Source: an uncultured Gemmatimonadales bacterium (lineage in GTDB: Bacteria; Gemmatimonadota; Gemmatimonadetes; Palauibacterales; Palauibacteraceae). From it: a stretch of 64,000 nucleotides of DNA. Positions 1-64,000 of this stretch are shown one piece after another (position 1 is the stretch's first letter; the number at the start of each line of letters is the position of its first letter). The stretch spans positions 224,001-288,000 of the forward strand of contig CAWANJ010000007.1 in NCBI GenBank assembly GCA_963783385.1, given 5' to 3'. The notes beneath the pieces were generated by a model. That model did no database searches. It had not been told where the DNA came from and worked only from the letters and a program-made list of their open reading frames with translations. The translations under genes and the position numbers were made by a program.

Positions 1-353
1 CCCTCGGGGACGGGAGCGCCCGTCATCACCCGCACGGCCGTGCCCGGTGCCAGGGGGCCCTCGGGAAAGGTGCCGGCGGGGACGTCGCCGCTGATCGGCA
101 GGATGACCGGCGAGGCCTCGGCCGCCCCGGCCACGTCCTCCGCCCGTACGGCGAAGCCGTCCATGCCGCTGTTGTCCCACGGCGGCTGGTCGACGCCGGA
201 GCGGATGTCCGCCGCGAGGGCGCGCCCGGCCGCTCGCTCCACGGGCACGATCTCGCTCCCCAGGGGTGGGGTCCGCTCCAGCACCCGGGCGAGCGCCTCC
301 GGATAGGGGAGCCAGTCCGGGCGCTCCGCCTCCCCGTGGCCTGTCCCGCTCAC
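1..353 (-). CDS. moeA: Molybdopterin molybdotransferase MoeA, N-terminal part (runs off the window edge)
   Basis: My translation of the minus strand from GTG 353 (GTGA overlap with the dacB stop) gives ...GRALAADIRSGVDQPPWDNSGMDGFAVR...GTAVRVMTGAPVPEG, containing the MoeA S-x-MDG-F/Y-A and MTGAPVP motifs. Confidence 0.87.
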   Translation of the reverse strand, partial: MSGTGHGEAERPDWLPYPEALARVLERTPPLGSEIVPVERAAGRALAADIRSGVDQPPWDNSGMDGFAVRAEDVAGAAEASPVILPISGDVPAGTFPEGPLAPGTAVRVMTGAPVPE

Positions 354-1921
354 GGCGCCCCGCTCCCGGCGCTGTCGCGCACGGCCGGCCAGCCCGGCAC
401 CACCGGCCGGCGGTAGAGGGCGAGCTGCTCGACCAGGAGGTCCCGGAGCTCCTCGGCGGCGTCCCCCGGAACGCCGTAGCCGTTCAGGAGGAGCGCGAAC
501 ACGAGCGTCTCCCCGTCCCCGGCCGTGACGTACCCGGCCAGGCCGCGCACCGCGTCCAGCGAGCCCGTCTTGGCCCGCACCGCCTCGCGCGCGGGGACGC
601 CCTCGAAGCGGCCGTGCAGGGTGCCCTCCTCCCGGGGCGCGGGCAGGGCGGAGCGGAACATCCCGAAGTCCCGTCGGCGCCACATGGTCCGCAGCAGCCG
701 CACCAGGGCGTCCGGGGTGAGCTCGTCGTAGCGCGACAGCCCCGAGCCGTCGGTGAGCTCGTAGGAGGAGGGCTCAATGCCCCAGCCGGACAGCGTCTCC
801 GACTCGATCCGCAGGCCCTCCTCGTCCGAGCCGGCCCGTCCCTCCACGGCGCCCAGCGTGCGCAGGAGCGACTCGGCCATGGCGTTGTCGCTCGGATGGA
901 GCATCTCGGAGAGGACGGCGCCGAGCGAGTCCGAGCGCAGCGTGTCGGCCCATGCCGCCGAGGGTGGCCGCTCCCCGGCGCGCGGCTCGCGGAAGCTGCC
1001 GTCCACCCGGATTCCCGAGTCGGCGAGGACCGTGGCGAAGCGGGCGAGCAGGTAGCGGGTCGGCGGCGCCGTGGCCAGGTAGAGCGGCACCGAGTCCGCG
1101 TCGGCCGGCACCCAGCCCCGGAGGATGGCCCCCGACGGGGGCGTGCCGTCCGCCGGGAGGAAGCGCACGCGCGCGGTCGATCCCGGCGCCCCGGTTCGCA
1201 CCCGGACGACGAGGGGCAGGGTCGGTCCGGGATCGAGGAGCTCCAGCGTCGCCGAGTCCCCGGGCTGCGCGCCCGGCCGGAGGAGGGCGCGCACCCGGGC
1301 CGGGTGGAGCTCGAGGCCGCCGACCCCCGAGGCCCATCCGCCCACCAGGTCTCCCCACATCCAGCCCTCTCCCCAGCGCGGCGGCTCGAAGTACCGACCG
1401 TCGCCGACCACGTCCCCCCCGATCCGGCGCACGCCCGCGCCGCGCAGCCGTCCGGCCAGGCGACGCAGCCCCTCCTCGTCCAGGGACGGATCCCCACCGC
1501 CGACCAGCCACAGGTCGCCCGCCAGCCGGCCCCGGCGCGGCGCGGCCGCGGAGAGCATCCGGGTGGCCCACCGGTGCCCGGCGCCCAGGCGCGCCAACCC
1601 GACCGAGGCGGCCACCAGCTTGGTCGTGCTGGCCGTGGTGAAGCGCTTCTCGCCGTTCCGGCTGAACAGCGTCTCGCCCGTCTCAGCCACGCGCACGACC
1701 AGGCCCACGTGCGCGTGGATCAGGCCGGGCTCGGCCAGGAGAGAGCGAAGCCGGCGGGCCAGCCCGGCGCGGTCGAGGGGCGCGGGCGGCGTGGCCGCCG
1801 GGGGGCGGGAGGGGGCGGTCGTCTGCGCGGACGCGGGAGCGGCCGCCGCCAGCAGCAGGACGCCGAGGATCGTCGCCCGCCCGGGCGAGCGTCCCGGCCC
1901 GGACGTCAGAAGTACCGCCAC
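350..1921 (-). CDS. dacB: D-alanyl-D-alanine carboxypeptidase/endopeptidase (peptidase S13, PBP4)
   Basis: Signal peptide, SxxK (ASTTK), GGGDPSL, SDN, DGSGLSR and KTG motifs. Start uncertain: GTG 1921 chosen, ORF open to 1954. Confidence 0.93.
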   Translation of the reverse strand: MAVLLTSGPGRSPGRATILGVLLLAAAAPASAQTTAPSRPPAATPPAPLDRAGLARRLRSLLAEPGLIHAHVGLVVRVAETGETLFSRNGEKRFTTASTTKLVAASVGLARLGAGHRWATRMLSAAAPRRGRLAGDLWLVGGGDPSLDEEGLRRLAGRLRGAGVRRIGGDVVGDGRYFEPPRWGEGWMWGDLVGGWASGVGGLELHPARVRALLRPGAQPGDSATLELLDPGPTLPLVVRVRTGAPGSTARVRFLPADGTPPSGAILRGWVPADADSVPLYLATAPPTRYLLARFATVLADSGIRVDGSFREPRAGERPPSAAWADTLRSDSLGAVLSEMLHPSDNAMAESLLRTLGAVEGRAGSDEEGLRIESETLSGWGIEPSSYELTDGSGLSRYDELTPDALVRLLRTMWRRRDFGMFRSALPAPREEGTLHGRFEGVPAREAVRAKTGSLDAVRGLAGYVTAGDGETLVFALLLNGYGVPGDAAEELRDLLVEQLALYRRPVVPGWPAVRDSAGSGAP

Positions 1922-2661
1922 ACCGTGACGGTCAGCGCCAGGTTGTGGGTCCACTGCTTGTCCTGCGGCGCCGCCAGCCCGAGCTGATCGATCTGGTCGA
2001 GGACGCTCTGCTGGAAGAAGCCTGATGGCGCCTTGATGTGGAGGAGCTTGTCACGGGCCTCGAAGCTCACCGAGAAGCGTCCCCCGGGGATCCACTCGAA
2101 GCCCGCGCCCGCCTCGAGGACCGGCATGGTCCCGAGGCCGTAGCGGAACGGCGCGTCCGCGGTGGCGGACAGGGCGGGACTCAGGGGCTGGTCGAAGCCG
2201 CGCAGGAGGCCGCCCTCGAGAAGGACGAAGGGCTGGAGCCGGTGCCAGGTGCGCTGTCCGGTCAGGGCGAACTGGAGGCCGGCCTCGATCGAGGCCCAGC
2301 GGGTGGTGGTGGTGTCCACGACGCCGGGCCCGTTCGCCAGTCGGGGGTCGATGACCAGGAGGTCCGATCGCCCGTATGCGGCCTGGACCTCCACGCTCAG
2401 CGGGTTGCTGAGCCGGGCCCGGAAGATCAATCCTCCGTACGGTGTGGAGCCCGGGCCGAGGCGGTCCGTTCCGCGGCCGGTGTCGAGCCAGCCCCCGAAC
2501 GCGCCGAGCCGCAGGGCCCGGCCCACCCAGCGATACGCGCTGGTGATGTGCGGGGCGTTCGTCGCCGGGACCTGCTGTCCGGCGACCGGCGAGGCGGCCA
2601 GCAGCCCCAGCCCGAAGGCCAGTCCCAGTACCGGGATGTATGTGCCCGCCTTCCTCCCCAC
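1906..2661 (-). CDS. Exported protein, probable small outer-membrane beta-barrel
   Basis: GGAGGA RBS, signal peptide ending VAG, alternating beta-strand pattern, C-terminal aromatic strand (LALTVTVWRYF). Confidence 0.6.
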   Translation of the reverse strand: MGRKAGTYIPVLGLAFGLGLLAASPVAGQQVPATNAPHITSAYRWVGRALRLGAFGGWLDTGRGTDRLGPGSTPYGGLIFRARLSNPLSVEVQAAYGRSDLLVIDPRLANGPGVVDTTTTRWASIEAGLQFALTGQRTWHRLQPFVLLEGGLLRGFDQPLSPALSATADAPFRYGLGTMPVLEAGAGFEWIPGGRFSVSFEARDKLLHIKAPSGFFQQSVLDQIDQLGLAAPQDKQWTHNLALTVTVWRYF

Positions 2662-2880
2662 ACCGTCCTCCGATTCGCGTCCGTGTGCGCCTGGTGGTGC
2701 TCGTGGCCGTACCCGCGGCCCGACCCGGCGAGCGGCCGGGCTCGTCCCGGCCGCGATTGCCGGCGTCCGAAGCGGTTTCTATACTCGAAGAGCCCGCGAG
2801 GTCCGGGATGAGCCCCGGGCCACGAGCCGGGGCGGGACGACCGGTCCGCCAATGTAGGAGCGCCGCCCCGCCGCATCCAA

Positions 2881-3966
2881 ATGGAGGTCGCCGTACTGCC
2901 ACACCGTTCCGTCCTTCGACGCGCCGCCACCCCCGTCCTCGTGGGCCTCGCCCTGGCGGCGGGCACGCTCGGGGCGCGCGCCCAGACGGCCCGCGTCTCG
3001 GTCGATCGGGAGAACCTCCGCCAGGCGCCGCAGGGGAAGGTGCTGGCGCAGGTGAACCAGGGCACGGACCTGGCCATCGTCGGTCGGCAGGGACAGTGGC
3101 GACAGGTGGTTCTGTCCGGCTGGATCTGGGGACCCTCGGTGTCCTCGGTGAACCGCGATGGCTTCGACCTGGTCGTGTCGGCGGCCGGCGGCGAGAACCT
3201 GCGGGCGCAGCCCGACGCCGGAGCCAATGTGGACGCCCGCCTGCTGCGGGGCTTCCTCCTGGAGAAGACGGGGGAGCAGGGCAGCTGGGTGCACGTGCGC
3301 CGCACGGCGTGGATGTGGGGCCCCTCCCTGGCCGGGTCGTCCACCCCCGGAGGGAGCTCCGGGGGAAGCCCGAGCGGGGGCGGTGGCTCCGGGGGAGCCG
3401 GCGCCGGTGAGGCCGGGGGCTCGGCGGGCGGCGCGCGTCCGGCGGCGGGAAGCAACCAGCTCCCCGACCACGTGGTGGTGAAGGGCGCCCCGGCCCGCCT
3501 GTTCGTGTCCCCGCAGGGCGACACGCTGGCCGTGGCCCGGCCCGGCGCCGACCTGCAGGTGCTCGAGCACCGGGGCGAGTGGAGCCGGGTGCGGCTGGAA
3601 GGTTGGGTCCGCAACTCCGAGCTCCTCCCCGCCGACTCGGCCGCCGCCAGCGCCGGGCTCACGCCGTCCGACCTGCGGACGAACCCGGACCAGTACGTGG
3701 GCCGGGTGGTGCGCTGGAACGTGCAGTTCATCTCGCTCGAGAAGGCGGAGGCGGTGCGGACGGACTTCTACGAGGGGGAGCCGTTCATTCTGGCCCGCTC
3801 GCCCGGTCCCTCCGAGAGCTTCGTGTACCTGGCGGTGCCGCCCGAGCTCCTCCAGCAGGTCGGGGCGCTGCGCCCCCTCCAGTCCATCCAGGTGGTGGCC
3901 CGGGTGCGGACCGGGCGCTCGGCCCTCATGGGCGCCCCGGTCCTGAATCTCCTGGAGATCCACTAG
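2881..3966 (+). CDS. Secreted multi-SH3b-domain protein with Gly-rich linker and C-terminal OB-fold-like region
   Basis: Signal peptide (ARA|Q); three repeats of the type ENLRxxP...G-x-W-x-x-V...GW; Gly/Ser linker. Confidence 0.7.
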   Translation: MEVAVLPHRSVLRRAATPVLVGLALAAGTLGARAQTARVSVDRENLRQAPQGKVLAQVNQGTDLAIVGRQGQWRQVVLSGWIWGPSVSSVNRDGFDLVVSAAGGENLRAQPDAGANVDARLLRGFLLEKTGEQGSWVHVRRTAWMWGPSLAGSSTPGGSSGGSPSGGGGSGGAGAGEAGGSAGGARPAAGSNQLPDHVVVKGAPARLFVSPQGDTLAVARPGADLQVLEHRGEWSRVRLEGWVRNSELLPADSAAASAGLTPSDLRTNPDQYVGRVVRWNVQFISLEKAEAVRTDFYEGEPFILARSPGPSESFVYLAVPPELLQQVGALRPLQSIQVVARVRTGRSALMGAPVLNLLEIH

Positions 3967-3971
3967 CCTGC

Positions 3972-4032
3972 TTGCCGCCCCTCCTCCGGGGATGCTATGC
4001 TTCGGTGTCACTTTCGGTTTTTGTTCGGTATG
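3972..4032 (+). promoter_or_regulatory. Putative imuA promoter with TTCGGT direct-repeat operator (candidate SOS/LexA-type box)
   Basis: TTGCCG (3972) N18 TATGCT (3996) with extended TG. TTCGG at 4001, 4013 and 4024. The 22-mer 4011-4032 is 20/22 identical to 9588-9609 before dnaE2. Confidence 0.6.
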
Positions 4033-4091
4033 ACCGCCGGGAGGCCCGCCCGTCCTCCGGAGCGGCGATCCCGGCGGCGGCAGGAGGTCGT

Positions 4092-4853
4092 ATGGCCGAT
4101 CCCGCGGTCCTGCGGGAGCTGGAGAGGAAGCTCGAGGAGATCGGTTCCGCCGGGGTCCGTCCGGCCGACGTCCGGCCGACGGTGTCCACCGGCGTGCCAC
4201 TCCTGGACGCCGTCCTCCCGCGCGGCGGACTTCCCCGGGGCGAGCCCGTGGAGTGGCTGGGTCCGCGCTCGTGCGGAAAGACGGCCCTGCTGCGCAGCGT
4301 CCTCCTCCGGCTGAGGGAGGAGGGCGAGCCCGTGGCGATCGTGGACGCGGGCCGGACCCTGTTCTCCCCCGACTGGCTCGAAGCCGAGACGGGGGAGGGG
4401 GCGTTCTGGGTCGTGCGTCCCCCATCGCAGGAAGAGGCCGCCTGGTGCTCCGACCTCCTGCTCAGGAGCGGGAGCTTCGGCGCCGTGGCCCTCCTCCTGG
4501 GGGATGAGCCGGGAGAGGCGTCCTCCTCCGGCTCGCCGGGAAGGACGGGGCCGGGGTTGCGCCGGAGCGTCTCGGTACGGCTCCAGCGGCTGGCCGAGGA
4601 GGCGGGGACGGTCTTCGTGGTGGGGGGCGCCTCGCCCCTGGCGGCCCTCCGCCTCCGCTTCCGGCCCGGACGGGTGGAGCCGGTGACCGGCGTCCCCTTC
4701 GCCCCCTTCCTCCCCACGATCCGGCCGGTCTGGGTCCGGGTGGAGTGGGGACGGTCGGCGGAAATCCCGGTGCTGTGTCCCGAGCCGGGTGGAGGCCGAC
4801 CCCGGCGCCCCGGGGAAGGCGGGGCGATCCGGGACCGCAAGGGACGCCGGTGA
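4092..4853 (+). CDS. imuA: ImuA/RecA-like protein of the mutagenesis cassette
   Basis: GGAGG RBS and ATG 4092; STGVPLLDAVLPRGGLPRG and Walker A GPRSCGKT; directly upstream of the imuB-like gene. Confidence 0.75.
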   Translation: MADPAVLRELERKLEEIGSAGVRPADVRPTVSTGVPLLDAVLPRGGLPRGEPVEWLGPRSCGKTALLRSVLLRLREEGEPVAIVDAGRTLFSPDWLEAETGEGAFWVVRPPSQEEAAWCSDLLLRSGSFGAVALLLGDEPGEASSSGSPGRTGPGLRRSVSVRLQRLAEEAGTVFVVGGASPLAALRLRFRPGRVEPVTGVPFAPFLPTIRPVWVRVEWGRSAEIPVLCPEPGGGRPRRPGEGGAIRDRKGRR

Positions 4854-4856
4854 GCC

Positions 4857-6347
4857 GTGGGCCGGGTCGCCTCGGTCCGCATCGCGGACCTCCCGCGGGG
4901 GCGAGCCGGGGGCGCGTCTCCCCGGGATGACGGAGAGGGCCCGCCGGCCCGCCGGCTGGCCGTGTCCCTCCTGGCGGCCTCGCCGCGGGTGATGGTGGCC
5001 GGCCCCGGCCTGTGCCGGGTGGACGCGCGCGGCTGGGAGCGCCGGGGCGGGGAAGTCGCCTTCGCCCGGGCCCTGCACGCGGCGTCCCGGGGGGAGCGCG
5101 TGCGCGTCGGCGTGGGGATCGCGGACGGGACGGTGGCGTCGGATGCGGCCGCCACCCTGGCCGCGGAGGGCGCGCCTTCCGCGCGGGCCGCCGTCCCGTC
5201 CGCGACCGGGACCGCCGCCGTCGGGTCCGGACCGGAGCCACCCCGGACCCGGATCGTGGCCCCCGGGGGGTGCCGGGCGTTCCTGTCCGATCTCCCGCTG
5301 TCCCTCCTGGGCCTCCCGGAGGAAATGACCGAGACCCTCCGGGTCCTGGGCTTCCGGACGGCGGGCGAGCTGGCCGCGCGGAACCGCGCGGAGCTCGAGA
5401 CTCGCTTCGGTCCGGCCGGGGTGCTGGCGCACCGGCGGGCTTCGGGGGAGGGGGACGAGCCCTTCCGACCACTGGCCGCCGAGGACCTCCCCGGGGCTTC
5501 CGTGGAGCTCGAGGCGGGCGTCCGGGAGGTGGAGCCCCTCCTGTTCGTCCTCGGTCCTCTCCTGGACAGCCTGTGCGAGGAGGTGGGCCGGACGGGATGG
5601 TCCATACGGCGACTCCTCCTCCGCCTGGAGGTGGAGGGCGGGGGCCACGGGGAGGTCTCCGTGCGTCCGGCTCGCCCCACCCTCCGGCGGGACCTCCTCC
5701 ACGAGCTGTGCCGTGCGGGCCTGGAGCGGGCCGCGGCGGCGCGGGACGGGGGAGAGGGGCGGCTCCCGGCTCCCGTCGTGGGGCTCTCCGTTCTGGCGGT
5801 CGTCCGATCGGCCCCGGCGGTGCGCCAGGAGGAGCTGTTCCGGGCCCGGAGCCGGGATCCGGTCCCGGCCACGGCGGCGCTCTCCCGCATCCGGGCCCGG
5901 CTGGGCGAGGACGCGGTGGTGGCTCCTCTCCCCCGTCCGCACCATCGACCCGAGCGACGCAACGGGTGGCGACCCGTCTCCCCACCCGGGGAGGAGCCCT
6001 CGAGCGGCGGGACGGTCGAGGACGGGCGCGCCGGGCCCGGACGCCCGGAGGCGGCTTCCTCCCCGGGGGAGAGCTCCGTGGCGGGCGTCCTGCGCCTCCT
6101 CCCCGAGCCCCGGCCCGTGGACGTGCGGTGGGAGGGTGGGAGGCCCGTGGCCGCCTGGGATGGGGAGGGAAGACACGAGATCGTGACGGCGGAGGGTCCG
6201 GAGCGTCTCTCGGGTGAGTGGTGGGAAGATCCTTACCGCCGCGAGTATTACCGTGCCTGCACGGCGGACGGGGAACTCCTGTGGCTGTTTCGTGAATACC
6301 GTTCCGATGGCGCATGGCACTGGTGGCTGCACGGGTGGTGGGACTGA
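4857..6347 (+). CDS. imuB: ImuB-like inactive Y-family DNA polymerase
   Basis: FLSDLPLSLLGL...LRVLGFRTAGELA...RFG, beta-clamp-like QEELF, C-terminal GPERLSGEWW...REYYR...WLFR...WWLHGWWD. Confidence 0.85.
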   Translation: MGRVASVRIADLPRGRAGGASPRDDGEGPPARRLAVSLLAASPRVMVAGPGLCRVDARGWERRGGEVAFARALHAASRGERVRVGVGIADGTVASDAAATLAAEGAPSARAAVPSATGTAAVGSGPEPPRTRIVAPGGCRAFLSDLPLSLLGLPEEMTETLRVLGFRTAGELAARNRAELETRFGPAGVLAHRRASGEGDEPFRPLAAEDLPGASVELEAGVREVEPLLFVLGPLLDSLCEEVGRTGWSIRRLLLRLEVEGGGHGEVSVRPARPTLRRDLLHELCRAGLERAAAARDGGEGRLPAPVVGLSVLAVVRSAPAVRQEELFRARSRDPVPATAALSRIRARLGEDAVVAPLPRPHHRPERRNGWRPVSPPGEEPSSGGTVEDGRAGPGRPEAASSPGESSVAGVLRLLPEPRPVDVRWEGGRPVAAWDGEGRHEIVTAEGPERLSGEWWEDPYRREYYRACTADGELLWLFREYRSDGAWHWWLHGWWD

Positions 6348-6409
6348 CGGGGTGCCCACGGCGTGCGCCCGCCAGCGGGGTGCGATTCCCCGGGAGCGTG
6401 GCTACATTG

Positions 6410-6550
6410 GTCGGTCGAACAGGGGTAGGGTAGTGCCGCAGGCGCACGTGCCCGGCCCGCCCCGTCGGTCGTCCGCGAGGGCGCCGATACGAGGGCGACC
6501 TTCGACCGACGCACCGGGACACGACTTCCGATGACCCCGACCTCACCTCT
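6410..6550 (+). ncRNA. Candidate structured leader or ncRNA with two alternative folds (family unassigned)
   Basis: Intergenic, after a TACATT -10-like hexamer (6403). Several complementary segments: 6410-6419/6501-6510, 6463-6471/6503-6511, 6447-6455/6514-6523, 6421-6431/6540-6550. Confidence 0.3.
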
Positions 6551-6648
6551 ACAGGGCGATGGCCGCCGCCGGACGGCGCTCGGACCGGACCGGACTTCCG
6601 GCCCGCGGCGTCCGCGCGCGCATGCCGGGCGGCGGGGAAGAGGCTAGA

Positions 6649-7158
6649 GTGAACGTACCGTCCGGGACCGGGCCGGGGACCGATCCGGACGAGCCCATGG
6701 TGCTCCTGCCGGAGGACGAATCCGGGCGATTCGGGCACTGGACGCCGGGACGCTGGATCCTGGTGGCCGTACTGATCGGGGCTGCCGCGGGAGGCGGCGC
6801 CGTCCTGTTCCTGGGCGGCGGAGACCAGGGCAACGCCGGCGCGCCGGCGCGCCCGGAGCCCGAGCGGCGGGTGGACCCGGTCGTGCGCCGCCTGGGCATG
6901 CTCTCGGACTCGCTGCAGGATCGCCTGTCGGCGTACTGGGAGGCCCAGGATGGATTCGACCGCAGGCGGATCGGGTGCGACAGTCTGGCGAGCGTCTACC
7001 GGGGCGTGGACGAGGCCTTCCTGTCGGTGGCGCAGGCCTACCGGCAGACGGGGGCCCCGGCCGACACGGCGGTCGCCCGCACCTTCGACCGGGCCTCGAC
7101 GGCGGCCGACAGCGCCAACCGTCGGTTCGACGCGACCGGTTGCCGGAGACCGGAGTAG
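6649..7158 (+). CDS. Hypothetical single-pass membrane protein with periplasmic helical domain and two Cys
   Basis: GGAAGAGG RBS and GTG 6649; one TM segment (WILVAVLIGAAAGGGAVLFL); GC3-biased codons. Confidence 0.65.
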   Translation: MNVPSGTGPGTDPDEPMVLLPEDESGRFGHWTPGRWILVAVLIGAAAGGGAVLFLGGGDQGNAGAPARPEPERRVDPVVRRLGMLSDSLQDRLSAYWEAQDGFDRRRIGCDSLASVYRGVDEAFLSVAQAYRQTGAPADTAVARTFDRASTAADSANRRFDATGCRRPE

Positions 7159-7236
7159 AGCGGAGGCGGTTACGGCGTTGCGCACGCAGGCGGCGGGCGA
7201 GCGGCGGCAGCGTGATTCTCGATACGGAGGCGGGGC

Positions 7237-9462
7237 GTGAAGCGATCGGTCCTGTACACGATCCTGGTGATGTTCGGCGTCGGACTGGCGGTCCCCGGCC
7301 GGGCCGCGGCGCAGCAGACCCCGCCTCTCACCAAGACGGACGTCGTCCGTCTGCTGGTGAGCCCATCCACCACCCAGGCGGAGACGGCGCGCACGATCCG
7401 TAGCCGTTGCCTGAGCTTCCAGCCCACGGCGTCGGACATCGACGACTTCAAGCGACTGGGCGCGACGCAGCCGGTGCTCGACGCGATCCAGGCCTGCCAG
7501 GCCCAGCGCGAGGCGGAGCAGCGTCGCCGGCAGCAGGAGCGGCAGCGCCAGCAGGAGCAGAAGCCCCCGCCCACCGCGGCGCAGCCGTCCGCGGCGGCTC
7601 GCCCGAGCCTCAGCCTCGAGGCCGACTCCGCGCGGACGGTCACCGGCGGGGAGGTGTCCATCCCGGTGCACGTGGAGAGGAACGGCCAGCCGGTGAGCGG
7701 CATCCGGGTGGTGGCGCGCGGGAGCGGTAGCCTGCCCGGCGGGTCGGGCTCCGACGTCACGGCCGTGACGGACCCGGACGGATCGGCGCGGCTCCGCGTG
7801 ACCGCCCCCTCCGCCGCGGGTCGCTACCAGGTGCAGGTCGCTCCAATCTCGTCCGACGTCCAGGGGGGAGGGCCGTTCCAGCTCGTGGTCCTTCCGGGAC
7901 TGGCGCGCACGGTCCTCCTGCAGCCCGACCACCTGCGGCTGGCGCAGGCCGGTCTGGACACCCTGTCGATGAGCGTGGTCGTGCACGACGCGCAGGGCAA
8001 CGGCGTCACGGGCGCGGAGGTCCGGCTCCGGCACAGCGAGTCCGGGGGCCGCGAGGTGAGCTGGCGGGCGACCACGGGCCCGTTCGGCCTGGCCGACTTC
8101 CACCTCCCGGCCGACGCCTTCCGGGGCGGAGACACCCTGGCGGTGGTCGTGGACGGGAAGGTCCTCGCGCACCTCCCCGTGACGGGAGAGCGCACCCCCG
8201 AGGTGGCGGTCCGGCCGGACTCGCTCGGTGCCCGGGTTCAGAGGGCGCAGGGGTTGCTGGACGCCGGTCAGCCCTCTCAGGCGGCCCAGGCGTTCCAGGA
8301 GATCCTCGCGCAGGACGCCCGGAACGCGGACGCCCTCGTCGGCCTCGGCCAGGCGCTCCTCGCGCAGGGGGCGACGCCCCGGGCCGAGGCGCGGTTCCGG
8401 GACGCGCTCGCCGCCGACCCCAGCCGGGTGGACGCCATGCAGGGGCTGGCGCGCATCGCGCGCGATCGCGGGGACCTGAAGGAGGCCGCGCGCTGGCAGC
8501 GCTCGGTGGCCGAGCACCGTCCGGCCCAGCCGGACGCGTGGATCCAGCTCGGAGACCGGTATCTGGCGGCGGGGGAGGCCCGGGAGGCGCACGACGCCTA
8601 CCAGCGGGCCCTGGTGCTCGATCCGGGCTCGCGCGAGGCGCGGGCCGGCCTGCGGCGCGTGGAAACCGCCGTGCGCGCCACGCCGCCCTACGCCGAGGGC
8701 TTCATGTGGGGCGGGAAGCTGTTCTCCCCGGCCGGCTCGGGGAACGGTCGGTCCGTCGGCTTCCGGCGGGGCGGGGCGGCGGTGTGGCCGGTGCCGCAGC
8801 TGCGGCTGCGCGGCTACTACGACAACATGCTGCTCCTCGACCACCCGGAGCTGGTGCGTGGTCCGGTCGACATGCGGGGCGTGTGGGCCGACGCGCGGGC
8901 GAGCTACGGCCCCGGCCAGCGCTTCTCGACCCTGGCCGGCTACGCCCGCCGGGGACAGCCCCCCTACGACGTGGGGGAGGACGTGTTCGAGCTGGCCCAG
9001 ACGGTGCGGCTCGGAGAGGGGCTGCGCGACTTCGACCGGGTGTCGCTGCGGCTCGGGACCCTGATCGGGCACTGGTTCGACCGCACGGACTACCTGGTCA
9101 CGACCACGATCGGGATCCCGGCCAGCCCCACGGTCCGGGTCGTGCCGAGCTTCTCGTACGGGGACTACGTCGGAACGGTCGCGTTCGCGGACCGATACGC
9201 CGCCAAGGAGGGACGCTTCAGCCTGGGCCTGGACATCCGTCCCGCGGCCGGGTGGGAGGTGCAGCCCGCCCTCTCCTACGGCGACGTGACCGCGGCGTCC
9301 GACTCGCTCTCGGGCGGGCTGTTCGACGGGACGCTCCAGGTCACCGCGCCGCTGGGCGACTACAGCCGGGTGCAGGCCTTCTTCCGCTACCAGTCCCCGC
9401 CGGGCCTTCCCAAGTTCACGACCCTGGGGCTGGGATTCTTCGGTCTGGTGCCGCGCCCCTGA
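7237..9462 (+). CDS. Secreted protein: small helical domain + Ig-like (Big_1-type) domains + TPR repeats + C-terminal beta-barrel-like region
   Basis: Signal peptide (AAA|Q); VTDPDGSAR and DAQGNGVTGAEV Ig-like motifs; TPR-like helices (NADALVGLGQALL, DAWIQLGDRYL, RALVLDPGS); aromatic-rich strands at the C-terminus. Confidence 0.75.
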   Translation: MKRSVLYTILVMFGVGLAVPGRAAAQQTPPLTKTDVVRLLVSPSTTQAETARTIRSRCLSFQPTASDIDDFKRLGATQPVLDAIQACQAQREAEQRRRQQERQRQQEQKPPPTAAQPSAAARPSLSLEADSARTVTGGEVSIPVHVERNGQPVSGIRVVARGSGSLPGGSGSDVTAVTDPDGSARLRVTAPSAAGRYQVQVAPISSDVQGGGPFQLVVLPGLARTVLLQPDHLRLAQAGLDTLSMSVVVHDAQGNGVTGAEVRLRHSESGGREVSWRATTGPFGLADFHLPADAFRGGDTLAVVVDGKVLAHLPVTGERTPEVAVRPDSLGARVQRAQGLLDAGQPSQAAQAFQEILAQDARNADALVGLGQALLAQGATPRAEARFRDALAADPSRVDAMQGLARIARDRGDLKEAARWQRSVAEHRPAQPDAWIQLGDRYLAAGEAREAHDAYQRALVLDPGSREARAGLRRVETAVRATPPYAEGFMWGGKLFSPAGSGNGRSVGFRRGGAAVWPVPQLRLRGYYDNMLLLDHPELVRGPVDMRGVWADARASYGPGQRFSTLAGYARRGQPPYDVGEDVFELAQTVRLGEGLRDFDRVSLRLGTLIGHWFDRTDYLVTTTIGIPASPTVRVVPSFSYGDYVGTVAFADRYAAKEGRFSLGLDIRPAAGWEVQPALSYGDVTAASDSLSGGLFDGTLQVTAPLGDYSRVQAFFRYQSPPGLPKFTTLGLGFFGLVPRP

Positions 9463-9574
9463 TCCGGACGGTCGCGCCGGGAAGTCGGGCCGCGCCCCCC
9501 TGAGGGCGGCCCCGCCGCCCCGCCGCTCCGGCCTCCCCCGCCGCTCCACGACCGGAGTTGGCGGGGGAGGCTTT

Positions 9575-9609
9575 TTCGGGCGCTCGCCTTTCGGTATTTA
9601 TTCGGTATG
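9575..9609 (+). promoter_or_regulatory. Second copy of the TTCGGT direct-repeat operator, abutting the dnaE2 start codon
   Basis: CTTTCGGTATTTATTCGGTATG at 9588-9609 includes the ATG; extra TTCGG at 9575; no Shine-Dalgarno. Confidence 0.6.
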
Positions 9610-12600
9610 GCGACACCCTTCGTGGAACTGGCGGCCCGCTCGGCCTTCTCCCTCCTGGACGGGGCCGCCACGCCGGAGGCCCTGGCCGCGAGGGCGGGCC
9701 GGGTGGGGATGCCGGCCCTCGGGATGGCCGACGCGTTCGACCTGGGGGGCGCCGTGCGCTTCGCACGGGCGTGCCGGGAGGCGGGCGTCCGGCCCCTGCT
9801 CGGGGCCGAGGTCTTCGTCCGTCCGGACCGTCCCTTCGTCCTCCTGTGCCGGGGCGTGGAGGGGTGGCGCAACCTCGCCTCCCTGGTCACGGAGGGCCGC
9901 CGGAGCCGCCCCCGGGGCGAGCCGCGGCTGACCGCCGCCGCCCTGGAGGGGCGGACGGGAGGACTCCTGTGCCTGGTCCGGGTGAGCGAGGGCGGAGGGT
10001 CCGTCACCGGAGGAGGCGCCGCGGGCTGGACGGAGGGAGCCGTGCGGGCCCTGGCCGCGCGCTTCCCGGCCGGGGACTGTCTCCTGGCGCTGGAGCACCA
10101 CGGACTCCCGGAGGACGGGCGGCGCGCGGCCCGGTGGATCGAGCTCGCCGACCGGACCGGGATCGCCTGGGTGCCCAGCAACGCGCCCCGGTACGCGGCG
10201 CCGCGGGACCGGATCGTCCACGACGTCCTCACCTGCCTGCGGCACGACACGACCCTGGACGGGGCGGGAGACCGGCTGCTGCCGAACGGGGAGTGGTATC
10301 TGAAGTCGGCGTCTCAGATGGCGGCGCGGTGGTGCTTCGGCGAGGCCCCCAAAAACCCCGGATCACGGGCGGGGGGGAGGGCGCGGGGGTCCTCCTCGGC
10401 TTCGCCTTCGCTGCGCGCCCGTCGATCGCGCTCGGCCTCGAGCGAGATCCCGGTTCGCCGGGACGATGGGCCCGTAGCCGACAGGGCGCTCCGCTCCGGC
10501 TTCGCTCCGGAGGACCCCCGGGCCCTCCCCCCTTCCATCGCGCGGGGCAGGCCGGGAGCTCCCATGGACCACGGCGCCGTCACCTGCGACTGCGCGGGGT
10601 GCCGGGGGATGCGGCGGACGCTGGAGGTGGCGGAGCGCTGCGACTTCCGAATCGAGGACCTCGAGCCGCGGCTGCCGCGGTTCCCGGTGCCGGGGGGAGG
10701 GGAGCCGGAGGGCTTCCTGCGGGCGCTGGTGGAGCAGGGGGCGCGGGAGCGCTACGGCGAGCCGCCCGGCGAGGCGGAGCGGAGGCAGCTCGAGCACGAG
10801 CTGGGGATCATCGGGCGCCTCGGACTGGTCGACTACTTCCTCATCGTGTGGGACATCGTGCGTTTCGCCCGCCGGCGGGGGATCCTCGTGCAGGGGAGGG
10901 GGTCGGCGGCCAACTCGGCCGTGTGCTATTGCCTGGGGATCACGGCGGTGGACCCGGTGGGGATGGACCTCCTGTTCGAGCGCTTCCTGTCCGAGGAGCG
11001 CGGCGAGGCGCCCGACATCGACCTCGACATCGCGCATCGGGACCGCGAGGAGGTGCTCCAGTACGTGTACGGCACCTGGGGGCGGGGCCACGCGGCCATG
11101 GTGTGCGAGTCGATCACCTACCGGGGCCGGCTGGCCGTGCGCGACGCGGCCCGGGTGCTGGGCTTCCCGCAGGAGACCTCCGATCGGCTGTCGGCCGAGG
11201 TCGACCGCGGCGAGGCGTCCGACGCGGCGGCGCGGCTGGCCGACGGGGGCGCGGCGCGGGCCGGTCTCGACCCGGACGATCGCCGCACCCGGGCCCTGAT
11301 CCGGGCCGTGCGCGGCATGGACCGGCTGCCGCGCCACCGCTCCATCCACGTGGGGGGCTTCGTGCTCTCGGACCGGCCGCTCGGGGAGGTCGTGCCGATC
11401 GAGGACGCCTCCATGGAGGAGCGCACGGTCATCCAGTGGGACAAGGACGACCTGGAGGATGCGGGGCTCATCAAGTTCGACCTCCTCGGCCTCGGGATGC
11501 TCACCGTGCTGGGGGACGCGCTGGCCGCGGTGCGCCGCACGCGCGGATGGGCGCTGGACCTGGCCGGGATCCCGGCCGACGACCCGGCCGTGTACGACAT
11601 GCTGTGCGCGGCCGACACGGTGGGCGTCTTCCAGGTGGAGTCCCGCGCGCAGATGAACACGCTCCCCCGGGTGAAGCCGCGCTGCTTCTACGACCTGGTC
11701 ATCGAGGTGGCCCTCATCCGCCCCGGACCCATCCAGGGGGACATGGTCCATCCCTACCTCCGGCGCCGCCGGGGGGAGGAGCCGGTCACCTACCTGGATC
11801 CGCGCCTCGAGCCCGTGCTGGAGCGCACCCTGGGGGTGCCGCTGTTCCAGGAGCAGGGGATGAAGGTGGCCGTGGCGCTGGCCGGTTTCACCCCGGCCCA
11901 GGCGGACCGGCTGCGGCGGGCCATGGGCTTCAAGCGCTCCGAGCCCGCCATGCGGGAGGTGGGCCGGGAGCTCGAGGCGGGGCTGGCGCGGAACGGCGTC
12001 CTCCCGGGCGTCCGGGAGAAGATCTTCAAGCAGCTCACGGCCTTCGCCAGCTATGGCTTCCCGGAGAGCCACGCGGCCAGCTTCGCGCTGCTCGTGTACG
12101 CGTCGGCGTGGCTCAAGCTGTACGCGCCCCCCGAGTTCTACGCCGCCATGCTGAACGCGCAGCCGATGGGCTTCTACAGCCCCTCGACCCTGGTGCACGA
12201 CGCGCGGCGGCACGGGGTCGAGGTACGGCCGGTCGACCTGGCGCGCTCGGCGTGGGACTCGACCCTGGAGCCGGCGCCGCCGCCGGGCCCGGCCTCCGGC
12301 GGCGGCACGGCGGAGGCCGCCGCCCACCACGCCCTCCGGCTCGGCCTCCGCCTGGTGCGGGGGTTGGGCCCGGCGGCCCGCGAGCGGCTCGAGCGGGCGC
12401 TGGAGCAGGGCGCGTTCGCCTCGGTCGAGGACGTGGTGCGGCGCACGGGCCTCGGGGAGGCGGAGCTCCGCGCCCTGGCCGAGGCGGGCGCTTTCCGCAG
12501 CCTGTGGCCGGGGCGGCGGGCGGCGCTGTGGGAGCTGCTCAGGCGGCTGCGCGGCGACGCCGGCCCGCTGGCCCCGCGCCGGCCGGAACCCGGACGGCCG

Positions 12601-13086
12601 CGAGCCGGCGCGATGGTGGAGGGATCGTCCCGGCGAATGGAAGGAAAATCCTTCCCTCTGGCCCCACTCACCCGGCCCGAGCGGGTCGCCGCCGATTACC
12701 GGGCCACCGGTCTCTCTGCCGAGGGGCACCCGATGGAGTTCCTGAGGGAGGCGCTGGCACGGGCGGGCGTGCTTTCGGCGGCGGCGCTCCGGGAGCGGTC
12801 GGATGGGGACGAGGTGCGGGTGGCGGGGATCGCCATCTGCCGCCAGCGGCCCGGCACGGCCCGCGGGGTCATGTTCATGACCCTGGAGGACGAGACCGGG
12901 TTCGCCAACTTCGTGGTCATGCCGGACGTGCGCGAGCGCTTCCGGGTCGAGCTCCGCTCGCCTCTCCTCCTGGCCGCGGGCAAGGTGGAGAGGGAGGAGG
13001 ATGTGATCAACGTCCTGACGCATCGGATCGAGCCCCTGGTCACGCGGGCCGGCGCCGGCCGGGTGCCGAGCCGGGACTACCGGTGA
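9607..13086 (+). CDS. dnaE2: Error-prone DNA polymerase DnaE2 (ImuC)
   Basis: PHP domain, GRGSAANSAVCYCLGIT, PDIDLD, QWDKDD, FQVESRAQM, YGFPESHAASFA, NAQPMGFY, and the DnaE2-specific C-terminal SRDYR. Confidence 0.96.
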   Translation: MATPFVELAARSAFSLLDGAATPEALAARAGRVGMPALGMADAFDLGGAVRFARACREAGVRPLLGAEVFVRPDRPFVLLCRGVEGWRNLASLVTEGRRSRPRGEPRLTAAALEGRTGGLLCLVRVSEGGGSVTGGGAAGWTEGAVRALAARFPAGDCLLALEHHGLPEDGRRAARWIELADRTGIAWVPSNAPRYAAPRDRIVHDVLTCLRHDTTLDGAGDRLLPNGEWYLKSASQMAARWCFGEAPKNPGSRAGGRARGSSSASPSLRARRSRSASSEIPVRRDDGPVADRALRSGFAPEDPRALPPSIARGRPGAPMDHGAVTCDCAGCRGMRRTLEVAERCDFRIEDLEPRLPRFPVPGGGEPEGFLRALVEQGARERYGEPPGEAERRQLEHELGIIGRLGLVDYFLIVWDIVRFARRRGILVQGRGSAANSAVCYCLGITAVDPVGMDLLFERFLSEERGEAPDIDLDIAHRDREEVLQYVYGTWGRGHAAMVCESITYRGRLAVRDAARVLGFPQETSDRLSAEVDRGEASDAAARLADGGAARAGLDPDDRRTRALIRAVRGMDRLPRHRSIHVGGFVLSDRPLGEVVPIEDASMEERTVIQWDKDDLEDAGLIKFDLLGLGMLTVLGDALAAVRRTRGWALDLAGIPADDPAVYDMLCAADTVGVFQVESRAQMNTLPRVKPRCFYDLVIEVALIRPGPIQGDMVHPYLRRRRGEEPVTYLDPRLEPVLERTLGVPLFQEQGMKVAVALAGFTPAQADRLRRAMGFKRSEPAMREVGRELEAGLARNGVLPGVREKIFKQLTAFASYGFPESHAASFALLVYASAWLKLYAPPEFYAAMLNAQPMGFYSPSTLVHDARRHGVEVRPVDLARSAWDSTLEPAPPPGPASGGGTAEAAAHHALRLGLRLVRGLGPAARERLERALEQGAFASVEDVVRRTGLGEAELRALAEAGAFRSLWPGRRAALWELLRRLRGDAGPLAPRRPEPGRPRAGAMVEGSSRRMEGKSFPLAPLTRPERVAADYRATGLSAEGHPMEFLREALARAGVLSAAALRERSDGDEVRVAGIAICRQRPGTARGVMFMTLEDETGFANFVVMPDVRERFRVELRSPLLLAAGKVEREEDVINVLTHRIEPLVTRAGAGRVPSRDYR
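10372..10532. repeat. Palindromic element (24-bp inverted repeats, 1 mismatch) inserted in frame in dnaE2
   Basis: GGGGGGAGGGCGCGGGGGTCCTCC (10372-10395) versus GGAGGACCCCCGGGCCCTCCCCCC (10509-10532); internal TTCG-loop hairpins. Confidence 0.8.
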
Positions 13087-13261
13087 GCCGGCGCCGGCCG
13101 CCCGCGGTCCGGCGACTGGCCGGGTGCACGCTCCGGCGCCTATTGTGTGGGGCCCGGGCCCTCCCCGGTCCCGACGCTTCGCGGCCCGCCCGATCCCGTC
13201 CCGGAGAGAGGAGAGCCCCGGGGCCATCGGTCTCGACACGAAGGAGCAGGAGGCACTCGCG

Positions 13262-13618
13262 GTGACGGAAGCCGACGCACGTACGCCGAAGGTCGTCGAC
13301 AAGCCCTGGGGGCGGGAGATCTGGTACGCCCACACGGATCGTTACGCGGGCAAGGTGCTCGAGGTGACGGCCGGCCACGCCCTCTCGCTCCAGAAGCACC
13401 GCGTGAAGCACGAGACGCTCTACCTGCAGAGCGGGCGCATGACGTTCACCCTGGGGGAGCGCAGCTTCGAGTGGGCTCCCGGGGAGCGCATCGAGATCCC
13501 CCCGGACACCATCCATCGCATGGAGGCGCTCGAGGACTCGGTGATCCTCGAGGTCAGCACACCGGAGCTCGAGGACGTGGTCCGCCTCGAAGACCGCTAC
13601 GGGCGGGCCGGCACGTGA
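13262..13618 (+). CDS. Cupin-domain protein (mannose-6-phosphate isomerase type II C-terminal-like)
   Basis: AGGAGG RBS; KPWGRE, LSLQKHRVKHET, IHRM, EVST and DVVRLEDRYGR motifs. Confidence 0.82.
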   Translation: MTEADARTPKVVDKPWGREIWYAHTDRYAGKVLEVTAGHALSLQKHRVKHETLYLQSGRMTFTLGERSFEWAPGERIEIPPDTIHRMEALEDSVILEVSTPELEDVVRLEDRYGRAGT

Positions 13619-13631
13619 GACCCGGCGCCCG

Positions 13632-14153
13632 ATGAGCGGCCGCCTGCAGGAGCTGCAGGACCGAAGCTACCCGCGGACCTGGCTCCTCCTCGAGGCCGTC
13701 GAGGCGGGGCCGCTCCTCCTGGGCCGGGAGGTCGTGGACCTCTCCCCCGGCGCCATCGAGCTTCGTCACGCGGCCCGGGCTCTGCGCGGCTACGCCGAGG
13801 AGCGCGAGCACTGGCTGGCCCTGGACGAGGAGGGGCGCTGGTCCAGGCTGGGCGAGGGGCATCGCCGCGAGATGTCCTTCGGGCCCGAGATCCGCTACTG
13901 CGTGGAGCGGGACGGCCGCGGACACATTCACGCGGGCCGTCCGCTCCGGCATCTGGCGCTCCGCTTCCGGGGCGGAAGCCTCACGCCGGCCACCTCCGCC
14001 GAGATCGGGCTCTACTTCTACGGCCGGCGACCGGCCGTCTTCGGCCTCATCGGTCCCCAGCGGGTCCACGGCTTCATCGGGTTCGAGTGGGAGCCCCTCG
14101 CCGGCGAGGACGTCCGCTGGCTCCTGGAGCGGGAGATGGGAGAGCGCCGGTGA
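13632..14153 (+). CDS. Hypothetical protein
   Basis: ATG start; tight operon spacing with GTGA overlap to the next gene; coding-like composition; no recognised motif. Confidence 0.6.
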   Translation: MSGRLQELQDRSYPRTWLLLEAVEAGPLLLGREVVDLSPGAIELRHAARALRGYAEEREHWLALDEEGRWSRLGEGHRREMSFGPEIRYCVERDGRGHIHAGRPLRHLALRFRGGSLTPATSAEIGLYFYGRRPAVFGLIGPQRVHGFIGFEWEPLAGEDVRWLLEREMGERR

Positions 14154-14998
14154 GCCGGGCGGTAGCGATGCTGGTGCGCGCCGCCTGGGTGCCGGCGCGG
14201 GCCGAGCCTACCCACCGGTCCGAGATGGTCACCCAGTGGCTGTGCGGCGAGCGGCTCGTCGCGCTCGAGGAACGGGAGGAGTGGGTGCGCGTCCGCGGTC
14301 CGGACGGCTACGAGGGCTGGTGCGGTCGGGGCGGCCTGCGCGAGGTCGAGGAGGGCGTCGCGGCGGCCTGGGTCCGCGACGCGGAGCTCTACTCTCTCGG
14401 GGTCGAGCTCTCCGGGCCGGTGGAGCCGGCCGGCGCCGTCCGCCCGTGGCCGCGCCACCTGCCGTGGGGAGGGCGCGTGGCCCGGGCCGGGGAGGGGCAC
14501 GTGCGGTTGCCGGATGGCCGGGAGGCCGTACCGTTCGATACGGCGCGGCTCCTGGACCCGGCTTCCCTGCGGCGGCGCTTCCCGAGCCGGGGCGACGCCG
14601 TCGCCGAGACGGCCGCCGGGTGGGCGGGAACCCCCTACCTGTGGGGCGGACGCACCCGACTCGGGGCCGACTGCTCCGGGTTCGTACAGGCGGTGTACGC
14701 CGCGCACGGCGTCGGCCTTCCACGCGACAGCGGGGACCAGCTGTCGGCGGGCCCGGGGGTCGACGAGGCCGTCTCCGACGCGGCCGAGCGTCGGCCCGGA
14801 GACCTCCTGTTCTTCGGAGCGTCCCGCTCGGCGGTCACGCACGTGGCGCTGTCCCTGGGAGGCACGGCCATCCTGCACGCCGCCGCGGCCAACGGAGGGG
14901 TGGCCGCCGACGACCTGGAGGCCCTGCCCGGGTCGCTCGCCGGCCTGCCCTCCCGGCTGGTGGGCGTCACCCGCCCCCTGGAGCTCAGCCCTCGATGA
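14150..14998 (+). CDS. SH3b + NlpC/P60 cell-wall peptidase (YkfC/dipeptidyl-peptidase VI-like)
   Basis: SEMVTQWLCGE...WVRV...DGYEGW (SH3b); GTPYLWGG, GADCSGFV, LPRDS, GDLLFF and THVAL catalytic motifs. Confidence 0.88.
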   Translation: MSRAVAMLVRAAWVPARAEPTHRSEMVTQWLCGERLVALEEREEWVRVRGPDGYEGWCGRGGLREVEEGVAAAWVRDAELYSLGVELSGPVEPAGAVRPWPRHLPWGGRVARAGEGHVRLPDGREAVPFDTARLLDPASLRRRFPSRGDAVAETAAGWAGTPYLWGGRTRLGADCSGFVQAVYAAHGVGLPRDSGDQLSAGPGVDEAVSDAAERRPGDLLFFGASRSAVTHVALSLGGTAILHAAAANGGVAADDLEALPGSLAGLPSRLVGVTRPLELSPR

Positions 14999-15362
14999 CC
15001 ACCACGGCCGCCGCCAGGCGCCCCTCGTGGGTGAAGCTCAGGTGTACGCTACGCCCGCCCGCCTCCCGCAGGCGCTCGGCGGCGGTTCCCGACAGCCGGA
15101 GGTAGGGGCGGCTCCCGGCCCCGGCCGAAACCTCCACCTCGTGCCAGCCGATCCCCCGGGACCACCCCGTGCCCAGGGCCTTCAGAAAGGCCTCCTTGGC
15201 CGCGAAGCGGGCCGCGAAGCACTCCTCCGGGCGGGCGCGGCCGGCGCAGGCGGCGCGCTCCTCCTCCGAGAACAGGCGGCGTGACGCGCGCACCGGCTTC
15301 CGCTCGAGGAGGCCGGCCACGCGCTCCGTCCGCACCATGTCGATGCCGATACCCACGATCAT
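14985..15362 (-). CDS. acpS: Holo-[acyl-carrier-protein] synthase
   Basis: MIVGIGIDMV, FAARFAAKEAFLKALGTG, HLSFTH. Confidence 0.95.
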   Translation of the reverse strand: MIVGIGIDMVRTERVAGLLERKPVRASRRLFSEEERAACAGRARPEECFAARFAAKEAFLKALGTGWSRGIGWHEVEVSAGAGSRPYLRLSGTAAERLREAGGRSVHLSFTHEGRLAAAVVVIEG

Positions 15363-15444
15363 GCGCGCATCGTACGACCCTCTCGGCGACGGGGCCACGC
15401 CCTCATGTGGCCTTCGTCCCGGCGGGCCGGTATATTGGGGCCAG

Positions 15445-15461
15445 TTGAGAATCAGTCTCAA
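15445..15461. promoter_or_regulatory. Fur-box-like inverted repeat upstream of the FTR1 permease
   Basis: TTGAGA-ATCAG-TCTCAA, perfect 6-5-6 palindrome just downstream of a TATATT -10 (15431-15436). Confidence 0.7.
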
Positions 15462-15505
15462 TCAAGCGACAATGCCTTCGGTGAGGACGCGGTTCGGATG
15501 AGCGG

Positions 15506-17677
15506 GTGCCAGGGGTGAGAGGAGGGGCCACAGGAGGTCGCGAGCGCGCGGGAAGCCGGGCCGGCCGCCTGGCCGCGCGGGCGGTCATGGCCGCCTGGCT
15601 GGCCGGCATCGTCGCCGCGCCCGCTCCGGCGGTCGCCCAGGGGACCCGGTCGTCCACGGCCGCCGGCGCCGGTCCGTCGCCGGCGGAGGTCGCGGAGCGG
15701 GCGGGACGGGTCGCCTCGCTCCTGGAGCTGGCGGCCGGCGAGTACGCGCTCGGCGTGCCGGCGGAGGGTGGCCGCGTGAGCGCGCCGTCCGAGTACGCCG
15801 AAGCCCGCCAGTTCGTGGCCCAGGCGGCCGACCTGTTCGCCGGGCTCCCCCCGGCCTCGCGGCAGACCGGCGCCGAGGCGAGGGCGGCGGGGGCGCGCCT
15901 CGACTCCCTGGGCCGGGCCGTGGAGCGCCGGGCTCCGCCGGCCGAGGTGCGGGATCTGGCGGCGCGCACGGCCCGCTCCCTGGCCTCGGGGTGGGGCGCC
16001 GTGCTCGTGCCGAGCCCGCCCTCCCGGCCATCGGCCGCGCGGGGCGCGGCCCTGTATCGTTCCGACTGCGCGGCGTGCCACGGGCCGTCCGGGGAGGGCG
16101 ATGGGCCGGCGGCGGCCGGCATCGAACCGCCGCCGGCGGACTTCACGGCGTCGGCCCGTGCCACCGACGGCACCCCGGCGCGAGACTTCCAGGTCGTCAC
16201 CCTGGGCGTCCCCGGCACGCGCATGAAGGGCTGGGGGGACGAGCTCTCCGTGCAGGAGCGCTGGGATCTGGTCGCCTACATCCAGACCCTGCGGTTCAGC
16301 GCCTCCCAGGTGGCCGAGGGCACCGCCCTCTCGCTGGGAGACGGCGCGGCCGCCGCGAGCCCGGTCTCCGGGCGTCTGCGGGCGTGGTCCTCGCTCCCCG
16401 CCGCCGCCCGTGTCTCCGACCTCGACCTCCAGGGCCGGGTGCAGGAGCGCTGGTCCTCGGCGACGGGCGACACCCTTTCAGCTCCGCAGGCCCGGGCCGT
16501 CGTGGCCTACGCCCGCGACCTCCTGGGCACGCCGGCCTCGGGCGTGCCGGCCGCCGACCCGGGCGCGGAGCTCGGCGAGCGGATCGAGCGCGCCGACTCC
16601 CTGGCCGGCGTGGCCGCCCGACTGGGGGCCTCCGGGGACGCGGCGGGCGCCCGCGCGGCGGCCCTGGATGCGTACATGGCGTTCGAGGGGGCCGAGACCG
16701 GGCTGCGCTCGCGGGCCCCGGACCTGACGAGTCGCATCGAGGCAGCCTTCGGGGGCTTCCGCGACGAGGTGTCGTCGCCGGAGCCCGGCGCGGACGGGGC
16801 GCGCCGGATCGAGGCCGCCCGGGCGGGACTCCACGGCCTCCTCGGGCAGGCCGCCGAGGCCGTGCGCAGCCCCGTCACCGCCTGGTCGCTGGCCACCCAG
16901 TCCTTCTTCGTCATCCTGCGCGAGGGGTTCGAGGCCATCCTGATCATCGGCGCCATCCTCACCTTCCTGGGCAGGACCGGGCACGAGCGCCGCCGCCGCG
17001 ACGTCCACCTCGGCGTGGGGGCGGCGGTGCTGGCCAGCTTCCTGACCGCCTGGGGCCTGCAGGAAGTGCTGTCGGTGACGCCGGCGAGCCAGGACGTGCT
17101 CGAGGGCGCCACCATGCTGGTGGCGGTCGCCGTCCTGTTCTCGGTGAGCTACTGGCTCCTCTCGAAGATGGAGAGCGACCGCTGGCAGGCCTACCTGCAC
17201 AGCCGCATGCAGCGCGCGCTGGGGACCAGGGGCGGGATGGCGCTGGCCGGGGTCGCCTTCCTCGCGGTCTACCGGGAGGGGTTCGAGACGGTGCTGTTCT
17301 ACAAGGCCCTGTTCGGCTTCTCGGCCGGGAGCACGGTCCCCGTGGCGGGCGGCTTCGTGGCCGGCTGCGTGGCGCTGGCCGCCATCTATCTGGCGTTCAA
17401 TCGGTTCGGGGTCCGCATCCCGATGCGGCCCTTCTTCGGGGTCACGGGCGGCGTGCTCTACTACATGGCGGTCGTGTTCGCCGGGAACGGCGTCCACGAG
17501 CTGCAGGAGGCCGGCGTCATCGGGTCGACTCGCCTCGCCGGGGCGCCGAGGATCGAGCTCCTCGGCGTCTACCCGACGGTCGAGAGCCTCCTCGCCCAGG
17601 GACTCCTCCTCGGGCTCCTGGTCGGAGCCCTGTGGATGACCTTCGGCCGGCTGACGGTCCGCCCGAATCGTCGCTGA
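15506..17677 (+). CDS. Cytochrome c-fused FTR1/EfeU-family iron permease (PbrT-like)
   Basis: Signal peptide, CAACHG heme motif, two REGxE motifs (REGFEA, REGFET), multi-TM C-terminus with GVHELQEAG. Start uncertain. Confidence 0.92.
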   Translation: MPGVRGGATGGRERAGSRAGRLAARAVMAAWLAGIVAAPAPAVAQGTRSSTAAGAGPSPAEVAERAGRVASLLELAAGEYALGVPAEGGRVSAPSEYAEARQFVAQAADLFAGLPPASRQTGAEARAAGARLDSLGRAVERRAPPAEVRDLAARTARSLASGWGAVLVPSPPSRPSAARGAALYRSDCAACHGPSGEGDGPAAAGIEPPPADFTASARATDGTPARDFQVVTLGVPGTRMKGWGDELSVQERWDLVAYIQTLRFSASQVAEGTALSLGDGAAAASPVSGRLRAWSSLPAAARVSDLDLQGRVQERWSSATGDTLSAPQARAVVAYARDLLGTPASGVPAADPGAELGERIERADSLAGVAARLGASGDAAGARAAALDAYMAFEGAETGLRSRAPDLTSRIEAAFGGFRDEVSSPEPGADGARRIEAARAGLHGLLGQAAEAVRSPVTAWSLATQSFFVILREGFEAILIIGAILTFLGRTGHERRRRDVHLGVGAAVLASFLTAWGLQEVLSVTPASQDVLEGATMLVAVAVLFSVSYWLLSKMESDRWQAYLHSRMQRALGTRGGMALAGVAFLAVYREGFETVLFYKALFGFSAGSTVPVAGGFVAGCVALAAIYLAFNRFGVRIPMRPFFGVTGGVLYYMAVVFAGNGVHELQEAGVIGSTRLAGAPRIELLGVYPTVESLLAQGLLLGLLVGALWMTFGRLTVRPNRR

Positions 17678-17717
17678 GGCCCCCGCCGCGGGCCCCGGCG
17701 GCCCCCCGGCGGACGTG

Positions 17718-19502
17718 TCAGTCGCTGAACATCACGTGGGTCTCGTACGCCTCCATGAGGTGGGAGCGGCCCAGCATCCCGAGGAGACGGTGGGATCCGT
17801 CGCCCTCCACCACCGGGATGAAGTCCAGGTCCCTCACCCCCATCTTCCGCATCGCCTCCAGCAGCGTTTCGTCGGGGGACACGGTCTCGATGTCCTCGAG
17901 CATGAGGTCGGCCACCAGGAGGAGTCCGCCCATGTCCTCCTGCGCCACGGCCCGCGCGAGCTCGGGGTAGCTGAGGACGCCCACCAGCTCGAGGTCCCGG
18001 TTCACCACGGGGAAGTCGGTCTGCCGGGAGCGCCGCAGGCGGTTGAGGAGCTCCCGGACGGGCGCGTCCTCGGTCACCACGTCGGGGTCGCGGTCGTAGC
18101 ATTCCCGCACCGACACGCTCTCGAGGACCGAGCGGTCGACGCCCGGACGGATCTTCTCACCCTCGCGGGCCAGGGCCAGGGTGTAGATCGAGTCGCCGTT
18201 CAGGCCGCGCGCCAGCACGTAGCTCACCACGCACACGAGCATGAGGGGCAGGATGAGCCCGTAGTCGTTCGTCATCTCGAACACGATGATGATCGCCGTG
18301 AGCGGGGCGAAGGTCGCGCCGGACAGCACCCCGGCCATGCCCGCCAGAGCGTACGCCTCGGGCCGGATTCCGAGGCCCGGGAACAGGCTCTGGATCGTGA
18401 GGCCGAAGAAGCTCCCGAAGGAGGCTCCCACGAACAGGGAGGGGCTGAACACGCCGCCGGCGCCCCCTCCCCCCATGGTCAGGCCCGCCGTGACGCCCTT
18501 GAGGAGCGCCACCGCCAGGGCCAGGACGCCGGCCAGCTGGCCGAACAGCACCATCTGGATCCCGGGGCGTCCGGGACCCAGGAGCTGCGGATGGACGAAG
18601 CCGGCCGCGGCCACCAGGAGGCCGCCCACCAGCGGGGGGCCGAGCCACGGCACCGGCATGCGTTCGGCGAAGTCGAGCGCCAGGTAGAAGATCCGAACGA
18701 AGAACACCGCGACCAGGCCGGTGGCCAGTCCCAGCGCCAGGTAGAAGCCCAGCTGCCGAACGGACACGAGCAGGAACTCGGTCGGCACGTCGAAGGAGGG
18801 GTGGCTCCCCAGGTAGGCACGGGAGACCACCGCGCCGACCACGCTCGCCACGACCACGGGACTGAGGGCGGTCACCGTGAAGGTCCCGAGCACCACCTCG
18901 AGCGCGAACATGACGCCCGCGATGGGCGCGTTGAAGGCGGCCGAGATGCCGGCGGCGGCCCCGCAGCCCAGGAGCACCTTGGTGCGGTTCGCGCGGAAGC
19001 GGAACAGCTGCGCCAGGCCCGAGCCCACCGTGCCGCCCGCCAGCGCCACGGGCCCCTCCGCGCCCAGGGAGCCGCCCGCGCCCAGGGTGACGGCGGCGCA
19101 GAACACCTTGGCGAGGGTCCGCAGGACGGGAAGCTCCCCTCGCTTCCGGGCCACCGACACCATGAGGGTGGGGACCATCTCCCCGCTGCCACCGCCGGCG
19201 AGCGCGAAGCGCATCCACCGGGCCACGCCCAGGCCGACCGGGACCAGGAGGAAGGCGGCCCAGCGCGGATCCAGGGGCAGGCCGAGGTGGGAGACGGACC
19301 AGTCCGCCCCCGCCCGGATCAGGTGGACGATGGCGTAGAAGCCCACGATAGCGTAGCCGGCTCCGGCCCCGATCGCCGCGGCGAAGACGATGATGACCCA
19401 GTCCTCGTCCACGTCGCGATCGAGCAGGAAGCGGGTGATCCGGCGCCACCACGGAAGGTGCCGGGCCCGCTTCCGAGGCCGCGACTTCCAGGGACGTGTC
19501 AT
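17718..19502 (-). CDS. CLC-family chloride channel/transporter with two CBS domains
   Basis: GSG, GSLGAEGP, AAFNAPIAG, GGVFSP, FEMTNDY; C-terminal CBS pair. Start taken at ATG 19502. Confidence 0.92.
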   Translation of the reverse strand: MTRPWKSRPRKRARHLPWWRRITRFLLDRDVDEDWVIIVFAAAIGAGAGYAIVGFYAIVHLIRAGADWSVSHLGLPLDPRWAAFLLVPVGLGVARWMRFALAGGGSGEMVPTLMVSVARKRGELPVLRTLAKVFCAAVTLGAGGSLGAEGPVALAGGTVGSGLAQLFRFRANRTKVLLGCGAAAGISAAFNAPIAGVMFALEVVLGTFTVTALSPVVVASVVGAVVSRAYLGSHPSFDVPTEFLLVSVRQLGFYLALGLATGLVAVFFVRIFYLALDFAERMPVPWLGPPLVGGLLVAAAGFVHPQLLGPGRPGIQMVLFGQLAGVLALAVALLKGVTAGLTMGGGGAGGVFSPSLFVGASFGSFFGLTIQSLFPGLGIRPEAYALAGMAGVLSGATFAPLTAIIIVFEMTNDYGLILPLMLVCVVSYVLARGLNGDSIYTLALAREGEKIRPGVDRSVLESVSVRECYDRDPDVVTEDAPVRELLNRLRRSRQTDFPVVNRDLELVGVLSYPELARAVAQEDMGGLLLVADLMLEDIETVSPDETLLEAMRKMGVRDLDFIPVVEGDGSHRLLGMLGRSHLMEAYETHVMFSD

Positions 19503-19731
19503 CTCGTCAGGAGCATGTCTCGCGTGCGTTCGGATGAAGGCGGCCCGGTCGCCGACGCGGCGCGGGCGACGGCGTCCACGGAGCCAGGTGGCGTGCAGTA
19601 TCGGGCCGGGGCCGGAGGCCGGCAACGGGTCGGCCGTTGCTCCGAGGCTGTCTCCCCTCTATCCTCCACCGTCATGACGACTCCGCGACGGACCTGACCG
19701 GACTCCCACGACCTCCTCCCGCGACCCGCTC

Positions 19732-22700
19732 ATGGAGCAGACGGCCTCCACGAAACAGTGGATCGACCGGGTGATCGACTTGCTCTCCGGCGAGCGCCCC
19801 GACGCCTCGGGCGGCGCACTGGAGAGCTTCGGACGGCGTCTGCTGGCGCGCGCCTCGGCCGACCTCCTGGAACGACGCGACCCCGAAGCCCTGGCCGCCG
19901 ACGTGGCGTCCCTGTTCGACTTCGTGCAGGAGCGCGGCCTGGGCGAGATCGGCGTGCGGGTGAGACCCGTGCCCGGTCGGTCGCACCGTACGGTGATCGA
20001 GACGGTCATGCCCGACCGGCCTTTCATCGTCAACACCCTGCGCGAGTACCTGCACGGGGAGGACCTCGCGATCACCCACCTCCTCCACCCGGTGGTGGCC
20101 ATCGAGCGGGACGAAGAGGGACGGATCGCGGCGGTGCGGGGGCGGGACGCCGGGGGCCCCCACACGTCGGTCGTGCACCTCGAGATCGAGGGAAGGGTGG
20201 AGCCCGGGGTCGCGCGGAAGATCGAGGACGACCTGCGCTATCGCCTGCGGCAGGTGCAGCTCGCGACCGACGACTTCGGTGCCATGGTCGAGCGCTGCCG
20301 CGAGATCAGCGCGGACCTCGAGGAGGAGAAGGAGCGCGTGCCGTGGCGGGCGGCCGAGCTCTCCGAGGTCCAGGAGCTGCTGTCGTGGCTGGAGGACGGC
20401 GACTTCGTCTTCCTGGGCTACAGGGCCTACGACCTGGACAGCCGCAACGATACGCGCTGGATCCGGGTCGAGGAGGGCACCGGCCTCGGCATCCTCCGGG
20501 AGGAGAGCACCTCCCGGTACGCGGAGCCGCAGCGAGTCGAGGACCTGCCCGCCGACTTGCGCGCGCGCGTGCTCGGCGGCCCGCTGCTCATCGTGTCGAA
20601 GACGAACGCCGAGTCTCCGGTCCACCGCCGGGCCCGCATGGACTACATTGGGATCAAGAAGCTGGGACCCGAGGGCGAGGCGATCGGTGAGAGGCGCTTC
20701 CTGGGCCTGTTCACGGCGAAGGCGTATGCCGAGGACGCCTCGAACATCCCCATCCTGCGGCGCAAGCTGAAGGAGATCCTCGAGGCCGAGGGCGCGTCCA
20801 AGGGATCGCACGACTACAACCAGATCGTGCAGATCTTCAACAGCATGCCCAAGGAAGAGCTGTTCCTGGCGTCCGTGCCGGAGTTCCTGGCCGTGATCGG
20901 CGAGGTGATGGCGACGGAGGGCTCCGACGAGGTCCGAGTCCTGGCCCGTCCGGACCCGCTGGCGCGGGGCGTCAACGTGCTCGTCATGCTTCCCCGCGAG
21001 CGCTTCTCCGAAGAGGTGCGCCTCCAGGTCCGGGAGGATCTGCTGGAGGCGTACGGCGGCGAGGTGCTGGACTACCACCTGGCCATGAACGGCGGCGACC
21101 AGGCCCGTCTGCACTTCTATCTGAGCACCGAGCTCGAGGAGATCGCCTCCGTCGACGTGCTCGCGCTGGAGGACCGGGTCCGCCGCTCCGTGCGCAGCTG
21201 GGACGAACGGCTCTCCGACGCCCTGGAGCGCACGCACGATGTCGATGCCGCCCACGCCCTCGCCGACCGTCACCAGGAGGACTTCTCGGCCGAGTACAAG
21301 GCCACCATCGAGGTGGAGACGGCCGTCGAGGACATCGGCCATCTGGAGAACCTGGCCGCCACGGGGCTCCAGCAGCTCTCGCTGGAGTCGGCCGAGGGTG
21401 GGCGTGAGGGCGCCTGGACGCTCAAGGTATTCTCCCCGCGGGGCATGTACGTCCTCAGCGACCTGATGCCCATCCTCGAGAACCTCGGGTTCCGCGTCAT
21501 CGGCGCCGACAAGTACGACCTCGGCCAGGCCGGCGGCGTGGGCCGGACGATCCACACCTTCCAGGTCGAGACGCCGGCGGGCTGGGCGATCGACACGCGG
21601 GACGCCGCCGACCGGGTGGTCGAGGTGTTCCGCGCCGTGCGCCAGCGCCGCGCCGAGGACGACCGGCTGAACTCGCTGGTGCTGTCGGCCGGGCTGGACT
21701 GGCGTCAGGTCGCGCTCCTGCGGGCCTACGCCGGCTACGCGTTCCGGATCGGTGCGGTGTCGAGCCGGGCCGGCGTTCGCCGGGCCCTCACCGGTCACCC
21801 GGACGCGGCCCGCCTCCTGTTCGATATGTTCGAGGCCCGCCACGACCCGAGCCGCACCGAGGAGCCCGGTCCCGCCGTGGCCGAGCTCCGGGAGCGCTTC
21901 CGCGACGCGCTCGACACGATCGAGGGCATCGAGGAAGATCGGACCTTCCGGCGACTCCTCAACCTGGTCCAGGCCACGGTGCGCACGAACTTCTTCCAGA
22001 CGTCGAGCCACGTCAGCGAGGAAGGGACGATCGCGCTCAAGTTCGACGGTCGGCGGATCGAGGTGCTGCCGTCGCCGCGTCCCCGCTACGAGATCTACGT
22101 GAGCAGCGGGCACACCGAGGGCGCCCACCTGCGGATGGACACGGTGGCGCGGGGCGGGATCCGGTGGAGCGACCGGAGCGAGGATTTCCGGGTCGAGGTG
22201 CTGGGGCTGGTTAAGACCCAGCAGGTCAAGAACGCCGTCATCGTCCCGGCGGGAGCCAAGGGCGCCTACGTGGTCAAGCGCGCGCCGGAGGGACGGGCCG
22301 CCCTGCGCGAGGCCGGCGTGGCCAGCTACCGGGAGTTCATCGGCTCGCTCCTCGACCTCACGGACAACATCGTCGATGGCAAGGTGGTCCACCCGCCGGA
22401 CACGGTGATCCGCGACGGCGAGGATCCTTACCTGGTCGTCGCCGCCGACAAGGGCACGGCCGACCTGTCCGACACGGCCAACGATCTGTCCGCGGCCTGC
22501 GGCTTCTGGCTCGGTGACGCTTTCGCCTCGGGCGGCTCGCACGGCTACGACCACAAGGAGCTCGGGATCACGGCCCGCGGGACGTGGGAATCCGTCAAGC
22601 GGCACTTCCGGGAGATGGGCGTCGACATCCAGGAGGAGCCGTTCACGGTCGTCGGCATCGGGGACATGAGCGGCGACGTGTTCGGAAACGGCATGTTGCT

Positions 22701-24561
22701 GAGCCGCCGGATCCGTCTGGTGGCCGCCTTCGACCACCGGCACATCTTCCTGGATCCCGACCCCGATCTCGACACGAGCTTCGAGGAGCGCCGCCGGATG
22801 TTCGCGCTTCCCTCGTCGAGCTGGGCGGACTACGACCCCGCCCGGATCAGCGAGGGCGGCGGGGTGTTCGAGCGCGGCGCCAAGCGCATCCCCCTCTCGC
22901 GCGCGGCCCGCGACGTCCTCGGCATCGAGGACGAGGCAGTCAACGGTGAGACCCTCATCCGGGCCATTCTGCGCGCCAACGTGGACCTGCTGTGGAACGG
23001 CGGCATCGGCACGTACGTCAAGGCGAGCGACGAGACGCACGGGCAGGTCGGCGACTCCGGCAACGACGGCGTCCGGGTGGACGCGGACGAGCTGCGGGCG
23101 CGGGTGGTGGGGGAGGGCGGCAACCTGGGGTTCACGCAGCGTGCCCGGATCGAGTATGCGCTCCGCGGGGGGCGAATCAACACCGACGCACTCGACAACT
23201 CGGCGGGCGTCGACATGTCGGACCACGAGGTGAACCTCAAGATCCTGCTGGCGCCCGCCGTGGAGGCGGGCCTCCTGGACCCGGAGGCCCGCAATGCGCT
23301 CCTGGTCGAGGTGACGGAGGACGTGGTCGAGGACGTCCTCGAGCACAACGAGCGCCAGAGCCTGGCCATCAGCCTCGACGAGCATCGGGTACGGGAGTCC
23401 CCCGCCGAGTTCGGCGACGCCCTGGTCACCCTCGAGCGCGAGGATCTCCTGGACCGGGCGCTGGAGTCGCTGCCGACGACCGAGGCGCTGATCGAGCGCC
23501 AGGAGGCGTACCAGCACCTCACGCGGCCGGAGCTGTGCGTGCTGCTCGCCTACGCGAAGCTGCATCTCAAGCGCCGCCTCCAGGACACGGACCTCGCCGG
23601 CGACTCGGCGCTGTCCGAGCTCCTGCGCGATTACTTCCCGGCGCATGCCGTCGAGATCGCCGGCCCCGACAGGGTCGAGCGGCACCGGCTGGCTCCCCGC
23701 ATCATTGCGACGGGCCTCACGAACCTGTTCGTCGACCTCATGGGCTCGACCCGGCACCTGGAGCTCGTCCGGGAGACGGGGCGGCCGGCCGAAGAGGTGG
23801 CGCTGGACTGGTACGCCGCCTACCGGATCGGGCGCGCCGACCGGCTGCGGAAGGGCCTGAAGGCGATCGAGGCAAGGGTACCCGCCGGAGTGTACGGGCG
23901 CTGGCAGCTGCGCCTGTCGGATGCGCTCGAGCGCGCCACCCGGTGGCTCCTGGCGAACACCGACCCGGCGTGGTCCATCATGCAGCGGGTGGAGGCGTAC
24001 GGCGCGCGCGTGGACGAGCTCAGGGAGGCGCTTCCCCGCCTGCTGACCGGCTCCGGGCTGCAGGAGTTCGAGTCCCAGCAGAGGTTGCACGCCACCGACG
24101 GACTTCCGGACGACGTGGCGGAGGAGCTGGTGGGCTTCGACCATCTGGAGGCGCTGCTCCCGGTGGCCGAGCTGGCGCGGGAGCACGGCCTGGACGCGGT
24201 CCTCGTGGGCGAGATCTTCTTCGGCATCGCCGAGGACGTCGACTTCCCGTGGCTCCAGGCCCGGCTGGGCTCCATCGCGGGCCGGGACCTGTGGGAGCAG
24301 CGGGCCGCCAAGACCCTCGCCCTGCAGCTCGAGACCGCCCGCATGCGCATCGCGGCCCGCCTGTTGGGACAGCTCGACGGGCCGGAGGCGTCCACCGTCG
24401 AAGCGGTCCTGGCCCGCTTCAGGGAAGCTCACGCCGTGGAGCTCGACCGCATCGGCCACGTGCTGGCCGACGTGCGCTCGGTGGCCGAGCCCAACCTGGC
24501 CGCCCTCATGGTGGCCGTCCACGCGATCGGTTCCCAATCGCTGGCGCGCGCCGGCGTCTAG
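19732..24561 (+). CDS. gdhB: Large (about 1600 aa) NAD-specific glutamate dehydrogenase
   Basis: ARGGIRWSDR, KNAVIVPAGAKG, YLVVAADKGTA, FASGGSHGYDHK, GIGDMSGDVFGNG, NSAGVDMSDHEVNLKI. Confidence 0.95.
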   Translation: MEQTASTKQWIDRVIDLLSGERPDASGGALESFGRRLLARASADLLERRDPEALAADVASLFDFVQERGLGEIGVRVRPVPGRSHRTVIETVMPDRPFIVNTLREYLHGEDLAITHLLHPVVAIERDEEGRIAAVRGRDAGGPHTSVVHLEIEGRVEPGVARKIEDDLRYRLRQVQLATDDFGAMVERCREISADLEEEKERVPWRAAELSEVQELLSWLEDGDFVFLGYRAYDLDSRNDTRWIRVEEGTGLGILREESTSRYAEPQRVEDLPADLRARVLGGPLLIVSKTNAESPVHRRARMDYIGIKKLGPEGEAIGERRFLGLFTAKAYAEDASNIPILRRKLKEILEAEGASKGSHDYNQIVQIFNSMPKEELFLASVPEFLAVIGEVMATEGSDEVRVLARPDPLARGVNVLVMLPRERFSEEVRLQVREDLLEAYGGEVLDYHLAMNGGDQARLHFYLSTELEEIASVDVLALEDRVRRSVRSWDERLSDALERTHDVDAAHALADRHQEDFSAEYKATIEVETAVEDIGHLENLAATGLQQLSLESAEGGREGAWTLKVFSPRGMYVLSDLMPILENLGFRVIGADKYDLGQAGGVGRTIHTFQVETPAGWAIDTRDAADRVVEVFRAVRQRRAEDDRLNSLVLSAGLDWRQVALLRAYAGYAFRIGAVSSRAGVRRALTGHPDAARLLFDMFEARHDPSRTEEPGPAVAELRERFRDALDTIEGIEEDRTFRRLLNLVQATVRTNFFQTSSHVSEEGTIALKFDGRRIEVLPSPRPRYEIYVSSGHTEGAHLRMDTVARGGIRWSDRSEDFRVEVLGLVKTQQVKNAVIVPAGAKGAYVVKRAPEGRAALREAGVASYREFIGSLLDLTDNIVDGKVVHPPDTVIRDGEDPYLVVAADKGTADLSDTANDLSAACGFWLGDAFASGGSHGYDHKELGITARGTWESVKRHFREMGVDIQEEPFTVVGIGDMSGDVFGNGMLLSRRIRLVAAFDHRHIFLDPDPDLDTSFEERRRMFALPSSSWADYDPARISEGGGVFERGAKRIPLSRAARDVLGIEDEAVNGETLIRAILRANVDLLWNGGIGTYVKASDETHGQVGDSGNDGVRVDADELRARVVGEGGNLGFTQRARIEYALRGGRINTDALDNSAGVDMSDHEVNLKILLAPAVEAGLLDPEARNALLVEVTEDVVEDVLEHNERQSLAISLDEHRVRESPAEFGDALVTLEREDLLDRALESLPTTEALIERQEAYQHLTRPELCVLLAYAKLHLKRRLQDTDLAGDSALSELLRDYFPAHAVEIAGPDRVERHRLAPRIIATGLTNLFVDLMGSTRHLELVRETGRPAEEVALDWYAAYRIGRADRLRKGLKAIEARVPAGVYGRWQLRLSDALERATRWLLANTDPAWSIMQRVEAYGARVDELREALPRLLTGSGLQEFESQQRLHATDGLPDDVAEELVGFDHLEALLPVAELAREHGLDAVLVGEIFFGIAEDVDFPWLQARLGSIAGRDLWEQRAAKTLALQLETARMRIAARLLGQLDGPEASTVEAVLARFREAHAVELDRIGHVLADVRSVAEPNLAALMVAVHAIGSQSLARAGV

Positions 24562-24568
24562 CGCCGTA

Positions 24569-24594
24569 GCGGAGAGGCCCCGCGCGCCTTCCGC
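24569..24594. terminator. Possible hairpin between convergent gdh and glnA
   Basis: GCGGAG-A-GGC...GCC-TTCCGC fills the 33-bp gap; no U tract. Confidence 0.3.
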
Positions 24595-26004
24595 CTAGTA
24601 GGTGGACAGGTACTTGCCGACCTCCCAGTCGGTGACCTGGGCGATGTACTCGGCCCACTCCTTCTTCTTGGCGGACGTGAAGTTGTGGAAAATGTGCTCG
24701 CCGAGCGCATCCCGGAGCACCTCGTCCGCCTCCAGCTCCGCCACCGCCTCGCCGAGGTTGGCGGGAAGGGTGTCCATGTCGTAGCGGGCGCGCTCCTCCT
24801 CGGAGAGCTCCCACACGTTCGTGTCGATCGGGGGACCCGGGTCGATCTGGTTGCGGAGCCCGTCGAGCCCGGCCGCGAGCTGGACGGCCAGCGCCAGGTA
24901 CGGGTTGCAGGAGGGGTCGGGCATGCGGAACTCGACCCGCGTCCCCTTCCCGCGCCGCTCCGGGACCCGGATCATCGGGGAGCGGTTGCGGCGGGACCAG
25001 GCGATGTTGACCGGCGCCTCGTACCCCGGGACCAGCCGCTTGTAGCTGTTGACCAGGGGGTTGGTGATGGCGGCGATGGCACGCGCGTGCTTCTTCAGCC
25101 CGCCAATGTACCAGCGCATGGCCTCGGAGAGCTCGAACTCCCCGTCGGGGTCGAAGAAGGCGTTGTCGTCGCCCTCGAACAGCGACTGGTGTGTGTGCAT
25201 GCCCGACCCGTTCTGACCGAAGATGGGCTTGGGCATGAAGGTGGCGTGGAGTCCGTGCGCCAGCGCGGCGTTGCGGACGATGAAGCGGAAGGTCGACAGG
25301 TTGTCCGCGGTCACCACCGCGTCGGCGTACTTGAAGTCGATCTCGTGCTGGCCCGGCGCGACCTCGTGGTGGGCGGCCTCGATCTCGAAGCCCATGGCCT
25401 CCAGGTCGTTCACGATCATGCGGCGCGCCTTTTCGCCCAGGTCCACGGGCGTGAGATCGAAGTAGCCGCCGGCGTCGTGCGTGAGGGTGGTCGGGTTGCC
25501 CTCCTCGTCGCGCCGGAACAGGAAGAACTCCGCCTCCACGCCCGCCATCATCGCGTAACCCATGCCGGCCGCGTCGGCCACCACCCGCTTGAGGGCGAGC
25601 CGCGGGTCACCGCCGAAGGGAGATCCGTCCGGGTCGAGCGTGTCACAGATGAGCCGTGCGACCCGTGCCTCGGGGTTGCCCCACGGGAACACCCGGAAGG
25701 TCGACAGGTCCGGCGCCAGGAGCATGTCGCTCTCCTCGATCCGCACGAAGCCCTTGATCGACGACCCGTCGAACATGATCTCGCCGTCCAGCGCCTTCTG
25801 GAACTGGCTGGCCGGCACTTCCACGTTCTTGGTATGCCCCAGGATGTCGGTGAAGGTGAGGCGAAGGAACCGCACGTTGAGAGCCCGGCACAACTCCAGG
25901 ATCCCCGCGGGTTCCGGCGCCCCGCCCAGCTTCTTTCCGTAGTGCTCGTACTGCGTTTCCGCGGAATGCTCCGCCGGCGCGCCGAACAGTGTGTCCTGGG
26001 TCAT
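24595..26004 (-). CDS. glnA: Type I glutamine synthetase
   Basis: AAGGAGG RBS; FDGSSI, EAEFFLF, HHEVAPGQHEI, TFMPKP, NGSGMHTH, SYKRLVPGYEAP, RVEFRMPDPSCNPY. Confidence 0.97.
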   Translation of the reverse strand: MTQDTLFGAPAEHSAETQYEHYGKKLGGAPEPAGILELCRALNVRFLRLTFTDILGHTKNVEVPASQFQKALDGEIMFDGSSIKGFVRIEESDMLLAPDLSTFRVFPWGNPEARVARLICDTLDPDGSPFGGDPRLALKRVVADAAGMGYAMMAGVEAEFFLFRRDEEGNPTTLTHDAGGYFDLTPVDLGEKARRMIVNDLEAMGFEIEAAHHEVAPGQHEIDFKYADAVVTADNLSTFRFIVRNAALAHGLHATFMPKPIFGQNGSGMHTHQSLFEGDDNAFFDPDGEFELSEAMRWYIGGLKKHARAIAAITNPLVNSYKRLVPGYEAPVNIAWSRRNRSPMIRVPERRGKGTRVEFRMPDPSCNPYLALAVQLAAGLDGLRNQIDPGPPIDTNVWELSEEERARYDMDTLPANLGEAVAELEADEVLRDALGEHIFHNFTSAKKKEWAEYIAQVTDWEVGKYLSTY

Positions 26005-26074
26005 CGACCTTCCTCCTTGACGATTGAACGCTCCTGCTGCGGACCGGGCCCTCGCCGGTCGGCACGCTCCACGA

Positions 26075-26090
26075 TGCACAGTATGTGCCG
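26075..26090 (-). promoter_or_regulatory. Putative sigma54 -24/-12 promoter of glnA
   Basis: Minus strand CGGCACATACTGTGCA fits GG-N10-GC, about 70 bp upstream of the glnA ATG in an AT-richer intergenic region. Confidence 0.6.
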
Positions 26091-26326
26091 AATCGTCAAG
26101 TATGCGGCCCATATTGGTCCGATACATCGTCCAAGTTGCGCTATTCATGTTGTTTAATGTCGTGCCAAGAACTCATATCACTCATTCGCGCAATTTCCAT
26201 GGGGCACAGGCGGGCGGCGTCCGCCCCGCCGGCTGACGCGAAGACGCCACACACGTGGTGCGGGCTCCTCCCGAGCCGGCCGGGCTCCATGTGGCGACCC
26301 GGACTGGAGGGGCGTACCTTGCCCGC

Positions 26327-27715
26327 ATGTCGCGACTTCCCACGCTCTCGGTCCCGACGGGATCCCTGCGTGGCCAGCTGCTGGCCGGTCTTGCCGTCCT
26401 CCTGTTCGCCGCCTTGCTGGCCAGCATGGCCGTGGTGCTGGTGTCGATCCCGATCGGGTGGTCGCCCGGCCTGATGGGGCTGATCCTGCTGGTGCTGGCG
26501 TTCGGGGAGGTGGCCGTGCTGCTCCTGTTCGGTGACTACCTGCTCCGCCACCTGTTCCTCCAGCCGCTGGGGCGGATGGTGTCCGAGGCCGAGCGGATCG
26601 CGCAGGGAGAGCAGTGGCACCGGATCGAGGTGGAGAGCCCGGGGGAGCTGACGCGGTTGGCGGAGGCCGTGAACGCGATGGCGGCCCACCTGATCGAGAA
26701 CCAGCGCATGCTCGCGCACAACGTGCACTCGCTGGACGAGACCAACCGGGCCCTCACCGAAGCCAGGAACGAGCTGGTCCAGGCAGAGAAGCTCGCCTCG
26801 GTCGGTCGGCTGGCGGCCGGTCTGGCACACGAGATCGGCAACCCCCTCAACTCGATCCTGGCGTATGCCGACGTGGGCCGGCGCCGGGGGGCCGAGGGGG
26901 AGTGGATCGACGGCATCGTGCACGAATCCCACCGGATCGACCGGATCGTGGCGGGCCTCCTCGACTATGCGCGTCCCAAGAGTGGACCTCCGGCGCTGGT
27001 CCAGGTGAACGAGATCGTGGCGGAGACGGTCTCCCTGCTCTCCGTGCAGGGGCGCTTCAGGAAGGTCGACGTGACGACCGAGCTCGCTCCCCATCTGCCG
27101 GAGGTGAAGCTCAATCCCGATCGGCTCCAGCAGATCCTCGTCAACCTCCTCCTCAACGCCTGCGACGCCGTCGAGGAGGGTCTCGGCGACGCGGAGGAAG
27201 CTCGGGCCGAAGGATCGGCGGGCGGCCACGGGGGCGGAGCGGACACGCGCGGGGAGGCCGGGTCGTCCGGTCGCACCGGGTCCATACGGGTCACCAGCTC
27301 CCTGGTCCGCCACGAGGGGGCGCCGGGCGACGGGGTGCGCGCACGGCGCAAGGACGACCCCGAAGAGATCGACTACTCCCACCTGCGCCGCTTCCGGAGC
27401 CAGCCCGCCGAGGTCCCGCGACCCCACTTCGACGAGGGGCAACCTCTCGTGGAGATCGCCGTGGCCGACGACGGCCCGGGGATCCCCGACGCGCAGCTGG
27501 AGCGGGTGTTCGACCCGTTCTTCACCACCAAGGAGCCCGGCCGTGGAACGGGGCTGGGCCTGGCGGTGTCCGCGCGCCTCGCCTATCGCATGGGGGGCAC
27601 GATCGAGGTGTCGCATCGGCGCGGTGGGGGGACGGTGTTCACCGTGCTCCTCCCGCTGGCCGAGGACACCCGCCGCCCCGTTCCCGATCCTGAATCGCGC
27701 GAGGAGAGCCCGTGA
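26327..27715 (+). CDS. Membrane sensor histidine kinase (2 TM, HAMP, HisKA, HATPase_c)
   Basis: [50 protein letters not shown]. Start uncertain. Confidence 0.92.
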
Positions 27716-29079
27716 GGGTCCTCATCATCGACGACGACCCCGGCGTGCGCCGCTCCATCTCGCTCATCCTCGAGGAGGAGGGCTACGAGGTCCTCACGGC
27801 CTCCGATGGCCGCGACGGACTCGACCTGGCGCTGGAGGCCGGCCCCGAGCTGCTCCTGTGTGACGTCCGGATGCCGCGCCTCGAGGGGCTCGAGTTCCTG
27901 GACGAGTACCGGAAGGCGGGGGGCGAGGGGCTGGTGATCATGATCACGGCCTACGGCAGCACCGAGCTGGCCATCGAGGCCATGAAGCGAGGCGCCTACG
28001 ACTACCTCGCCAAGCCATTCTCGGCCGACGAGGCGCTGCTGGTCCTGCGCAAGGCGGAGGAGCGCGAGAAGCTGTGGCAGGAGGTCAGCCGGCTTCGCGA
28101 GGCGATCAGCTTCGAGCACCGGTATCCTGCCATCGTGGCCAAGAGCGAGGCCATGGAGAACAGCGTGCGGCTGGCCGAGAAGGTGGCCCGTCACCCCTCG
28201 ACGGTCCTGATCACCGGAGAGAGCGGCACGGGGAAGGAGCTCATCGCGCGGCTGGTCCACGACATGTCCTCCCGCAAGGGCGCTGCCTTCATCCCGGTCA
28301 ACTGTGGCGCCATTCCAGAGAACCTCCTCGAGTCGGAGCTGTTCGGTCACGTGAAGGGCTCCTTCACGGGAGCGACCGCGGACCGGGCGGGGCTGTTCGA
28401 GGAGGCGCACGGCGGCACGCTCTTCCTGGACGAGATCGGCGAGCTGCCCCTGAACCTCCAGGTGAAGCTGTTGCGCGCCCTGCAGGAGGGGGAGATCCGC
28501 CGGGTGGGTTCCTCGACGGCCCGCCAGGTGGATGTGCGAGTGGTGACCGCGACCGCCCGCGACCTCGAGGGGCTCGTCAAGGAAGGCGAGTTCAGGAGCG
28601 AGCTCTACTATCGGATCAACGTCGTCCGTATCCACCTCTCGCCGCTCCGTCATCGCACCGAGGACATCCCGCCCCTGTGCCGGCACTTGGTGGCCAAGTT
28701 CAACCGCGTCCTCAACCAGCGAAGCGAGGGCTTCGCGCCCGCCGCCATGAAGCTCCTCCTGGACTACAGCTGGCCCGGAAACGTGCGCGAGCTCGAGAAC
28801 ATGGTCGAACGGGCCATGGTCCTGACCGACGAGAAGCAGATCGGGGCCCCACTCGTCCAGGAGCTGTTGCCGGCACCGGGGATGGGTCTCGAGGCGGATC
28901 TGGGCGTGCTGCCCCCGGACGAGCTGTCCGTGAAGAAGCACGCGGCGCGCCTGGAGGCCCAGCTGATCGAGCGCGCCCTCCAGGTGACCGATGGCAACCG
29001 CACCCGGGCCGCCGAGTTGCTGGACCTCAGCTATCGGGCGCTCCTCTACAAGATCCGGGACTACGGCCTGGGCGATTGA
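27712..29079 (+). CDS. Sigma54-dependent response regulator (NtrC/PilR/AtoC family)
   Basis: Receiver (IIDDD, CDVRMP), [39 protein letters not shown], Fis-type HTH. Confidence 0.95.
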
Positions 29080-29336
29080 GCCCGCGGGGACGGACCCCGC
29101 CGGGGAAAGGGGGCGGTGGCCCTGCGGGCCGCCGCCGGCCGTGCGGGGCCGGCTCCTCACATCGATGTGGGCAACATGCAACGGCGGGCCGTGACCCCGG
29201 GAGCGGCGCTATCCCCTAACGTCGTGCACATGAAGCGCTTACGCGATGATCGGGTGTTAGCACAGCTTGTGCAGGTTGGGAGGCCGAACAGCACCTGCTC
29301 ATTGAGACGCCGCTACATGCGGGAGGACGGAGGGTC

Positions 29337-30182
29337 GTGAGAGAGCAGAATGGGGCGGTGTCCTCGGAGCTGACGCTGGACGTCCCGAGGGACGACACGC
29401 GGCCGCGCCGACGCCGCTGGTTCCGAGATTCGTCGGGCCCGGGAGGCTCGACCACCCGCCAGGAGGCGCGTACGTCGTCGAGTGAGCCGGGCTTGAGTCG
29501 ATCGCACGACTCCCTCCTGCGCACGATCAACGTGCTGGTGGCCGTGGTGTGCCTCATCGTCCTCTCCCCGGTGATCCTGGTCGTCGCGATCGCGATCAAG
29601 CTGGACAGTCGGGGTCCCATCCTGTACCGGCAGCTCCGCATCGGGCTCGACCGTCGGCGGCTGGACCAGGCGGCGGCGAGCAGCCGCCGGACCGGCGACC
29701 TCGGCGGCCGCCCCTTCGTCATGTACAAGTTCCGCACGATGCACACGAACGCCGAAGTGGGTACCGGGCCCGTGTGGGCGAGCCAGAACGACGGCCGCAC
29801 CACGCGCGTCGGACGGTTCCTGCGCCGACACCGCCTCGACGAGATTCCGCAGTTCTGGAACGTCATCAAGGGGGACATGTCGGTCGTCGGTCCGCGCCCC
29901 GAGCGCCCCGGCTTCGTGCAGATCCTGCGAGACGAGATCGACGGGTACGCGCTCAGGCACCGGGTTCCGCCCGGGATCACGGGCTGGGCGCAGGTGAACC
30001 GGACGCCCGACCAGTCGGTGGAGGATGTTCGGCGCAAGCTGGAATACGACCTGGAGTACATGCGCCGACGCTCCGTGTGGTTCGATCTGCGCGTCATGCT
30101 GCGAACGGTGGTCGTGGTGACGGAGCCGGAGACACCGGCCTCGTCTTCGGGTGACGGGGCCAATCCGGCGGAGGGGGCGTGA
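29337..30182 (+). CDS. Priming sugar transferase (polyprenyl glycosylphosphotransferase, Bac_transf domain)
   Basis: One TM, YKFRTM, RLDEIPQFWNVIKGDMSVVGPRPE, PGITGWAQVN, KLEYDLEY. Confidence 0.92.
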   Translation: MREQNGAVSSELTLDVPRDDTRPRRRRWFRDSSGPGGSTTRQEARTSSSEPGLSRSHDSLLRTINVLVAVVCLIVLSPVILVVAIAIKLDSRGPILYRQLRIGLDRRRLDQAAASSRRTGDLGGRPFVMYKFRTMHTNAEVGTGPVWASQNDGRTTRVGRFLRRHRLDEIPQFWNVIKGDMSVVGPRPERPGFVQILRDEIDGYALRHRVPPGITGWAQVNRTPDQSVEDVRRKLEYDLEYMRRRSVWFDLRVMLRTVVVVTEPETPASSSGDGANPAEGA

Positions 30183-31152
30183 GCGCACCGGATCGATCAC
30201 TCGAGTCGAGCGACGTGCGGCCGGCACCGTTCCGCGGTCCCGAGGTGGTGCGCCTGCTGGTCGGTACCCGGCGGGACTGGTACGCTGCCGCCCTGCGCAC
30301 GCTGCTGGAGCCGGAGGGCTTCGTCCTCGAGGTCGTCTCGGACGAGGCCGCGCTGCTGGAGGCAGGGTCGGAGTGGCGCCCCAGCCTCGTGCTGCTGGAC
30401 TACGAGCTGGCCGGGATCGCCACGCGCCGGCTGTGCCGCGAGTTGTACCGTGGAGCGCTCCCGTGGAGCGTGCCCGTGGTCGTGAGCTCGGCGGGGCCTC
30501 TCGAGGAGTCCCGAAAGGCGGAGGTGTTCGAGGGCGGAGCGTGGCTGGTGCTCACCGAGCCCCTGTTCTTCAGCTCTCTCCTCGCCCAGCTCCGCAAGCT
30601 GGCCGAGGTCGGCTTCGTGGCCGAGGCCGCGGCCCCCGCGACCGATCCCGGCCGAACCGAGCTGCCGGGGCTCGACGAGGCCTGGAGGTCGTTCGGGATC
30701 CTGGCGGCGCTGGCGGAGAGGCGCGGGGAGGCGCTGACCTGCATCGTGGCCGGACCGACGACCCCGGCGGGCGGGGAGACGCTGGCGCGACAGAGACGGG
30801 TCACGGCCGAGGTGTGTGCGCGTTCCCTGCGCTCCTCGGACGCGTACGCCTGGACGGGGTCCGAAGAGGGAGACGTGGTGATCCTGGCGTACGGCGCCTC
30901 GCCCGAGGGGGCCAGCGCCATGGTGCAGCGGCTCAACCGGGTGGCAGCGGACCAGGCGGAGCTCGCCGAGGAGCCGCGCCTCCTGAGCGCCGGCATCCGG
31001 GAGATCCTCCCGGCCGGTGCCGAGGCGGGCGCGCCGGCGCGGCCACGAGGCCGGCGGACCGCATCCGGAGCGACGGACTGGCGGCCGCCCGCGCCGCGCT
31101 GCGCCTCGCGCGCAGGGCGGGCGGCGGCGTCCGGATCGCCGGAACATCGTAA
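30179..31152 (+). CDS. Pseudo-receiver + degenerate GGDEF-like protein (apparent frameshift near 31020-31065)
   Basis: Receiver-like PSLVLLDY without acidic pocket or Lys; LRSSDAYAWTGSEEG and LSAGI. A GGDEF-like terminal helix (LAAARAALRLARRAGGGVRIA) lies in another frame ending TAA 31152. Confidence 0.6.
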
Positions 31153-31884
31153 TGTCCAAGAGAGCCAAGGCCCCGGCACCGTCCGTCTCGAGCGGACGGC
31201 AGGGGAGGGTGCGGGCGTCGGAGCCGACGGACGCGTCCGGCCCGGCCGGTCCACGCCGCATGTCGCGGGCCGTGCGGTCACCGGCCGCCACGGTCGTCCG
31301 TAGCGCCGCCCACCGCCGGCTCGGCGCGCCGTTCGGCCGCGGCACCGGCCGGGACACCGTCGTCGGCATGGCTCCAACCTCTCCGCCGCTGGTGGGCATC
31401 CCGGCGCGTCCGGGCGCTGCTGCCCGTCCGCCGTGTGCTGTTCGTCTGTCATGGCAACCTGTGCCGCAGCCCCTACGCCGCCCGGGCCTTCCGGGAGCGG
31501 CTGGCTCCCGAGCTTTCGGATCGGATCCGCGTGGAGTCGGCCGGCTTCGTCGGTCAGGGCCGCCGATCGCCCGAACGGGCCGTCATCGTGGCGGATGAAC
31601 GCGGCGTCGGACTGCGGGAACACGCCTCCCGGCTCATCGAGGCCGGCATGGTTCGCGCATCCGACCTCGTGGTCGTGATGGAGCCCGGACAGCGGCGCGC
31701 CATGCTCCGGCGCTTCGGGAAGACCCGAGTCTTGCTGCTCTCCGATCTCGATCCGGAGGCGGGGCAGGGGCGGGCGATCCGGGATCCGATGTGGCAATCC
31801 CGGGAGACGTTCGCGGAGGTGTACGCTCGCATCGATCGATGTGTGGAACGCCTGGCCGACCTCGTCTCCGGGGCGACGGCATAG
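31152..31884 (+). CDS. Low-molecular-weight protein-tyrosine phosphatase (Wzb/EpsP-like); 5' end uncertain or frameshifted
   Basis: VLFVCHGNLCRSP P-loop and IRDP. The catalytic frame is open from 31153 with no start before 31435, while a TAATG-coupled ATG at 31152 is in another frame. Confidence 0.8.
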
Positions 31885-31899
31885 CAGGGAGAGACTGAG

Positions 31900-33426
31900 A
31901 TGAATCCTACGCGTGGTTCGAACAGGAGCTGGCTCGTCCCGGTGATGACGCTGGCGCTGGCGGCGGGGGTGACCGCACCGGCGGTCGCCCAGTCGTCCGG
32001 CGGCGGGGCAGCCGCGATGGCGGACACCACGCGGGGCCCGAAGCCCCTCAAATGGGGTACGGGCGCGTGGACGTTCGGAGCCTACATGGGGCAGTTCAAC
32101 GACGAGCCCGAGTGGCAGCCGGACGGGCGCGCGGACCAGCTCCAGCGCGGAGCGCTGTTCGGCGGCCGCATCGGCTACAACTTCCCCTTCAACCTGTTCC
32201 TCCAGGCGGAGGCTTCGAACAGCCTCCTCCGGACCGTCCTGGTCACGGGCGACATCTCGCGAAATACGAACCTGTTCCTGCTCGGAGGGGTCCTGGGCTA
32301 CAACATCCAGCCCATGCAGAACCTCCAGGTCTTCCCGGAGGTCGGGGTCGGGGCCGCCATCTTCAAGCCCACGGCGATCTCCTCCGAGACGCAACTGGCC
32401 TTTCTGTACGGGGCCGGCTTCCGCTACTTCGTGAGCCCGAAACTGGCGCTGCGAGGCGATGTGCGCTGGCACCAGGTGCCCAACGCCATGCGGGACATCC
32501 GAGACCGGCTCGCCGGGTCCGCCGTACCGCACTCCAACCTGTGGGGGCTCGAGCTCAGCGGCGGGCTATCCCTGTTCGTCGGAGGGCCGTCCGACGCCGA
32601 CCACGACAACGTGGACGACGCCAGCGATGCGTGTCCCGACACGCCGCGTGGCTATCCCGTGGACATGCGCGGCTGCCCGCTGGACGACGACGGAGACGGG
32701 GTTCCCAACGGCGCCGATCAGTGCCCCGGAACAATCCGCGGGGCGATCGTGGATCAGCACGGCTGCGCGCTGGACACCGATGGTGACCGGGTGCCGAACG
32801 GGGTCGACCAGTGTCCGGCCACGCCCAAGGGCGCCACGGTGGACGACCGCGGCTGCCCGAGCGATGCCGACCATGACGGCGTGTACGACGGGATCGACCA
32901 GTGCGCCAACACCCCGGCGGGCGCCACGGTGGACTCGAAGGGCTGCCCGTCGGACTCGGACGGCGATGGCGTCTACGACGGCATCGACCAGTGTCCGGGG
33001 ACGGCCGCGGGCCAGAAGGTCGATGATCGCGGCTGTCCGCCGGGCCTGATCATCCTGAAGAACGTGCCGATTCGCCTGGACCAGCTCGGCGTGTACTTCA
33101 ACTTCAACCAGGCGACCCTGCGGCCGGGCTCCTCGATGGCGCTCGACCTCGTCGGCCAGGCCCTGTCCCAGATGTCGGACGTGGAGATCGAGATCCAGGG
33201 GTACGCGGACGCCGTCGGGAGCGAGGCCTACAACCTGAAGCTCAGCCGGCAACGGGCCGAGACGGTGCGGGACTACCTGGCCCAGCACTTCCCGAAGCTG
33301 GACGCGTCGCGGTTCACCGTGAAGGCGTTCGGCGAATCCAACCCGGTGGAGTCCAACGCCACGCCGGCGGGCCGGGAGTGGAACCGCCGCGTGATCCTGG
33401 TGGTGGGGGGAGGCGGTTCGATGTAG
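31900..33426 (+). CDS. OmpA-family outer-membrane protein: beta-barrel, thrombospondin type-3 repeats, OmpA_C domain
   Basis: Signal peptide, barrel strands, DxDxDGV..D.CP repeats, IEIQGYADAVG...NLKLSRQRAETV...GESNP...NRRV. Confidence 0.92.
   Translation: MNPTRGSNRSWLVPVMTLALAAGVTAPAVAQSSGGGAAAMADTTRGPKPLKWGTGAWTFGAYMGQFNDEPEWQPDGRADQLQRGALFGGRIGYNFPFNLFLQAEASNSLLRTVLVTGDISRNTNLFLLGGVLGYNIQPMQNLQVFPEVGVGAAIFKPTAISSETQLAFLYGAGFRYFVSPKLALRGDVRWHQVPNAMRDIRDRLAGSAVPHSNLWGLELSGGLSLFVGGPSDADHDNVDDASDACPDTPRGYPVDMRGCPLDDDGDGVPNGADQCPGTIRGAIVDQHGCALDTDGDRVPNGVDQCPATPKGATVDDRGCPSDADHDGVYDGIDQCANTPAGATVDSKGCPSDSDGDGVYDGIDQCPGTAAGQKVDDRGCPPGLIILKNVPIRLDQLGVYFNFNQATLRPGSSMALDLVGQALSQMSDVEIEIQGYADAVGSEAYNLKLSRQRAETVRDYLAQHFPKLDASRFTVKAFGESNPVESNATPAGREWNRRVILVVGGGGSM
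32593..33039 (+). repeat. Five 30-aa (90-bp) TSP3-like Ca-binding repeats within ompA
   Basis: Units of DxDxDGVxxxxDQCPxTxxGxxVDxxGCP counted in the translation. Confidence 0.85.
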
Positions 33427-33479
33427 AGGAGACGGGCGATCCGCTTCCGGCGGTTCGCCCCGACCGCAGCACCACGTCC

Positions 33480-33522
33480 GCGATGCCCGGAGCGCTCCCC
33501 CTTGGGGCGTTCCGGGCATCGC
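33480..33522. terminator. Strong hairpin between convergent ompA and lipoprotein genes (likely bidirectional terminator)
   Basis: GCGATGCCCGGAGCGCTCC-CCCTT-GGGGCGTTCCGGGCATCGC: 19-bp stem with two G-U pairs. Confidence 0.7.
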
Positions 33523-33603
33523 TGCATCCCCGACCTCACGAGCGGAGCAGCGCGGGCGGCCATGGACGAGCCTCGGGCGAGCCCCGTCGGCCCGGCGCTG
33601 GAC

Positions 33604-35661
33604 TCAGGGGCAGTCGACCTTGAACGAAACGGTCGTGCTCTTGCCGAACGACACGTCGACTTCCTGAGGGTTCGAGCTCGTCACGGTGCACTGCCCGGGC
33701 ACGGCGAGCGCGACGATGTGCGTCCCGACCGGGACGTCCGAGAACGTGTACCTGCCCTTGTCGGCCTTGATGGTATGGCCCGGACCGCCATCGAGGCTCA
33801 CGGAGAAGTTCGGCGGACGCTTCTTCCCGTGGGCCGAAGTCGTGGCCGTGACGCTCCCCACGTTGGGAGCGCAGCTCACGCTGAAGTCCACCGCCGTCGT
33901 GTCTCCCAAGGCGACCTCGACACTCACGGGGTTGGTGCTGGTGACCGTACAGTTAGGCGCGACGCTCGAGGTGACGAGCTGCACCGAGTGGCGGCCGATC
34001 GAGAGGCCCGAGAAGACGGTGCTACCGTTGGTGCTCACGGTTCGCGGCGTACCGCCGTCCACGTCCACCGAGTAGCCGTCGGGGTCCCGGTCCGAGCCGG
34101 ATGTCGTGTTGGATGAACGGATGCTCCCGGTCCTGGTCACGCAGCGGACGTCGAAAGTGACGGTGGAGGTGGAGCCGAAGCCGACGTCCACGCTCTGGGG
34201 GTTGGGGCCCGATACGGAGCAGTTGAATTCCAGGCCGGAGAGGCGCACCGAGTGCGTGCCAGCGTCGACGTTGGCCAGGGTGATCGAGTCCCCGGTGGCC
34301 ACGTGCTGGCTGAGCGTCCCGTCCAGGGTGACCGTGAACCCGTCGGGGTCGGGATCGGGTCCCGAGGTGGGAGCCCTGACCACGAGGGTACCCACGTCGG
34401 CCGTGCAGGTGACCTCGAAGGCCGCCGTAACCGTTCCGCCGCCGGGCACGGTCACCGTGCGCGGATTCGGGCCCGACAGCTTGCAGTTCTCGGCCACGTC
34501 CAGCAACTCGAGGGAGTGCGTTCCCGAGGGGAGCTCGCGGATGGTCAGGCTGTCGTCCGTCGCCAGATGCCGAGTGGGCCCGCCGTCTACGGCGAGGGTA
34601 TAGCCATCGGGGTCCCGGTCGATGCCCGAGGTCGAGGTGGTCACGTGCAGGTCGCCCGTCTGTGAGTCGCAGCTCACCGCGAAGGTGGTGGTGGCCGTGT
34701 CCTGGGCCGGGACGCTCACCGTGCGCGGGTTGGAGCCCGACACGGTGCAGTTGGCGGCCACGCTGTCGAGGCGGACCGTGTGGTCGCCCGCCGAGAGTCC
34801 CTCCACCGTCACCGTGTCGTCGACGGCCAGGTGCGGGCCGGCGCCGCCGTCCACCACCAGGCGGTAGCCGTCCGGGTCAACATCGACCCCCGACGTGGCC
34901 GAGGTGACCTTCAGGTCGCCCGGCTGGGCGGCGAGCGCCCCGTAGATGCTGAAGTGGGTGCTTTGGCCGGTCACGGTGTGAATCGTGGTGTCCACCGTGC
35001 TGCCGGTGACCGGCACCCACTGGCCGTCCTGGACGGTGTGGAGCCGGATGCTGCCCTCCGAGGCTCCCGAGGGCACGTTGGCCGGGTCGTAGACGATGCT
35101 GATCTGAACCGCCTTGGAGAACTGGGTGCCGTCGGGCAGGTACTCGTACGCCGGTCCCACGAGCCGGGAATCCGAGGCGGAGGGCAGCAGGGAGTCCGGC
35201 GCCGTGGCGACCGAGAGGACGACCGAGTCCGACACGGCCCCCGAGGGCACGTCCACGCGCGCCTTGCCGTCCGGAGTCGCCGCCGTTCCGCCCGAAGCGG
35301 CCACCACCACGCCGCACTGAACGTCGAAGCGGACCGAGGCGGTAGCATCGCTCGAGACATCGAAGGTCAGGGGGTTGGAGGGACCGGCGCTGCAGTTGGA
35401 GGCCACCTCGCCCAGGGTGAGCGTGTGCGCGCCGGGCTGCAGGCCCGAGAACGTCACAGACCCGTTCGGCGACACGTTCTGCGGCGAGCCATCATCCAGC
35501 GTGACCGTGTAGCCGTTCTGGTCCGGGTCGGACCCCCTGGTGCTCACCGTGACGCTCACCGTGCCCGGGTTGGGTGGCGGCACGATTGTAGGAGGTTCGC
35601 CACACGCTGTGATGCTCGCCAGCGTCAGGGCGAAAGAGGTCAGGTACAGGGATGAACGCAT
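33604..35661 (-). CDS. Repeat lipoprotein A: lipobox, ZU5-like domain, six ~88-aa Cys-paired beta-sandwich repeats
   Basis: LASITA|C lipobox; repeats of D-x-D-P-D-G-Y...NC...NP...F-x-V-x-C; ZU5-like PDGTQF...THFSIYG. Confidence 0.85.
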   Translation of the reverse strand: MRSSLYLTSFALTLASITACGEPPTIVPPPNPGTVSVTVSTRGSDPDQNGYTVTLDDGSPQNVSPNGSVTFSGLQPGAHTLTLGEVASNCSAGPSNPLTFDVSSDATASVRFDVQCGVVVAASGGTAATPDGKARVDVPSGAVSDSVVLSVATAPDSLLPSASDSRLVGPAYEYLPDGTQFSKAVQISIVYDPANVPSGASEGSIRLHTVQDGQWVPVTGSTVDTTIHTVTGQSTHFSIYGALAAQPGDLKVTSATSGVDVDPDGYRLVVDGGAGPHLAVDDTVTVEGLSAGDHTVRLDSVAANCTVSGSNPRTVSVPAQDTATTTFAVSCDSQTGDLHVTTSTSGIDRDPDGYTLAVDGGPTRHLATDDSLTIRELPSGTHSLELLDVAENCKLSGPNPRTVTVPGGGTVTAAFEVTCTADVGTLVVRAPTSGPDPDPDGFTVTLDGTLSQHVATGDSITLANVDAGTHSVRLSGLEFNCSVSGPNPQSVDVGFGSTSTVTFDVRCVTRTGSIRSSNTTSGSDRDPDGYSVDVDGGTPRTVSTNGSTVFSGLSIGRHSVQLVTSSVAPNCTVTSTNPVSVEVALGDTTAVDFSVSCAPNVGSVTATTSAHGKKRPPNFSVSLDGGPGHTIKADKGRYTFSDVPVGTHIVALAVPGQCTVTSSNPQEVDVSFGKSTTVSFKVDCP

Positions 35662-35852
35662 GCGTACCAAGCCGTTCACCGGCGGGCTCCCGGCTCGAGG
35701 TCCAGGGGGACCCCGACCATCAGCTTCACGATCTATGCCATGCGAAGCCGGGTGGGGTCGCGGGCCTACGACTCAGCCGCGAGTCCCCGTAGAGTCCCCA
35801 TGGGCTGTCTCGTTGGACATAGCCGTCACGGCCGCTCAGGCGGGCGGTCGCC

Positions 35853-38800
35853 TCACGGGCAGGAGACCGTGAACGGCGCCGACGCCTGGTTGCCGAAGGT
35901 GACGTTCACGCTCAGCGGGTTGGTGGTCGTCACGGTGCAGGTGGGGGACGGCACGTTGAGCGTCACCTGGTGGCTTCCGACCGACACGCTGGGGAACGTG
36001 TAGCCCCCGTTCGCTCCGATCGTCTGGGCCGTCCCGCCGTCCAGCTGCACGGTGTAACTGGTCGGGGCGCTCGCCCCTGAGCTCGTGGCGGTCGCCTGGA
36101 TGCTGCCCACGTTGGCCACGCAGCTGATCGTGAAGCTGACTGTTGACGTGCTGTCGTACGCGACAGTCACCGACGTCGGGTTGGAGCTGCTCACGGTGCA
36201 GTTGGCCTGTACGCTGGTGGGATCGATCGCCACGCTACGACTGCTCCCCACGGCCACGTTGTTGAAGGTGGTGCTTGCGTTCGTGGCCATCGTCTGGGCT
36301 GATCCGCCATCGACGGTGACCGAGTACCCGTCCGGATCGAGGTCCGTGCCCGTGGTCGAGTTCGAGGCCTGGATGCTCCCGACGTTGGCCTGGCAGGAGA
36401 CGGTGAAGGCAGCGGTGACCGTGGTGTTGTAGCTGACCGTCACCGGCTGCGCGGTGCCGCCCGTGCTGGTCACGGAGCAGTTGGCCGGCACGCCGACGAG
36501 GTTCACGGTGTGGCTGCCGGTCGGGACGTTGCTGAAGGTGACGCCGGTGCTGTTGTTGATCCCGATCGACTGCGCGTTGCTGCCGTCCAGGTCCACCGTG
36601 TAGCCGCTCGGCAGGTCGCTGCCGGTGGTCGAAGTGGTCGCCTTGACGGTGCCCGTGCTGGCCTGGCAGGAGACGGTGAAGGCAGCGGTGACCGTGGTGT
36701 TGTAGCTGACCGTCACCGGCTGCGCGGTGCCGCCCGTGCTGGTCACGGAGCAGTTGGCCGGCACGCCGACGAGGTTCACGGTGTGGCTGCCGGTCGGGAC
36801 GTTGCTGAAGGTGACGCCGGTGCTGTTGTTGATCCCGATCGACTGCGCGTTGCTGCCGTCCAGGTCCACCGTGTAGCCGCTCGGCAGGTCGCTGCCGGTG
36901 GTCGAAGTGGTCGCCTTGACGGTGCCCGTGCTGGCCTGGCAGGAGACGGTGAAGGCAGCGGTGACCGTGGTGTTGTAGCTGACCGTCACCGGCTGCGCGG
37001 TGCCGCCCGTGCTGGTCACGGAGCAGTTGGCCGGCACGCCGACGAGGTTCACGGTGTGGCTGCCGGTCGGGACGTTGCTGAAGGTGACGCCGGTGCTGTT
37101 GTTGATCCCGATCGACTGCGCGTTGCTGCCGTCCAGGTCCACCGTGTAGCCGCTCGGCAGGTCGCTGCCGGTGGTCGAAGTGGTCGCCTTGACGGTGCCC
37201 GTGCTGGCCTGGCAGGAGACGGTGAAGGCAGCGGTGACCGTGGTGTTGTAGCTGACCGTCACCGGCTGCGCGGTGCCGCCCGTGCTGGTCACGGAGCAGT
37301 TGGCCGGCACGCCGACGAGGTTCACGGTGTGGCTGCCGGTCGGGACGTTGCTGAAGGTGATGCCGGTGCTGTTGTTGATCCCGATCGACTGCGCGTTGCT
37401 GCCGTCCAGGTCCACCGTGTAGCCGCTCGGCAGGTCGCTGCCGGTGGTCGAGGTGGTCGCCTTGACGGTGCCCGTGCTCGAGACGCAGCTGATCGTGAAG
37501 CTGGCTGAGGCCGTGTTCCCGAACGTGACGCTCACCGACGTCGGGTTGGCGCTGGTCACGGTGCAGTTGGGAGCCACGCTGGCCGAGGCGATCGCCACGC
37601 TGTGGGTTCCGACGGCGACGTTGCTGAACGTCGTGCTGGCGTCGGTGGCCATGGTCTGGGCGCCGCCACCGTCGAGCGTCACCGAGTAGCCGTCCGCGTC
37701 CAGGTCCGTACCCGTCGTCGTGTTGGATGCCTGGATGCTCCCCTGGTTCGGGCTGCAACTGACGGTGAACGCGGCGTTCACCGCGGTCCCGAAGGTCACC
37801 TCCACGGTCTGCGTGGCGCCGCCCGCGCTGGTGATCGAGCAGTTGGCGTTCACGCCGCCCAGGGTGACCGTGTGGCTTCCGACCGGCACGCCGGTGAAGT
37901 CGTGACTCCCGGTCGGGCTGGTGATGGAGGCGGGCGTGCTGCCGTCCAGGGCGAGCGTGTAGCCGTCTGAATCCTGGTCCGATCCCGAGGTCGACGCCGA
38001 GGCGTGGATGGTCCCCACGTCCGCCACGCAACTGACAGTGAAGCTCGTCGTCGTGGTCTGCTTGTAGGTGACGCTGACCGTCTTAGACGCTCCGCCCGAT
38101 ACCGTACAGTTAGCGTTGACCCCGGTGAGCGTCACCGTGTGGCTGCCCTCGGCCACACTGGCGAACAACACGCTGTCTGTGCCCGTGATGGACTGGCCGC
38201 TGCCGCCATCCAGCAGGACCGTGTACGTATTGTCCGGGTCCGTGCCGCTCGTGGAGGTTTTCACGACCAGGTCCCCGACCCGCTTGCTGCAGTCCACGGC
38301 GAACGTGGTGGAGTCCACGCCACCGTCGGGAATCGTGACCGTGCGCGGGTTGGGCTGGGTCACGGTGCAGTTGTTGGCCACGCCGTCGAGCAGGACCTGG
38401 TGGTCGCCCGCGGCCAGGTTCGGGATCGTGATGGAGGCGTTGATCTCGATGGCCGTGCCGGCGCTGCCGTCGACCGCGACCGAGTAACCGTCCGGGTCCT
38501 GATTCTGGCCCGTCGTTCCCGTGATGACCACCAGGTCGCCCGGGAAGGCCGCGCACGTCACGTCGAAGGTGGCGGTGGACGTGGAGTCGAAGGCGACGTC
38601 CACGCTCTGCGGGTTGGCGCCCGAGATCGAGCAGTTGGAGACCAGGTCCGGACAGCTGGACGGAGTGGGTGCCGACAGCCACGTTGGCGAAGGTCACCGA
38701 GTCCCCGGTGGCCACGTGCTGGCTCAGCGTCCCGTCCAGCGTGACGGTGTAGCCGGTCCGGATCCGGGTCGGGCCCGGTGGTCGGGGCCCGGACCTTCAG

Positions 38801-40095
38801 GTTGCCGACCGCGGCCGAGCAGGTGACGTCGAAGCCGGCCGTCACGGTGCCGCCGTCCGGCACCGTCACGTTCTTCGTGGCCCCACCGGCCACGGTGCAG
38901 TTGGCCGCCACGCTGTCGAGCCGGACCGAGTGGCTGCCGGCCGCCAGCCCCGGGAGCGTCAGACTGCCGTTGATGGCCACGTGCTGCGCCAGGCCACTGT
39001 CCACGCTGACCGTGTAGCCATCGGGATCGAGGTTCGTCCCCGACGTCGACGTGGTCACCTGCAGGTCGCCCGTCTGCGAGCTGCAGCTCACCGTGAAGGT
39101 GGTGGTGGCCGTGTCCTGGGCCGGCACGCTCACCGTGCGCGGGTTGGAGCCCGACACGGTGCAGTTGGCCGCCACGCTGTCGAGCTGGACCGTGTGGTCG
39201 CCCACGGACAGCCCGCCTATGGCCAGCGTGTCGTTGATGGCCAGCGCCCGGCCGACGCCGCCATCCACACTCAGCTCGTATCCGGTCGAGTCGAGCTTGG
39301 CGCCGGAGGTGGCCGAGATCACCTGCAGGACACCCGGCTGGGAGGCGACCGCCCCGTAGACGCTGAAGTGGGTGGTCTGTCCTGTGACGCTGTGGAGGCT
39401 GGTGTCCACGGTGCTTCCGGAGACCGGGACCCACTGGCCGTTCTGGACCGTGTGGAGCCGGATGCTGGTCTCCGAGGCGCCCGAGGGCACGTTGGCCGGG
39501 TCGTAGACGATGGTGATCCGGACCGACTTGGCGAACTGGGTCCCGTCGGGCCGGTACTGGTAGGCCGAGCCCGTCACGTAGCCGGGGCCCGGCGAGGGCA
39601 GCAGCGAGTCGGCGGCCGGGACGACCGAGATTATGGTCGAGTCCGACAGGGCCCCCGAGGGCACGTCCACGCGCGCCTTGCCGTCCGGCGTGGCCGCCGT
39701 CCCGCCCGAGGCGGCCACCACCACCCCGCACTGCACGTCGAAGCGGACCGACGCGGTGGCGTCGCTCTGGACCGACGAAGCTCAGCGGATTGGAAGGACC
39801 TGCCTCACAGTTGGAGGCCACGTCGCCGAGGGTGAGGTGTGCGCGCCGGGCTGGAGGCCGCTGAACGTCACCGACCCGTTCGGCGACACGTTCTGCGGCG
39901 AGCCATCATCCAGTGCGACCGTATAGCCGTTCTGGTCCAGGTCGGAGCCCGTGGTGCTGACGGTCAGGCTCACCGTGCCCGGGTTGGGGGGCGGGACGAC
40001 GGTGGGTGGGCTGCCGCAGGTGGCGGCGACGACGGCCGGCTGACGACGCGACGGCGGCGCCGGATGATCGAACGCGCGCTCGAACGGGTGCTCAC
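35853..40095 (-). CDS. Repeat lipoprotein B (about 14 repeats + ZU5-like domain), broken by several frameshifts as assembled
   Basis: GAGGAG RBS and GTG 40095; VAAT|C lipobox. ORFs 39782-40141, 38558-39736 and 35853-38603 are colinear pieces of one paralog of gene A. Confidence 0.75.
36388..37478. repeat. Four tandem 273-bp (91-aa) near-identical coding repeats
   Basis: Unit starts GCCTGGCAGGAGACGG at 36388, 36661, 36934 and 37207. Three copies appear identical; the fourth differs at 2-3 positions. Confidence 0.97.
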
Positions 40096-40344
40096 CAGCG
40101 GACTCCTCGGATACGTGAACGTGATCGGCGCAAAGCCGCATCGCGCGCCTCGACCTGGGCTCGGCTGGATCCCGACGGCGCGTACCCGGCGAAACGGGAA
40201 GTTCTTGAACGCAGCTCCGTCAAGGACTCATCGACGCGTTATCGTAGCCTTGGAGGTGATCGCTACGGGCTCACGGTCCGCGTTGTTCATCGCACGTGGC
40301 TCGCGTCGTTCGGCAGATCGAGGCGATCGAGCCGTCCGCCGTCA

Positions 40345-43173
40345 TCATGCCAGATCTCCTGAGATCCCGCTCCGCAGCGCCGTGAAGTAGATCTTCGGTG
40401 CCATCCGGCGAGTACATACGGGTGCGAAGTCCGGAGCGGGTCGGTCGTGAGCTGGGTCGGCCGTTCCGTCGGTCGAGTTCATGACGTAAATGTCGCCGCG
40501 GCGTCCAAGTTGCGATCGGCTGGCAAACACGATCCTGGCTCCCGTCCGGCGAGCACGGCCGGGTTGAAGTCGTTCAATGTCGAATCTTGCGTGAGGTTCG
40601 TCGGCGATCGCATCGTGCTGAGGTCGATCGTGTAGATCTCGCCGTTTCCGACGTAGTCGCTGCGCCGAAGGCGATCTTGGTGCCGTCCGGCGACCAGTGC
40701 GGGTTACAGTCCGTTGAACGTGGGTCGACGTGATCTGCTTCAGGCCCGTGCCGTCGCGTTCATGGTGTAGATGTGTTGGAAACCGGAGTGGTCTGCCGGT
40801 CGAACGCGAGCGCGGTGCCGTCCGGTGACCACAGCGGGTGGCGCTCGGCGTTCCCGTCGTTCGTGAGGTACCGCTGGCCCGAGCCGTCCACCAGCATGGT
40901 CCAGATGTTCCAGGCGCCGCTGACCGCTTGCTCGGTGAACAGCGATCAGGTTCCCGTCCGGAGAGACGGCGGGCAGGCGCTCGTCCGTCGTGTTGTTCGT
41001 CAGGTTGGACTGCGGCTGTCCGTCCGTGTTCATCAGGTAGATCTGGAAGTGCCCGGTGCCGGTTCGATTCGAAGGCGATCTTGCTGCTCATCGGCGCCAC
41101 GCAGCCGACCGAGAAGCTGCTGTGCGCCGTCGCCCCGTGAAGGCATGGTCACGGTTTCGGGTTGGCGCTCTGCACCCGCAGTTCTCCGCCACGCCGCTCA
41201 GATCGTCGATCTGAGTGGCTCCCCACGGCATGCTGCCGAAGGTGACGGAGCTATTGCGCGCCATGCGTCTGGCTCGTGGTGCCGGAGTCGAGCGTGACCG
41301 TGTAGCTGGCGTCGAGGTTGGAGCCGGTGGTCGTGTTGCTCGACCTGGAGGTCGCCCACGTTCGCGGCGCAGCTCACCACGAAGGCCGTGTCCGTGACGC
41401 CGCCGTGCGGCGCGTCGACGGTCATCGGGTTGGCGCCGCTGACGGTGCAGTTGGACGCCACGTTCCCGAGCGTGGATCGTGTGGTCGGTCCGGCCGTGAG
41501 GGTGGCGTACGTGATGCTGTCGTTGACCGCGATCGGGACGCTGTGCCGCCATCCAGCGTGACGGTGTAGCCGTCCGGGTCGAGGTCCGTCCCGCCGGTCT
41601 CCGTGCTCACCTTGATGTCACCCGGTGAGCGAGACGCAGGAGACGTCGAAGGTGGCGGTGGAGGTGGAGTCGAAGGCGACGTCCACGCTCTGCGGGTTCG
41701 AGCCGGAGATGGAGCAGTTGCCGGCCATGCCGGTGAGCTGCACCGAGTGCGTGCCCGTGGCGACGTTCGCGAAGGTGACCGAGTCGTTCGCCGCCAGCGT
41801 TCTGGCTAGAGTGTTCCGTCGAGCGTGACCGTGGTAGCTGTTGGGTCGGGATCAGGCCCGGTGGTCGGGGCCTTGACCTTCAGGTTCCCGACACTGGCCG
41901 AGCAGGTGACGTGAAAGCCGGCCGTCGCCGTGCCGCCGTTCGGCACCGTCACGTTCTTGGTCGCCCCACCCGCCACGGTGCAGTTGGCGGCCACACTGTC
42001 GAGCAGGACCGAGTGGCTTCCGGCCGCCAGGCCCTGCAGCGTCAGACTGTCGTTGATGGCCAGGTGCTGCGTGGGACCGCTGTCGACGCTCAGCGCGTAG
42101 CCGTCGGGGTCCTGGTTTGTGCCCGAGGTCGAGGTCGTGACATGCAGGTCGCCCGTCTGCGAGCTGCAGCTCACCGTGAAGGTGGTGGTGGCCGTGTCCT
42201 GGGACGGCACGCTCACCGTGCGTGGATTCGAGCCCGCCACGGTGCAGTTGGCGGCCACGCTGTCGAGCTCGACCATGTGGTCGCCCACCGACAGCCCCAC
42301 GTCCAGCGTGTCGTTGATGGCCAGGTGCTGGCCGGCGCCGCCGTCCACCACGAGCCGGTAGCCGTCCGGGTCGAGATTGGCGCCCGAGGTGGCTGTGATG
42401 GTTTTCAGGACGCCGGGCTGGGCGGCGACCGCCCCGTAGATGCTGAAGTGGGTGGTCTGCCCGGTGACGGTGTGCAGGGTGGTGTCCACCGAGCTGCCCG
42501 TGACGGGCACCCACTGGCCGTTCTGGACGGTGTGGAGCCGGATGCTGCTCTCCGACGCGCCCGAGGGAACGTTGGCCGGATCGTAGACGAGAGTGATCTG
42601 GACCGGCTTGGAGAACTGGGTGCCGTCGGGTCGATACTGGTAGGCCGAGCCGGTGACGTAGCCCGGCGCCGGCGAGGGCAGCAGGGAGTCGGGGGCCGGG
42701 ACGACCGAGATTATGGTCGTGTCCGGCAACGCCCCCGAGGGCACGTCCACCCGGGCCTTGCCGTCCGGCGTCGCCGCCGTTCCGCCGCTGCCGTCCATTA
42801 CGACGCCGCAGTCCACCTCGAAGCTGGAGGACGCCGTGGCGCTGGCCTGGACGCTGACGCTCACGGGGGCCGATGGGCTGGCCATGCAGTTGGAGGCCAC
42901 CCCGCCCAGCGTGAGGTTGTGGCTCCCGACCGTCACGTCGGTGAAAGTCACGGTGCCGTTCGTAGCCACGTCTTTGGGCGTGCCGCTGTCCAGGGCGATC
43001 GTGTAACCGTCCGAATCCTGGTTCGAGCCACTGGTCTTGACCGTGGCCGTGACCGTCCCGGTCTTCGGCGGAGGAGGCGCGGTGGGAGATCCGCTGCACG
43101 TTGCGGCCACGATCGTCAGGAAGGTGATGAACACTCCGCGGCGCGCGCGGTCATACCACACTGAGGTACTCAC
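40345..43173 (-). pseudogene. Repeat lipoprotein C with C-terminal TolB/PD40-like beta-propeller; 3' half heavily frameshifted (pseudogene or assembly error)
   Basis: VAAT|C lipobox, ZU5-like domain and repeats intact over 41806-43173. Fragments KIAFESNR, MNTDG...NLTN...PAVSPDG and IVFAS...DIYVMN are scattered over frames in 40345-41100. Confidence 0.7.
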
Positions 43174-43514
43174 AGGTCGAGCCTCCGTAGCCGTGTTGAG
43201 CCGGTTGTCGCACATTTGAGCTTCGATTGTCCGGTCGAGTGGCCGCTGAATCCTGGTCTCACGACGTCCCCCGAACCGACGCGTCGGCCGGGACGCGGGC
43301 AACGTGGCGTCGGTCCTCGCAAGAACTGGACTGGCACGGTCCACGACACCCAACCGATTCGCGGATGGTGGCTTGGCTGGCTTTCACGCAGCGCGCGAGC
43401 CGCCGTGATGTGGTGCCGAAGCAACACCTGCGGGCCTCGATAAGAGTTGCCCACGGCTCGCCGCGACCGCCCACCTCCGTGCGGGATCCGTGCCGCGTCG
43501 CCCTCCGAGGCTCG

Positions 43515-43530
43515 TGGCACATGCCGTGCC
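43515..43530 (+). promoter_or_regulatory. Putative sigma54 -24/-12 promoter upstream of the deacetylase-like gene
   Basis: TGGCACATGCCGTGCC fits GG-N10-GC (also on the reverse strand), about 85 bp before GTG 43616. Confidence 0.5.
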
Positions 43531-43615
43531 CTACAAGGTCCCCGATTCCGCGTGGCCCGCACCGGCCGCGCCCGAGTGTGCTGGCTCCGCCGGACGGCGA
43601 TCGGGAGGTTCCAAA

Positions 43616-44521
43616 GTGGCAGCGCCGGACAACTCTGGACGGGTGGCTCACGTCCTGACCGTCGACCTGGAGGAGTACTTCCAGGTCGGCGAGTTCGCGG
43701 GCGTGGTCACGCCGGCTGAGTGGCCGTCGCTTCCCAGTCGCCTGCAGCCCTCGGTCGGCCGCCTCCTCGACCTGTTCGATGAGGCCGGCGTGGTCGCCAC
43801 CTTCTTCGCCGATGAATGGATCGCCAGCCACCACCGTGGAGTCATCCAGCAGCTGGCCCGGAAAGGCCACGAGCTGGGCGTGAAGACGTCGCTACGGACC
43901 GGCGATCCGCCCCGCGAGGCAGGGGCCTTCAGGACCGACGTGAGGCACGCGCGGGCCCGCCTGAAGGACATCGCGGGCCGGTCGGTGTTCGGTCACCGCG
44001 GTGGCCCCGGCACGCTGTCGCGTCGGGACGAGATCGGCCTCGACATCCTCATCGAGGAGGGCTTCCTGTACGACTCGAGCGCGGCCGACTCCTGGACGGC
44101 GCACCTCGTGGGGGACCGGAAGCCGATTCCGCGGGTCGTGGAGCGACCCTCCGGCGATCTGCTGACCCTGCCCGTGTCGCGTGCGTCGGTGCTCGGAGTG
44201 CCGCTGGGTCCGGCCGGCCGAATGCTCCGTCAGCTGCCCTATCCGGTGGCCCGGAAATGTCTTGCAAGGCACGAGAGGGACGGGCAAAGTGCGGTACTGA
44301 GGATTCGGTCCTGGGAGATCGACCCCTACCAGCCGCGGCTGTCTCACGCCCTCGGCGTGCGGCTCCGCCATTACGGCGGCCTGGAGCGGATGCTCCCACG
44401 GCTCGCTCGACTGCTGTCCGAGTTCAGCTTCACCTCGGTGGAGCGTCGGTTCGGGCTGTCACGTGACGACGGCGACGAGGGTGGGGCCTGGGACGAGAAG
44501 CTGGGAGCGGCGGGAGGATGA
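43616..44521 (+). CDS. Polysaccharide deacetylase-family protein (XrtA/PEP-CTERM-locus type, DUF3473 C-terminus), catalytic His residues absent
   Basis: GGGAGG RBS; LTVDLEEYFQV, ATFF, GHEL, GFLYDSS, WEIDPYQPR, RHYGGL. Confidence 0.85.
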   Translation: MAAPDNSGRVAHVLTVDLEEYFQVGEFAGVVTPAEWPSLPSRLQPSVGRLLDLFDEAGVVATFFADEWIASHHRGVIQQLARKGHELGVKTSLRTGDPPREAGAFRTDVRHARARLKDIAGRSVFGHRGGPGTLSRRDEIGLDILIEEGFLYDSSAADSWTAHLVGDRKPIPRVVERPSGDLLTLPVSRASVLGVPLGPAGRMLRQLPYPVARKCLARHERDGQSAVLRIRSWEIDPYQPRLSHALGVRLRHYGGLERMLPRLARLLSEFSFTSVERRFGLSRDDGDEGGAWDEKLGAAGG

Positions 44522-44690
44522 GCGCCGGGGCGCCGGCCGGGACCGGTGTGTTGCACGCGCCCGACAGCGGCGTGTCGCGGCGCCGCAGGAACGCGGCGCG
44601 CGGGCGCTGCGACCCACCGTCCGCGGGTCCGCGGGACGCCGATCGTGACAGGGCGTATCATCCGGATCGTCAATGCATTAGCTGATGGCT

Positions 44691-44737
44691 AGCGGGTCGG
44701 GCCCCGCGCACTGCTCGCGCCGGGAATCCGACTTGCT
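44691..44737 (+). promoter_or_regulatory. Leader hairpin upstream of the NusG-paralog gene
   Basis: AGCGGGTCGG pairs with CCGACTTGCT (two G-U) and encloses a second CCCG-CGC/GCG-C-CGGG stem. Confidence 0.35.
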
Positions 44738-44890
44738 TCCATGATGGGCCCGGGCACGCCGCGGCGTGTCCGATCACAGCTCGACCGAAGACAGCGGGGT
44801 GCCGCCTCCGACGATCGGTGGGATGGTACTCAGGGGCGCGAAGCGCATCCGGCGACCACGAGACCGCCGCACGAGGAGCCAGAGCCTGAC

Positions 44891-45436
44891 ATGGTAGCCG
44901 TCACCGAAACGCTCGCGCCGCGCTGGTACGCGTGTTACACGCGATCCCGGCACGAGAAGCGTGTCGACCAGCGTCTGCGCAGCCAGGGGATGGAGGTGTT
45001 CCTTCCCACGGTCGCCCGGGTCCGCCAGTGGCACGACCGCGAGAAGGTCGTGGAGTGGCCCCTGTTTCCCGGTTACGTGTTCGCGCGATTCGGGCTGGAC
45101 GCTCTCGCCCGGGTCCTGGGCACGCCGGGGGTCGCCACGGTGGTTCGCTTCAACGGACGGCCCGTGGCCATCCCGGAGCACGAGATCGAGAACGTGCGGC
45201 GACTGGCCCACGGGCTCGGTCGTGCCGACGCCGATCCCGAGCCGGTGCCCATGGTGGAGACCGGCCGGCCCGTCCGGATCACGTCCGGGCCTCTCGAGGA
45301 CGTGCGCGGCATCGTGGCCGAGCACCGCGGTCGGGACCGGCTTCTCATCACCGTCGGGCTGCAGTCGATCGGCCAGGGCATGAAGGTCGAGGTCGATGCC
45401 GGCCTGGTTGAACTCCTAGAGATCGAGGACCGATGA
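44891..45436 (+). CDS. UpxY/RfaH-like NusG-paralog transcription antiterminator
   Basis: WYACYTRSRHEKRV, QWHDREKVVEWPLFPGYVF, KOW motif VRITSGPL; first gene of the glycan operon. Confidence 0.9.
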   Translation: MVAVTETLAPRWYACYTRSRHEKRVDQRLRSQGMEVFLPTVARVRQWHDREKVVEWPLFPGYVFARFGLDALARVLGTPGVATVVRFNGRPVAIPEHEIENVRRLAHGLGRADADPEPVPMVETGRPVRITSGPLEDVRGIVAEHRGRDRLLITVGLQSIGQGMKVEVDAGLVELLEIEDR

Positions 45437-46482
45437 CCGATAAGACGATGGATCGGTGGAGAAACGACAGGGCCGTGGTGTGCGGCGCCGGTGGGTTCAT
45501 CGGCGGGCACCTGGTGGCCGACCTGTTGCGCAAAGGCTACACTGACGTGGTGGCCGTGGACAAGAAGCCGCTGGAGCACTGGTTCCAGCTCCACGAGGCG
45601 GCGGACAACCGGCGGCTCGACCTGAGCCTGCGGGAGAACGCGTACGAGGCGCTCGAGGGCGCGGCGCTGGTGTACAACCTGGCGGCCGACATGGGCGGCA
45701 TGGGCTTCATCGAGAACAACAAGGCCCTGTGCATGCTGAGCGTGCTGATCAACACCCACCTCCTGGAGGCCGCGCGGGACCATGGGGTCGAGCGCTACTT
45801 CTATTCTTCGTCGGCGTGCGTCTACAACGCCGACAAGCAGAAGAGCGCCGACGTGGTTCCGCTCAGGGAGGAGGACGCCTACCCGGCCATGCCCGAGGAC
45901 GGCTACGGGTGGGAGAAGCTGTTCAGCGAGCGGATGTGCCGCCACTTCCGTGAGGACTTCGGCGTGGAGACGCGCGTGGCGCGCTTCCACAACGTGTACG
46001 GGCCGCTGGGCACGTACGACGGCGGACGGGAGAAGGCGCCGGCGGCGCTCAGCCGCAAGGTGGCCGAGGCGAAGCTGGGCGGGGCGCGCGAAATCACCAT
46101 CTGGGGCGACGGAGAGCAGACGCGCAGCTTCATGTACATCGACGACTGCCTGAAGGGCACCCAGAGGATCGCCCACAGCGACATCGTGGAGCCCCTCAAC
46201 CTGGGCAGCGACGAGCTGGTGACGATCAACGGGCTGGTGAGCCTGGTGGAGGAGATCGCGGACATCGAGCTCGAGCGAGAGTACGATCTCACCAAGCCGC
46301 GTGGAGTGATGGGGCGCAACAGCGACAACACCAGGATCCTGGCGGAGCTGGGGTGGGAGCCCGGCATCCGGCTGCGGGAGGGCATGGAGAAGACCTACCG
46401 GTGGGTGGAGCAGCAGGTCTCCAGGGACCGCGAGGCGAGGGCGGCGGGCGAGGCCCGGCACTCCGTGTACGCGCTGCCGTGA
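45433..46482 (+). CDS. NAD-dependent epimerase, GDP-mannose 3,5-epimerase-like
   Basis: GAGGFIG, NLAADMGGMGFI, SSACVY, YGWEK, GGREKAPAA. Confidence 0.88.
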   Translation: MTDKTMDRWRNDRAVVCGAGGFIGGHLVADLLRKGYTDVVAVDKKPLEHWFQLHEAADNRRLDLSLRENAYEALEGAALVYNLAADMGGMGFIENNKALCMLSVLINTHLLEAARDHGVERYFYSSSACVYNADKQKSADVVPLREEDAYPAMPEDGYGWEKLFSERMCRHFREDFGVETRVARFHNVYGPLGTYDGGREKAPAALSRKVAEAKLGGAREITIWGDGEQTRSFMYIDDCLKGTQRIAHSDIVEPLNLGSDELVTINGLVSLVEEIADIELEREYDLTKPRGVMGRNSDNTRILAELGWEPGIRLREGMEKTYRWVEQQVSRDREARAAGEARHSVYALP

Positions 46483-47360
46483 GCTCGACCCCGGCGACGG
46501 CGCGACGGGAGGGCCCACCCGCGAAGGCGGAGGAGTCCAGCCCCACCGAGGTCCGGATCGAGCCTTCCACGGGCTGGATCTCGCTGAACCTCAAGGAGCT
46601 GTGGGAGTACCGCGAGCTCCTCTACTTCCTCACGTGGCGCGACATCAAGGTCCGCTACAAGCAGACCGTGCTGGGAGCGGCCTGGGCCATCATCCAGCCC
46701 TTCTTCACGATGGTGGTGTTCAGCCTGTTCTTCGGGAAGCTGGCCAAGGTCCCGTCGGACAACGTGCCCTATCCGATCTTCAGCTACGCCGCCCTGGTGC
46801 CGTGGACGTTCTTCGCCAACGGCCTCACGAGCTCGTCGAACAGCGTGGTGGGGAGCCGCAGCCTGGTGACCAAGATCTATTTCCCCCGGCTGCTGGTCCC
46901 TCTCGGAACGGTGACCTCCGGGGCCGTGGACTTCGTGCTGGCGTTCATCGTCCTGCTGGGCATGATGGTGTTCTACGGCATCGCGCCCACGGCCAACGTG
47001 GTGTGGCTGCCGGTCCTCCTCGTCCTGGCGTTCATCACCTCCCTGGGCGTGGGACTGTGGTTCTCGGCTCTCAACGTCCAGTTTCGTGACGTGCGCCACG
47101 TGGTGCCGTTCATCACGCAGTTCTGGCTGTTCGCGACCCCGGTGGCCTGGGCCAGCTCCATGCTGCCCCAGCCGTGGCGCACCCTGTACGCGATCAACCC
47201 AATGGCGGGCGTGGTCGAGGGGTTCCGCTGGGCGCTGATCGGCACGAACACGCAGCCCGGACCGATGATCGCGGTGTCCTCCGTGGTGGCCGTGTGCCTC
47301 CTGGTGTCGGGCGCCTTCTACTTCCGGCGCATGGAGCGAACCTTCGCCGATGTGGTTTGA
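46479..47360 (+). CDS. wzm: ABC-2 polysaccharide exporter permease
   Basis: ELWEYRELLYFLTWRDIKVRYKQTVLGAAWAIIQP, KIYFPR, NPMAGVVEGFR. Confidence 0.93.
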   Translation: MSSTPATARREGPPAKAEESSPTEVRIEPSTGWISLNLKELWEYRELLYFLTWRDIKVRYKQTVLGAAWAIIQPFFTMVVFSLFFGKLAKVPSDNVPYPIFSYAALVPWTFFANGLTSSSNSVVGSRSLVTKIYFPRLLVPLGTVTSGAVDFVLAFIVLLGMMVFYGIAPTANVVWLPVLLVLAFITSLGVGLWFSALNVQFRDVRHVVPFITQFWLFATPVAWASSMLPQPWRTLYAINPMAGVVEGFRWALIGTNTQPGPMIAVSSVVAVCLLVSGAFYFRRMERTFADVV

Positions 47361-47366
47361 GGGGAA

Positions 47367-48671
47367 ATGAACGACATCGCCGTACAGGTCCGCGGCCTCG
47401 GCAAGAAGTACCGGATCGGGGCGCTCGAGGAGGGTCGTCGCACCCTGCGCGAGACCCTGACCGACTCGCTCGCCGCACCGTTCCGGAAGGCGGGGAGCCT
47501 CCTGAGCGGCAACGCCTCGGGCGCGGCCGGCATGGAGGAGGAGATCTGGGCCCTGAAGGACATCTCCTTCGACGTGCCCAGGGGGCAGGTCCTGGGCATC
47601 GTCGGCAAGAACGGCGCGGGTAAGAGCACGCTCCTCAAGGTCCTCTCCCGCATCACCGAGCCGACCGAGGGGGTCATCGAGATCCGGGGCCGGGTCGGGT
47701 CGCTGCTCGAGGTCGGGACGGGCTTCCACCCGGAGCTCACCGGTCGCGAGAACGTCTACCTGAACGGGGCCATCCTGGGGATGACCCGCGTGGAGATCGA
47801 CGCGAAGTTCGACCAGATCGTGGCGTTCGCCGAGGTCGAGCGCTTCCTGGACACGCCGGTCAAGTACTACTCGAGCGGCATGTACGTGCGGCTGGCGTTC
47901 GGGGTGGCGGCGCACCTCGAGCCCGAGATCCTGGTGGTGGACGAGGTGCTGTCGGTCGGGGACGCGGCCTTCCAGCAGAAGTGCCTGGGCAAGATGGGGG
48001 ACGTGGCCCAGTCCGGCCGGACCGTCCTGTTCGTGAGCCACAACATGGGTGCGGTCACCGACCTGTGCGACCGGGCCATCCTGCTCGAGGGCGGACAGGT
48101 CACCATGGATGACGGGCCGGCCGAGGTCGTGAGCCACTACCTGACCTCGGGGGGGGAGACCTCGGCCGAGTGGCAGAGGCCGGAGTCCGACGATGAGGAG
48201 CCCGCCGAGGCGGCCATCCAGCGCGTGCGGATCCTCTCCCGGGACGGCGACCCCGAGGCTGTCATCCCCTTCAACCAGCCGTTCGATGTCGAGATCGAGT
48301 ACGAGATCCGCGAGCCGACCCGGGACCTGGTCATCGTGGCCGGACTGTGGAGCTACCGGGGCTTCCTCTGGCAGTCGTGGGACACGGACACGACCGGGCT
48401 GCGCGGCAAGGTCCGGGAGCCAGGCTCCTACGTGTCCCGCTGCCGCGTGCCGGCGGGCCTGGTGCGGCCGGGCCGCTACAGCGTCACGGTCGTGGCGCAC
48501 GTGCCGAACGTCGAGGCGGTCGATTCGTGGCACCACGTGCTGACCTTCGACGTGTCGCAGGTCGGCTTCCGCTTCGATCAGGACCGGGCCGGCTCGATCA
48601 CGCCCGTGCTCGAATGGGAAGTGACGCGGAAGGACCGGTCCGCACCCACCCTCGAGGCGACGCGGTCGTGA
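47367..48671 (+). CDS. wzt: Polysaccharide ABC exporter ATPase with C-terminal Wzt_C domain
   Basis: GKNGAGKST, YSSGMYVRLAF, VDEVLSVGDAAFQQKC, C-terminal beta-sandwich extension. Confidence 0.93.
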   Translation: MNDIAVQVRGLGKKYRIGALEEGRRTLRETLTDSLAAPFRKAGSLLSGNASGAAGMEEEIWALKDISFDVPRGQVLGIVGKNGAGKSTLLKVLSRITEPTEGVIEIRGRVGSLLEVGTGFHPELTGRENVYLNGAILGMTRVEIDAKFDQIVAFAEVERFLDTPVKYYSSGMYVRLAFGVAAHLEPEILVVDEVLSVGDAAFQQKCLGKMGDVAQSGRTVLFVSHNMGAVTDLCDRAILLEGGQVTMDDGPAEVVSHYLTSGGETSAEWQRPESDDEEPAEAAIQRVRILSRDGDPEAVIPFNQPFDVEIEYEIREPTRDLVIVAGLWSYRGFLWQSWDTDTTGLRGKVREPGSYVSRCRVPAGLVRPGRYSVTVVAHVPNVEAVDSWHHVLTFDVSQVGFRFDQDRAGSITPVLEWEVTRKDRSAPTLEATRS

Positions 48672-48741
48672 GGGGCGGCCGGGCGGCATCCGAACGGATC
48701 GAGGGCATCGACAACGCGAAAGCACGGACGTGGAGAGGAGC

Positions 48742-49575
48742 ATGAAGGCGATCATACTGGCCGGCGGGTTCGGGACGCGCCTGTCGGAGGAGACGCACCT
48801 CAAGCCCAAGCCGATGGTCGAGGTGGGGGGGAAGCCCATCCTCTGGCACATCATGAACATCTACGCCACGCACGGCGTGAAGGAGTTCATCATCGCCCTG
48901 GGCTACAAGGGCGAGCTCGTGAAGGAGTACTTCGTCAACTATTACGCCTTCAACAACGACATCTCGGTGGACCTGCGGACGGGCGACACGACCATCCACG
49001 ACGGCAACCAGCCCGACTGGAAGGTCCACCTGGTGGACACGGGGCTCCACACCCAGACGGGCGGGCGCCTCAGGCGTCTGCGGCGATGGCTCGGCGACGA
49101 CGAGCTCTTCCACTTCACCTACGGGGACGGCGTCGCCGACCTCGACCTCGGCGCCCTCCTCGACTTCCACCGCTCGCACGGCAAGCTCGGGACGGTGACC
49201 ACGGTCCGAACCCCGGCGCGCTTCGGGCGCCTGGGGCTGGACGGGGACCGGGTGGCCGACTTCCACGAGAAGCCGGAGACGTCCGAGGGCTGGATCAGCG
49301 GCGGGTTCTTCGTCCTCCATCCCGGCGCCATTGAATACATCGACGGCGACGAGTCCGTGTGGGAACGCGACCCCGTGGAACGCATGGTCTCCGCGGGCGA
49401 GCTCATGGGCTTCCGGCACTATGGTTTCTGGTCGTGCATGGACACGCTCCGGGAGAAGAACATGCTGGAGGCCGCCTGGGAGAGCGGTGACGCTCCGTGG
49501 CGCATCTGGGACCGGAGCGGCGAGCCCCCCCCGGTGCACCGTCATCCCGAGCCTCGGCCGTCGGCGGTCCGATGA
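48742..49575 (+). CDS. rfbF: Glucose-1-phosphate cytidylyltransferase
   Basis: MKAIILAGGFGTRLSEET..KPKPMVE, TQTGGRL, TYGDGV, GFWSCMDTLRE. Confidence 0.93.
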   Translation: MKAIILAGGFGTRLSEETHLKPKPMVEVGGKPILWHIMNIYATHGVKEFIIALGYKGELVKEYFVNYYAFNNDISVDLRTGDTTIHDGNQPDWKVHLVDTGLHTQTGGRLRRLRRWLGDDELFHFTYGDGVADLDLGALLDFHRSHGKLGTVTTVRTPARFGRLGLDGDRVADFHEKPETSEGWISGGFFVLHPGAIEYIDGDESVWERDPVERMVSAGELMGFRHYGFWSCMDTLREKNMLEAAWESGDAPWRIWDRSGEPPPVHRHPEPRPSAVR

Positions 49576-49640
49576 TCGGGCCGCGAACGTCCGGTGCGGC
49601 GTTCCGGCGGACCCGGAGCTGAGGTCCGGACGCAGGGACC

Positions 49641-50624
49641 ATGGCGAACGCGTCGAAGCCCGTCGTCACGATCGGCATCCCCGTCTTCAAGCGGTTCCGC
49701 TTCCTGCCGGACGTCCTCCGGTCGGTGGCGGAGCAGGACTACCCGGACATCGACCTCCTGGTGTCCGATAACGGGGAGAACGGGCCGGAGCTCGAGGAGC
49801 TGGTGCGGAGCCATTATCCGCGACCGTTCCGCCTGCGCCGGAACCCGGTCACCGAGCCGGTCATGTCCCGGCACTTCAACCAGATGGTGGAAGCCGCGCA
49901 AGGGAAGTACTTCGTCCTTCTGTGCGACGACGACGAGCTGGGGCCCCGCTTCGTCTCCTCCCTCGTCGAGATCCTGGAGCGGGATCCGGAGGTGGGGGTC
50001 GGCATTCCGCGCGTGGAGGTGATGGACGAGGAGGGCAACCCCGAGCCGCGCGAGCACTCTTTTCCCCCCTCCGAGGTGTTCAGCGGCCTCGAGCTCGTCC
50101 GCATGTGGGTCCGGAAGCGCGTCCGTTTCTGGACCTTCGTGACGACCCTGGCCCGCACGCAAGACATCCTGGACCTGGGCGGTTACCCGCCCATCCCGGA
50201 GGCCGACGACAACACGATGGTCGTCAAGCTGTCCCTGGGTCGGAAGGCGGCCTTCTCGCGGGAGGCGGAGTTCCGGAACCGATGGTACGAAACGAGTGCG
50301 GGGCTGTCGCTGGCTCCGGAGGAGCTGGCGGAAGACATGCGGAAGTGGATCCACGTGCTGGACACCGACCCCGTGTTCCGGGAGTTCGCCCGCCGGCGTC
50401 CGGGGGAATGGAAGGAGATCCACGACCTCCTGGTAGAGCAGGCGTGGAGGAACTTCCGGTACCGGTGGGTGACCCTGTACCGGGAGCGCATGGAGCCCCT
50501 GGAGTGGCTCCGGGCGGGATTCACCATGCCGTTCATCCCGGCCTACTACCGGTGGCTGTTCGCCTATCTGTTCCGGACCGGCCTGCGGGCCACCGGACGA
50601 CGCCTGGTGGGGTCCCGTGGCTGA
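49641..50624 (+). CDS. Glycosyltransferase family 2
   Basis: VTIGIPVF, VSDNG, GKYFVLLCDDD. Confidence 0.85.
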   Translation: MANASKPVVTIGIPVFKRFRFLPDVLRSVAEQDYPDIDLLVSDNGENGPELEELVRSHYPRPFRLRRNPVTEPVMSRHFNQMVEAAQGKYFVLLCDDDELGPRFVSSLVEILERDPEVGVGIPRVEVMDEEGNPEPREHSFPPSEVFSGLELVRMWVRKRVRFWTFVTTLARTQDILDLGGYPPIPEADDNTMVVKLSLGRKAAFSREAEFRNRWYETSAGLSLAPEELAEDMRKWIHVLDTDPVFREFARRRPGEWKEIHDLLVEQAWRNFRYRWVTLYRERMEPLEWLRAGFTMPFIPAYYRWLFAYLFRTGLRATGRRLVGSRG

Positions 50625-51621
50625 CGGGCCGGCGGTCACGGTCATCGTCCCCACCCACGATCGGGCGGAGCTTCTCCCCCGGGCGGTAGGATCGGTGCGC
50701 GCTCAGACGCTGGACGACTGGGAGTGCCTGCTCGTGGACGACGGCTCCACCGACGAGACCCCGCGCGTGGCGGCGGAGCTCGCGGCGGAGGACCGGCGGA
50801 TCCGCTACCTCCGCGGATCCCACGCGGGCATTGTCGGGAACCTGAACCGGGGAGTGGACGCGGCGCGCGGCGAGTGGGTGCAGATCGTCGACGACGACGA
50901 CCGGATCCACCCCGACAAGCTGGGATTCCAGCTGGAGTGGGCCGAGCGGCACGGCGTGCCCGCCGGTCCGGCCGTGCTGTACGGCGACTACGTGGTCGTG
51001 CGGTCGGCGCCGGACGGCACGGAGCGGACCCGGACCCAGGTCGTGGGGGAGCGCTCGGTCGAGGAGCTGCTGCACGGCATGATCCGCTGGAACGGCGGCT
51101 CCGACGCGCCGCTCCGGCAGGGCAGCCCGCTCGTGCGGCGCTCCGTGTTCGAGCGGACGCGCTTCGACACCCGGGTGAGCTCCTACGTGGACACCAAGTT
51201 CTACATGGACCTGCTGCTGCGCGGCGTGCCCTTCTTCTACACGCCGATCGCCGGCTACTACCAGTACCTGCACGACGGCAACTACACATCGGCGGCGGAC
51301 AGGAGTCGGCGGCAGTACGTCCGTTACCTGGACCTCCTCTCCACGGAGGCGCCCGAGCTGGTCGCGGAGTCGCCGCGCTTCGGCTTCCTGGCGTCCCACG
51401 CGTTGAGCGACCACGACCTGGACGCGCTCCGCGACCTGCTGCGCATCGCCCGGCGCACCCCGTACCGCGCGCAGATCTCCGCCGGGTCGGGGACCACGGA
51501 CGTGGGTCCGCTGCTGCGGTGGGCCGCGCGGCTCCGCTGCCCGGCGTTCGTCGTCCCGTACCTGGCGCGGCTACGCGGCCTCGTGCGGCGTGCCGACCAC
51601 CAGTTCCTGCCGCATTCCTGA
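50617..51621 (+). CDS. Glycosyltransferase family 2
   Basis: VTVIVPTHDR, VDDGSTDET, NRGVDAARGEW...DDDD. Confidence 0.87.
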   Translation: MADGPAVTVIVPTHDRAELLPRAVGSVRAQTLDDWECLLVDDGSTDETPRVAAELAAEDRRIRYLRGSHAGIVGNLNRGVDAARGEWVQIVDDDDRIHPDKLGFQLEWAERHGVPAGPAVLYGDYVVVRSAPDGTERTRTQVVGERSVEELLHGMIRWNGGSDAPLRQGSPLVRRSVFERTRFDTRVSSYVDTKFYMDLLLRGVPFFYTPIAGYYQYLHDGNYTSAADRSRRQYVRYLDLLSTEAPELVAESPRFGFLASHALSDHDLDALRDLLRIARRTPYRAQISAGSGTTDVGPLLRWAARLRCPAFVVPYLARLRGLVRRADHQFLPHS

Positions 51622-51646
51622 CCGAACCCCGACACAGAGGAGCTCC

Positions 51647-52573
51647 GTGGCCGACCTGCAGCAACCCGAATGGGCCTACTTCGAGGGAGACGTCCGTCCC
51701 TGGAGCGAGGCGGTCCTCCACGTGGACAGCGAGGCGGTGAAGCGCGGCCTCAACGTGTTCGAGGGCATGAAGGGCTACTGGAGCGCGGATGGCTCCGAGT
51801 TCGGGGTCGTCGCTCTCCCCCGGCACTTCGCCCGGCTGCAGCGGTCGGCGCGTATCCTCCACGTGCCGTGCCCGGTGGGACCGCGGGAGTTCGAGGAGGC
51901 GTGCCGGAAGCTGGTGGGTCGGCTGATCGGGCCCGACCGGGACATGTGGGTTCGGGCCACCCTGTTCGTGACCGAGGGCCACTGGGGCGAGGACGACCGC
52001 TCCGACCTCGTGCTCACGGCCTTCCACCAGCCCAAACAGCGACCCGAGCCCATCGCTCTCGGCGTGAGCACGTGGCAGAGAGCCAGCGACGTCACCGTGC
52101 CTCCCAGGGTCAAGGCCGGAACCAACTACCAGGTGTCGAGGCTGGCGCGCATCGAGGGCCGGGGACGCGGGTACGGGGAGATGGTGCTCCTCAACCGCGC
52201 CGGCCGGGTCTCGGAGGCCACGGGCTCCTGCGTGCTCGTGGTGCGCGGCGGGACGGTGTTCACGCCGCCGGCCACCGAGGGGGTGCTCGAGAGCATCACG
52301 GTGGACATCATCGAGGCGTTGTGCGGGTCGCTGGGCATCCCGTTCGTACGGCGCCCCATCGACCGCACCGAGCTCCAGGTCGCCGACGAGCTCGGGGTCG
52401 CCGGCACCCTGGCCGAGATCGTGAAGGTGCACCGGTTCGAGGAGTTCGATATGCCGGAGCACACCCCGATCCTCGACGCCATCGCCGACCGCTTCTGGGC
52501 CGCCGTCCGCCAGGAAGATCCACACGAGGCCGTGGACCTCACCGTCCTGGCCCGCCGGTCCGAACTGTCCTGA
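51647..52573 (+). CDS. PLP-dependent aminotransferase class IV (IlvE-like)
   Basis: GAGGAG RBS; VFEGMKGY, HFARLQRSA, catalytic Lys in VKAGTNY, GRVSEATG, LESIT, ADE..VAGTLAEI. Confidence 0.88.
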   Translation: MADLQQPEWAYFEGDVRPWSEAVLHVDSEAVKRGLNVFEGMKGYWSADGSEFGVVALPRHFARLQRSARILHVPCPVGPREFEEACRKLVGRLIGPDRDMWVRATLFVTEGHWGEDDRSDLVLTAFHQPKQRPEPIALGVSTWQRASDVTVPPRVKAGTNYQVSRLARIEGRGRGYGEMVLLNRAGRVSEATGSCVLVVRGGTVFTPPATEGVLESITVDIIEALCGSLGIPFVRRPIDRTELQVADELGVAGTLAEIVKVHRFEEFDMPEHTPILDAIADRFWAAVRQEDPHEAVDLTVLARRSELS

Positions 52574-52589
52574 CAGAGCCGAGAATTCC

Positions 52590-53882
52590 ATGAACATAGA
52601 CGGCCGATCCGAGACCGCCGCCGGCGTCGCCGCGGCGGACCGAGTCCCGACTCACGCACCGCCGTGCCGCTTCTGCGGCGCGCCGCTCACGCGGACCGTC
52701 GTGGACCTGGGCATGTCGCCGCTGGCCAACGCGTACCTGGAGCCCGAGCAGCTGGGAGAGGGAGAGATGTTCTATCCGCTGCACGCCCGGGTGTGCGAGG
52801 ACTGCTTCCTCGTCCAGCTCGAGAAGTTCGAGCAGCCCGAGGTCATCTTCGGCGACTACGCGTACTTCTCCTCGTACTCCGACAGCTGGCTGAGGCACGC
52901 CGAGGCGTACGTGCGGATGGCCACCGAGCGCTTCGGCCTCGGACCGGACAGCCTGGTGGTCGAGCTGGCCAGCAACGACGGCTACCTCCTCCAGTACTTC
53001 ATGGAGCGGAGCGTCCCGGTGCTGGGCGTCGAGCCGGCCGCCAACGTGGCGGCGGCGGCCGAGGAGAGGGGGATCCCCACCCGGGTCCGTTTCTTCGGGG
53101 AGGCGATGGCACGGGACCTGGCGGAGGAGGGGCTTCGCGCGGACCTCATCATCGGGAACAACGTCCTGGCGCACGTGCCCGAGCTGAACGATTTCGTGAC
53201 GGGCATGAAGCGCCTCCTGAAGCCGCGTGGCGTGATCACGATGGAGTTTCCCCACCTGGTGCGGCTCATCGAGGGAAACCAGTTCGACACGATCTACCAC
53301 GAGCACTTCTCGTACTATTCCTTCCTCACCGTGGAGCGGATCTTCGCCGCCCACGGCCTCACCCTGTTCGACGTGGACGAGCTTCCCACGCACGGCGGCT
53401 CCCTGCGGATCTACGGCCGGCACGAGGAGGACGACTCGCACCCGGTGGGGGAGAGGGTGGGGGCGCTCCGGGCCCGCGAGCGAGAGGGCGGCTACGACAC
53501 CCTGGCGCCCTACCTGGCCTTCGGGGAGCGGGTGAACCAGACCAAGCGGAAGCTGCTCTCCTTCCTGGTGGGGGCCAAGAACGAGGGGAAGTCGATCGTC
53601 GGCTACGGGGCCGCGGCCAAGGGCAACACGCTCCTCAACTACTGCGGCGTGCGCACCGACTTCCTGGACTACGTGGTGGACCGCAGCCCCCACAAGCAGG
53701 ACCGCTACCTCCCCGGAACCCGCATCCCGATCGTGGCGCCCGAGAGGATCGCCGAGACCCGGCCGGACTACGTGCTCATCCTGCCCTGGAACCTGCGCGA
53801 CGAGATCGCCGGGCAGATGGAGCACGTCCGCGAGTGGGGCGGGAAGTTCGCCGTGCCGATCCCGGAGGTGACGGTCTTCTGA
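52590..53882 (+). CDS. NDP-sugar C-methyltransferase (Zn-binding N-terminus, class I SAM)
   Basis: CRFCG...DLGMSPLAN...CEDC, ELASNDG, FDTIYHEHFSY, THGGSLR, GYGAAAKGNTLLNY, LPWN. Confidence 0.9.
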   Translation: MNIDGRSETAAGVAAADRVPTHAPPCRFCGAPLTRTVVDLGMSPLANAYLEPEQLGEGEMFYPLHARVCEDCFLVQLEKFEQPEVIFGDYAYFSSYSDSWLRHAEAYVRMATERFGLGPDSLVVELASNDGYLLQYFMERSVPVLGVEPAANVAAAAEERGIPTRVRFFGEAMARDLAEEGLRADLIIGNNVLAHVPELNDFVTGMKRLLKPRGVITMEFPHLVRLIEGNQFDTIYHEHFSYYSFLTVERIFAAHGLTLFDVDELPTHGGSLRIYGRHEEDDSHPVGERVGALRAREREGGYDTLAPYLAFGERVNQTKRKLLSFLVGAKNEGKSIVGYGAAAKGNTLLNYCGVRTDFLDYVVDRSPHKQDRYLPGTRIPIVAPERIAETRPDYVLILPWNLRDEIAGQMEHVREWGGKFAVPIPEVTVF

Positions 53883-55240
53883 TGTCCCGGACGACCGAGA
53901 CCGGCCGTCGGCCTGTGGCCGGGGACGCCGGCGCGGACGCGCCGGGCGAGGACCCGGGCGCCGCCCTGCACGCGTTCGCATCCGAGCTGTTCCCGATCTG
54001 CCGCAGCCTGACCGGCGAGGGGGTCCGTGAGACGCTGAGGCGGATCGGCGAGCGCATTCCCCTCGAGGTGAGCGAGGTCCCGACCGGCACGCGGGTCCTG
54101 GACTGGACGGTGCCGCGGGAGTGGAACATCCGGGGCGCCTGGATCCGGGGACCGGCCGGCGACACGGTGCTGGATTTCGCCGACTCCAACCTGCACGTGG
54201 TCGGCTACAGCGTCCCCGTACACGCCACCCTGGACCGGGCGGAGCTGGCCGCGCGGGTGCACACGCTCCCCGACCATCCGGACTGGATCCCGTACCGGAC
54301 CTCCTACTACGAGGAGACGTGGGGCTTCTGCATGGAGCACCGGCGGTTCGAGGCGCTCCCGGAAGGCGAGTACGAGGTCCGGATCGATTCCACGCTACAG
54401 GACGGCAGCCTCACCTACGGCGAGTGCGTCCTGCCCGGCTCGACCGGCCAGGAGGTCCTCGTCTCCTGCCACGTGTGCCACCCGTCCCTGGCCAACGACA
54501 ACCTGTCGGGCATCGCGGCGGCCACCTGGCTGGCCGCCGACCTGGCCGCGCGGGAGCACCGGTACACGTACCGCTTCCTGTTCGTCCCGGGGACGATCGG
54601 GTCGATCGCGTGGCTGGCGCGCAACGAGGACACGGTGGACGCCGTGCGCCACGGCCTCGTGCTGGCCGGGGTGGGCGACGGAGGGGCTGTCAACTACAAG
54701 CGTAGTCGACGAGGGGGCGCCGTGGTCGACCGCGCCGTCGAGCACGTGCTCGCGCACCGGGAGTCGCCCTCGGCCATCCGGGACTTCATGCCGTACGGAT
54801 ACGACGAGCGACAGTACTGCTCGCCGGGCTTCGACCTGCCGGTGGGCTGCCTGATGCGGACGCCGTGGGGCGAGTATCCCGAGTACCACACGTCGGCGGA
54901 CGACCTGGACTTCCTGCGGCCCGAGGGGCTGGCCGACACGCTGGACACCCTCCTCGAGGTCGTGGAGGTGCTGGAGGGGAACCGGACCTACCGGAACCTG
55001 AGCCCGAAGGGCGAGCCCCAGCTCGGGCGGCGCGGCCTGTACGACGCCGTCGGCGGCCGGGTGGATCGCCGCAGCGCCACGCTGGCGCTGCTCTGGGTCC
55101 TGAACCAGTCGGACGGGGAGCACGACCTGCTGGCCATCGCCGAGCGGGCGGGGATGGAGTTCGAGCTGGTGCGCTGGGCCGCCGACCGGCTGCTCGAGGC
55201 GGACCTGCTGGCCGAGGTCGACGCGGAGGCGGGGGCATGA
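53882..55240 (+). CDS. DUF4910/DUF2172 aminopeptidase-like protein with C-terminal winged HTH
   Basis: LFPICRSLTGEGVRETL, DWTVPREWNI, IPYRTSYY, CHPSLANDNLSG, GYDERQYCSPG, YHTSADD, EPQLGRRGLY. Confidence 0.85.
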   Translation: MSRTTETGRRPVAGDAGADAPGEDPGAALHAFASELFPICRSLTGEGVRETLRRIGERIPLEVSEVPTGTRVLDWTVPREWNIRGAWIRGPAGDTVLDFADSNLHVVGYSVPVHATLDRAELAARVHTLPDHPDWIPYRTSYYEETWGFCMEHRRFEALPEGEYEVRIDSTLQDGSLTYGECVLPGSTGQEVLVSCHVCHPSLANDNLSGIAAATWLAADLAAREHRYTYRFLFVPGTIGSIAWLARNEDTVDAVRHGLVLAGVGDGGAVNYKRSRRGGAVVDRAVEHVLAHRESPSAIRDFMPYGYDERQYCSPGFDLPVGCLMRTPWGEYPEYHTSADDLDFLRPEGLADTLDTLLEVVEVLEGNRTYRNLSPKGEPQLGRRGLYDAVGGRVDRRSATLALLWVLNQSDGEHDLLAIAERAGMEFELVRWAADRLLEADLLAEVDAEAGA

Positions 55241-56473
55241 CCTACGACTTCACGGTCGTGGGCGGCGGCATCGTGGGGCTGTCGACGGCCCTCGAGCTCA
55301 CGCGCCGCTATCCGCGCGCGTCGACCCTCGTGCTCGAGAAGGAACCGGGGTGGGCGGCGCACCAGAGCGGGCACAACAGCGGGGTCATCCACTCGGGCAT
55401 CTACTATCCGCCCGGGAGCCTCAAGGCTCGCTTCTGCACCGAGGGCCGCCAGGCGACGATCGACTTCTGCGAGGAGCAGGGGATTCCCTGCGAGGTGTGC
55501 GGCAAGGTCATCGTGGCCACCCGGGAGGAGGAGCTCCCCCACCTGGCGGAGCTGGAGACCCGGGGCCGCGCCAACGGCCTCGAGGTCCGGGTGCTGGGAC
55601 CCGAGGAGCTGCGCGAGGTCGAGCCGCACGTGCGGGGACTCCGCGCGCTCCACGTCCCCGCCTCCGGCATCGTGGACTACCGGCTGGTGGCGGCGGCGTT
55701 CGCGCGGATCGCCGGGGAGCGGGGCGCGGACCTGCGGACCGGCGCCGGCCTGCGCGTCGGTCCGCGTCATGCCGGACGGGCTGGCTCTGGAGACGGCGGC
55801 CGGGTCGTTCACCACGCGCTTCCTGGTCAACTGCGCCGGGCTGTACGCGGACCGCGTCGCCGCCATGTTGGGCGCGCGCCCGCCGGCCAGGATCGTGCCC
55901 TTCCGGGGGGAGTACTTCGAGCTGGTCGAGGGGCGTCGGAGCCTGGTCCGGAACCTCATCTACCCGGTGCCGGACCCGGACCTCCCCTTCCTGGGCGTTC
56001 ACTTCACGCGCTCGATCGACGGGGCGGTGCACGCCGGGCCGAACGCCGTGCTGGCCCTGAGCCGCGAGGGGTACGGGTGGGGTGACGTGAGCCTGAAGGA
56101 CACGGCCGAGTCCCTGGCCTACCCGGGCTTCTGGAGGCTCGTCGCCCGGTTCCCGGCGGTGACGGCCATGGAGCTGCACCGGTCGCTCAGCAAGCGGCGC
56201 TTCGCGAAGAGCCTCCAGAGGCTCATCCCCGCGGTGCGGGCGGCGGACCTGGTGCCCGGCGGCTCCGGCGTGCGGGCGCAGGCCCTCACGCCGAAGGGCG
56301 AGCTGGTGCACGATTTCCTCATCGTGCCCGCCGAGCGCTCGATCCACGTGTGCAACGCCCCATCGCCGGCGGCCACGGCCGCCCTGCCCATCGGGCGGTC
56401 GGTCGTGGACCGCATTCCCGAATCGTTCACTTCAGGGGCACGGAGCCGACACTCCGCGTCCGGGAGCGCCTGA
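55237..56473 (+). CDS. lhgO: L-2-hydroxyglutarate oxidase-like FAD enzyme (single frameshift near 55750)
   Basis: VGGGIVGL, HQSGHNSGVIHSGIYY..GSLKA in one frame; NCAGLYAD, PFRGEY, IYPVPDP..PFLGVH, GVRAQA, NAPSPAATA in the next. Confidence 0.88.
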
Positions 56474-56474
56474 C

Positions 56475-57521
56475 ATGAAGGTCCTGGTGACAGGAACGGA
56501 AGGATACATCGGAGCCGTCCTCACGCCCCTCCTCGCGGGGAGGGGACACCACGTGGACGGGCTGGACACGTGCTTCTATACCGGGGGCCTGCTCTATCCC
56601 CGGGAGGACGGGTTCGAGACGGCCCTGCGCAAGGACATACGGGAGATCGAGGCGGAAGACCTGGCCGGCTACGACGCCGTGGTCCACATGGCCGAGCTCT
56701 CCAACGATCCGCTCGGCCAGCTCAACCCCGAGGTGACCTACCGGATCAACCACGAGGGCAGCCTGCGCATGGCGCGGAAGTGCCTCGAGGCGGGCGTGCA
56801 GCGCTTCGTGTACACGTCCTCGTGCAGCGTATACGGCGTCGCCGAGAGCGACCTGGTGGACGAGACGTCCGAGCCCAACCCGCAGACGGCCTACGCGCGG
56901 TGCAAGGTGCTGGTCGAGCGCGACGTGGGAGCCATGGCGGGCGACGACTTCTCACCGACCTTCCTGCGCAACGCGACGGCGTTCGGGCCCTCGCCGCGCA
57001 TGCGCTTCGACATCGTCCTCAACAACCTGGCCGGACTGGCGTGGACCACGGGCCAGATCAAGCTGATCAGCGACGGGACGCCGTGGCGTCCCCTCGTGCA
57101 CGTCGAGGACATCGCCCGGGCCATCGCCTGCTCGATCGAGGCGCCGCGCGAGGCCGTGCACGGCAAGGTGTTCAACGTGGGCGACTCGGAGCAGAACTAC
57201 CGGATCCGCGAAGTGGCGGAGATCGTGTCGGAGGCGTTGCCGGGCTGTCGCCTCACGATCGGCGAGAGCGACGGCGACAACCGCAGCTACCGGGTCTCCT
57301 TCGAGAAGATCAACGGCGAGCTACCGGGCTTCCGTTGCGAGAAGGACGCGCGCACGGGCGCCCGGGAGCTCATGGAGGTATTCGAGAGGATCGACCTGTC
57401 GCGCGAGGTGTTCGAAGCGCCGCCCTTCACGCGGCTCAGGGAGCTCGAGAAGCTGCTGGCCGCGGGCGAGCTCGACGGGGAGCTCCTGTGGACCGAGGCG
57501 AGGCCGGCCGTCGCCGGATGA
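56475..57521 (+). CDS. NAD-dependent epimerase/dehydratase (extended SDR)
   Basis: VTGTEGYIG, ELSNDPLG, SSCSVYG, YARCK, RMRFDIVLN, DGTPWRPLVH. Confidence 0.88.
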   Translation: MKVLVTGTEGYIGAVLTPLLAGRGHHVDGLDTCFYTGGLLYPREDGFETALRKDIREIEAEDLAGYDAVVHMAELSNDPLGQLNPEVTYRINHEGSLRMARKCLEAGVQRFVYTSSCSVYGVAESDLVDETSEPNPQTAYARCKVLVERDVGAMAGDDFSPTFLRNATAFGPSPRMRFDIVLNNLAGLAWTTGQIKLISDGTPWRPLVHVEDIARAIACSIEAPREAVHGKVFNVGDSEQNYRIREVAEIVSEALPGCRLTIGESDGDNRSYRVSFEKINGELPGFRCEKDARTGARELMEVFERIDLSREVFEAPPFTRLRELEKLLAAGELDGELLWTEARPAVAG

Positions 57522-58078
57522 TCTTCAGGGAGACCGCCATCGCCGGAGTCCGCGTCGTCGAGGTCGAGCGCCTGGAGGACGAGCGAGGCTTCTTCGGCCG
57601 GACGTGGTGCGCGCGGGAATTCGAGGAAGCCGGCCTCTCGCCCCGGTTGGCGCAGTGCAGCCTGTCGTTCAACCGGCGCCGCGGCACGCTCCGGGGGCTC
57701 CACTATCAGGCGGCCCCGCACCGGGAGGCCAAGCTGGTCCGCTGCACCATGGGCTCGATCCACGACGTGGTCGTGGACCTGCGGCGTGATTCTCCGACCT
57801 GCCTGGAGAACGTGACGATCCTCCTCAGCGCGGAGAACCGGAGGGCGATCTACGTGCCGGAGGGATGCGCACACGGGTTTCAGACGCTGGAGGACGACAC
57901 CGAGGTGTTCTATCAGATGACGGAGTTCTACGAGCCGTCCGCCGGTCGCGGCGTGCGCTGGAACGACCCTGCCCTGGGCATCGCGTGGCCGCTGGAGCCG
58001 ACGGTGATCTCGGAGCGGGACCGGACCTATCCACCACTGGGAAGCGGTGCCGGGCCGACCGGGGGAAGCCCGGCGTGA
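57518..58078 (+). CDS. rfbC: dTDP-4-dehydrorhamnose 3,5-epimerase family protein
   Basis: DERGFFGR, GTLRGLHYQ, KLVRC, DLRRDSPT, CAHGFQTL, WNDP. Confidence 0.92.
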   Translation: MIFRETAIAGVRVVEVERLEDERGFFGRTWCAREFEEAGLSPRLAQCSLSFNRRRGTLRGLHYQAAPHREAKLVRCTMGSIHDVVVDLRRDSPTCLENVTILLSAENRRAIYVPEGCAHGFQTLEDDTEVFYQMTEFYEPSAGRGVRWNDPALGIAWPLEPTVISERDRTYPPLGSGAGPTGGSPA

Positions 58079-58887
58079 GCGGCGTCGAGGGTGGCGGGAA
58101 TCGGGCGGAGATCCTGGGCCTGGTGCCCGCCGCCGGGCTCGGGACGCGGGTGGCCTCGCTGCCCTGCAGCAAGGAGATCTTCCCCGTGGCGCTCGGACCG
58201 CGATCCGGCGGGGCGGGCCTGCGCGTGCGGGTGGCGTGCGACGACGTGCTCGAGGCCATGCGGCTGGCCGGCGTGGACCGGGTCTACATGGTCCTCCGGG
58301 ACGGCAAGTGGGACATCCCGGCCTACCTGGGGGACGGCCGCGCGCGCGGCGTGCACCTGGCCTACCTGATGATGGGCGCGCCGTGGGGCGTGCCGTTCAC
58401 CCTCGACCAGGCCTACCCGTTCGTCCGGGGGCGACGCGTGGTGTGCGGGTTCCCGGACATCCTGCTCCGGCCGACGGACGTGTTCACCCCACTGCTGGAT
58501 GCGATGGATGCGTCGGGGAGCGATGCGGTGCTGGCGCTGTTTCCGGCGGGAGATCCCGAGCTCGTGGACATGGTGGAGGTGGACGGCGAGGGCCGGATAC
58601 GGCGGATCCAGGTCAAGCCCGGTCCCGAGCGGCTGACCCACACCTGGGGCGCGGCCGCCTGGGGCCCGGCCTTCACGGAGCTCCTGCACCGGTTCGCCCG
58701 CGAGACCGCATCCCGGGGGAGCGAAGCCCCAGCGGGGCCGGAGGAGCGGCACCTGGGTGACGTGATCCAGGTCGCCCTGGATGAAGGACTGAGCGTGGAC
58801 GGCGTACCCTTCCCCGGCGGGGGGTACGTGGACGTCGGAGTGCCGGAGAACCTGCTGGACGCATTCGAGATCGGGGAGGGTGCCTGA
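58075..58887 (+). CDS. Sugar-phosphate nucleotidyltransferase (dTDP-glucose pyrophosphorylase-like)
   Basis: GLVPAAGLGTR...CSKEIFPV, GKWDIPAYLGDG, GFPDI, YVDVG. Confidence 0.8.
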   Translation: MSGVEGGGNRAEILGLVPAAGLGTRVASLPCSKEIFPVALGPRSGGAGLRVRVACDDVLEAMRLAGVDRVYMVLRDGKWDIPAYLGDGRARGVHLAYLMMGAPWGVPFTLDQAYPFVRGRRVVCGFPDILLRPTDVFTPLLDAMDASGSDAVLALFPAGDPELVDMVEVDGEGRIRRIQVKPGPERLTHTWGAAAWGPAFTELLHRFARETASRGSEAPAGPEERHLGDVIQVALDEGLSVDGVPFPGGGYVDVGVPENLLDAFEIGEGA

Positions 58888-59453
58888 TGCCGCGACCCAC
58901 CATGACGCTTCCGAGACCGACGCGGGCCCGCCTGCGAGCCTTCTGGCTCACCGGCGACGGGCTGGTCGGGACGGCCCTCGAAGCGGGCGCGCTGCGTCTG
59001 GGACCGCACTGGGTCGCGATCGCCCTCCCGGTCGGGCTCGTGGTCACGGGCCTCACGGGCTGGTTCGATCCCGACCTCGTCCGGCCGGTCTACGAACGCT
59101 GGAACGATCTGGCGCGCGTCGCCAGGCATGCCCTGCGGATCTGGATCCTCCTCCTCGCCTTCCAGGTGGTCCGCACCGTCGGCCGTACCGGGGCCGCGGA
59201 CGGAGCGGACGGCACCCCACGGTCGGGATCGGGCTGGAGGCCACGCGAGACGACGGAGCGGCGGGCGTATCCCGCTCCTTCCCCCTTCCCGGCGTGGTCC
59301 GGGTCCAGGGGCTGGGCCGCCGAGCTGAGGGCGTGGGCACGCCGGTCGGGGAGACCCTGGGTCCTGGCGCTGGTTCCCTACCTGTGGCTCCTGAGGGCGC
59401 TCGGCGGCCGCTTCGGCGGAGGCCCCGCCGGCCACAACTACACGCTGTATTGA
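58887..59453 (+). CDS. SxtJ-like membrane protein with SxtK/DUF5989-like C-terminal extension (copy 1)
   Basis: LRAF..., PDLVRPVYERW, SGWRPR, C-terminal NYTLY; paralog of 63405-63959. Confidence 0.65.
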   Translation: MPRPTMTLPRPTRARLRAFWLTGDGLVGTALEAGALRLGPHWVAIALPVGLVVTGLTGWFDPDLVRPVYERWNDLARVARHALRIWILLLAFQVVRTVGRTGAADGADGTPRSGSGWRPRETTERRAYPAPSPFPAWSGSRGWAAELRAWARRSGRPWVLALVPYLWLLRALGGRFGGGPAGHNYTLY

Positions 59454-59457
59454 GACC

Positions 59458-60644
59458 GTGACCGTACGGGCGAAGCGGCGATCGACGGCGACGGGCGCGG
59501 TGTCCCACGGCGAAGCGGCCGTCGGGGAGACCGGGGCCGCCATCCTGGCCTTCGGGGCCTCCCTGGCGGGCCTGCTGCTGGCGCTGCCGGCGCTGCTGCT
59601 CACCGCACCCTTCTGGCTGGTTGGAACCCTGACCGAGTGGCTGGGGGAGGCGCTCGGCCGACGACCGCTCCCGTGGGATGCCCTCATCGAGTTCGACTCA
59701 CGGGCAGGCTGGCGGCCCCGTCCCAACATGAGCACGTGGGCCGGCGACCTGAACCAGGACACCTTCCGCATCTCGACCGACGGCGACGGCTGGCGAGGTC
59801 GCGCCACGCTGGATTCGGCGCAGGTGGTGGTGTTCGGGGACTCCTTCGCGCAGGGCTTCGGGGTCGACGACCGCGACTTCTTCGCGGACCTGCCGACGAA
59901 GGTCGAGGTCAAGGCGGTCGGCTGCGCCGGCTACAACATGCTCCAGTCGCGGCGCTGGATGGAGGCCTACGCGGATCGTCTGCGCGGCAAGCTCGTCGTG
60001 TGGCTGCTCTACCTGGGCAACGACCTGGAGGACGACCTCAATCCGGCCGTGGGCCGCTACCGGCAGCCTTTCCTGCGCTCCTCGGACGGCGGCGTCACCT
60101 GGTCGGAAGTCGACGGGCACGTGAGTCCGGAGCCGTGGACGGCCTCCTCGCAGGAGGGCAGCAGGGCCGGCTACGTGGAGCTGTGCCGCGGCGGATTCCA
60201 CGCGCGGCGCGCCCTGGCGGCGTTCGAGTCACGTGCTGGGCCGGGGGGCGGACGTGTGTTCGGCCGCGGGAGCGCGGCTCGTGCTGGTCACCGTGCCGGA
60301 GCTTTCGCCGGTCGCGCGACGGGAGATCGAGGAGGCCGCTGGAGGAGGGCCGCCGCCGGGAGGCGTTCGACGAGGCGCGCCTGGAGCGGGAGGTCGCCCG
60401 AGTCTGCGGCGAGCGCGGCGTCCCGGTCGTGCATCTCCGCGACTACCTGGACGGCCGCGACTACCTGGAGCGGGACTACCACTGGAACCCGAACGGCCAC
60501 CGGAAGGTGGCCGGCGTCCTGGAGGCGCTGCATCGGCGGTTCGCGCGAGGAAGGGCTCGCGTGCCGGTGTCCGTCCGCGGCCGTGGATCGCTGGATCTCG
60601 GGGCCGCGAGGGGCGCGGGGGCGGCGGCGGGGAGGAGCGGTTGA
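59458..60644 (+). CDS. Membrane-anchored SGNH/GDSL hydrolase (two apparent frameshifts, near 60230 and 60340)
   Basis: FGDSFAQG, GYN and LGND in the first frame; ARLVLVTVP in a second; DYHWNPNGH in a third ending at 60644. Confidence 0.75.
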
Positions 60645-60679
60645 TCCGAGAGGTCCGATCGAAGCGGCGAGCGATCCCC

Positions 60680-61510
60680 ATGAGCCGACCGACCCTGGTA
60701 TTCCTGCACCTGCCCAAGACGGGGGGTTCCACGCTGGCTTCGATCATCCGGCGGTCGTACCACCCCAGGGAGCTCTATGAGGTGTACGGGGAGCCCCCGG
60801 ATCCGGCCATCGAGGCCTTCGCCACCATGGCGCCCGAGCGGCGGGCCCACTACCGGGCCGTGATCGGCCACCTGAACCTGGGCCTCCGGGACCTGGTCCC
60901 CGGGCCGGTCACCATGGTGACCATGCTTCGGCACCCGGTCGATCGCGCGCTCTCGACCTACTACTTCATCCGCGAGCGTTCCAGCCACCCGCTCAACCGG
61001 ACCCTCACGGATCCCGACATGAGCCTGGCGCGGGCCCTGGAGAGAGGGTTGACGACCGAGTTCGACAACCTGCAGACGCGTGTCCTCTCGACCGAGGGGA
61101 TCGAGGACCCGGTGCCCTACGGCGCCTGCACGGCCGCCATGCTCGAGACGGCCCGGAGGAACCTGGAGGAGCGCTTCGCGGTCGTCGGGGTCACGGGCCG
61201 CTTCGACGAGACGCTCCTCCTGATGCAGGAGGCGGCGGGCTGGGAGGGCGTCTTCTACCAGCGCCGAAACGCCACCCGCGAGCGCCCGAGCTGCGGGGAG
61301 GTCCCGGAGGAGACCCGGGCGGCCATCCGGGAGCACAATCGTCTCGACCTGGCGCTGTTCGACTGGGTCACGGAGAGGCTCGAGCTCCGGATCGAGGAGG
61401 GGGGACCGGCGTTCCGGGAGCGGCTGGAGTCGTTCCGCCGCCTCAACGCCGCCGGAGGCCCTCTGGGCCGAATGGGCGCCCGCGTGCGCGCCCTCATGGG
61501 AGGAAGCTGA
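60680..61510 (+). CDS. Sulfotransferase family 2 protein
   Basis: FLHLPKTGGST (5'-PSB), LRHPVDRALSTY (3'-PB), NLQTR, NRLDLALF. Confidence 0.85.
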   Translation: MSRPTLVFLHLPKTGGSTLASIIRRSYHPRELYEVYGEPPDPAIEAFATMAPERRAHYRAVIGHLNLGLRDLVPGPVTMVTMLRHPVDRALSTYYFIRERSSHPLNRTLTDPDMSLARALERGLTTEFDNLQTRVLSTEGIEDPVPYGACTAAMLETARRNLEERFAVVGVTGRFDETLLLMQEAAGWEGVFYQRRNATRERPSCGEVPEETRAAIREHNRLDLALFDWVTERLELRIEEGGPAFRERLESFRRLNAAGGPLGRMGARVRALMGGS

Positions 61511-61513
61511 GAC

Positions 61514-63397
61514 ATGTCATCCGAGAACGGCAAGAGAGCCGGCGACGCGGTCTACATCCTGGGGATCTCCGCCCTGTTCCACGACTCGGCGGCGGCGCTG
61601 CTGCGGGACGGCCAGATCGTGGCGGCCGCCCAGGAGGAGCGCTTCACCCGCAAGAAGCAGGACGACGGGTTCCCGACGAAGGCGATCGAGTACTGCCTGT
61701 CGTGGGCGGGCATCGGGCCGGCGGACCTGGACGTGGCGGTATTCTACGAGAAGCCTCTCGTCAAGTTCGAGCGGCTCCTCGAGACGCACCTGGCCGTCTC
61801 GCCCGAGGGGTTCGAGCCGTTCCGCCGGGCCCTCCCGGACTGGTCCGTCCGCAAGCTCGACCTGCCGAACCTGCTCCGGACCGAGCTGGGCAGCGCGTTC
61901 GGCGGCGAGGTGTGCTTCGCCGACCACCACGAGTCGCACGCGGCGAGCGCCTTCTTCCCCTCGCCCTACGAGGAGGCGGCTATCCTGACGCTGGACGCCG
62001 TCGGGGAGTGGTCCACGAGCTCGCTGGGCTACGGGAAGGGCAACCGGATCACGCTGACGCACGAGATGCGGTTCCCGCACTCGGTCGGCATGCTCTACTC
62101 CGCGTTCACCTACTACACGGGCTTCAAGGTGAACTCGGGTGAGTACAAGCTCATGGGACTGGCCCCGTACGGTCGGCCGATCTACGCGGACCTCATCCGC
62201 GACCGCCTCATCGACCTTCGCGACGACGGGTCGGTGTGGCTGGAGATGGAGTACTTCGACTTCTGCCGCGGCCTCACGATGACCTCGGAGAAGTTCCACG
62301 ACCTGTTCGGCGGCCCGCCCCGCCGCCCCGAGGCCCCGATCACGCAGAAGGACATGGACCTGGCGGCCTCCATCCAGGCGGTCACGGAGGAAATCGTGCT
62401 GCGGGCCGCGAACCACGTGCATGAACTCACGGGTATGGACTACCTGGTGATGGCGGGCGGGGTGGCCTTGAACTGCGTCGCCAACGGCCGGCTCCTGCGC
62501 GAGGGTCCCTTCGAGGACGTGTGGGTGCAGCCGGCGGCGGGAGACGCGGGCGGGGCGTTGGGCGCCGCGCAGCTCGTCTGGCACCACTACATGGACCGAC
62601 CGCGAACCGCCGGACCCGGGGACAGCCAGCAGGGCTCCTTCCTGGGGCCCTCCTTCTCCAACGAGGACATCGGGCTGTTCCTGGACTCCGTGGGGGCGCG
62701 CTACGAGCGCATGGACGACGAGGACGCGCTCCTGGACCGGGTGGCGCGGATCCTGGACGAGGAGAAGGTCGTGGGCTGGTTCCAGGGACGCATGGAGTAC
62801 GGGCCCAGGGCGCTGGGTCACCGGAGCATCATCGGGGACGCGCGCTCGACCCGGATGCAGCAGACCATGAACCTGAAGATCAAGTTCCGCGAGTCCTTCC
62901 GGCCCTTCGCCCCGTGCGTCCTGCGCGACCACGTGCACGAGGTGTTCGAGATGCGCGAGGAGGAGGACAGCCCCTACATGCTGTTCGTGGCGCCCGTCCG
63001 CCAGGAGCTACGCGCGACGCTGGGCGAGGAGGAGCGGCGGAAGCTCGAGGACCCGGACCTCAGGGTCCGCGTCGCCGTGCCGCGCTCGATCTACCCGGCG
63101 ATCACGCACGTGGACTACTCGGCCCGCGTGCAGACCGTGGACCCGGAGCGTCACGGACGCTACGCCCGGCTCATGCAGCGGTTCTACGAGCGGACGGGCT
63201 CCCCGGTCATCGTCAACACGAGCTTCAACATCCGGGGCGAGCCGATCGTGTGCGACCCGGAGGACGCGTTCCGGTGCTTCATGGCGACTCACATGGACTG
63301 CCTGGTGCTCGAGAACTACCTCCTCCTCAAGGAGGACCAGCCCGCCGCCCTCTCGGAAGACACGGCGGCCTACCGGGATCAGTACGAACTCGACTGA
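61514..63397 (+). CDS. O-carbamoyltransferase (NodU/CmcH/SxtI family)
   Basis: HDSAAAL...AQEERFTR, HHESHAAS, GEYKLMGLAPYG, AGGVALNCVANG, GPRALGHRS, KFRESFRPFAP, NTSFN. Confidence 0.95.
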   Translation: MSSENGKRAGDAVYILGISALFHDSAAALLRDGQIVAAAQEERFTRKKQDDGFPTKAIEYCLSWAGIGPADLDVAVFYEKPLVKFERLLETHLAVSPEGFEPFRRALPDWSVRKLDLPNLLRTELGSAFGGEVCFADHHESHAASAFFPSPYEEAAILTLDAVGEWSTSSLGYGKGNRITLTHEMRFPHSVGMLYSAFTYYTGFKVNSGEYKLMGLAPYGRPIYADLIRDRLIDLRDDGSVWLEMEYFDFCRGLTMTSEKFHDLFGGPPRRPEAPITQKDMDLAASIQAVTEEIVLRAANHVHELTGMDYLVMAGGVALNCVANGRLLREGPFEDVWVQPAAGDAGGALGAAQLVWHHYMDRPRTAGPGDSQQGSFLGPSFSNEDIGLFLDSVGARYERMDDEDALLDRVARILDEEKVVGWFQGRMEYGPRALGHRSIIGDARSTRMQQTMNLKIKFRESFRPFAPCVLRDHVHEVFEMREEEDSPYMLFVAPVRQELRATLGEEERRKLEDPDLRVRVAVPRSIYPAITHVDYSARVQTVDPERHGRYARLMQRFYERTGSPVIVNTSFNIRGEPIVCDPEDAFRCFMATHMDCLVLENYLLLKEDQPAALSEDTAAYRDQYELD

Positions 63398-63404
63398 GAA
63401 GGCC

Positions 63405-63959
63405 ATGATCACACTGCCCGATCCTCCGTCCAGAGCCCTCGTGCGCGGAACCTGGCTCGTCCTGAGCCTCGGGGCCGGCGTGGCCACCGCCGTCATCCTG
63501 CTCGTGGCCGCAGCGCCGGCGTGGCCGCTGTGGGGTGCCGGCGTTCTGGCGACCCTTCTGGTGGCCGGTCGGGTTCGGCCGCGGCTCGGCCGGAGTGCCT
63601 ATGGTGCCTGGCGGCGAGTGTGCGGTGGCGTGGGGCGCCGGGCGGGCTTCGTCCTCGAGCGGACCGCCTTCGCCATTCTCGCGATGGTGGGGTGGGCCGG
63701 CGGCGACGCGATGCGCCGGCCGGAGCCCGCGGCCTCGGGCTGGCGGCCGCGCTCCACGCTGGCGGTGGACGCCTATGCGAGCGCGGGGCCCGCGCCGACA
63801 CCGAGCGTGGAGTCGGGCTGGGCGCGATCGCTGCTCTCCTGGGGACGGCGCTCCGGTCACGGGTGGGTGTGGGCCCTGATCCCCGTCCTGGCGCTCCAGC
63901 GCCTTATCCGGCCGTCCGTGCGGCGCTCGCTGGACGGTCGCAACTACACGCTCTATTGA
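63405..63959 (+). CDS. SxtJ-like membrane protein with SxtK/DUF5989-like C-terminal extension (copy 2)
   Basis: TM segments, PRLGRSAYGAW, SGWRPR, C-terminal NYTLY; directly follows the carbamoyltransferase. Confidence 0.65.
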   Translation: MITLPDPPSRALVRGTWLVLSLGAGVATAVILLVAAAPAWPLWGAGVLATLLVAGRVRPRLGRSAYGAWRRVCGGVGRRAGFVLERTAFAILAMVGWAGGDAMRRPEPAASGWRPRSTLAVDAYASAGPAPTPSVESGWARSLLSWGRRSGHGWVWALIPVLALQRLIRPSVRRSLDGRNYTLY

Positions 63960-63960
63960 G

Positions 63961-64000
63961 ATGACCGAATCTTCGAGGGGCTGGAGAATGCCAGCGCGCC
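63961..64000 (+). CDS. Possible start of the next operon gene (truncated by the window)
   Basis: ATG 1 bp after the previous stop; frame open to the edge; only 13 codons visible. Confidence 0.3.
   Translation, partial: MTESSRGWRMPAR

Follow-up and report, generated by a model that had tools for sequence, protein, structure and literature searches.

Three neighboring genes, A, B and C, in the 64,000-nucleotide stretch of DNA from an uncultured Gemmatimonadales bacterium analyzed here (the window) encode paralogous proteins in which a lipoprotein-type signal is followed by a beta-sandwich repeat, a ZU5 domain ending in an HFS motif, and a variable cargo. The explanation that we favor, with somewhat better than even confidence in the whole of it, is that these are anchored, self-cleaving stalks with a releasable outer part. 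The ZU5 domains of A, B and C quite probably cleave themselves, as judged from fold, motif register and conservation; for exposure at the surface and release, the chances are about even.

Gene array

The original prediction described three co-oriented paralogs with a shared layout. All three indeed lie on the minus strand with the same order of lipoprotein-type signal, repeat and ZU5 domain (Table 1), and the HFS codons (CACTTCAGC) fall exactly where they had been placed. No further HF[ST] motif occurs in any of the three minus-strand frames of the window, and the three found on the plus strand are unrelated. Because the three HFS copies belong to paralogs with 76-86% identity, they are not independent observations. 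A repeat profile returned the expected counts, 1+5 in A, 1+13 in B and 1+5 in C, and the propeller anticipated in C is present as fragments after the repeats, with PD40/DPPIV_N carried by the intact ortholog P0008. Gene A has the orthologs P0006 and P0007, and P0003 and P0004 are intact relatives of gene B with 11 repeats in all. An Rfam search gave no match, and scanning for promoters and terminators was uninformative. The array had also been placed between two glycan loci; the flanking glycan genes are there, and one close relative hints at a functional link.

Table 1. Features of the array, numbered from the first nucleotide of the window
Feature	Position	Strand	Remarks
Gene A	33604..35679	-	Intact ORF, 691 aa: signal peptide with ITA-C lipobox, repeat, ZU5, 5 repeats
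ZU5 domain of A (P0002)	34918..35310	-	Includes strand after predicted cut; AlphaFold2 model, fold and Pfam matches
HFS motif of A	34948..34956	-	Predicted cut F/S; register from structure alignment
Stalk of A	33610..34920	-	Five two-cysteine CnaB/prealbumin-fold repeats; repeat profile and fold matches
Gene B	35853..40095	-	Frameshifted here; AAT-C signal (Cys codon from 40018), repeat, ZU5, 13 repeats; start set by alignment to L002
ZU5 domain of B	39332..39724	-	Translation; 76% identity to ZU5 of A
HFS motif of B	39362..39370	-	Motif scan
Four tandem 273-bp copies in B stalk	36386..37478	-	99% alike
Gene C	40220..43173	-	AAT-C signal, repeat, ZU5, 5 repeats, TolB-like (PD40) propeller; end set by alignment to L002
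ZU5 domain of C	42412..42804	-	Translation; 97.7% identity to L002 ortholog
HFS motif of C	42442..42450	-	Motif scan
Indel-dense stretch	39776..41845	.	67 frameshifting indels relative to L002, insertions in excess

Only A is an intact ORF, and the frameshifts in B and C had been overlooked. The frame of C closes at 41806, with heavy frameshifting after 41850, and B is broken across several frames. Every frameshifting indel counted against L002 falls in the one indel-dense stretch, and two further ones were found against L001, at 38756 and 38647. In a related genome with the same gene order, C is in frame, as are those parts of A and B that were assembled, and the gene C ortholog is intact in L002. 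The indels of the dense stretch most likely reflect read errors that were never corrected. We consider it unlikely that B and C are decaying as pseudogenes because third-position divergence is not raised in the broken part of C (0.18 and 0.14, against 0.15 in the clean part); divergence at the first and second codon positions is somewhat raised there. We rejected an assembly triplication since the domain of each paralog is closer to its own L001/L002 ortholog (89-95% nucleotide identity) than to its array neighbors (82-87%). The four 273-bp copies in the B stalk are either a recent expansion or an assembly artifact.

Lipoprotein signals

Bacterial lipoprotein signals combine a basic N-region, a hydrophobic stretch and the motif [LVI][ASTVI][GAS]C. 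The lipobox proposed for all three proteins is canonical in A only (ITA-C), as B and C have AAT-C. The Cys and the hydrophobic stretch of the latter two are kept in their orthologs. Of 113 family signals, 5 have Thr at -1 before the Cys, and these all belong to the clade of B and C. A strict lipobox was found in 105 of the 149 nearest family representatives, and a looser rule was positive in 122 of them versus 3 of 690 internal control windows. Judged by these signals, A is firmly predicted to be lipidated, B and C less so.

ZU5 domain and register of the predicted cleavage site

The ZU5 domain of A, 131 residues without a Cys, starts ∼100 residues past the lipid Cys. Its AlphaFold2 model (pLDDT 94.4) matched ankyrin ZU5 in Foldseek (E 1.8e-7) and in VIA, with Z of 13.2-13.6 (for 13.2, rmsd 2.8 over 125 aligned residues), and further matches include CD97 GAIN (Z 9.1), UNC5b (8.4), CARD8 (8.1), BAI3 (7.7) and NLRP1 (6-8). 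The GAIN/GPS domains of adhesion GPCRs score between 5.8 and 9.1. The structural comparison thus bears out a ZU5-like domain with kinship to GAIN, FIIND and Nup98. The closest folds are the ankyrin, ZO-1 and UNC5b domains, which are not known to self-cleave, and ankyrin ZU5 is a closer match to the model than GAIN. The Pfam ZU5 profile (PF00791, cut-off 21) gives a marginal 21.4 bits with the isolated domain and 17.8 bits, under the cut-off, within whole protein A; 55 of 81 alignment rows, one protein being entered twice, match it at E<=0.01. A PDB search with the single sequence found no match, one with a profile found only weak ZU5 matches (E 0.03-0.08), and NCBIfam holds no family for the three proteins. 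The fold-match lists contain no bacterial ZU5 or MAIN structure, an absence that is not informative.

The HFS sits in a modeled turn between strands 112-119 and 122-126. In alignments to chains that end at NLRP1 1212, Nup98 863 and GPR56 382, the last matched residue of the model is Phe120, and each of those chain ends immediately precedes the nucleophile. As an autoproteolysis-type motif the HFS holds up well: it fits [HS]-hydrophobic-[ST], lies in the turn that leads into the last strand, and keeps the register of known sites.

Stalk repeats

The repeat model (pLDDT 96.7) matches the GBS52 pilin (Z 9.7) and 5u6f (Z 9.2, rmsd 2.5, 86 residues), its Atlas neighbors are SpaA-like, and Pfam SpaA (PF17802) on gene A scores 19.7 bits and does not reach its cut-off of 23.1. 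With their tandem seven-stranded sandwiches, the array stalks resemble CnaB/SpaA stalks such as Gram-positive pilins and SdrD B repeats (Z 8-9.7). They differ from these in two Cys per repeat that are invariant (779/779) and in that no Pfam family covers the whole repeat. Of the Cys-paired beta-sandwich that had been proposed, the two Cys and the seven-stranded CnaB/prealbumin fold stand, and the disulfides are predicted. The repeat, modeled as a CnaB/prealbumin fold, is a stalk unit without a family name and is found in lipoproteins named from Gemmatimonadota. The expected DxDxDG signature is looser than described: the core Dx[DN]G[YF] occurs in 647 of 779 repeats and the strict Dx[DN]xDG in 201 only, the first motif position being N, D or S in 575. 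Such motifs hint that the repeats may bind calcium. The domain after the predicted cut has CnaB/prealbumin folds as its best matches; a UPA domain does not appear in the repeat fold-match lists, although absence from these lists is not informative.

Conservation and cargo across the family

Conservation of the Ser was confirmed in single-copy homologs, of which 116 of 118 have the nucleophile. The x-[FL]-[STC] pattern is present in these 116, compared with 43 of 72 copies of multi-copy proteins, a contrast inflated by kinship because most dead copies sit in one 26-row clade. In total, the nucleophile is absent from 31 of 190 ZU5 copies, chiefly through change to Gly, the substitution that renders GPR56 cleavage-dead. 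The His of the motif is found in 70 of the 118 single-copy proteins only, and no substitute conserved His emerged in the SFS/GFS group. The family therefore offers HFS, SFS, GFS and dead forms as natural variants.

Among the nearest 149 representatives (149 of 5,440 clusters), 96 combine a lipobox with an intact site, and in 87 of these more than 100 aa of cargo follow the site. The cargo comprises propellers, Ig-like stalks, LRRs and some hydrolases, and no signaling domain is among the Pfam matches of the 76 representatives scanned. The few named matches come from Gemmatimonadota, Nitrospirota and Deinococcus; the protein WP_264778392.1 of the cultured Deinococcus aetherius combines a lipobox with this domain and HFS. 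Proteins with HF[ST] that are anchored by SLH or a C-terminal helix also came up in the family search; with so few columns, the domain tree does not resolve the order of the lipid-anchored and C-anchored forms.

Proposed mechanism and its alternatives

We picture A, B and C as exported and lipid-anchored in a diderm bacterium, where the folded ZU5 domain would cut its own chain between Phe and Ser of the HFS via an N-to-O acyl shift. What would remain membrane-bound is the lipid with the first repeat and the ZU5 core (∼22 kDa in A). The outer fragment (∼45 kDa in A), bearing the disulfide-containing CnaB-type repeats and, in C, a beta-propeller tip, would start with one beta-strand kept in the ZU5 sandwich, so that the stalk would be held noncovalently until pulling, or destabilization of the anchored core, sheds it. 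The chemistry would be that of MAIN/GAIN and the polarity that of NLRP1/CARD8, in which the strand departs with the cargo and the core remains.

Were the domain instead noncatalytic, serving like ankyrin ZU5 as a spacer or for binding, the HFS would be a structural turn, and shape alone may explain why a tight turn keeps Ser or Gly. Ankyrin ZU5 scores ∼4 Z units over any GAIN or FIIND chain, and the nucleophile losses counted above, together with tandem arrays of dead copies (P0124, P0137, P0151), agree with such a role. We nevertheless consider it decidedly unlikely, given an exact HFS in register with proven cleavage sites and given that the same triplet cleaves in YfkN, PIDD and Nup98, SFS cleaves in CARD8 and NLRP1, and His mutants of Nup98 still cleave. 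It is also conceivable that cleavage does occur but is a folding or maturation step, after which the two parts stay together in the living cell and the stalks are permanent. MAIN fragments were co-purified, their release being shown with SDS or 95 °C only, and most proteins with the repeat do without the domain: ZU5 was found in 9 of 120 listed repeat-family matches, which, together with the RLG at the motif of the close paralog P0035, makes cleavage dispensable for such stalks. Against permanence stand the near-constant nucleophile of single-copy proteins, the position of the site between anchor and cargo in the 87 representatives above, where release would be expected, and the detachment of cleaved GAIN domains at a few piconewtons; we regard permanent stalks as unlikely.

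The outer part might also be freed when a protease removes the anchored N-terminal part, possibly in the periplasm, rather than by force, the fragment then acting as a signal or being exported later. The polarity is that of NLRP1, whose C-terminal part is freed by N-terminal degradation, and lipoproteins face the periplasm by default. The Pfam matches that include no signaling domain argue against this route, as does a 13-repeat stalk of roughly 45-50 nm, estimated from domain sizes, that exceeds the width of the periplasm, and we rate it as very improbable. A bolder extension of the self-cleaving stalk, and one that we would hardly back, is a reusable socket: an empty ZU5 core would accept the leading strand from a fragment that another paralog has shed, and stalks could thereby be swapped or regained after translation, even between neighboring cells, by donor-strand exchange. 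Such exchange is allowed by the near-identical cores and leading strands and different cargo of the three paralogs.

Comparison with known systems

Like the array proteins, MAIN proteins have a bacterial GAIN-like beta-sandwich, an HFS motif cut after Phe, and a surface tether with adhesion or enzyme cargo, for which release has been proposed. The MAIN of B. subtilis YfkN is cut between Phe and Ser of HFS, and its fragments remain associated (Brogan and Rudner, 10.64898/2026.05.12.724683). Virtually all MAIN proteins are arranged as signal-cargo-MAIN-anchor and, as a group, they are enriched in Bacillota; the words "lipoprotein" and "ZU5" are absent from the main text of that paper (10.64898/2026.05.12.724683). 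The SLH- or C-terminal-helix-anchored proteins returned by our family search share this layout. In contrast, A, B and C have an N-terminal lipid anchor with ZU5 ahead of the cargo, the part predicted to stay on the cell is the core and not a single strand, and no C-terminal sortase, SLH or membrane anchor was found in the array proteins, which end in a repeat (A, B) or the PD40 propeller (C).

An N-terminal ZU5 was predicted to release polymorphic toxins at the base of a filament, and adhesion and enzyme proteins of the cell surface were noted to have related domains (Zhang et al. 2012, PMC3482391). The section concerned describes a CxH thiol site and does not mention lipid anchoring, and cleavage was a prediction only (PMC3482391). 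The ZU5 of the array is likewise near the N-terminus, and query and profile match SpvB/RHS proteins of that class; it has no Cys, unlike the toxins' thiol site, and the array proteins gave no Pfam or NCBIfam match to RHS, SpvB or toxin domains. FIIND (NLRP1, CARD8), PIDD and Nup98 share the ZU5 fold and the [HS]F/S cut at the domain end, with a C-terminal part that supplies the last strand and is what gets freed. Those proteins are eukaryotic and intracellular, whereas the array proteins have no death-fold effector and their next domain is modeled as CnaB/prealbumin-like. Adhesion GPCRs offer a related GAIN/GPS fold, HX(S/T) chemistry and force-dependent dissociation as a model, but the array lacks a seven-helix receptor and has the opposite polarity, the short strand of the GPCR staying on the cell as agonist.

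Implications

Self-cleaving bacterial ZU5/GAIN surface proteins are already in print (PMC3482391; 10.64898/2026.05.12.724683), and the new part is therefore not the mechanism but the inverted, lipid-anchored arrangement; we did not find an N-terminal lipid anchor followed by ZU5 and variable cargo in print. MAIN domains were put forward in 2026 as a Gram-positive route to shed wall-anchored proteins (10.64898/2026.05.12.724683). Our analysis suggests the same chemistry at work on lipoproteins of diderm bacteria, with the polarity reversed, in many families and with varied cargo. Since the domain is small, cysteine-free and ankyrin-like, and comes in HFS, SFS, GFS and dead variants, it would be a simple test bed for the determinants of ZU5 cleavage, and it would also be useful for testing a bacterial origin of PIDD/NLRP1-type processing.

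Array Organization and Genomic Surroundings

The three-paralog array is real; on the minus strand, C is followed head to tail by B and then by A. The original prediction had located the HFS codons of all three genes correctly, and its repeat numbers agree with a profile built from ten family proteins, which finds 1+5 (A), 1+13 (B), and 1+5 (C). Array order is conserved in one related genome (L002 and L001), with the same polysaccharide deacetylase adjoining; there, C is complete and the assembled portions of B and A are in frame. From their sequences, the paralogs are older than the split from this relative. Comparison of the window with L002 gives 74 indels (53 insertions and 21 deletions). 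The 67 that shift the frame all fall within 41845-39776, with none in the preceding 2.9 kb, and 51 lie within C's coding sequence, as far as 40290, where third-position divergence is not raised. Read error is the likeliest cause of the frameshifts in B and C, the affected region probably being an unpolished long-read stretch; gene decay is the less likely explanation.

One flank of the array encodes a sugar transferase, a Wzb-type phosphatase, and an OmpA-family protein, and the other an XrtA-type deacetylase, UpxY, Wzm/Wzt, and glycosyltransferases, with the array on the strand opposite to both. A role linked to these glycan loci had been proposed; synteny of the array was observed in a single relative at ~90% identity and argues weakly for a shared function.

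Table. Features of the window and of a Deinococcus plasmid
Feature	Position	Strand	Remarks
RecA-like gene, TPR protein (middle), error-prone DnaE2 polymerase	3579-13086	+	possibly an ImuA/ImuB/DnaE2 cassette
OmpA-family protein	31900-33426	+	beta-barrel, thrombospondin type 3 repeats, peptidoglycan-binding domain; convergent with gene A
Gene A	33604-35679	minus	691 aa; sole open frame among A, B, C
Four 273-bp copies, 99% identical	36386-37478		in gene B
Dense single-base indels, mostly insertions	39776-41845; also 38756, 38647		break B and C
Large glycan locus	43490-63400	+	XrtA-type deacetylase, UpxY antiterminator, Wzm/Wzt, sugar-phosphate cytidylyltransferase, C-methyltransferase, sulfotransferase-like and carbamoyltransferase genes
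FAD-dependent oxidoreductase (L-2-hydroxyglutarate oxidase-like)	54865-56473	+	reading frame changes between profile positions 1-171 and 187-353, which points to a further frameshift
WP_264778392.1	5818-7113 of L003, Deinococcus aetherius plasmid		cultured organism; lipobox, ZU5 domain, HFS, then unrelated cargo

Fold and Cleavage Site of the ZU5 Domain

The shared domain is a member of the ZU5 superfamily. The 131-residue segment from A (P0002) passes the Pfam ZU5 cut-off narrowly, and its predicted structure (pLDDT 94.4, folded with an 81-row alignment) places HFS at the turn preceding the last strand. A comparison of this model with 48,161 representative chains ranks ankyrin ZU5 first (Z 13.2, rmsd 2.8, 125 aligned), followed by CD97 GAIN (9.1), UNC5b (8.4), CARD8 (8.1), BAI3 (7.7), and NLRP1 (7.2 and 6.1); Nup98 gives Z 3.9-4.7. 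The model thus bears out the ZU5 fold of the original prediction, whose statement that UNC5CL self-cleaves is backed by PMC7883297. The last aligned model residue is Phe120 in ten structure-alignment rows, which report end positions only, one of them a ZO-1 construct terminating there anyway. This register matches known cleavage sites in the three rows checked against published papers: NLRP1 ends at 1212, with Ser1213 the first residue of the C-terminal part, Nup98 at 863, one residue after His862, and GPR56 at 382, directly before Thr383.

A domain search returned 5,440 clusters at 50% identity (E up to 0.001). The best 150 were analyzed, and loss of one on re-alignment left 149 proteins with 190 domain copies, a sample skewed toward the query. 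Among these copies from the best 149 of 5,440, Phe occurs in 164, Ser or Thr in 158, and His in 98. Within the same sample, x-[FL]-[STC] is kept in 116 of 118 single-copy proteins (the His form in 70) and the site is intact in 43 of 72 copies from multi-copy proteins, a contrast that does not represent independent events because most dead copies sit in one clade. The variable His is little argument against activity, since SFS is a functional site in CARD8 and NLRP1 and His mutants of Nup98 still cleave. Four lipoproteins of one clade (P0124, P0137, P0151, and P0253) carry two to five tandem ZU5 copies, none with the nucleophile; here ZU5 is re-employed as a structural repeat.

Stalk Repeats

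When two repeats are modeled together (pLDDT 96.7), the structure resembles the CnaB/prealbumin sandwiches found in pilins and SdrD, and no named family for the whole repeat was found in Pfam, NCBIfam, or Atlas. Two cysteines are present in 779/779 full repeats. As for the DxDxDG stalk of the original prediction, 201/779 repeats contain strict Dx[DN]xDG, while 647/779 contain its core, Dx[DN]G[YF]; calcium binding is therefore possible. The 273-bp copies in B lack the Asp-rich loop and are not present as such in the relative's B; B totals 14 repeats vs 11 in its relatives. The repeat is common in lipoproteins (organism-named members 6/6 Gemmatimonadota); together with the Atlas matches, this points to Gemmatimonadota as the phylum of the host. 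A ZU5 domain accompanies the repeat in 9 of 120 listed matches, two being the window's own, which makes the fusion specific to a single lineage. HFS is present in six of the remaining seven. The seventh, P0035, is a fourth paralog type from a relative, absent from the window, with the layout of A-C and RLG replacing HFS; judged by sequence, it would be a natural cleavage-dead control.

Family Architecture and Proposed Mechanism

Among the best 149 of 5,440, 105 proteins start with a strict lipobox by our own pattern rule, and 96 combine it with an intact site, 87 of these with >100 residues of cargo downstream. A Pfam scan of 76 of these representatives found propellers in 23 (counted by eye), and the remaining cargo includes Ig-like repeats, LRRs, and CHAP or M23 peptidases. 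About 34 of 47 very long proteins (also by eye) carry a domain copy in the C-terminal half, and SpvB/RHS proteins are also among the matches. Organism-named relatives are from Nitrospirota, Chloroflexota, and Deinococcus aetherius.

MAIN domains, bacterial GAIN-like self-cleaving domains, cut at HF|S and are virtually all C-terminally anchored, as described by Brogan and Rudner (10.64898/2026.05.12.724683). The ZU5 domain of A-C probably works like MAIN, but the A-C architecture differs from this C-terminal anchoring; six representatives with SLH or a C-terminal helix have the MAIN layout. In Zhang et al. (PMC3482391), toxins and other surface proteins are predicted to carry ZU5 autopeptidases at the N-terminus. 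Our literature search, with most subscription journals outside its scope, found among the top matches listed no papers on lipid-anchored ZU5 proteins or the stalk repeat, which the supplements of these two papers may list. Further sources were PMC3210808, PMC7483925, PMC8195603, PMC3417536, PMC13197933, 10.1101/2020.08.14.246132, and PMC10607210.

Three main rivals have to be weighed. The ZU5 domain could be non-catalytic like that of ankyrin, the best fold match. Alternatively, the domain could cleave with its parts not released, or release could come from proteolysis of the anchored part. From homology, we infer that the A-C proteins would be cleaved, surface-exposed, and released. In the mechanism we consider most likely, the protein would be lipidated, then folded, and would cut itself at F|S; the core (~22 kDa in A) would remain membrane-bound, and the cargo (~45 kDa in A) would be retained through one strand until freed by force or damage.
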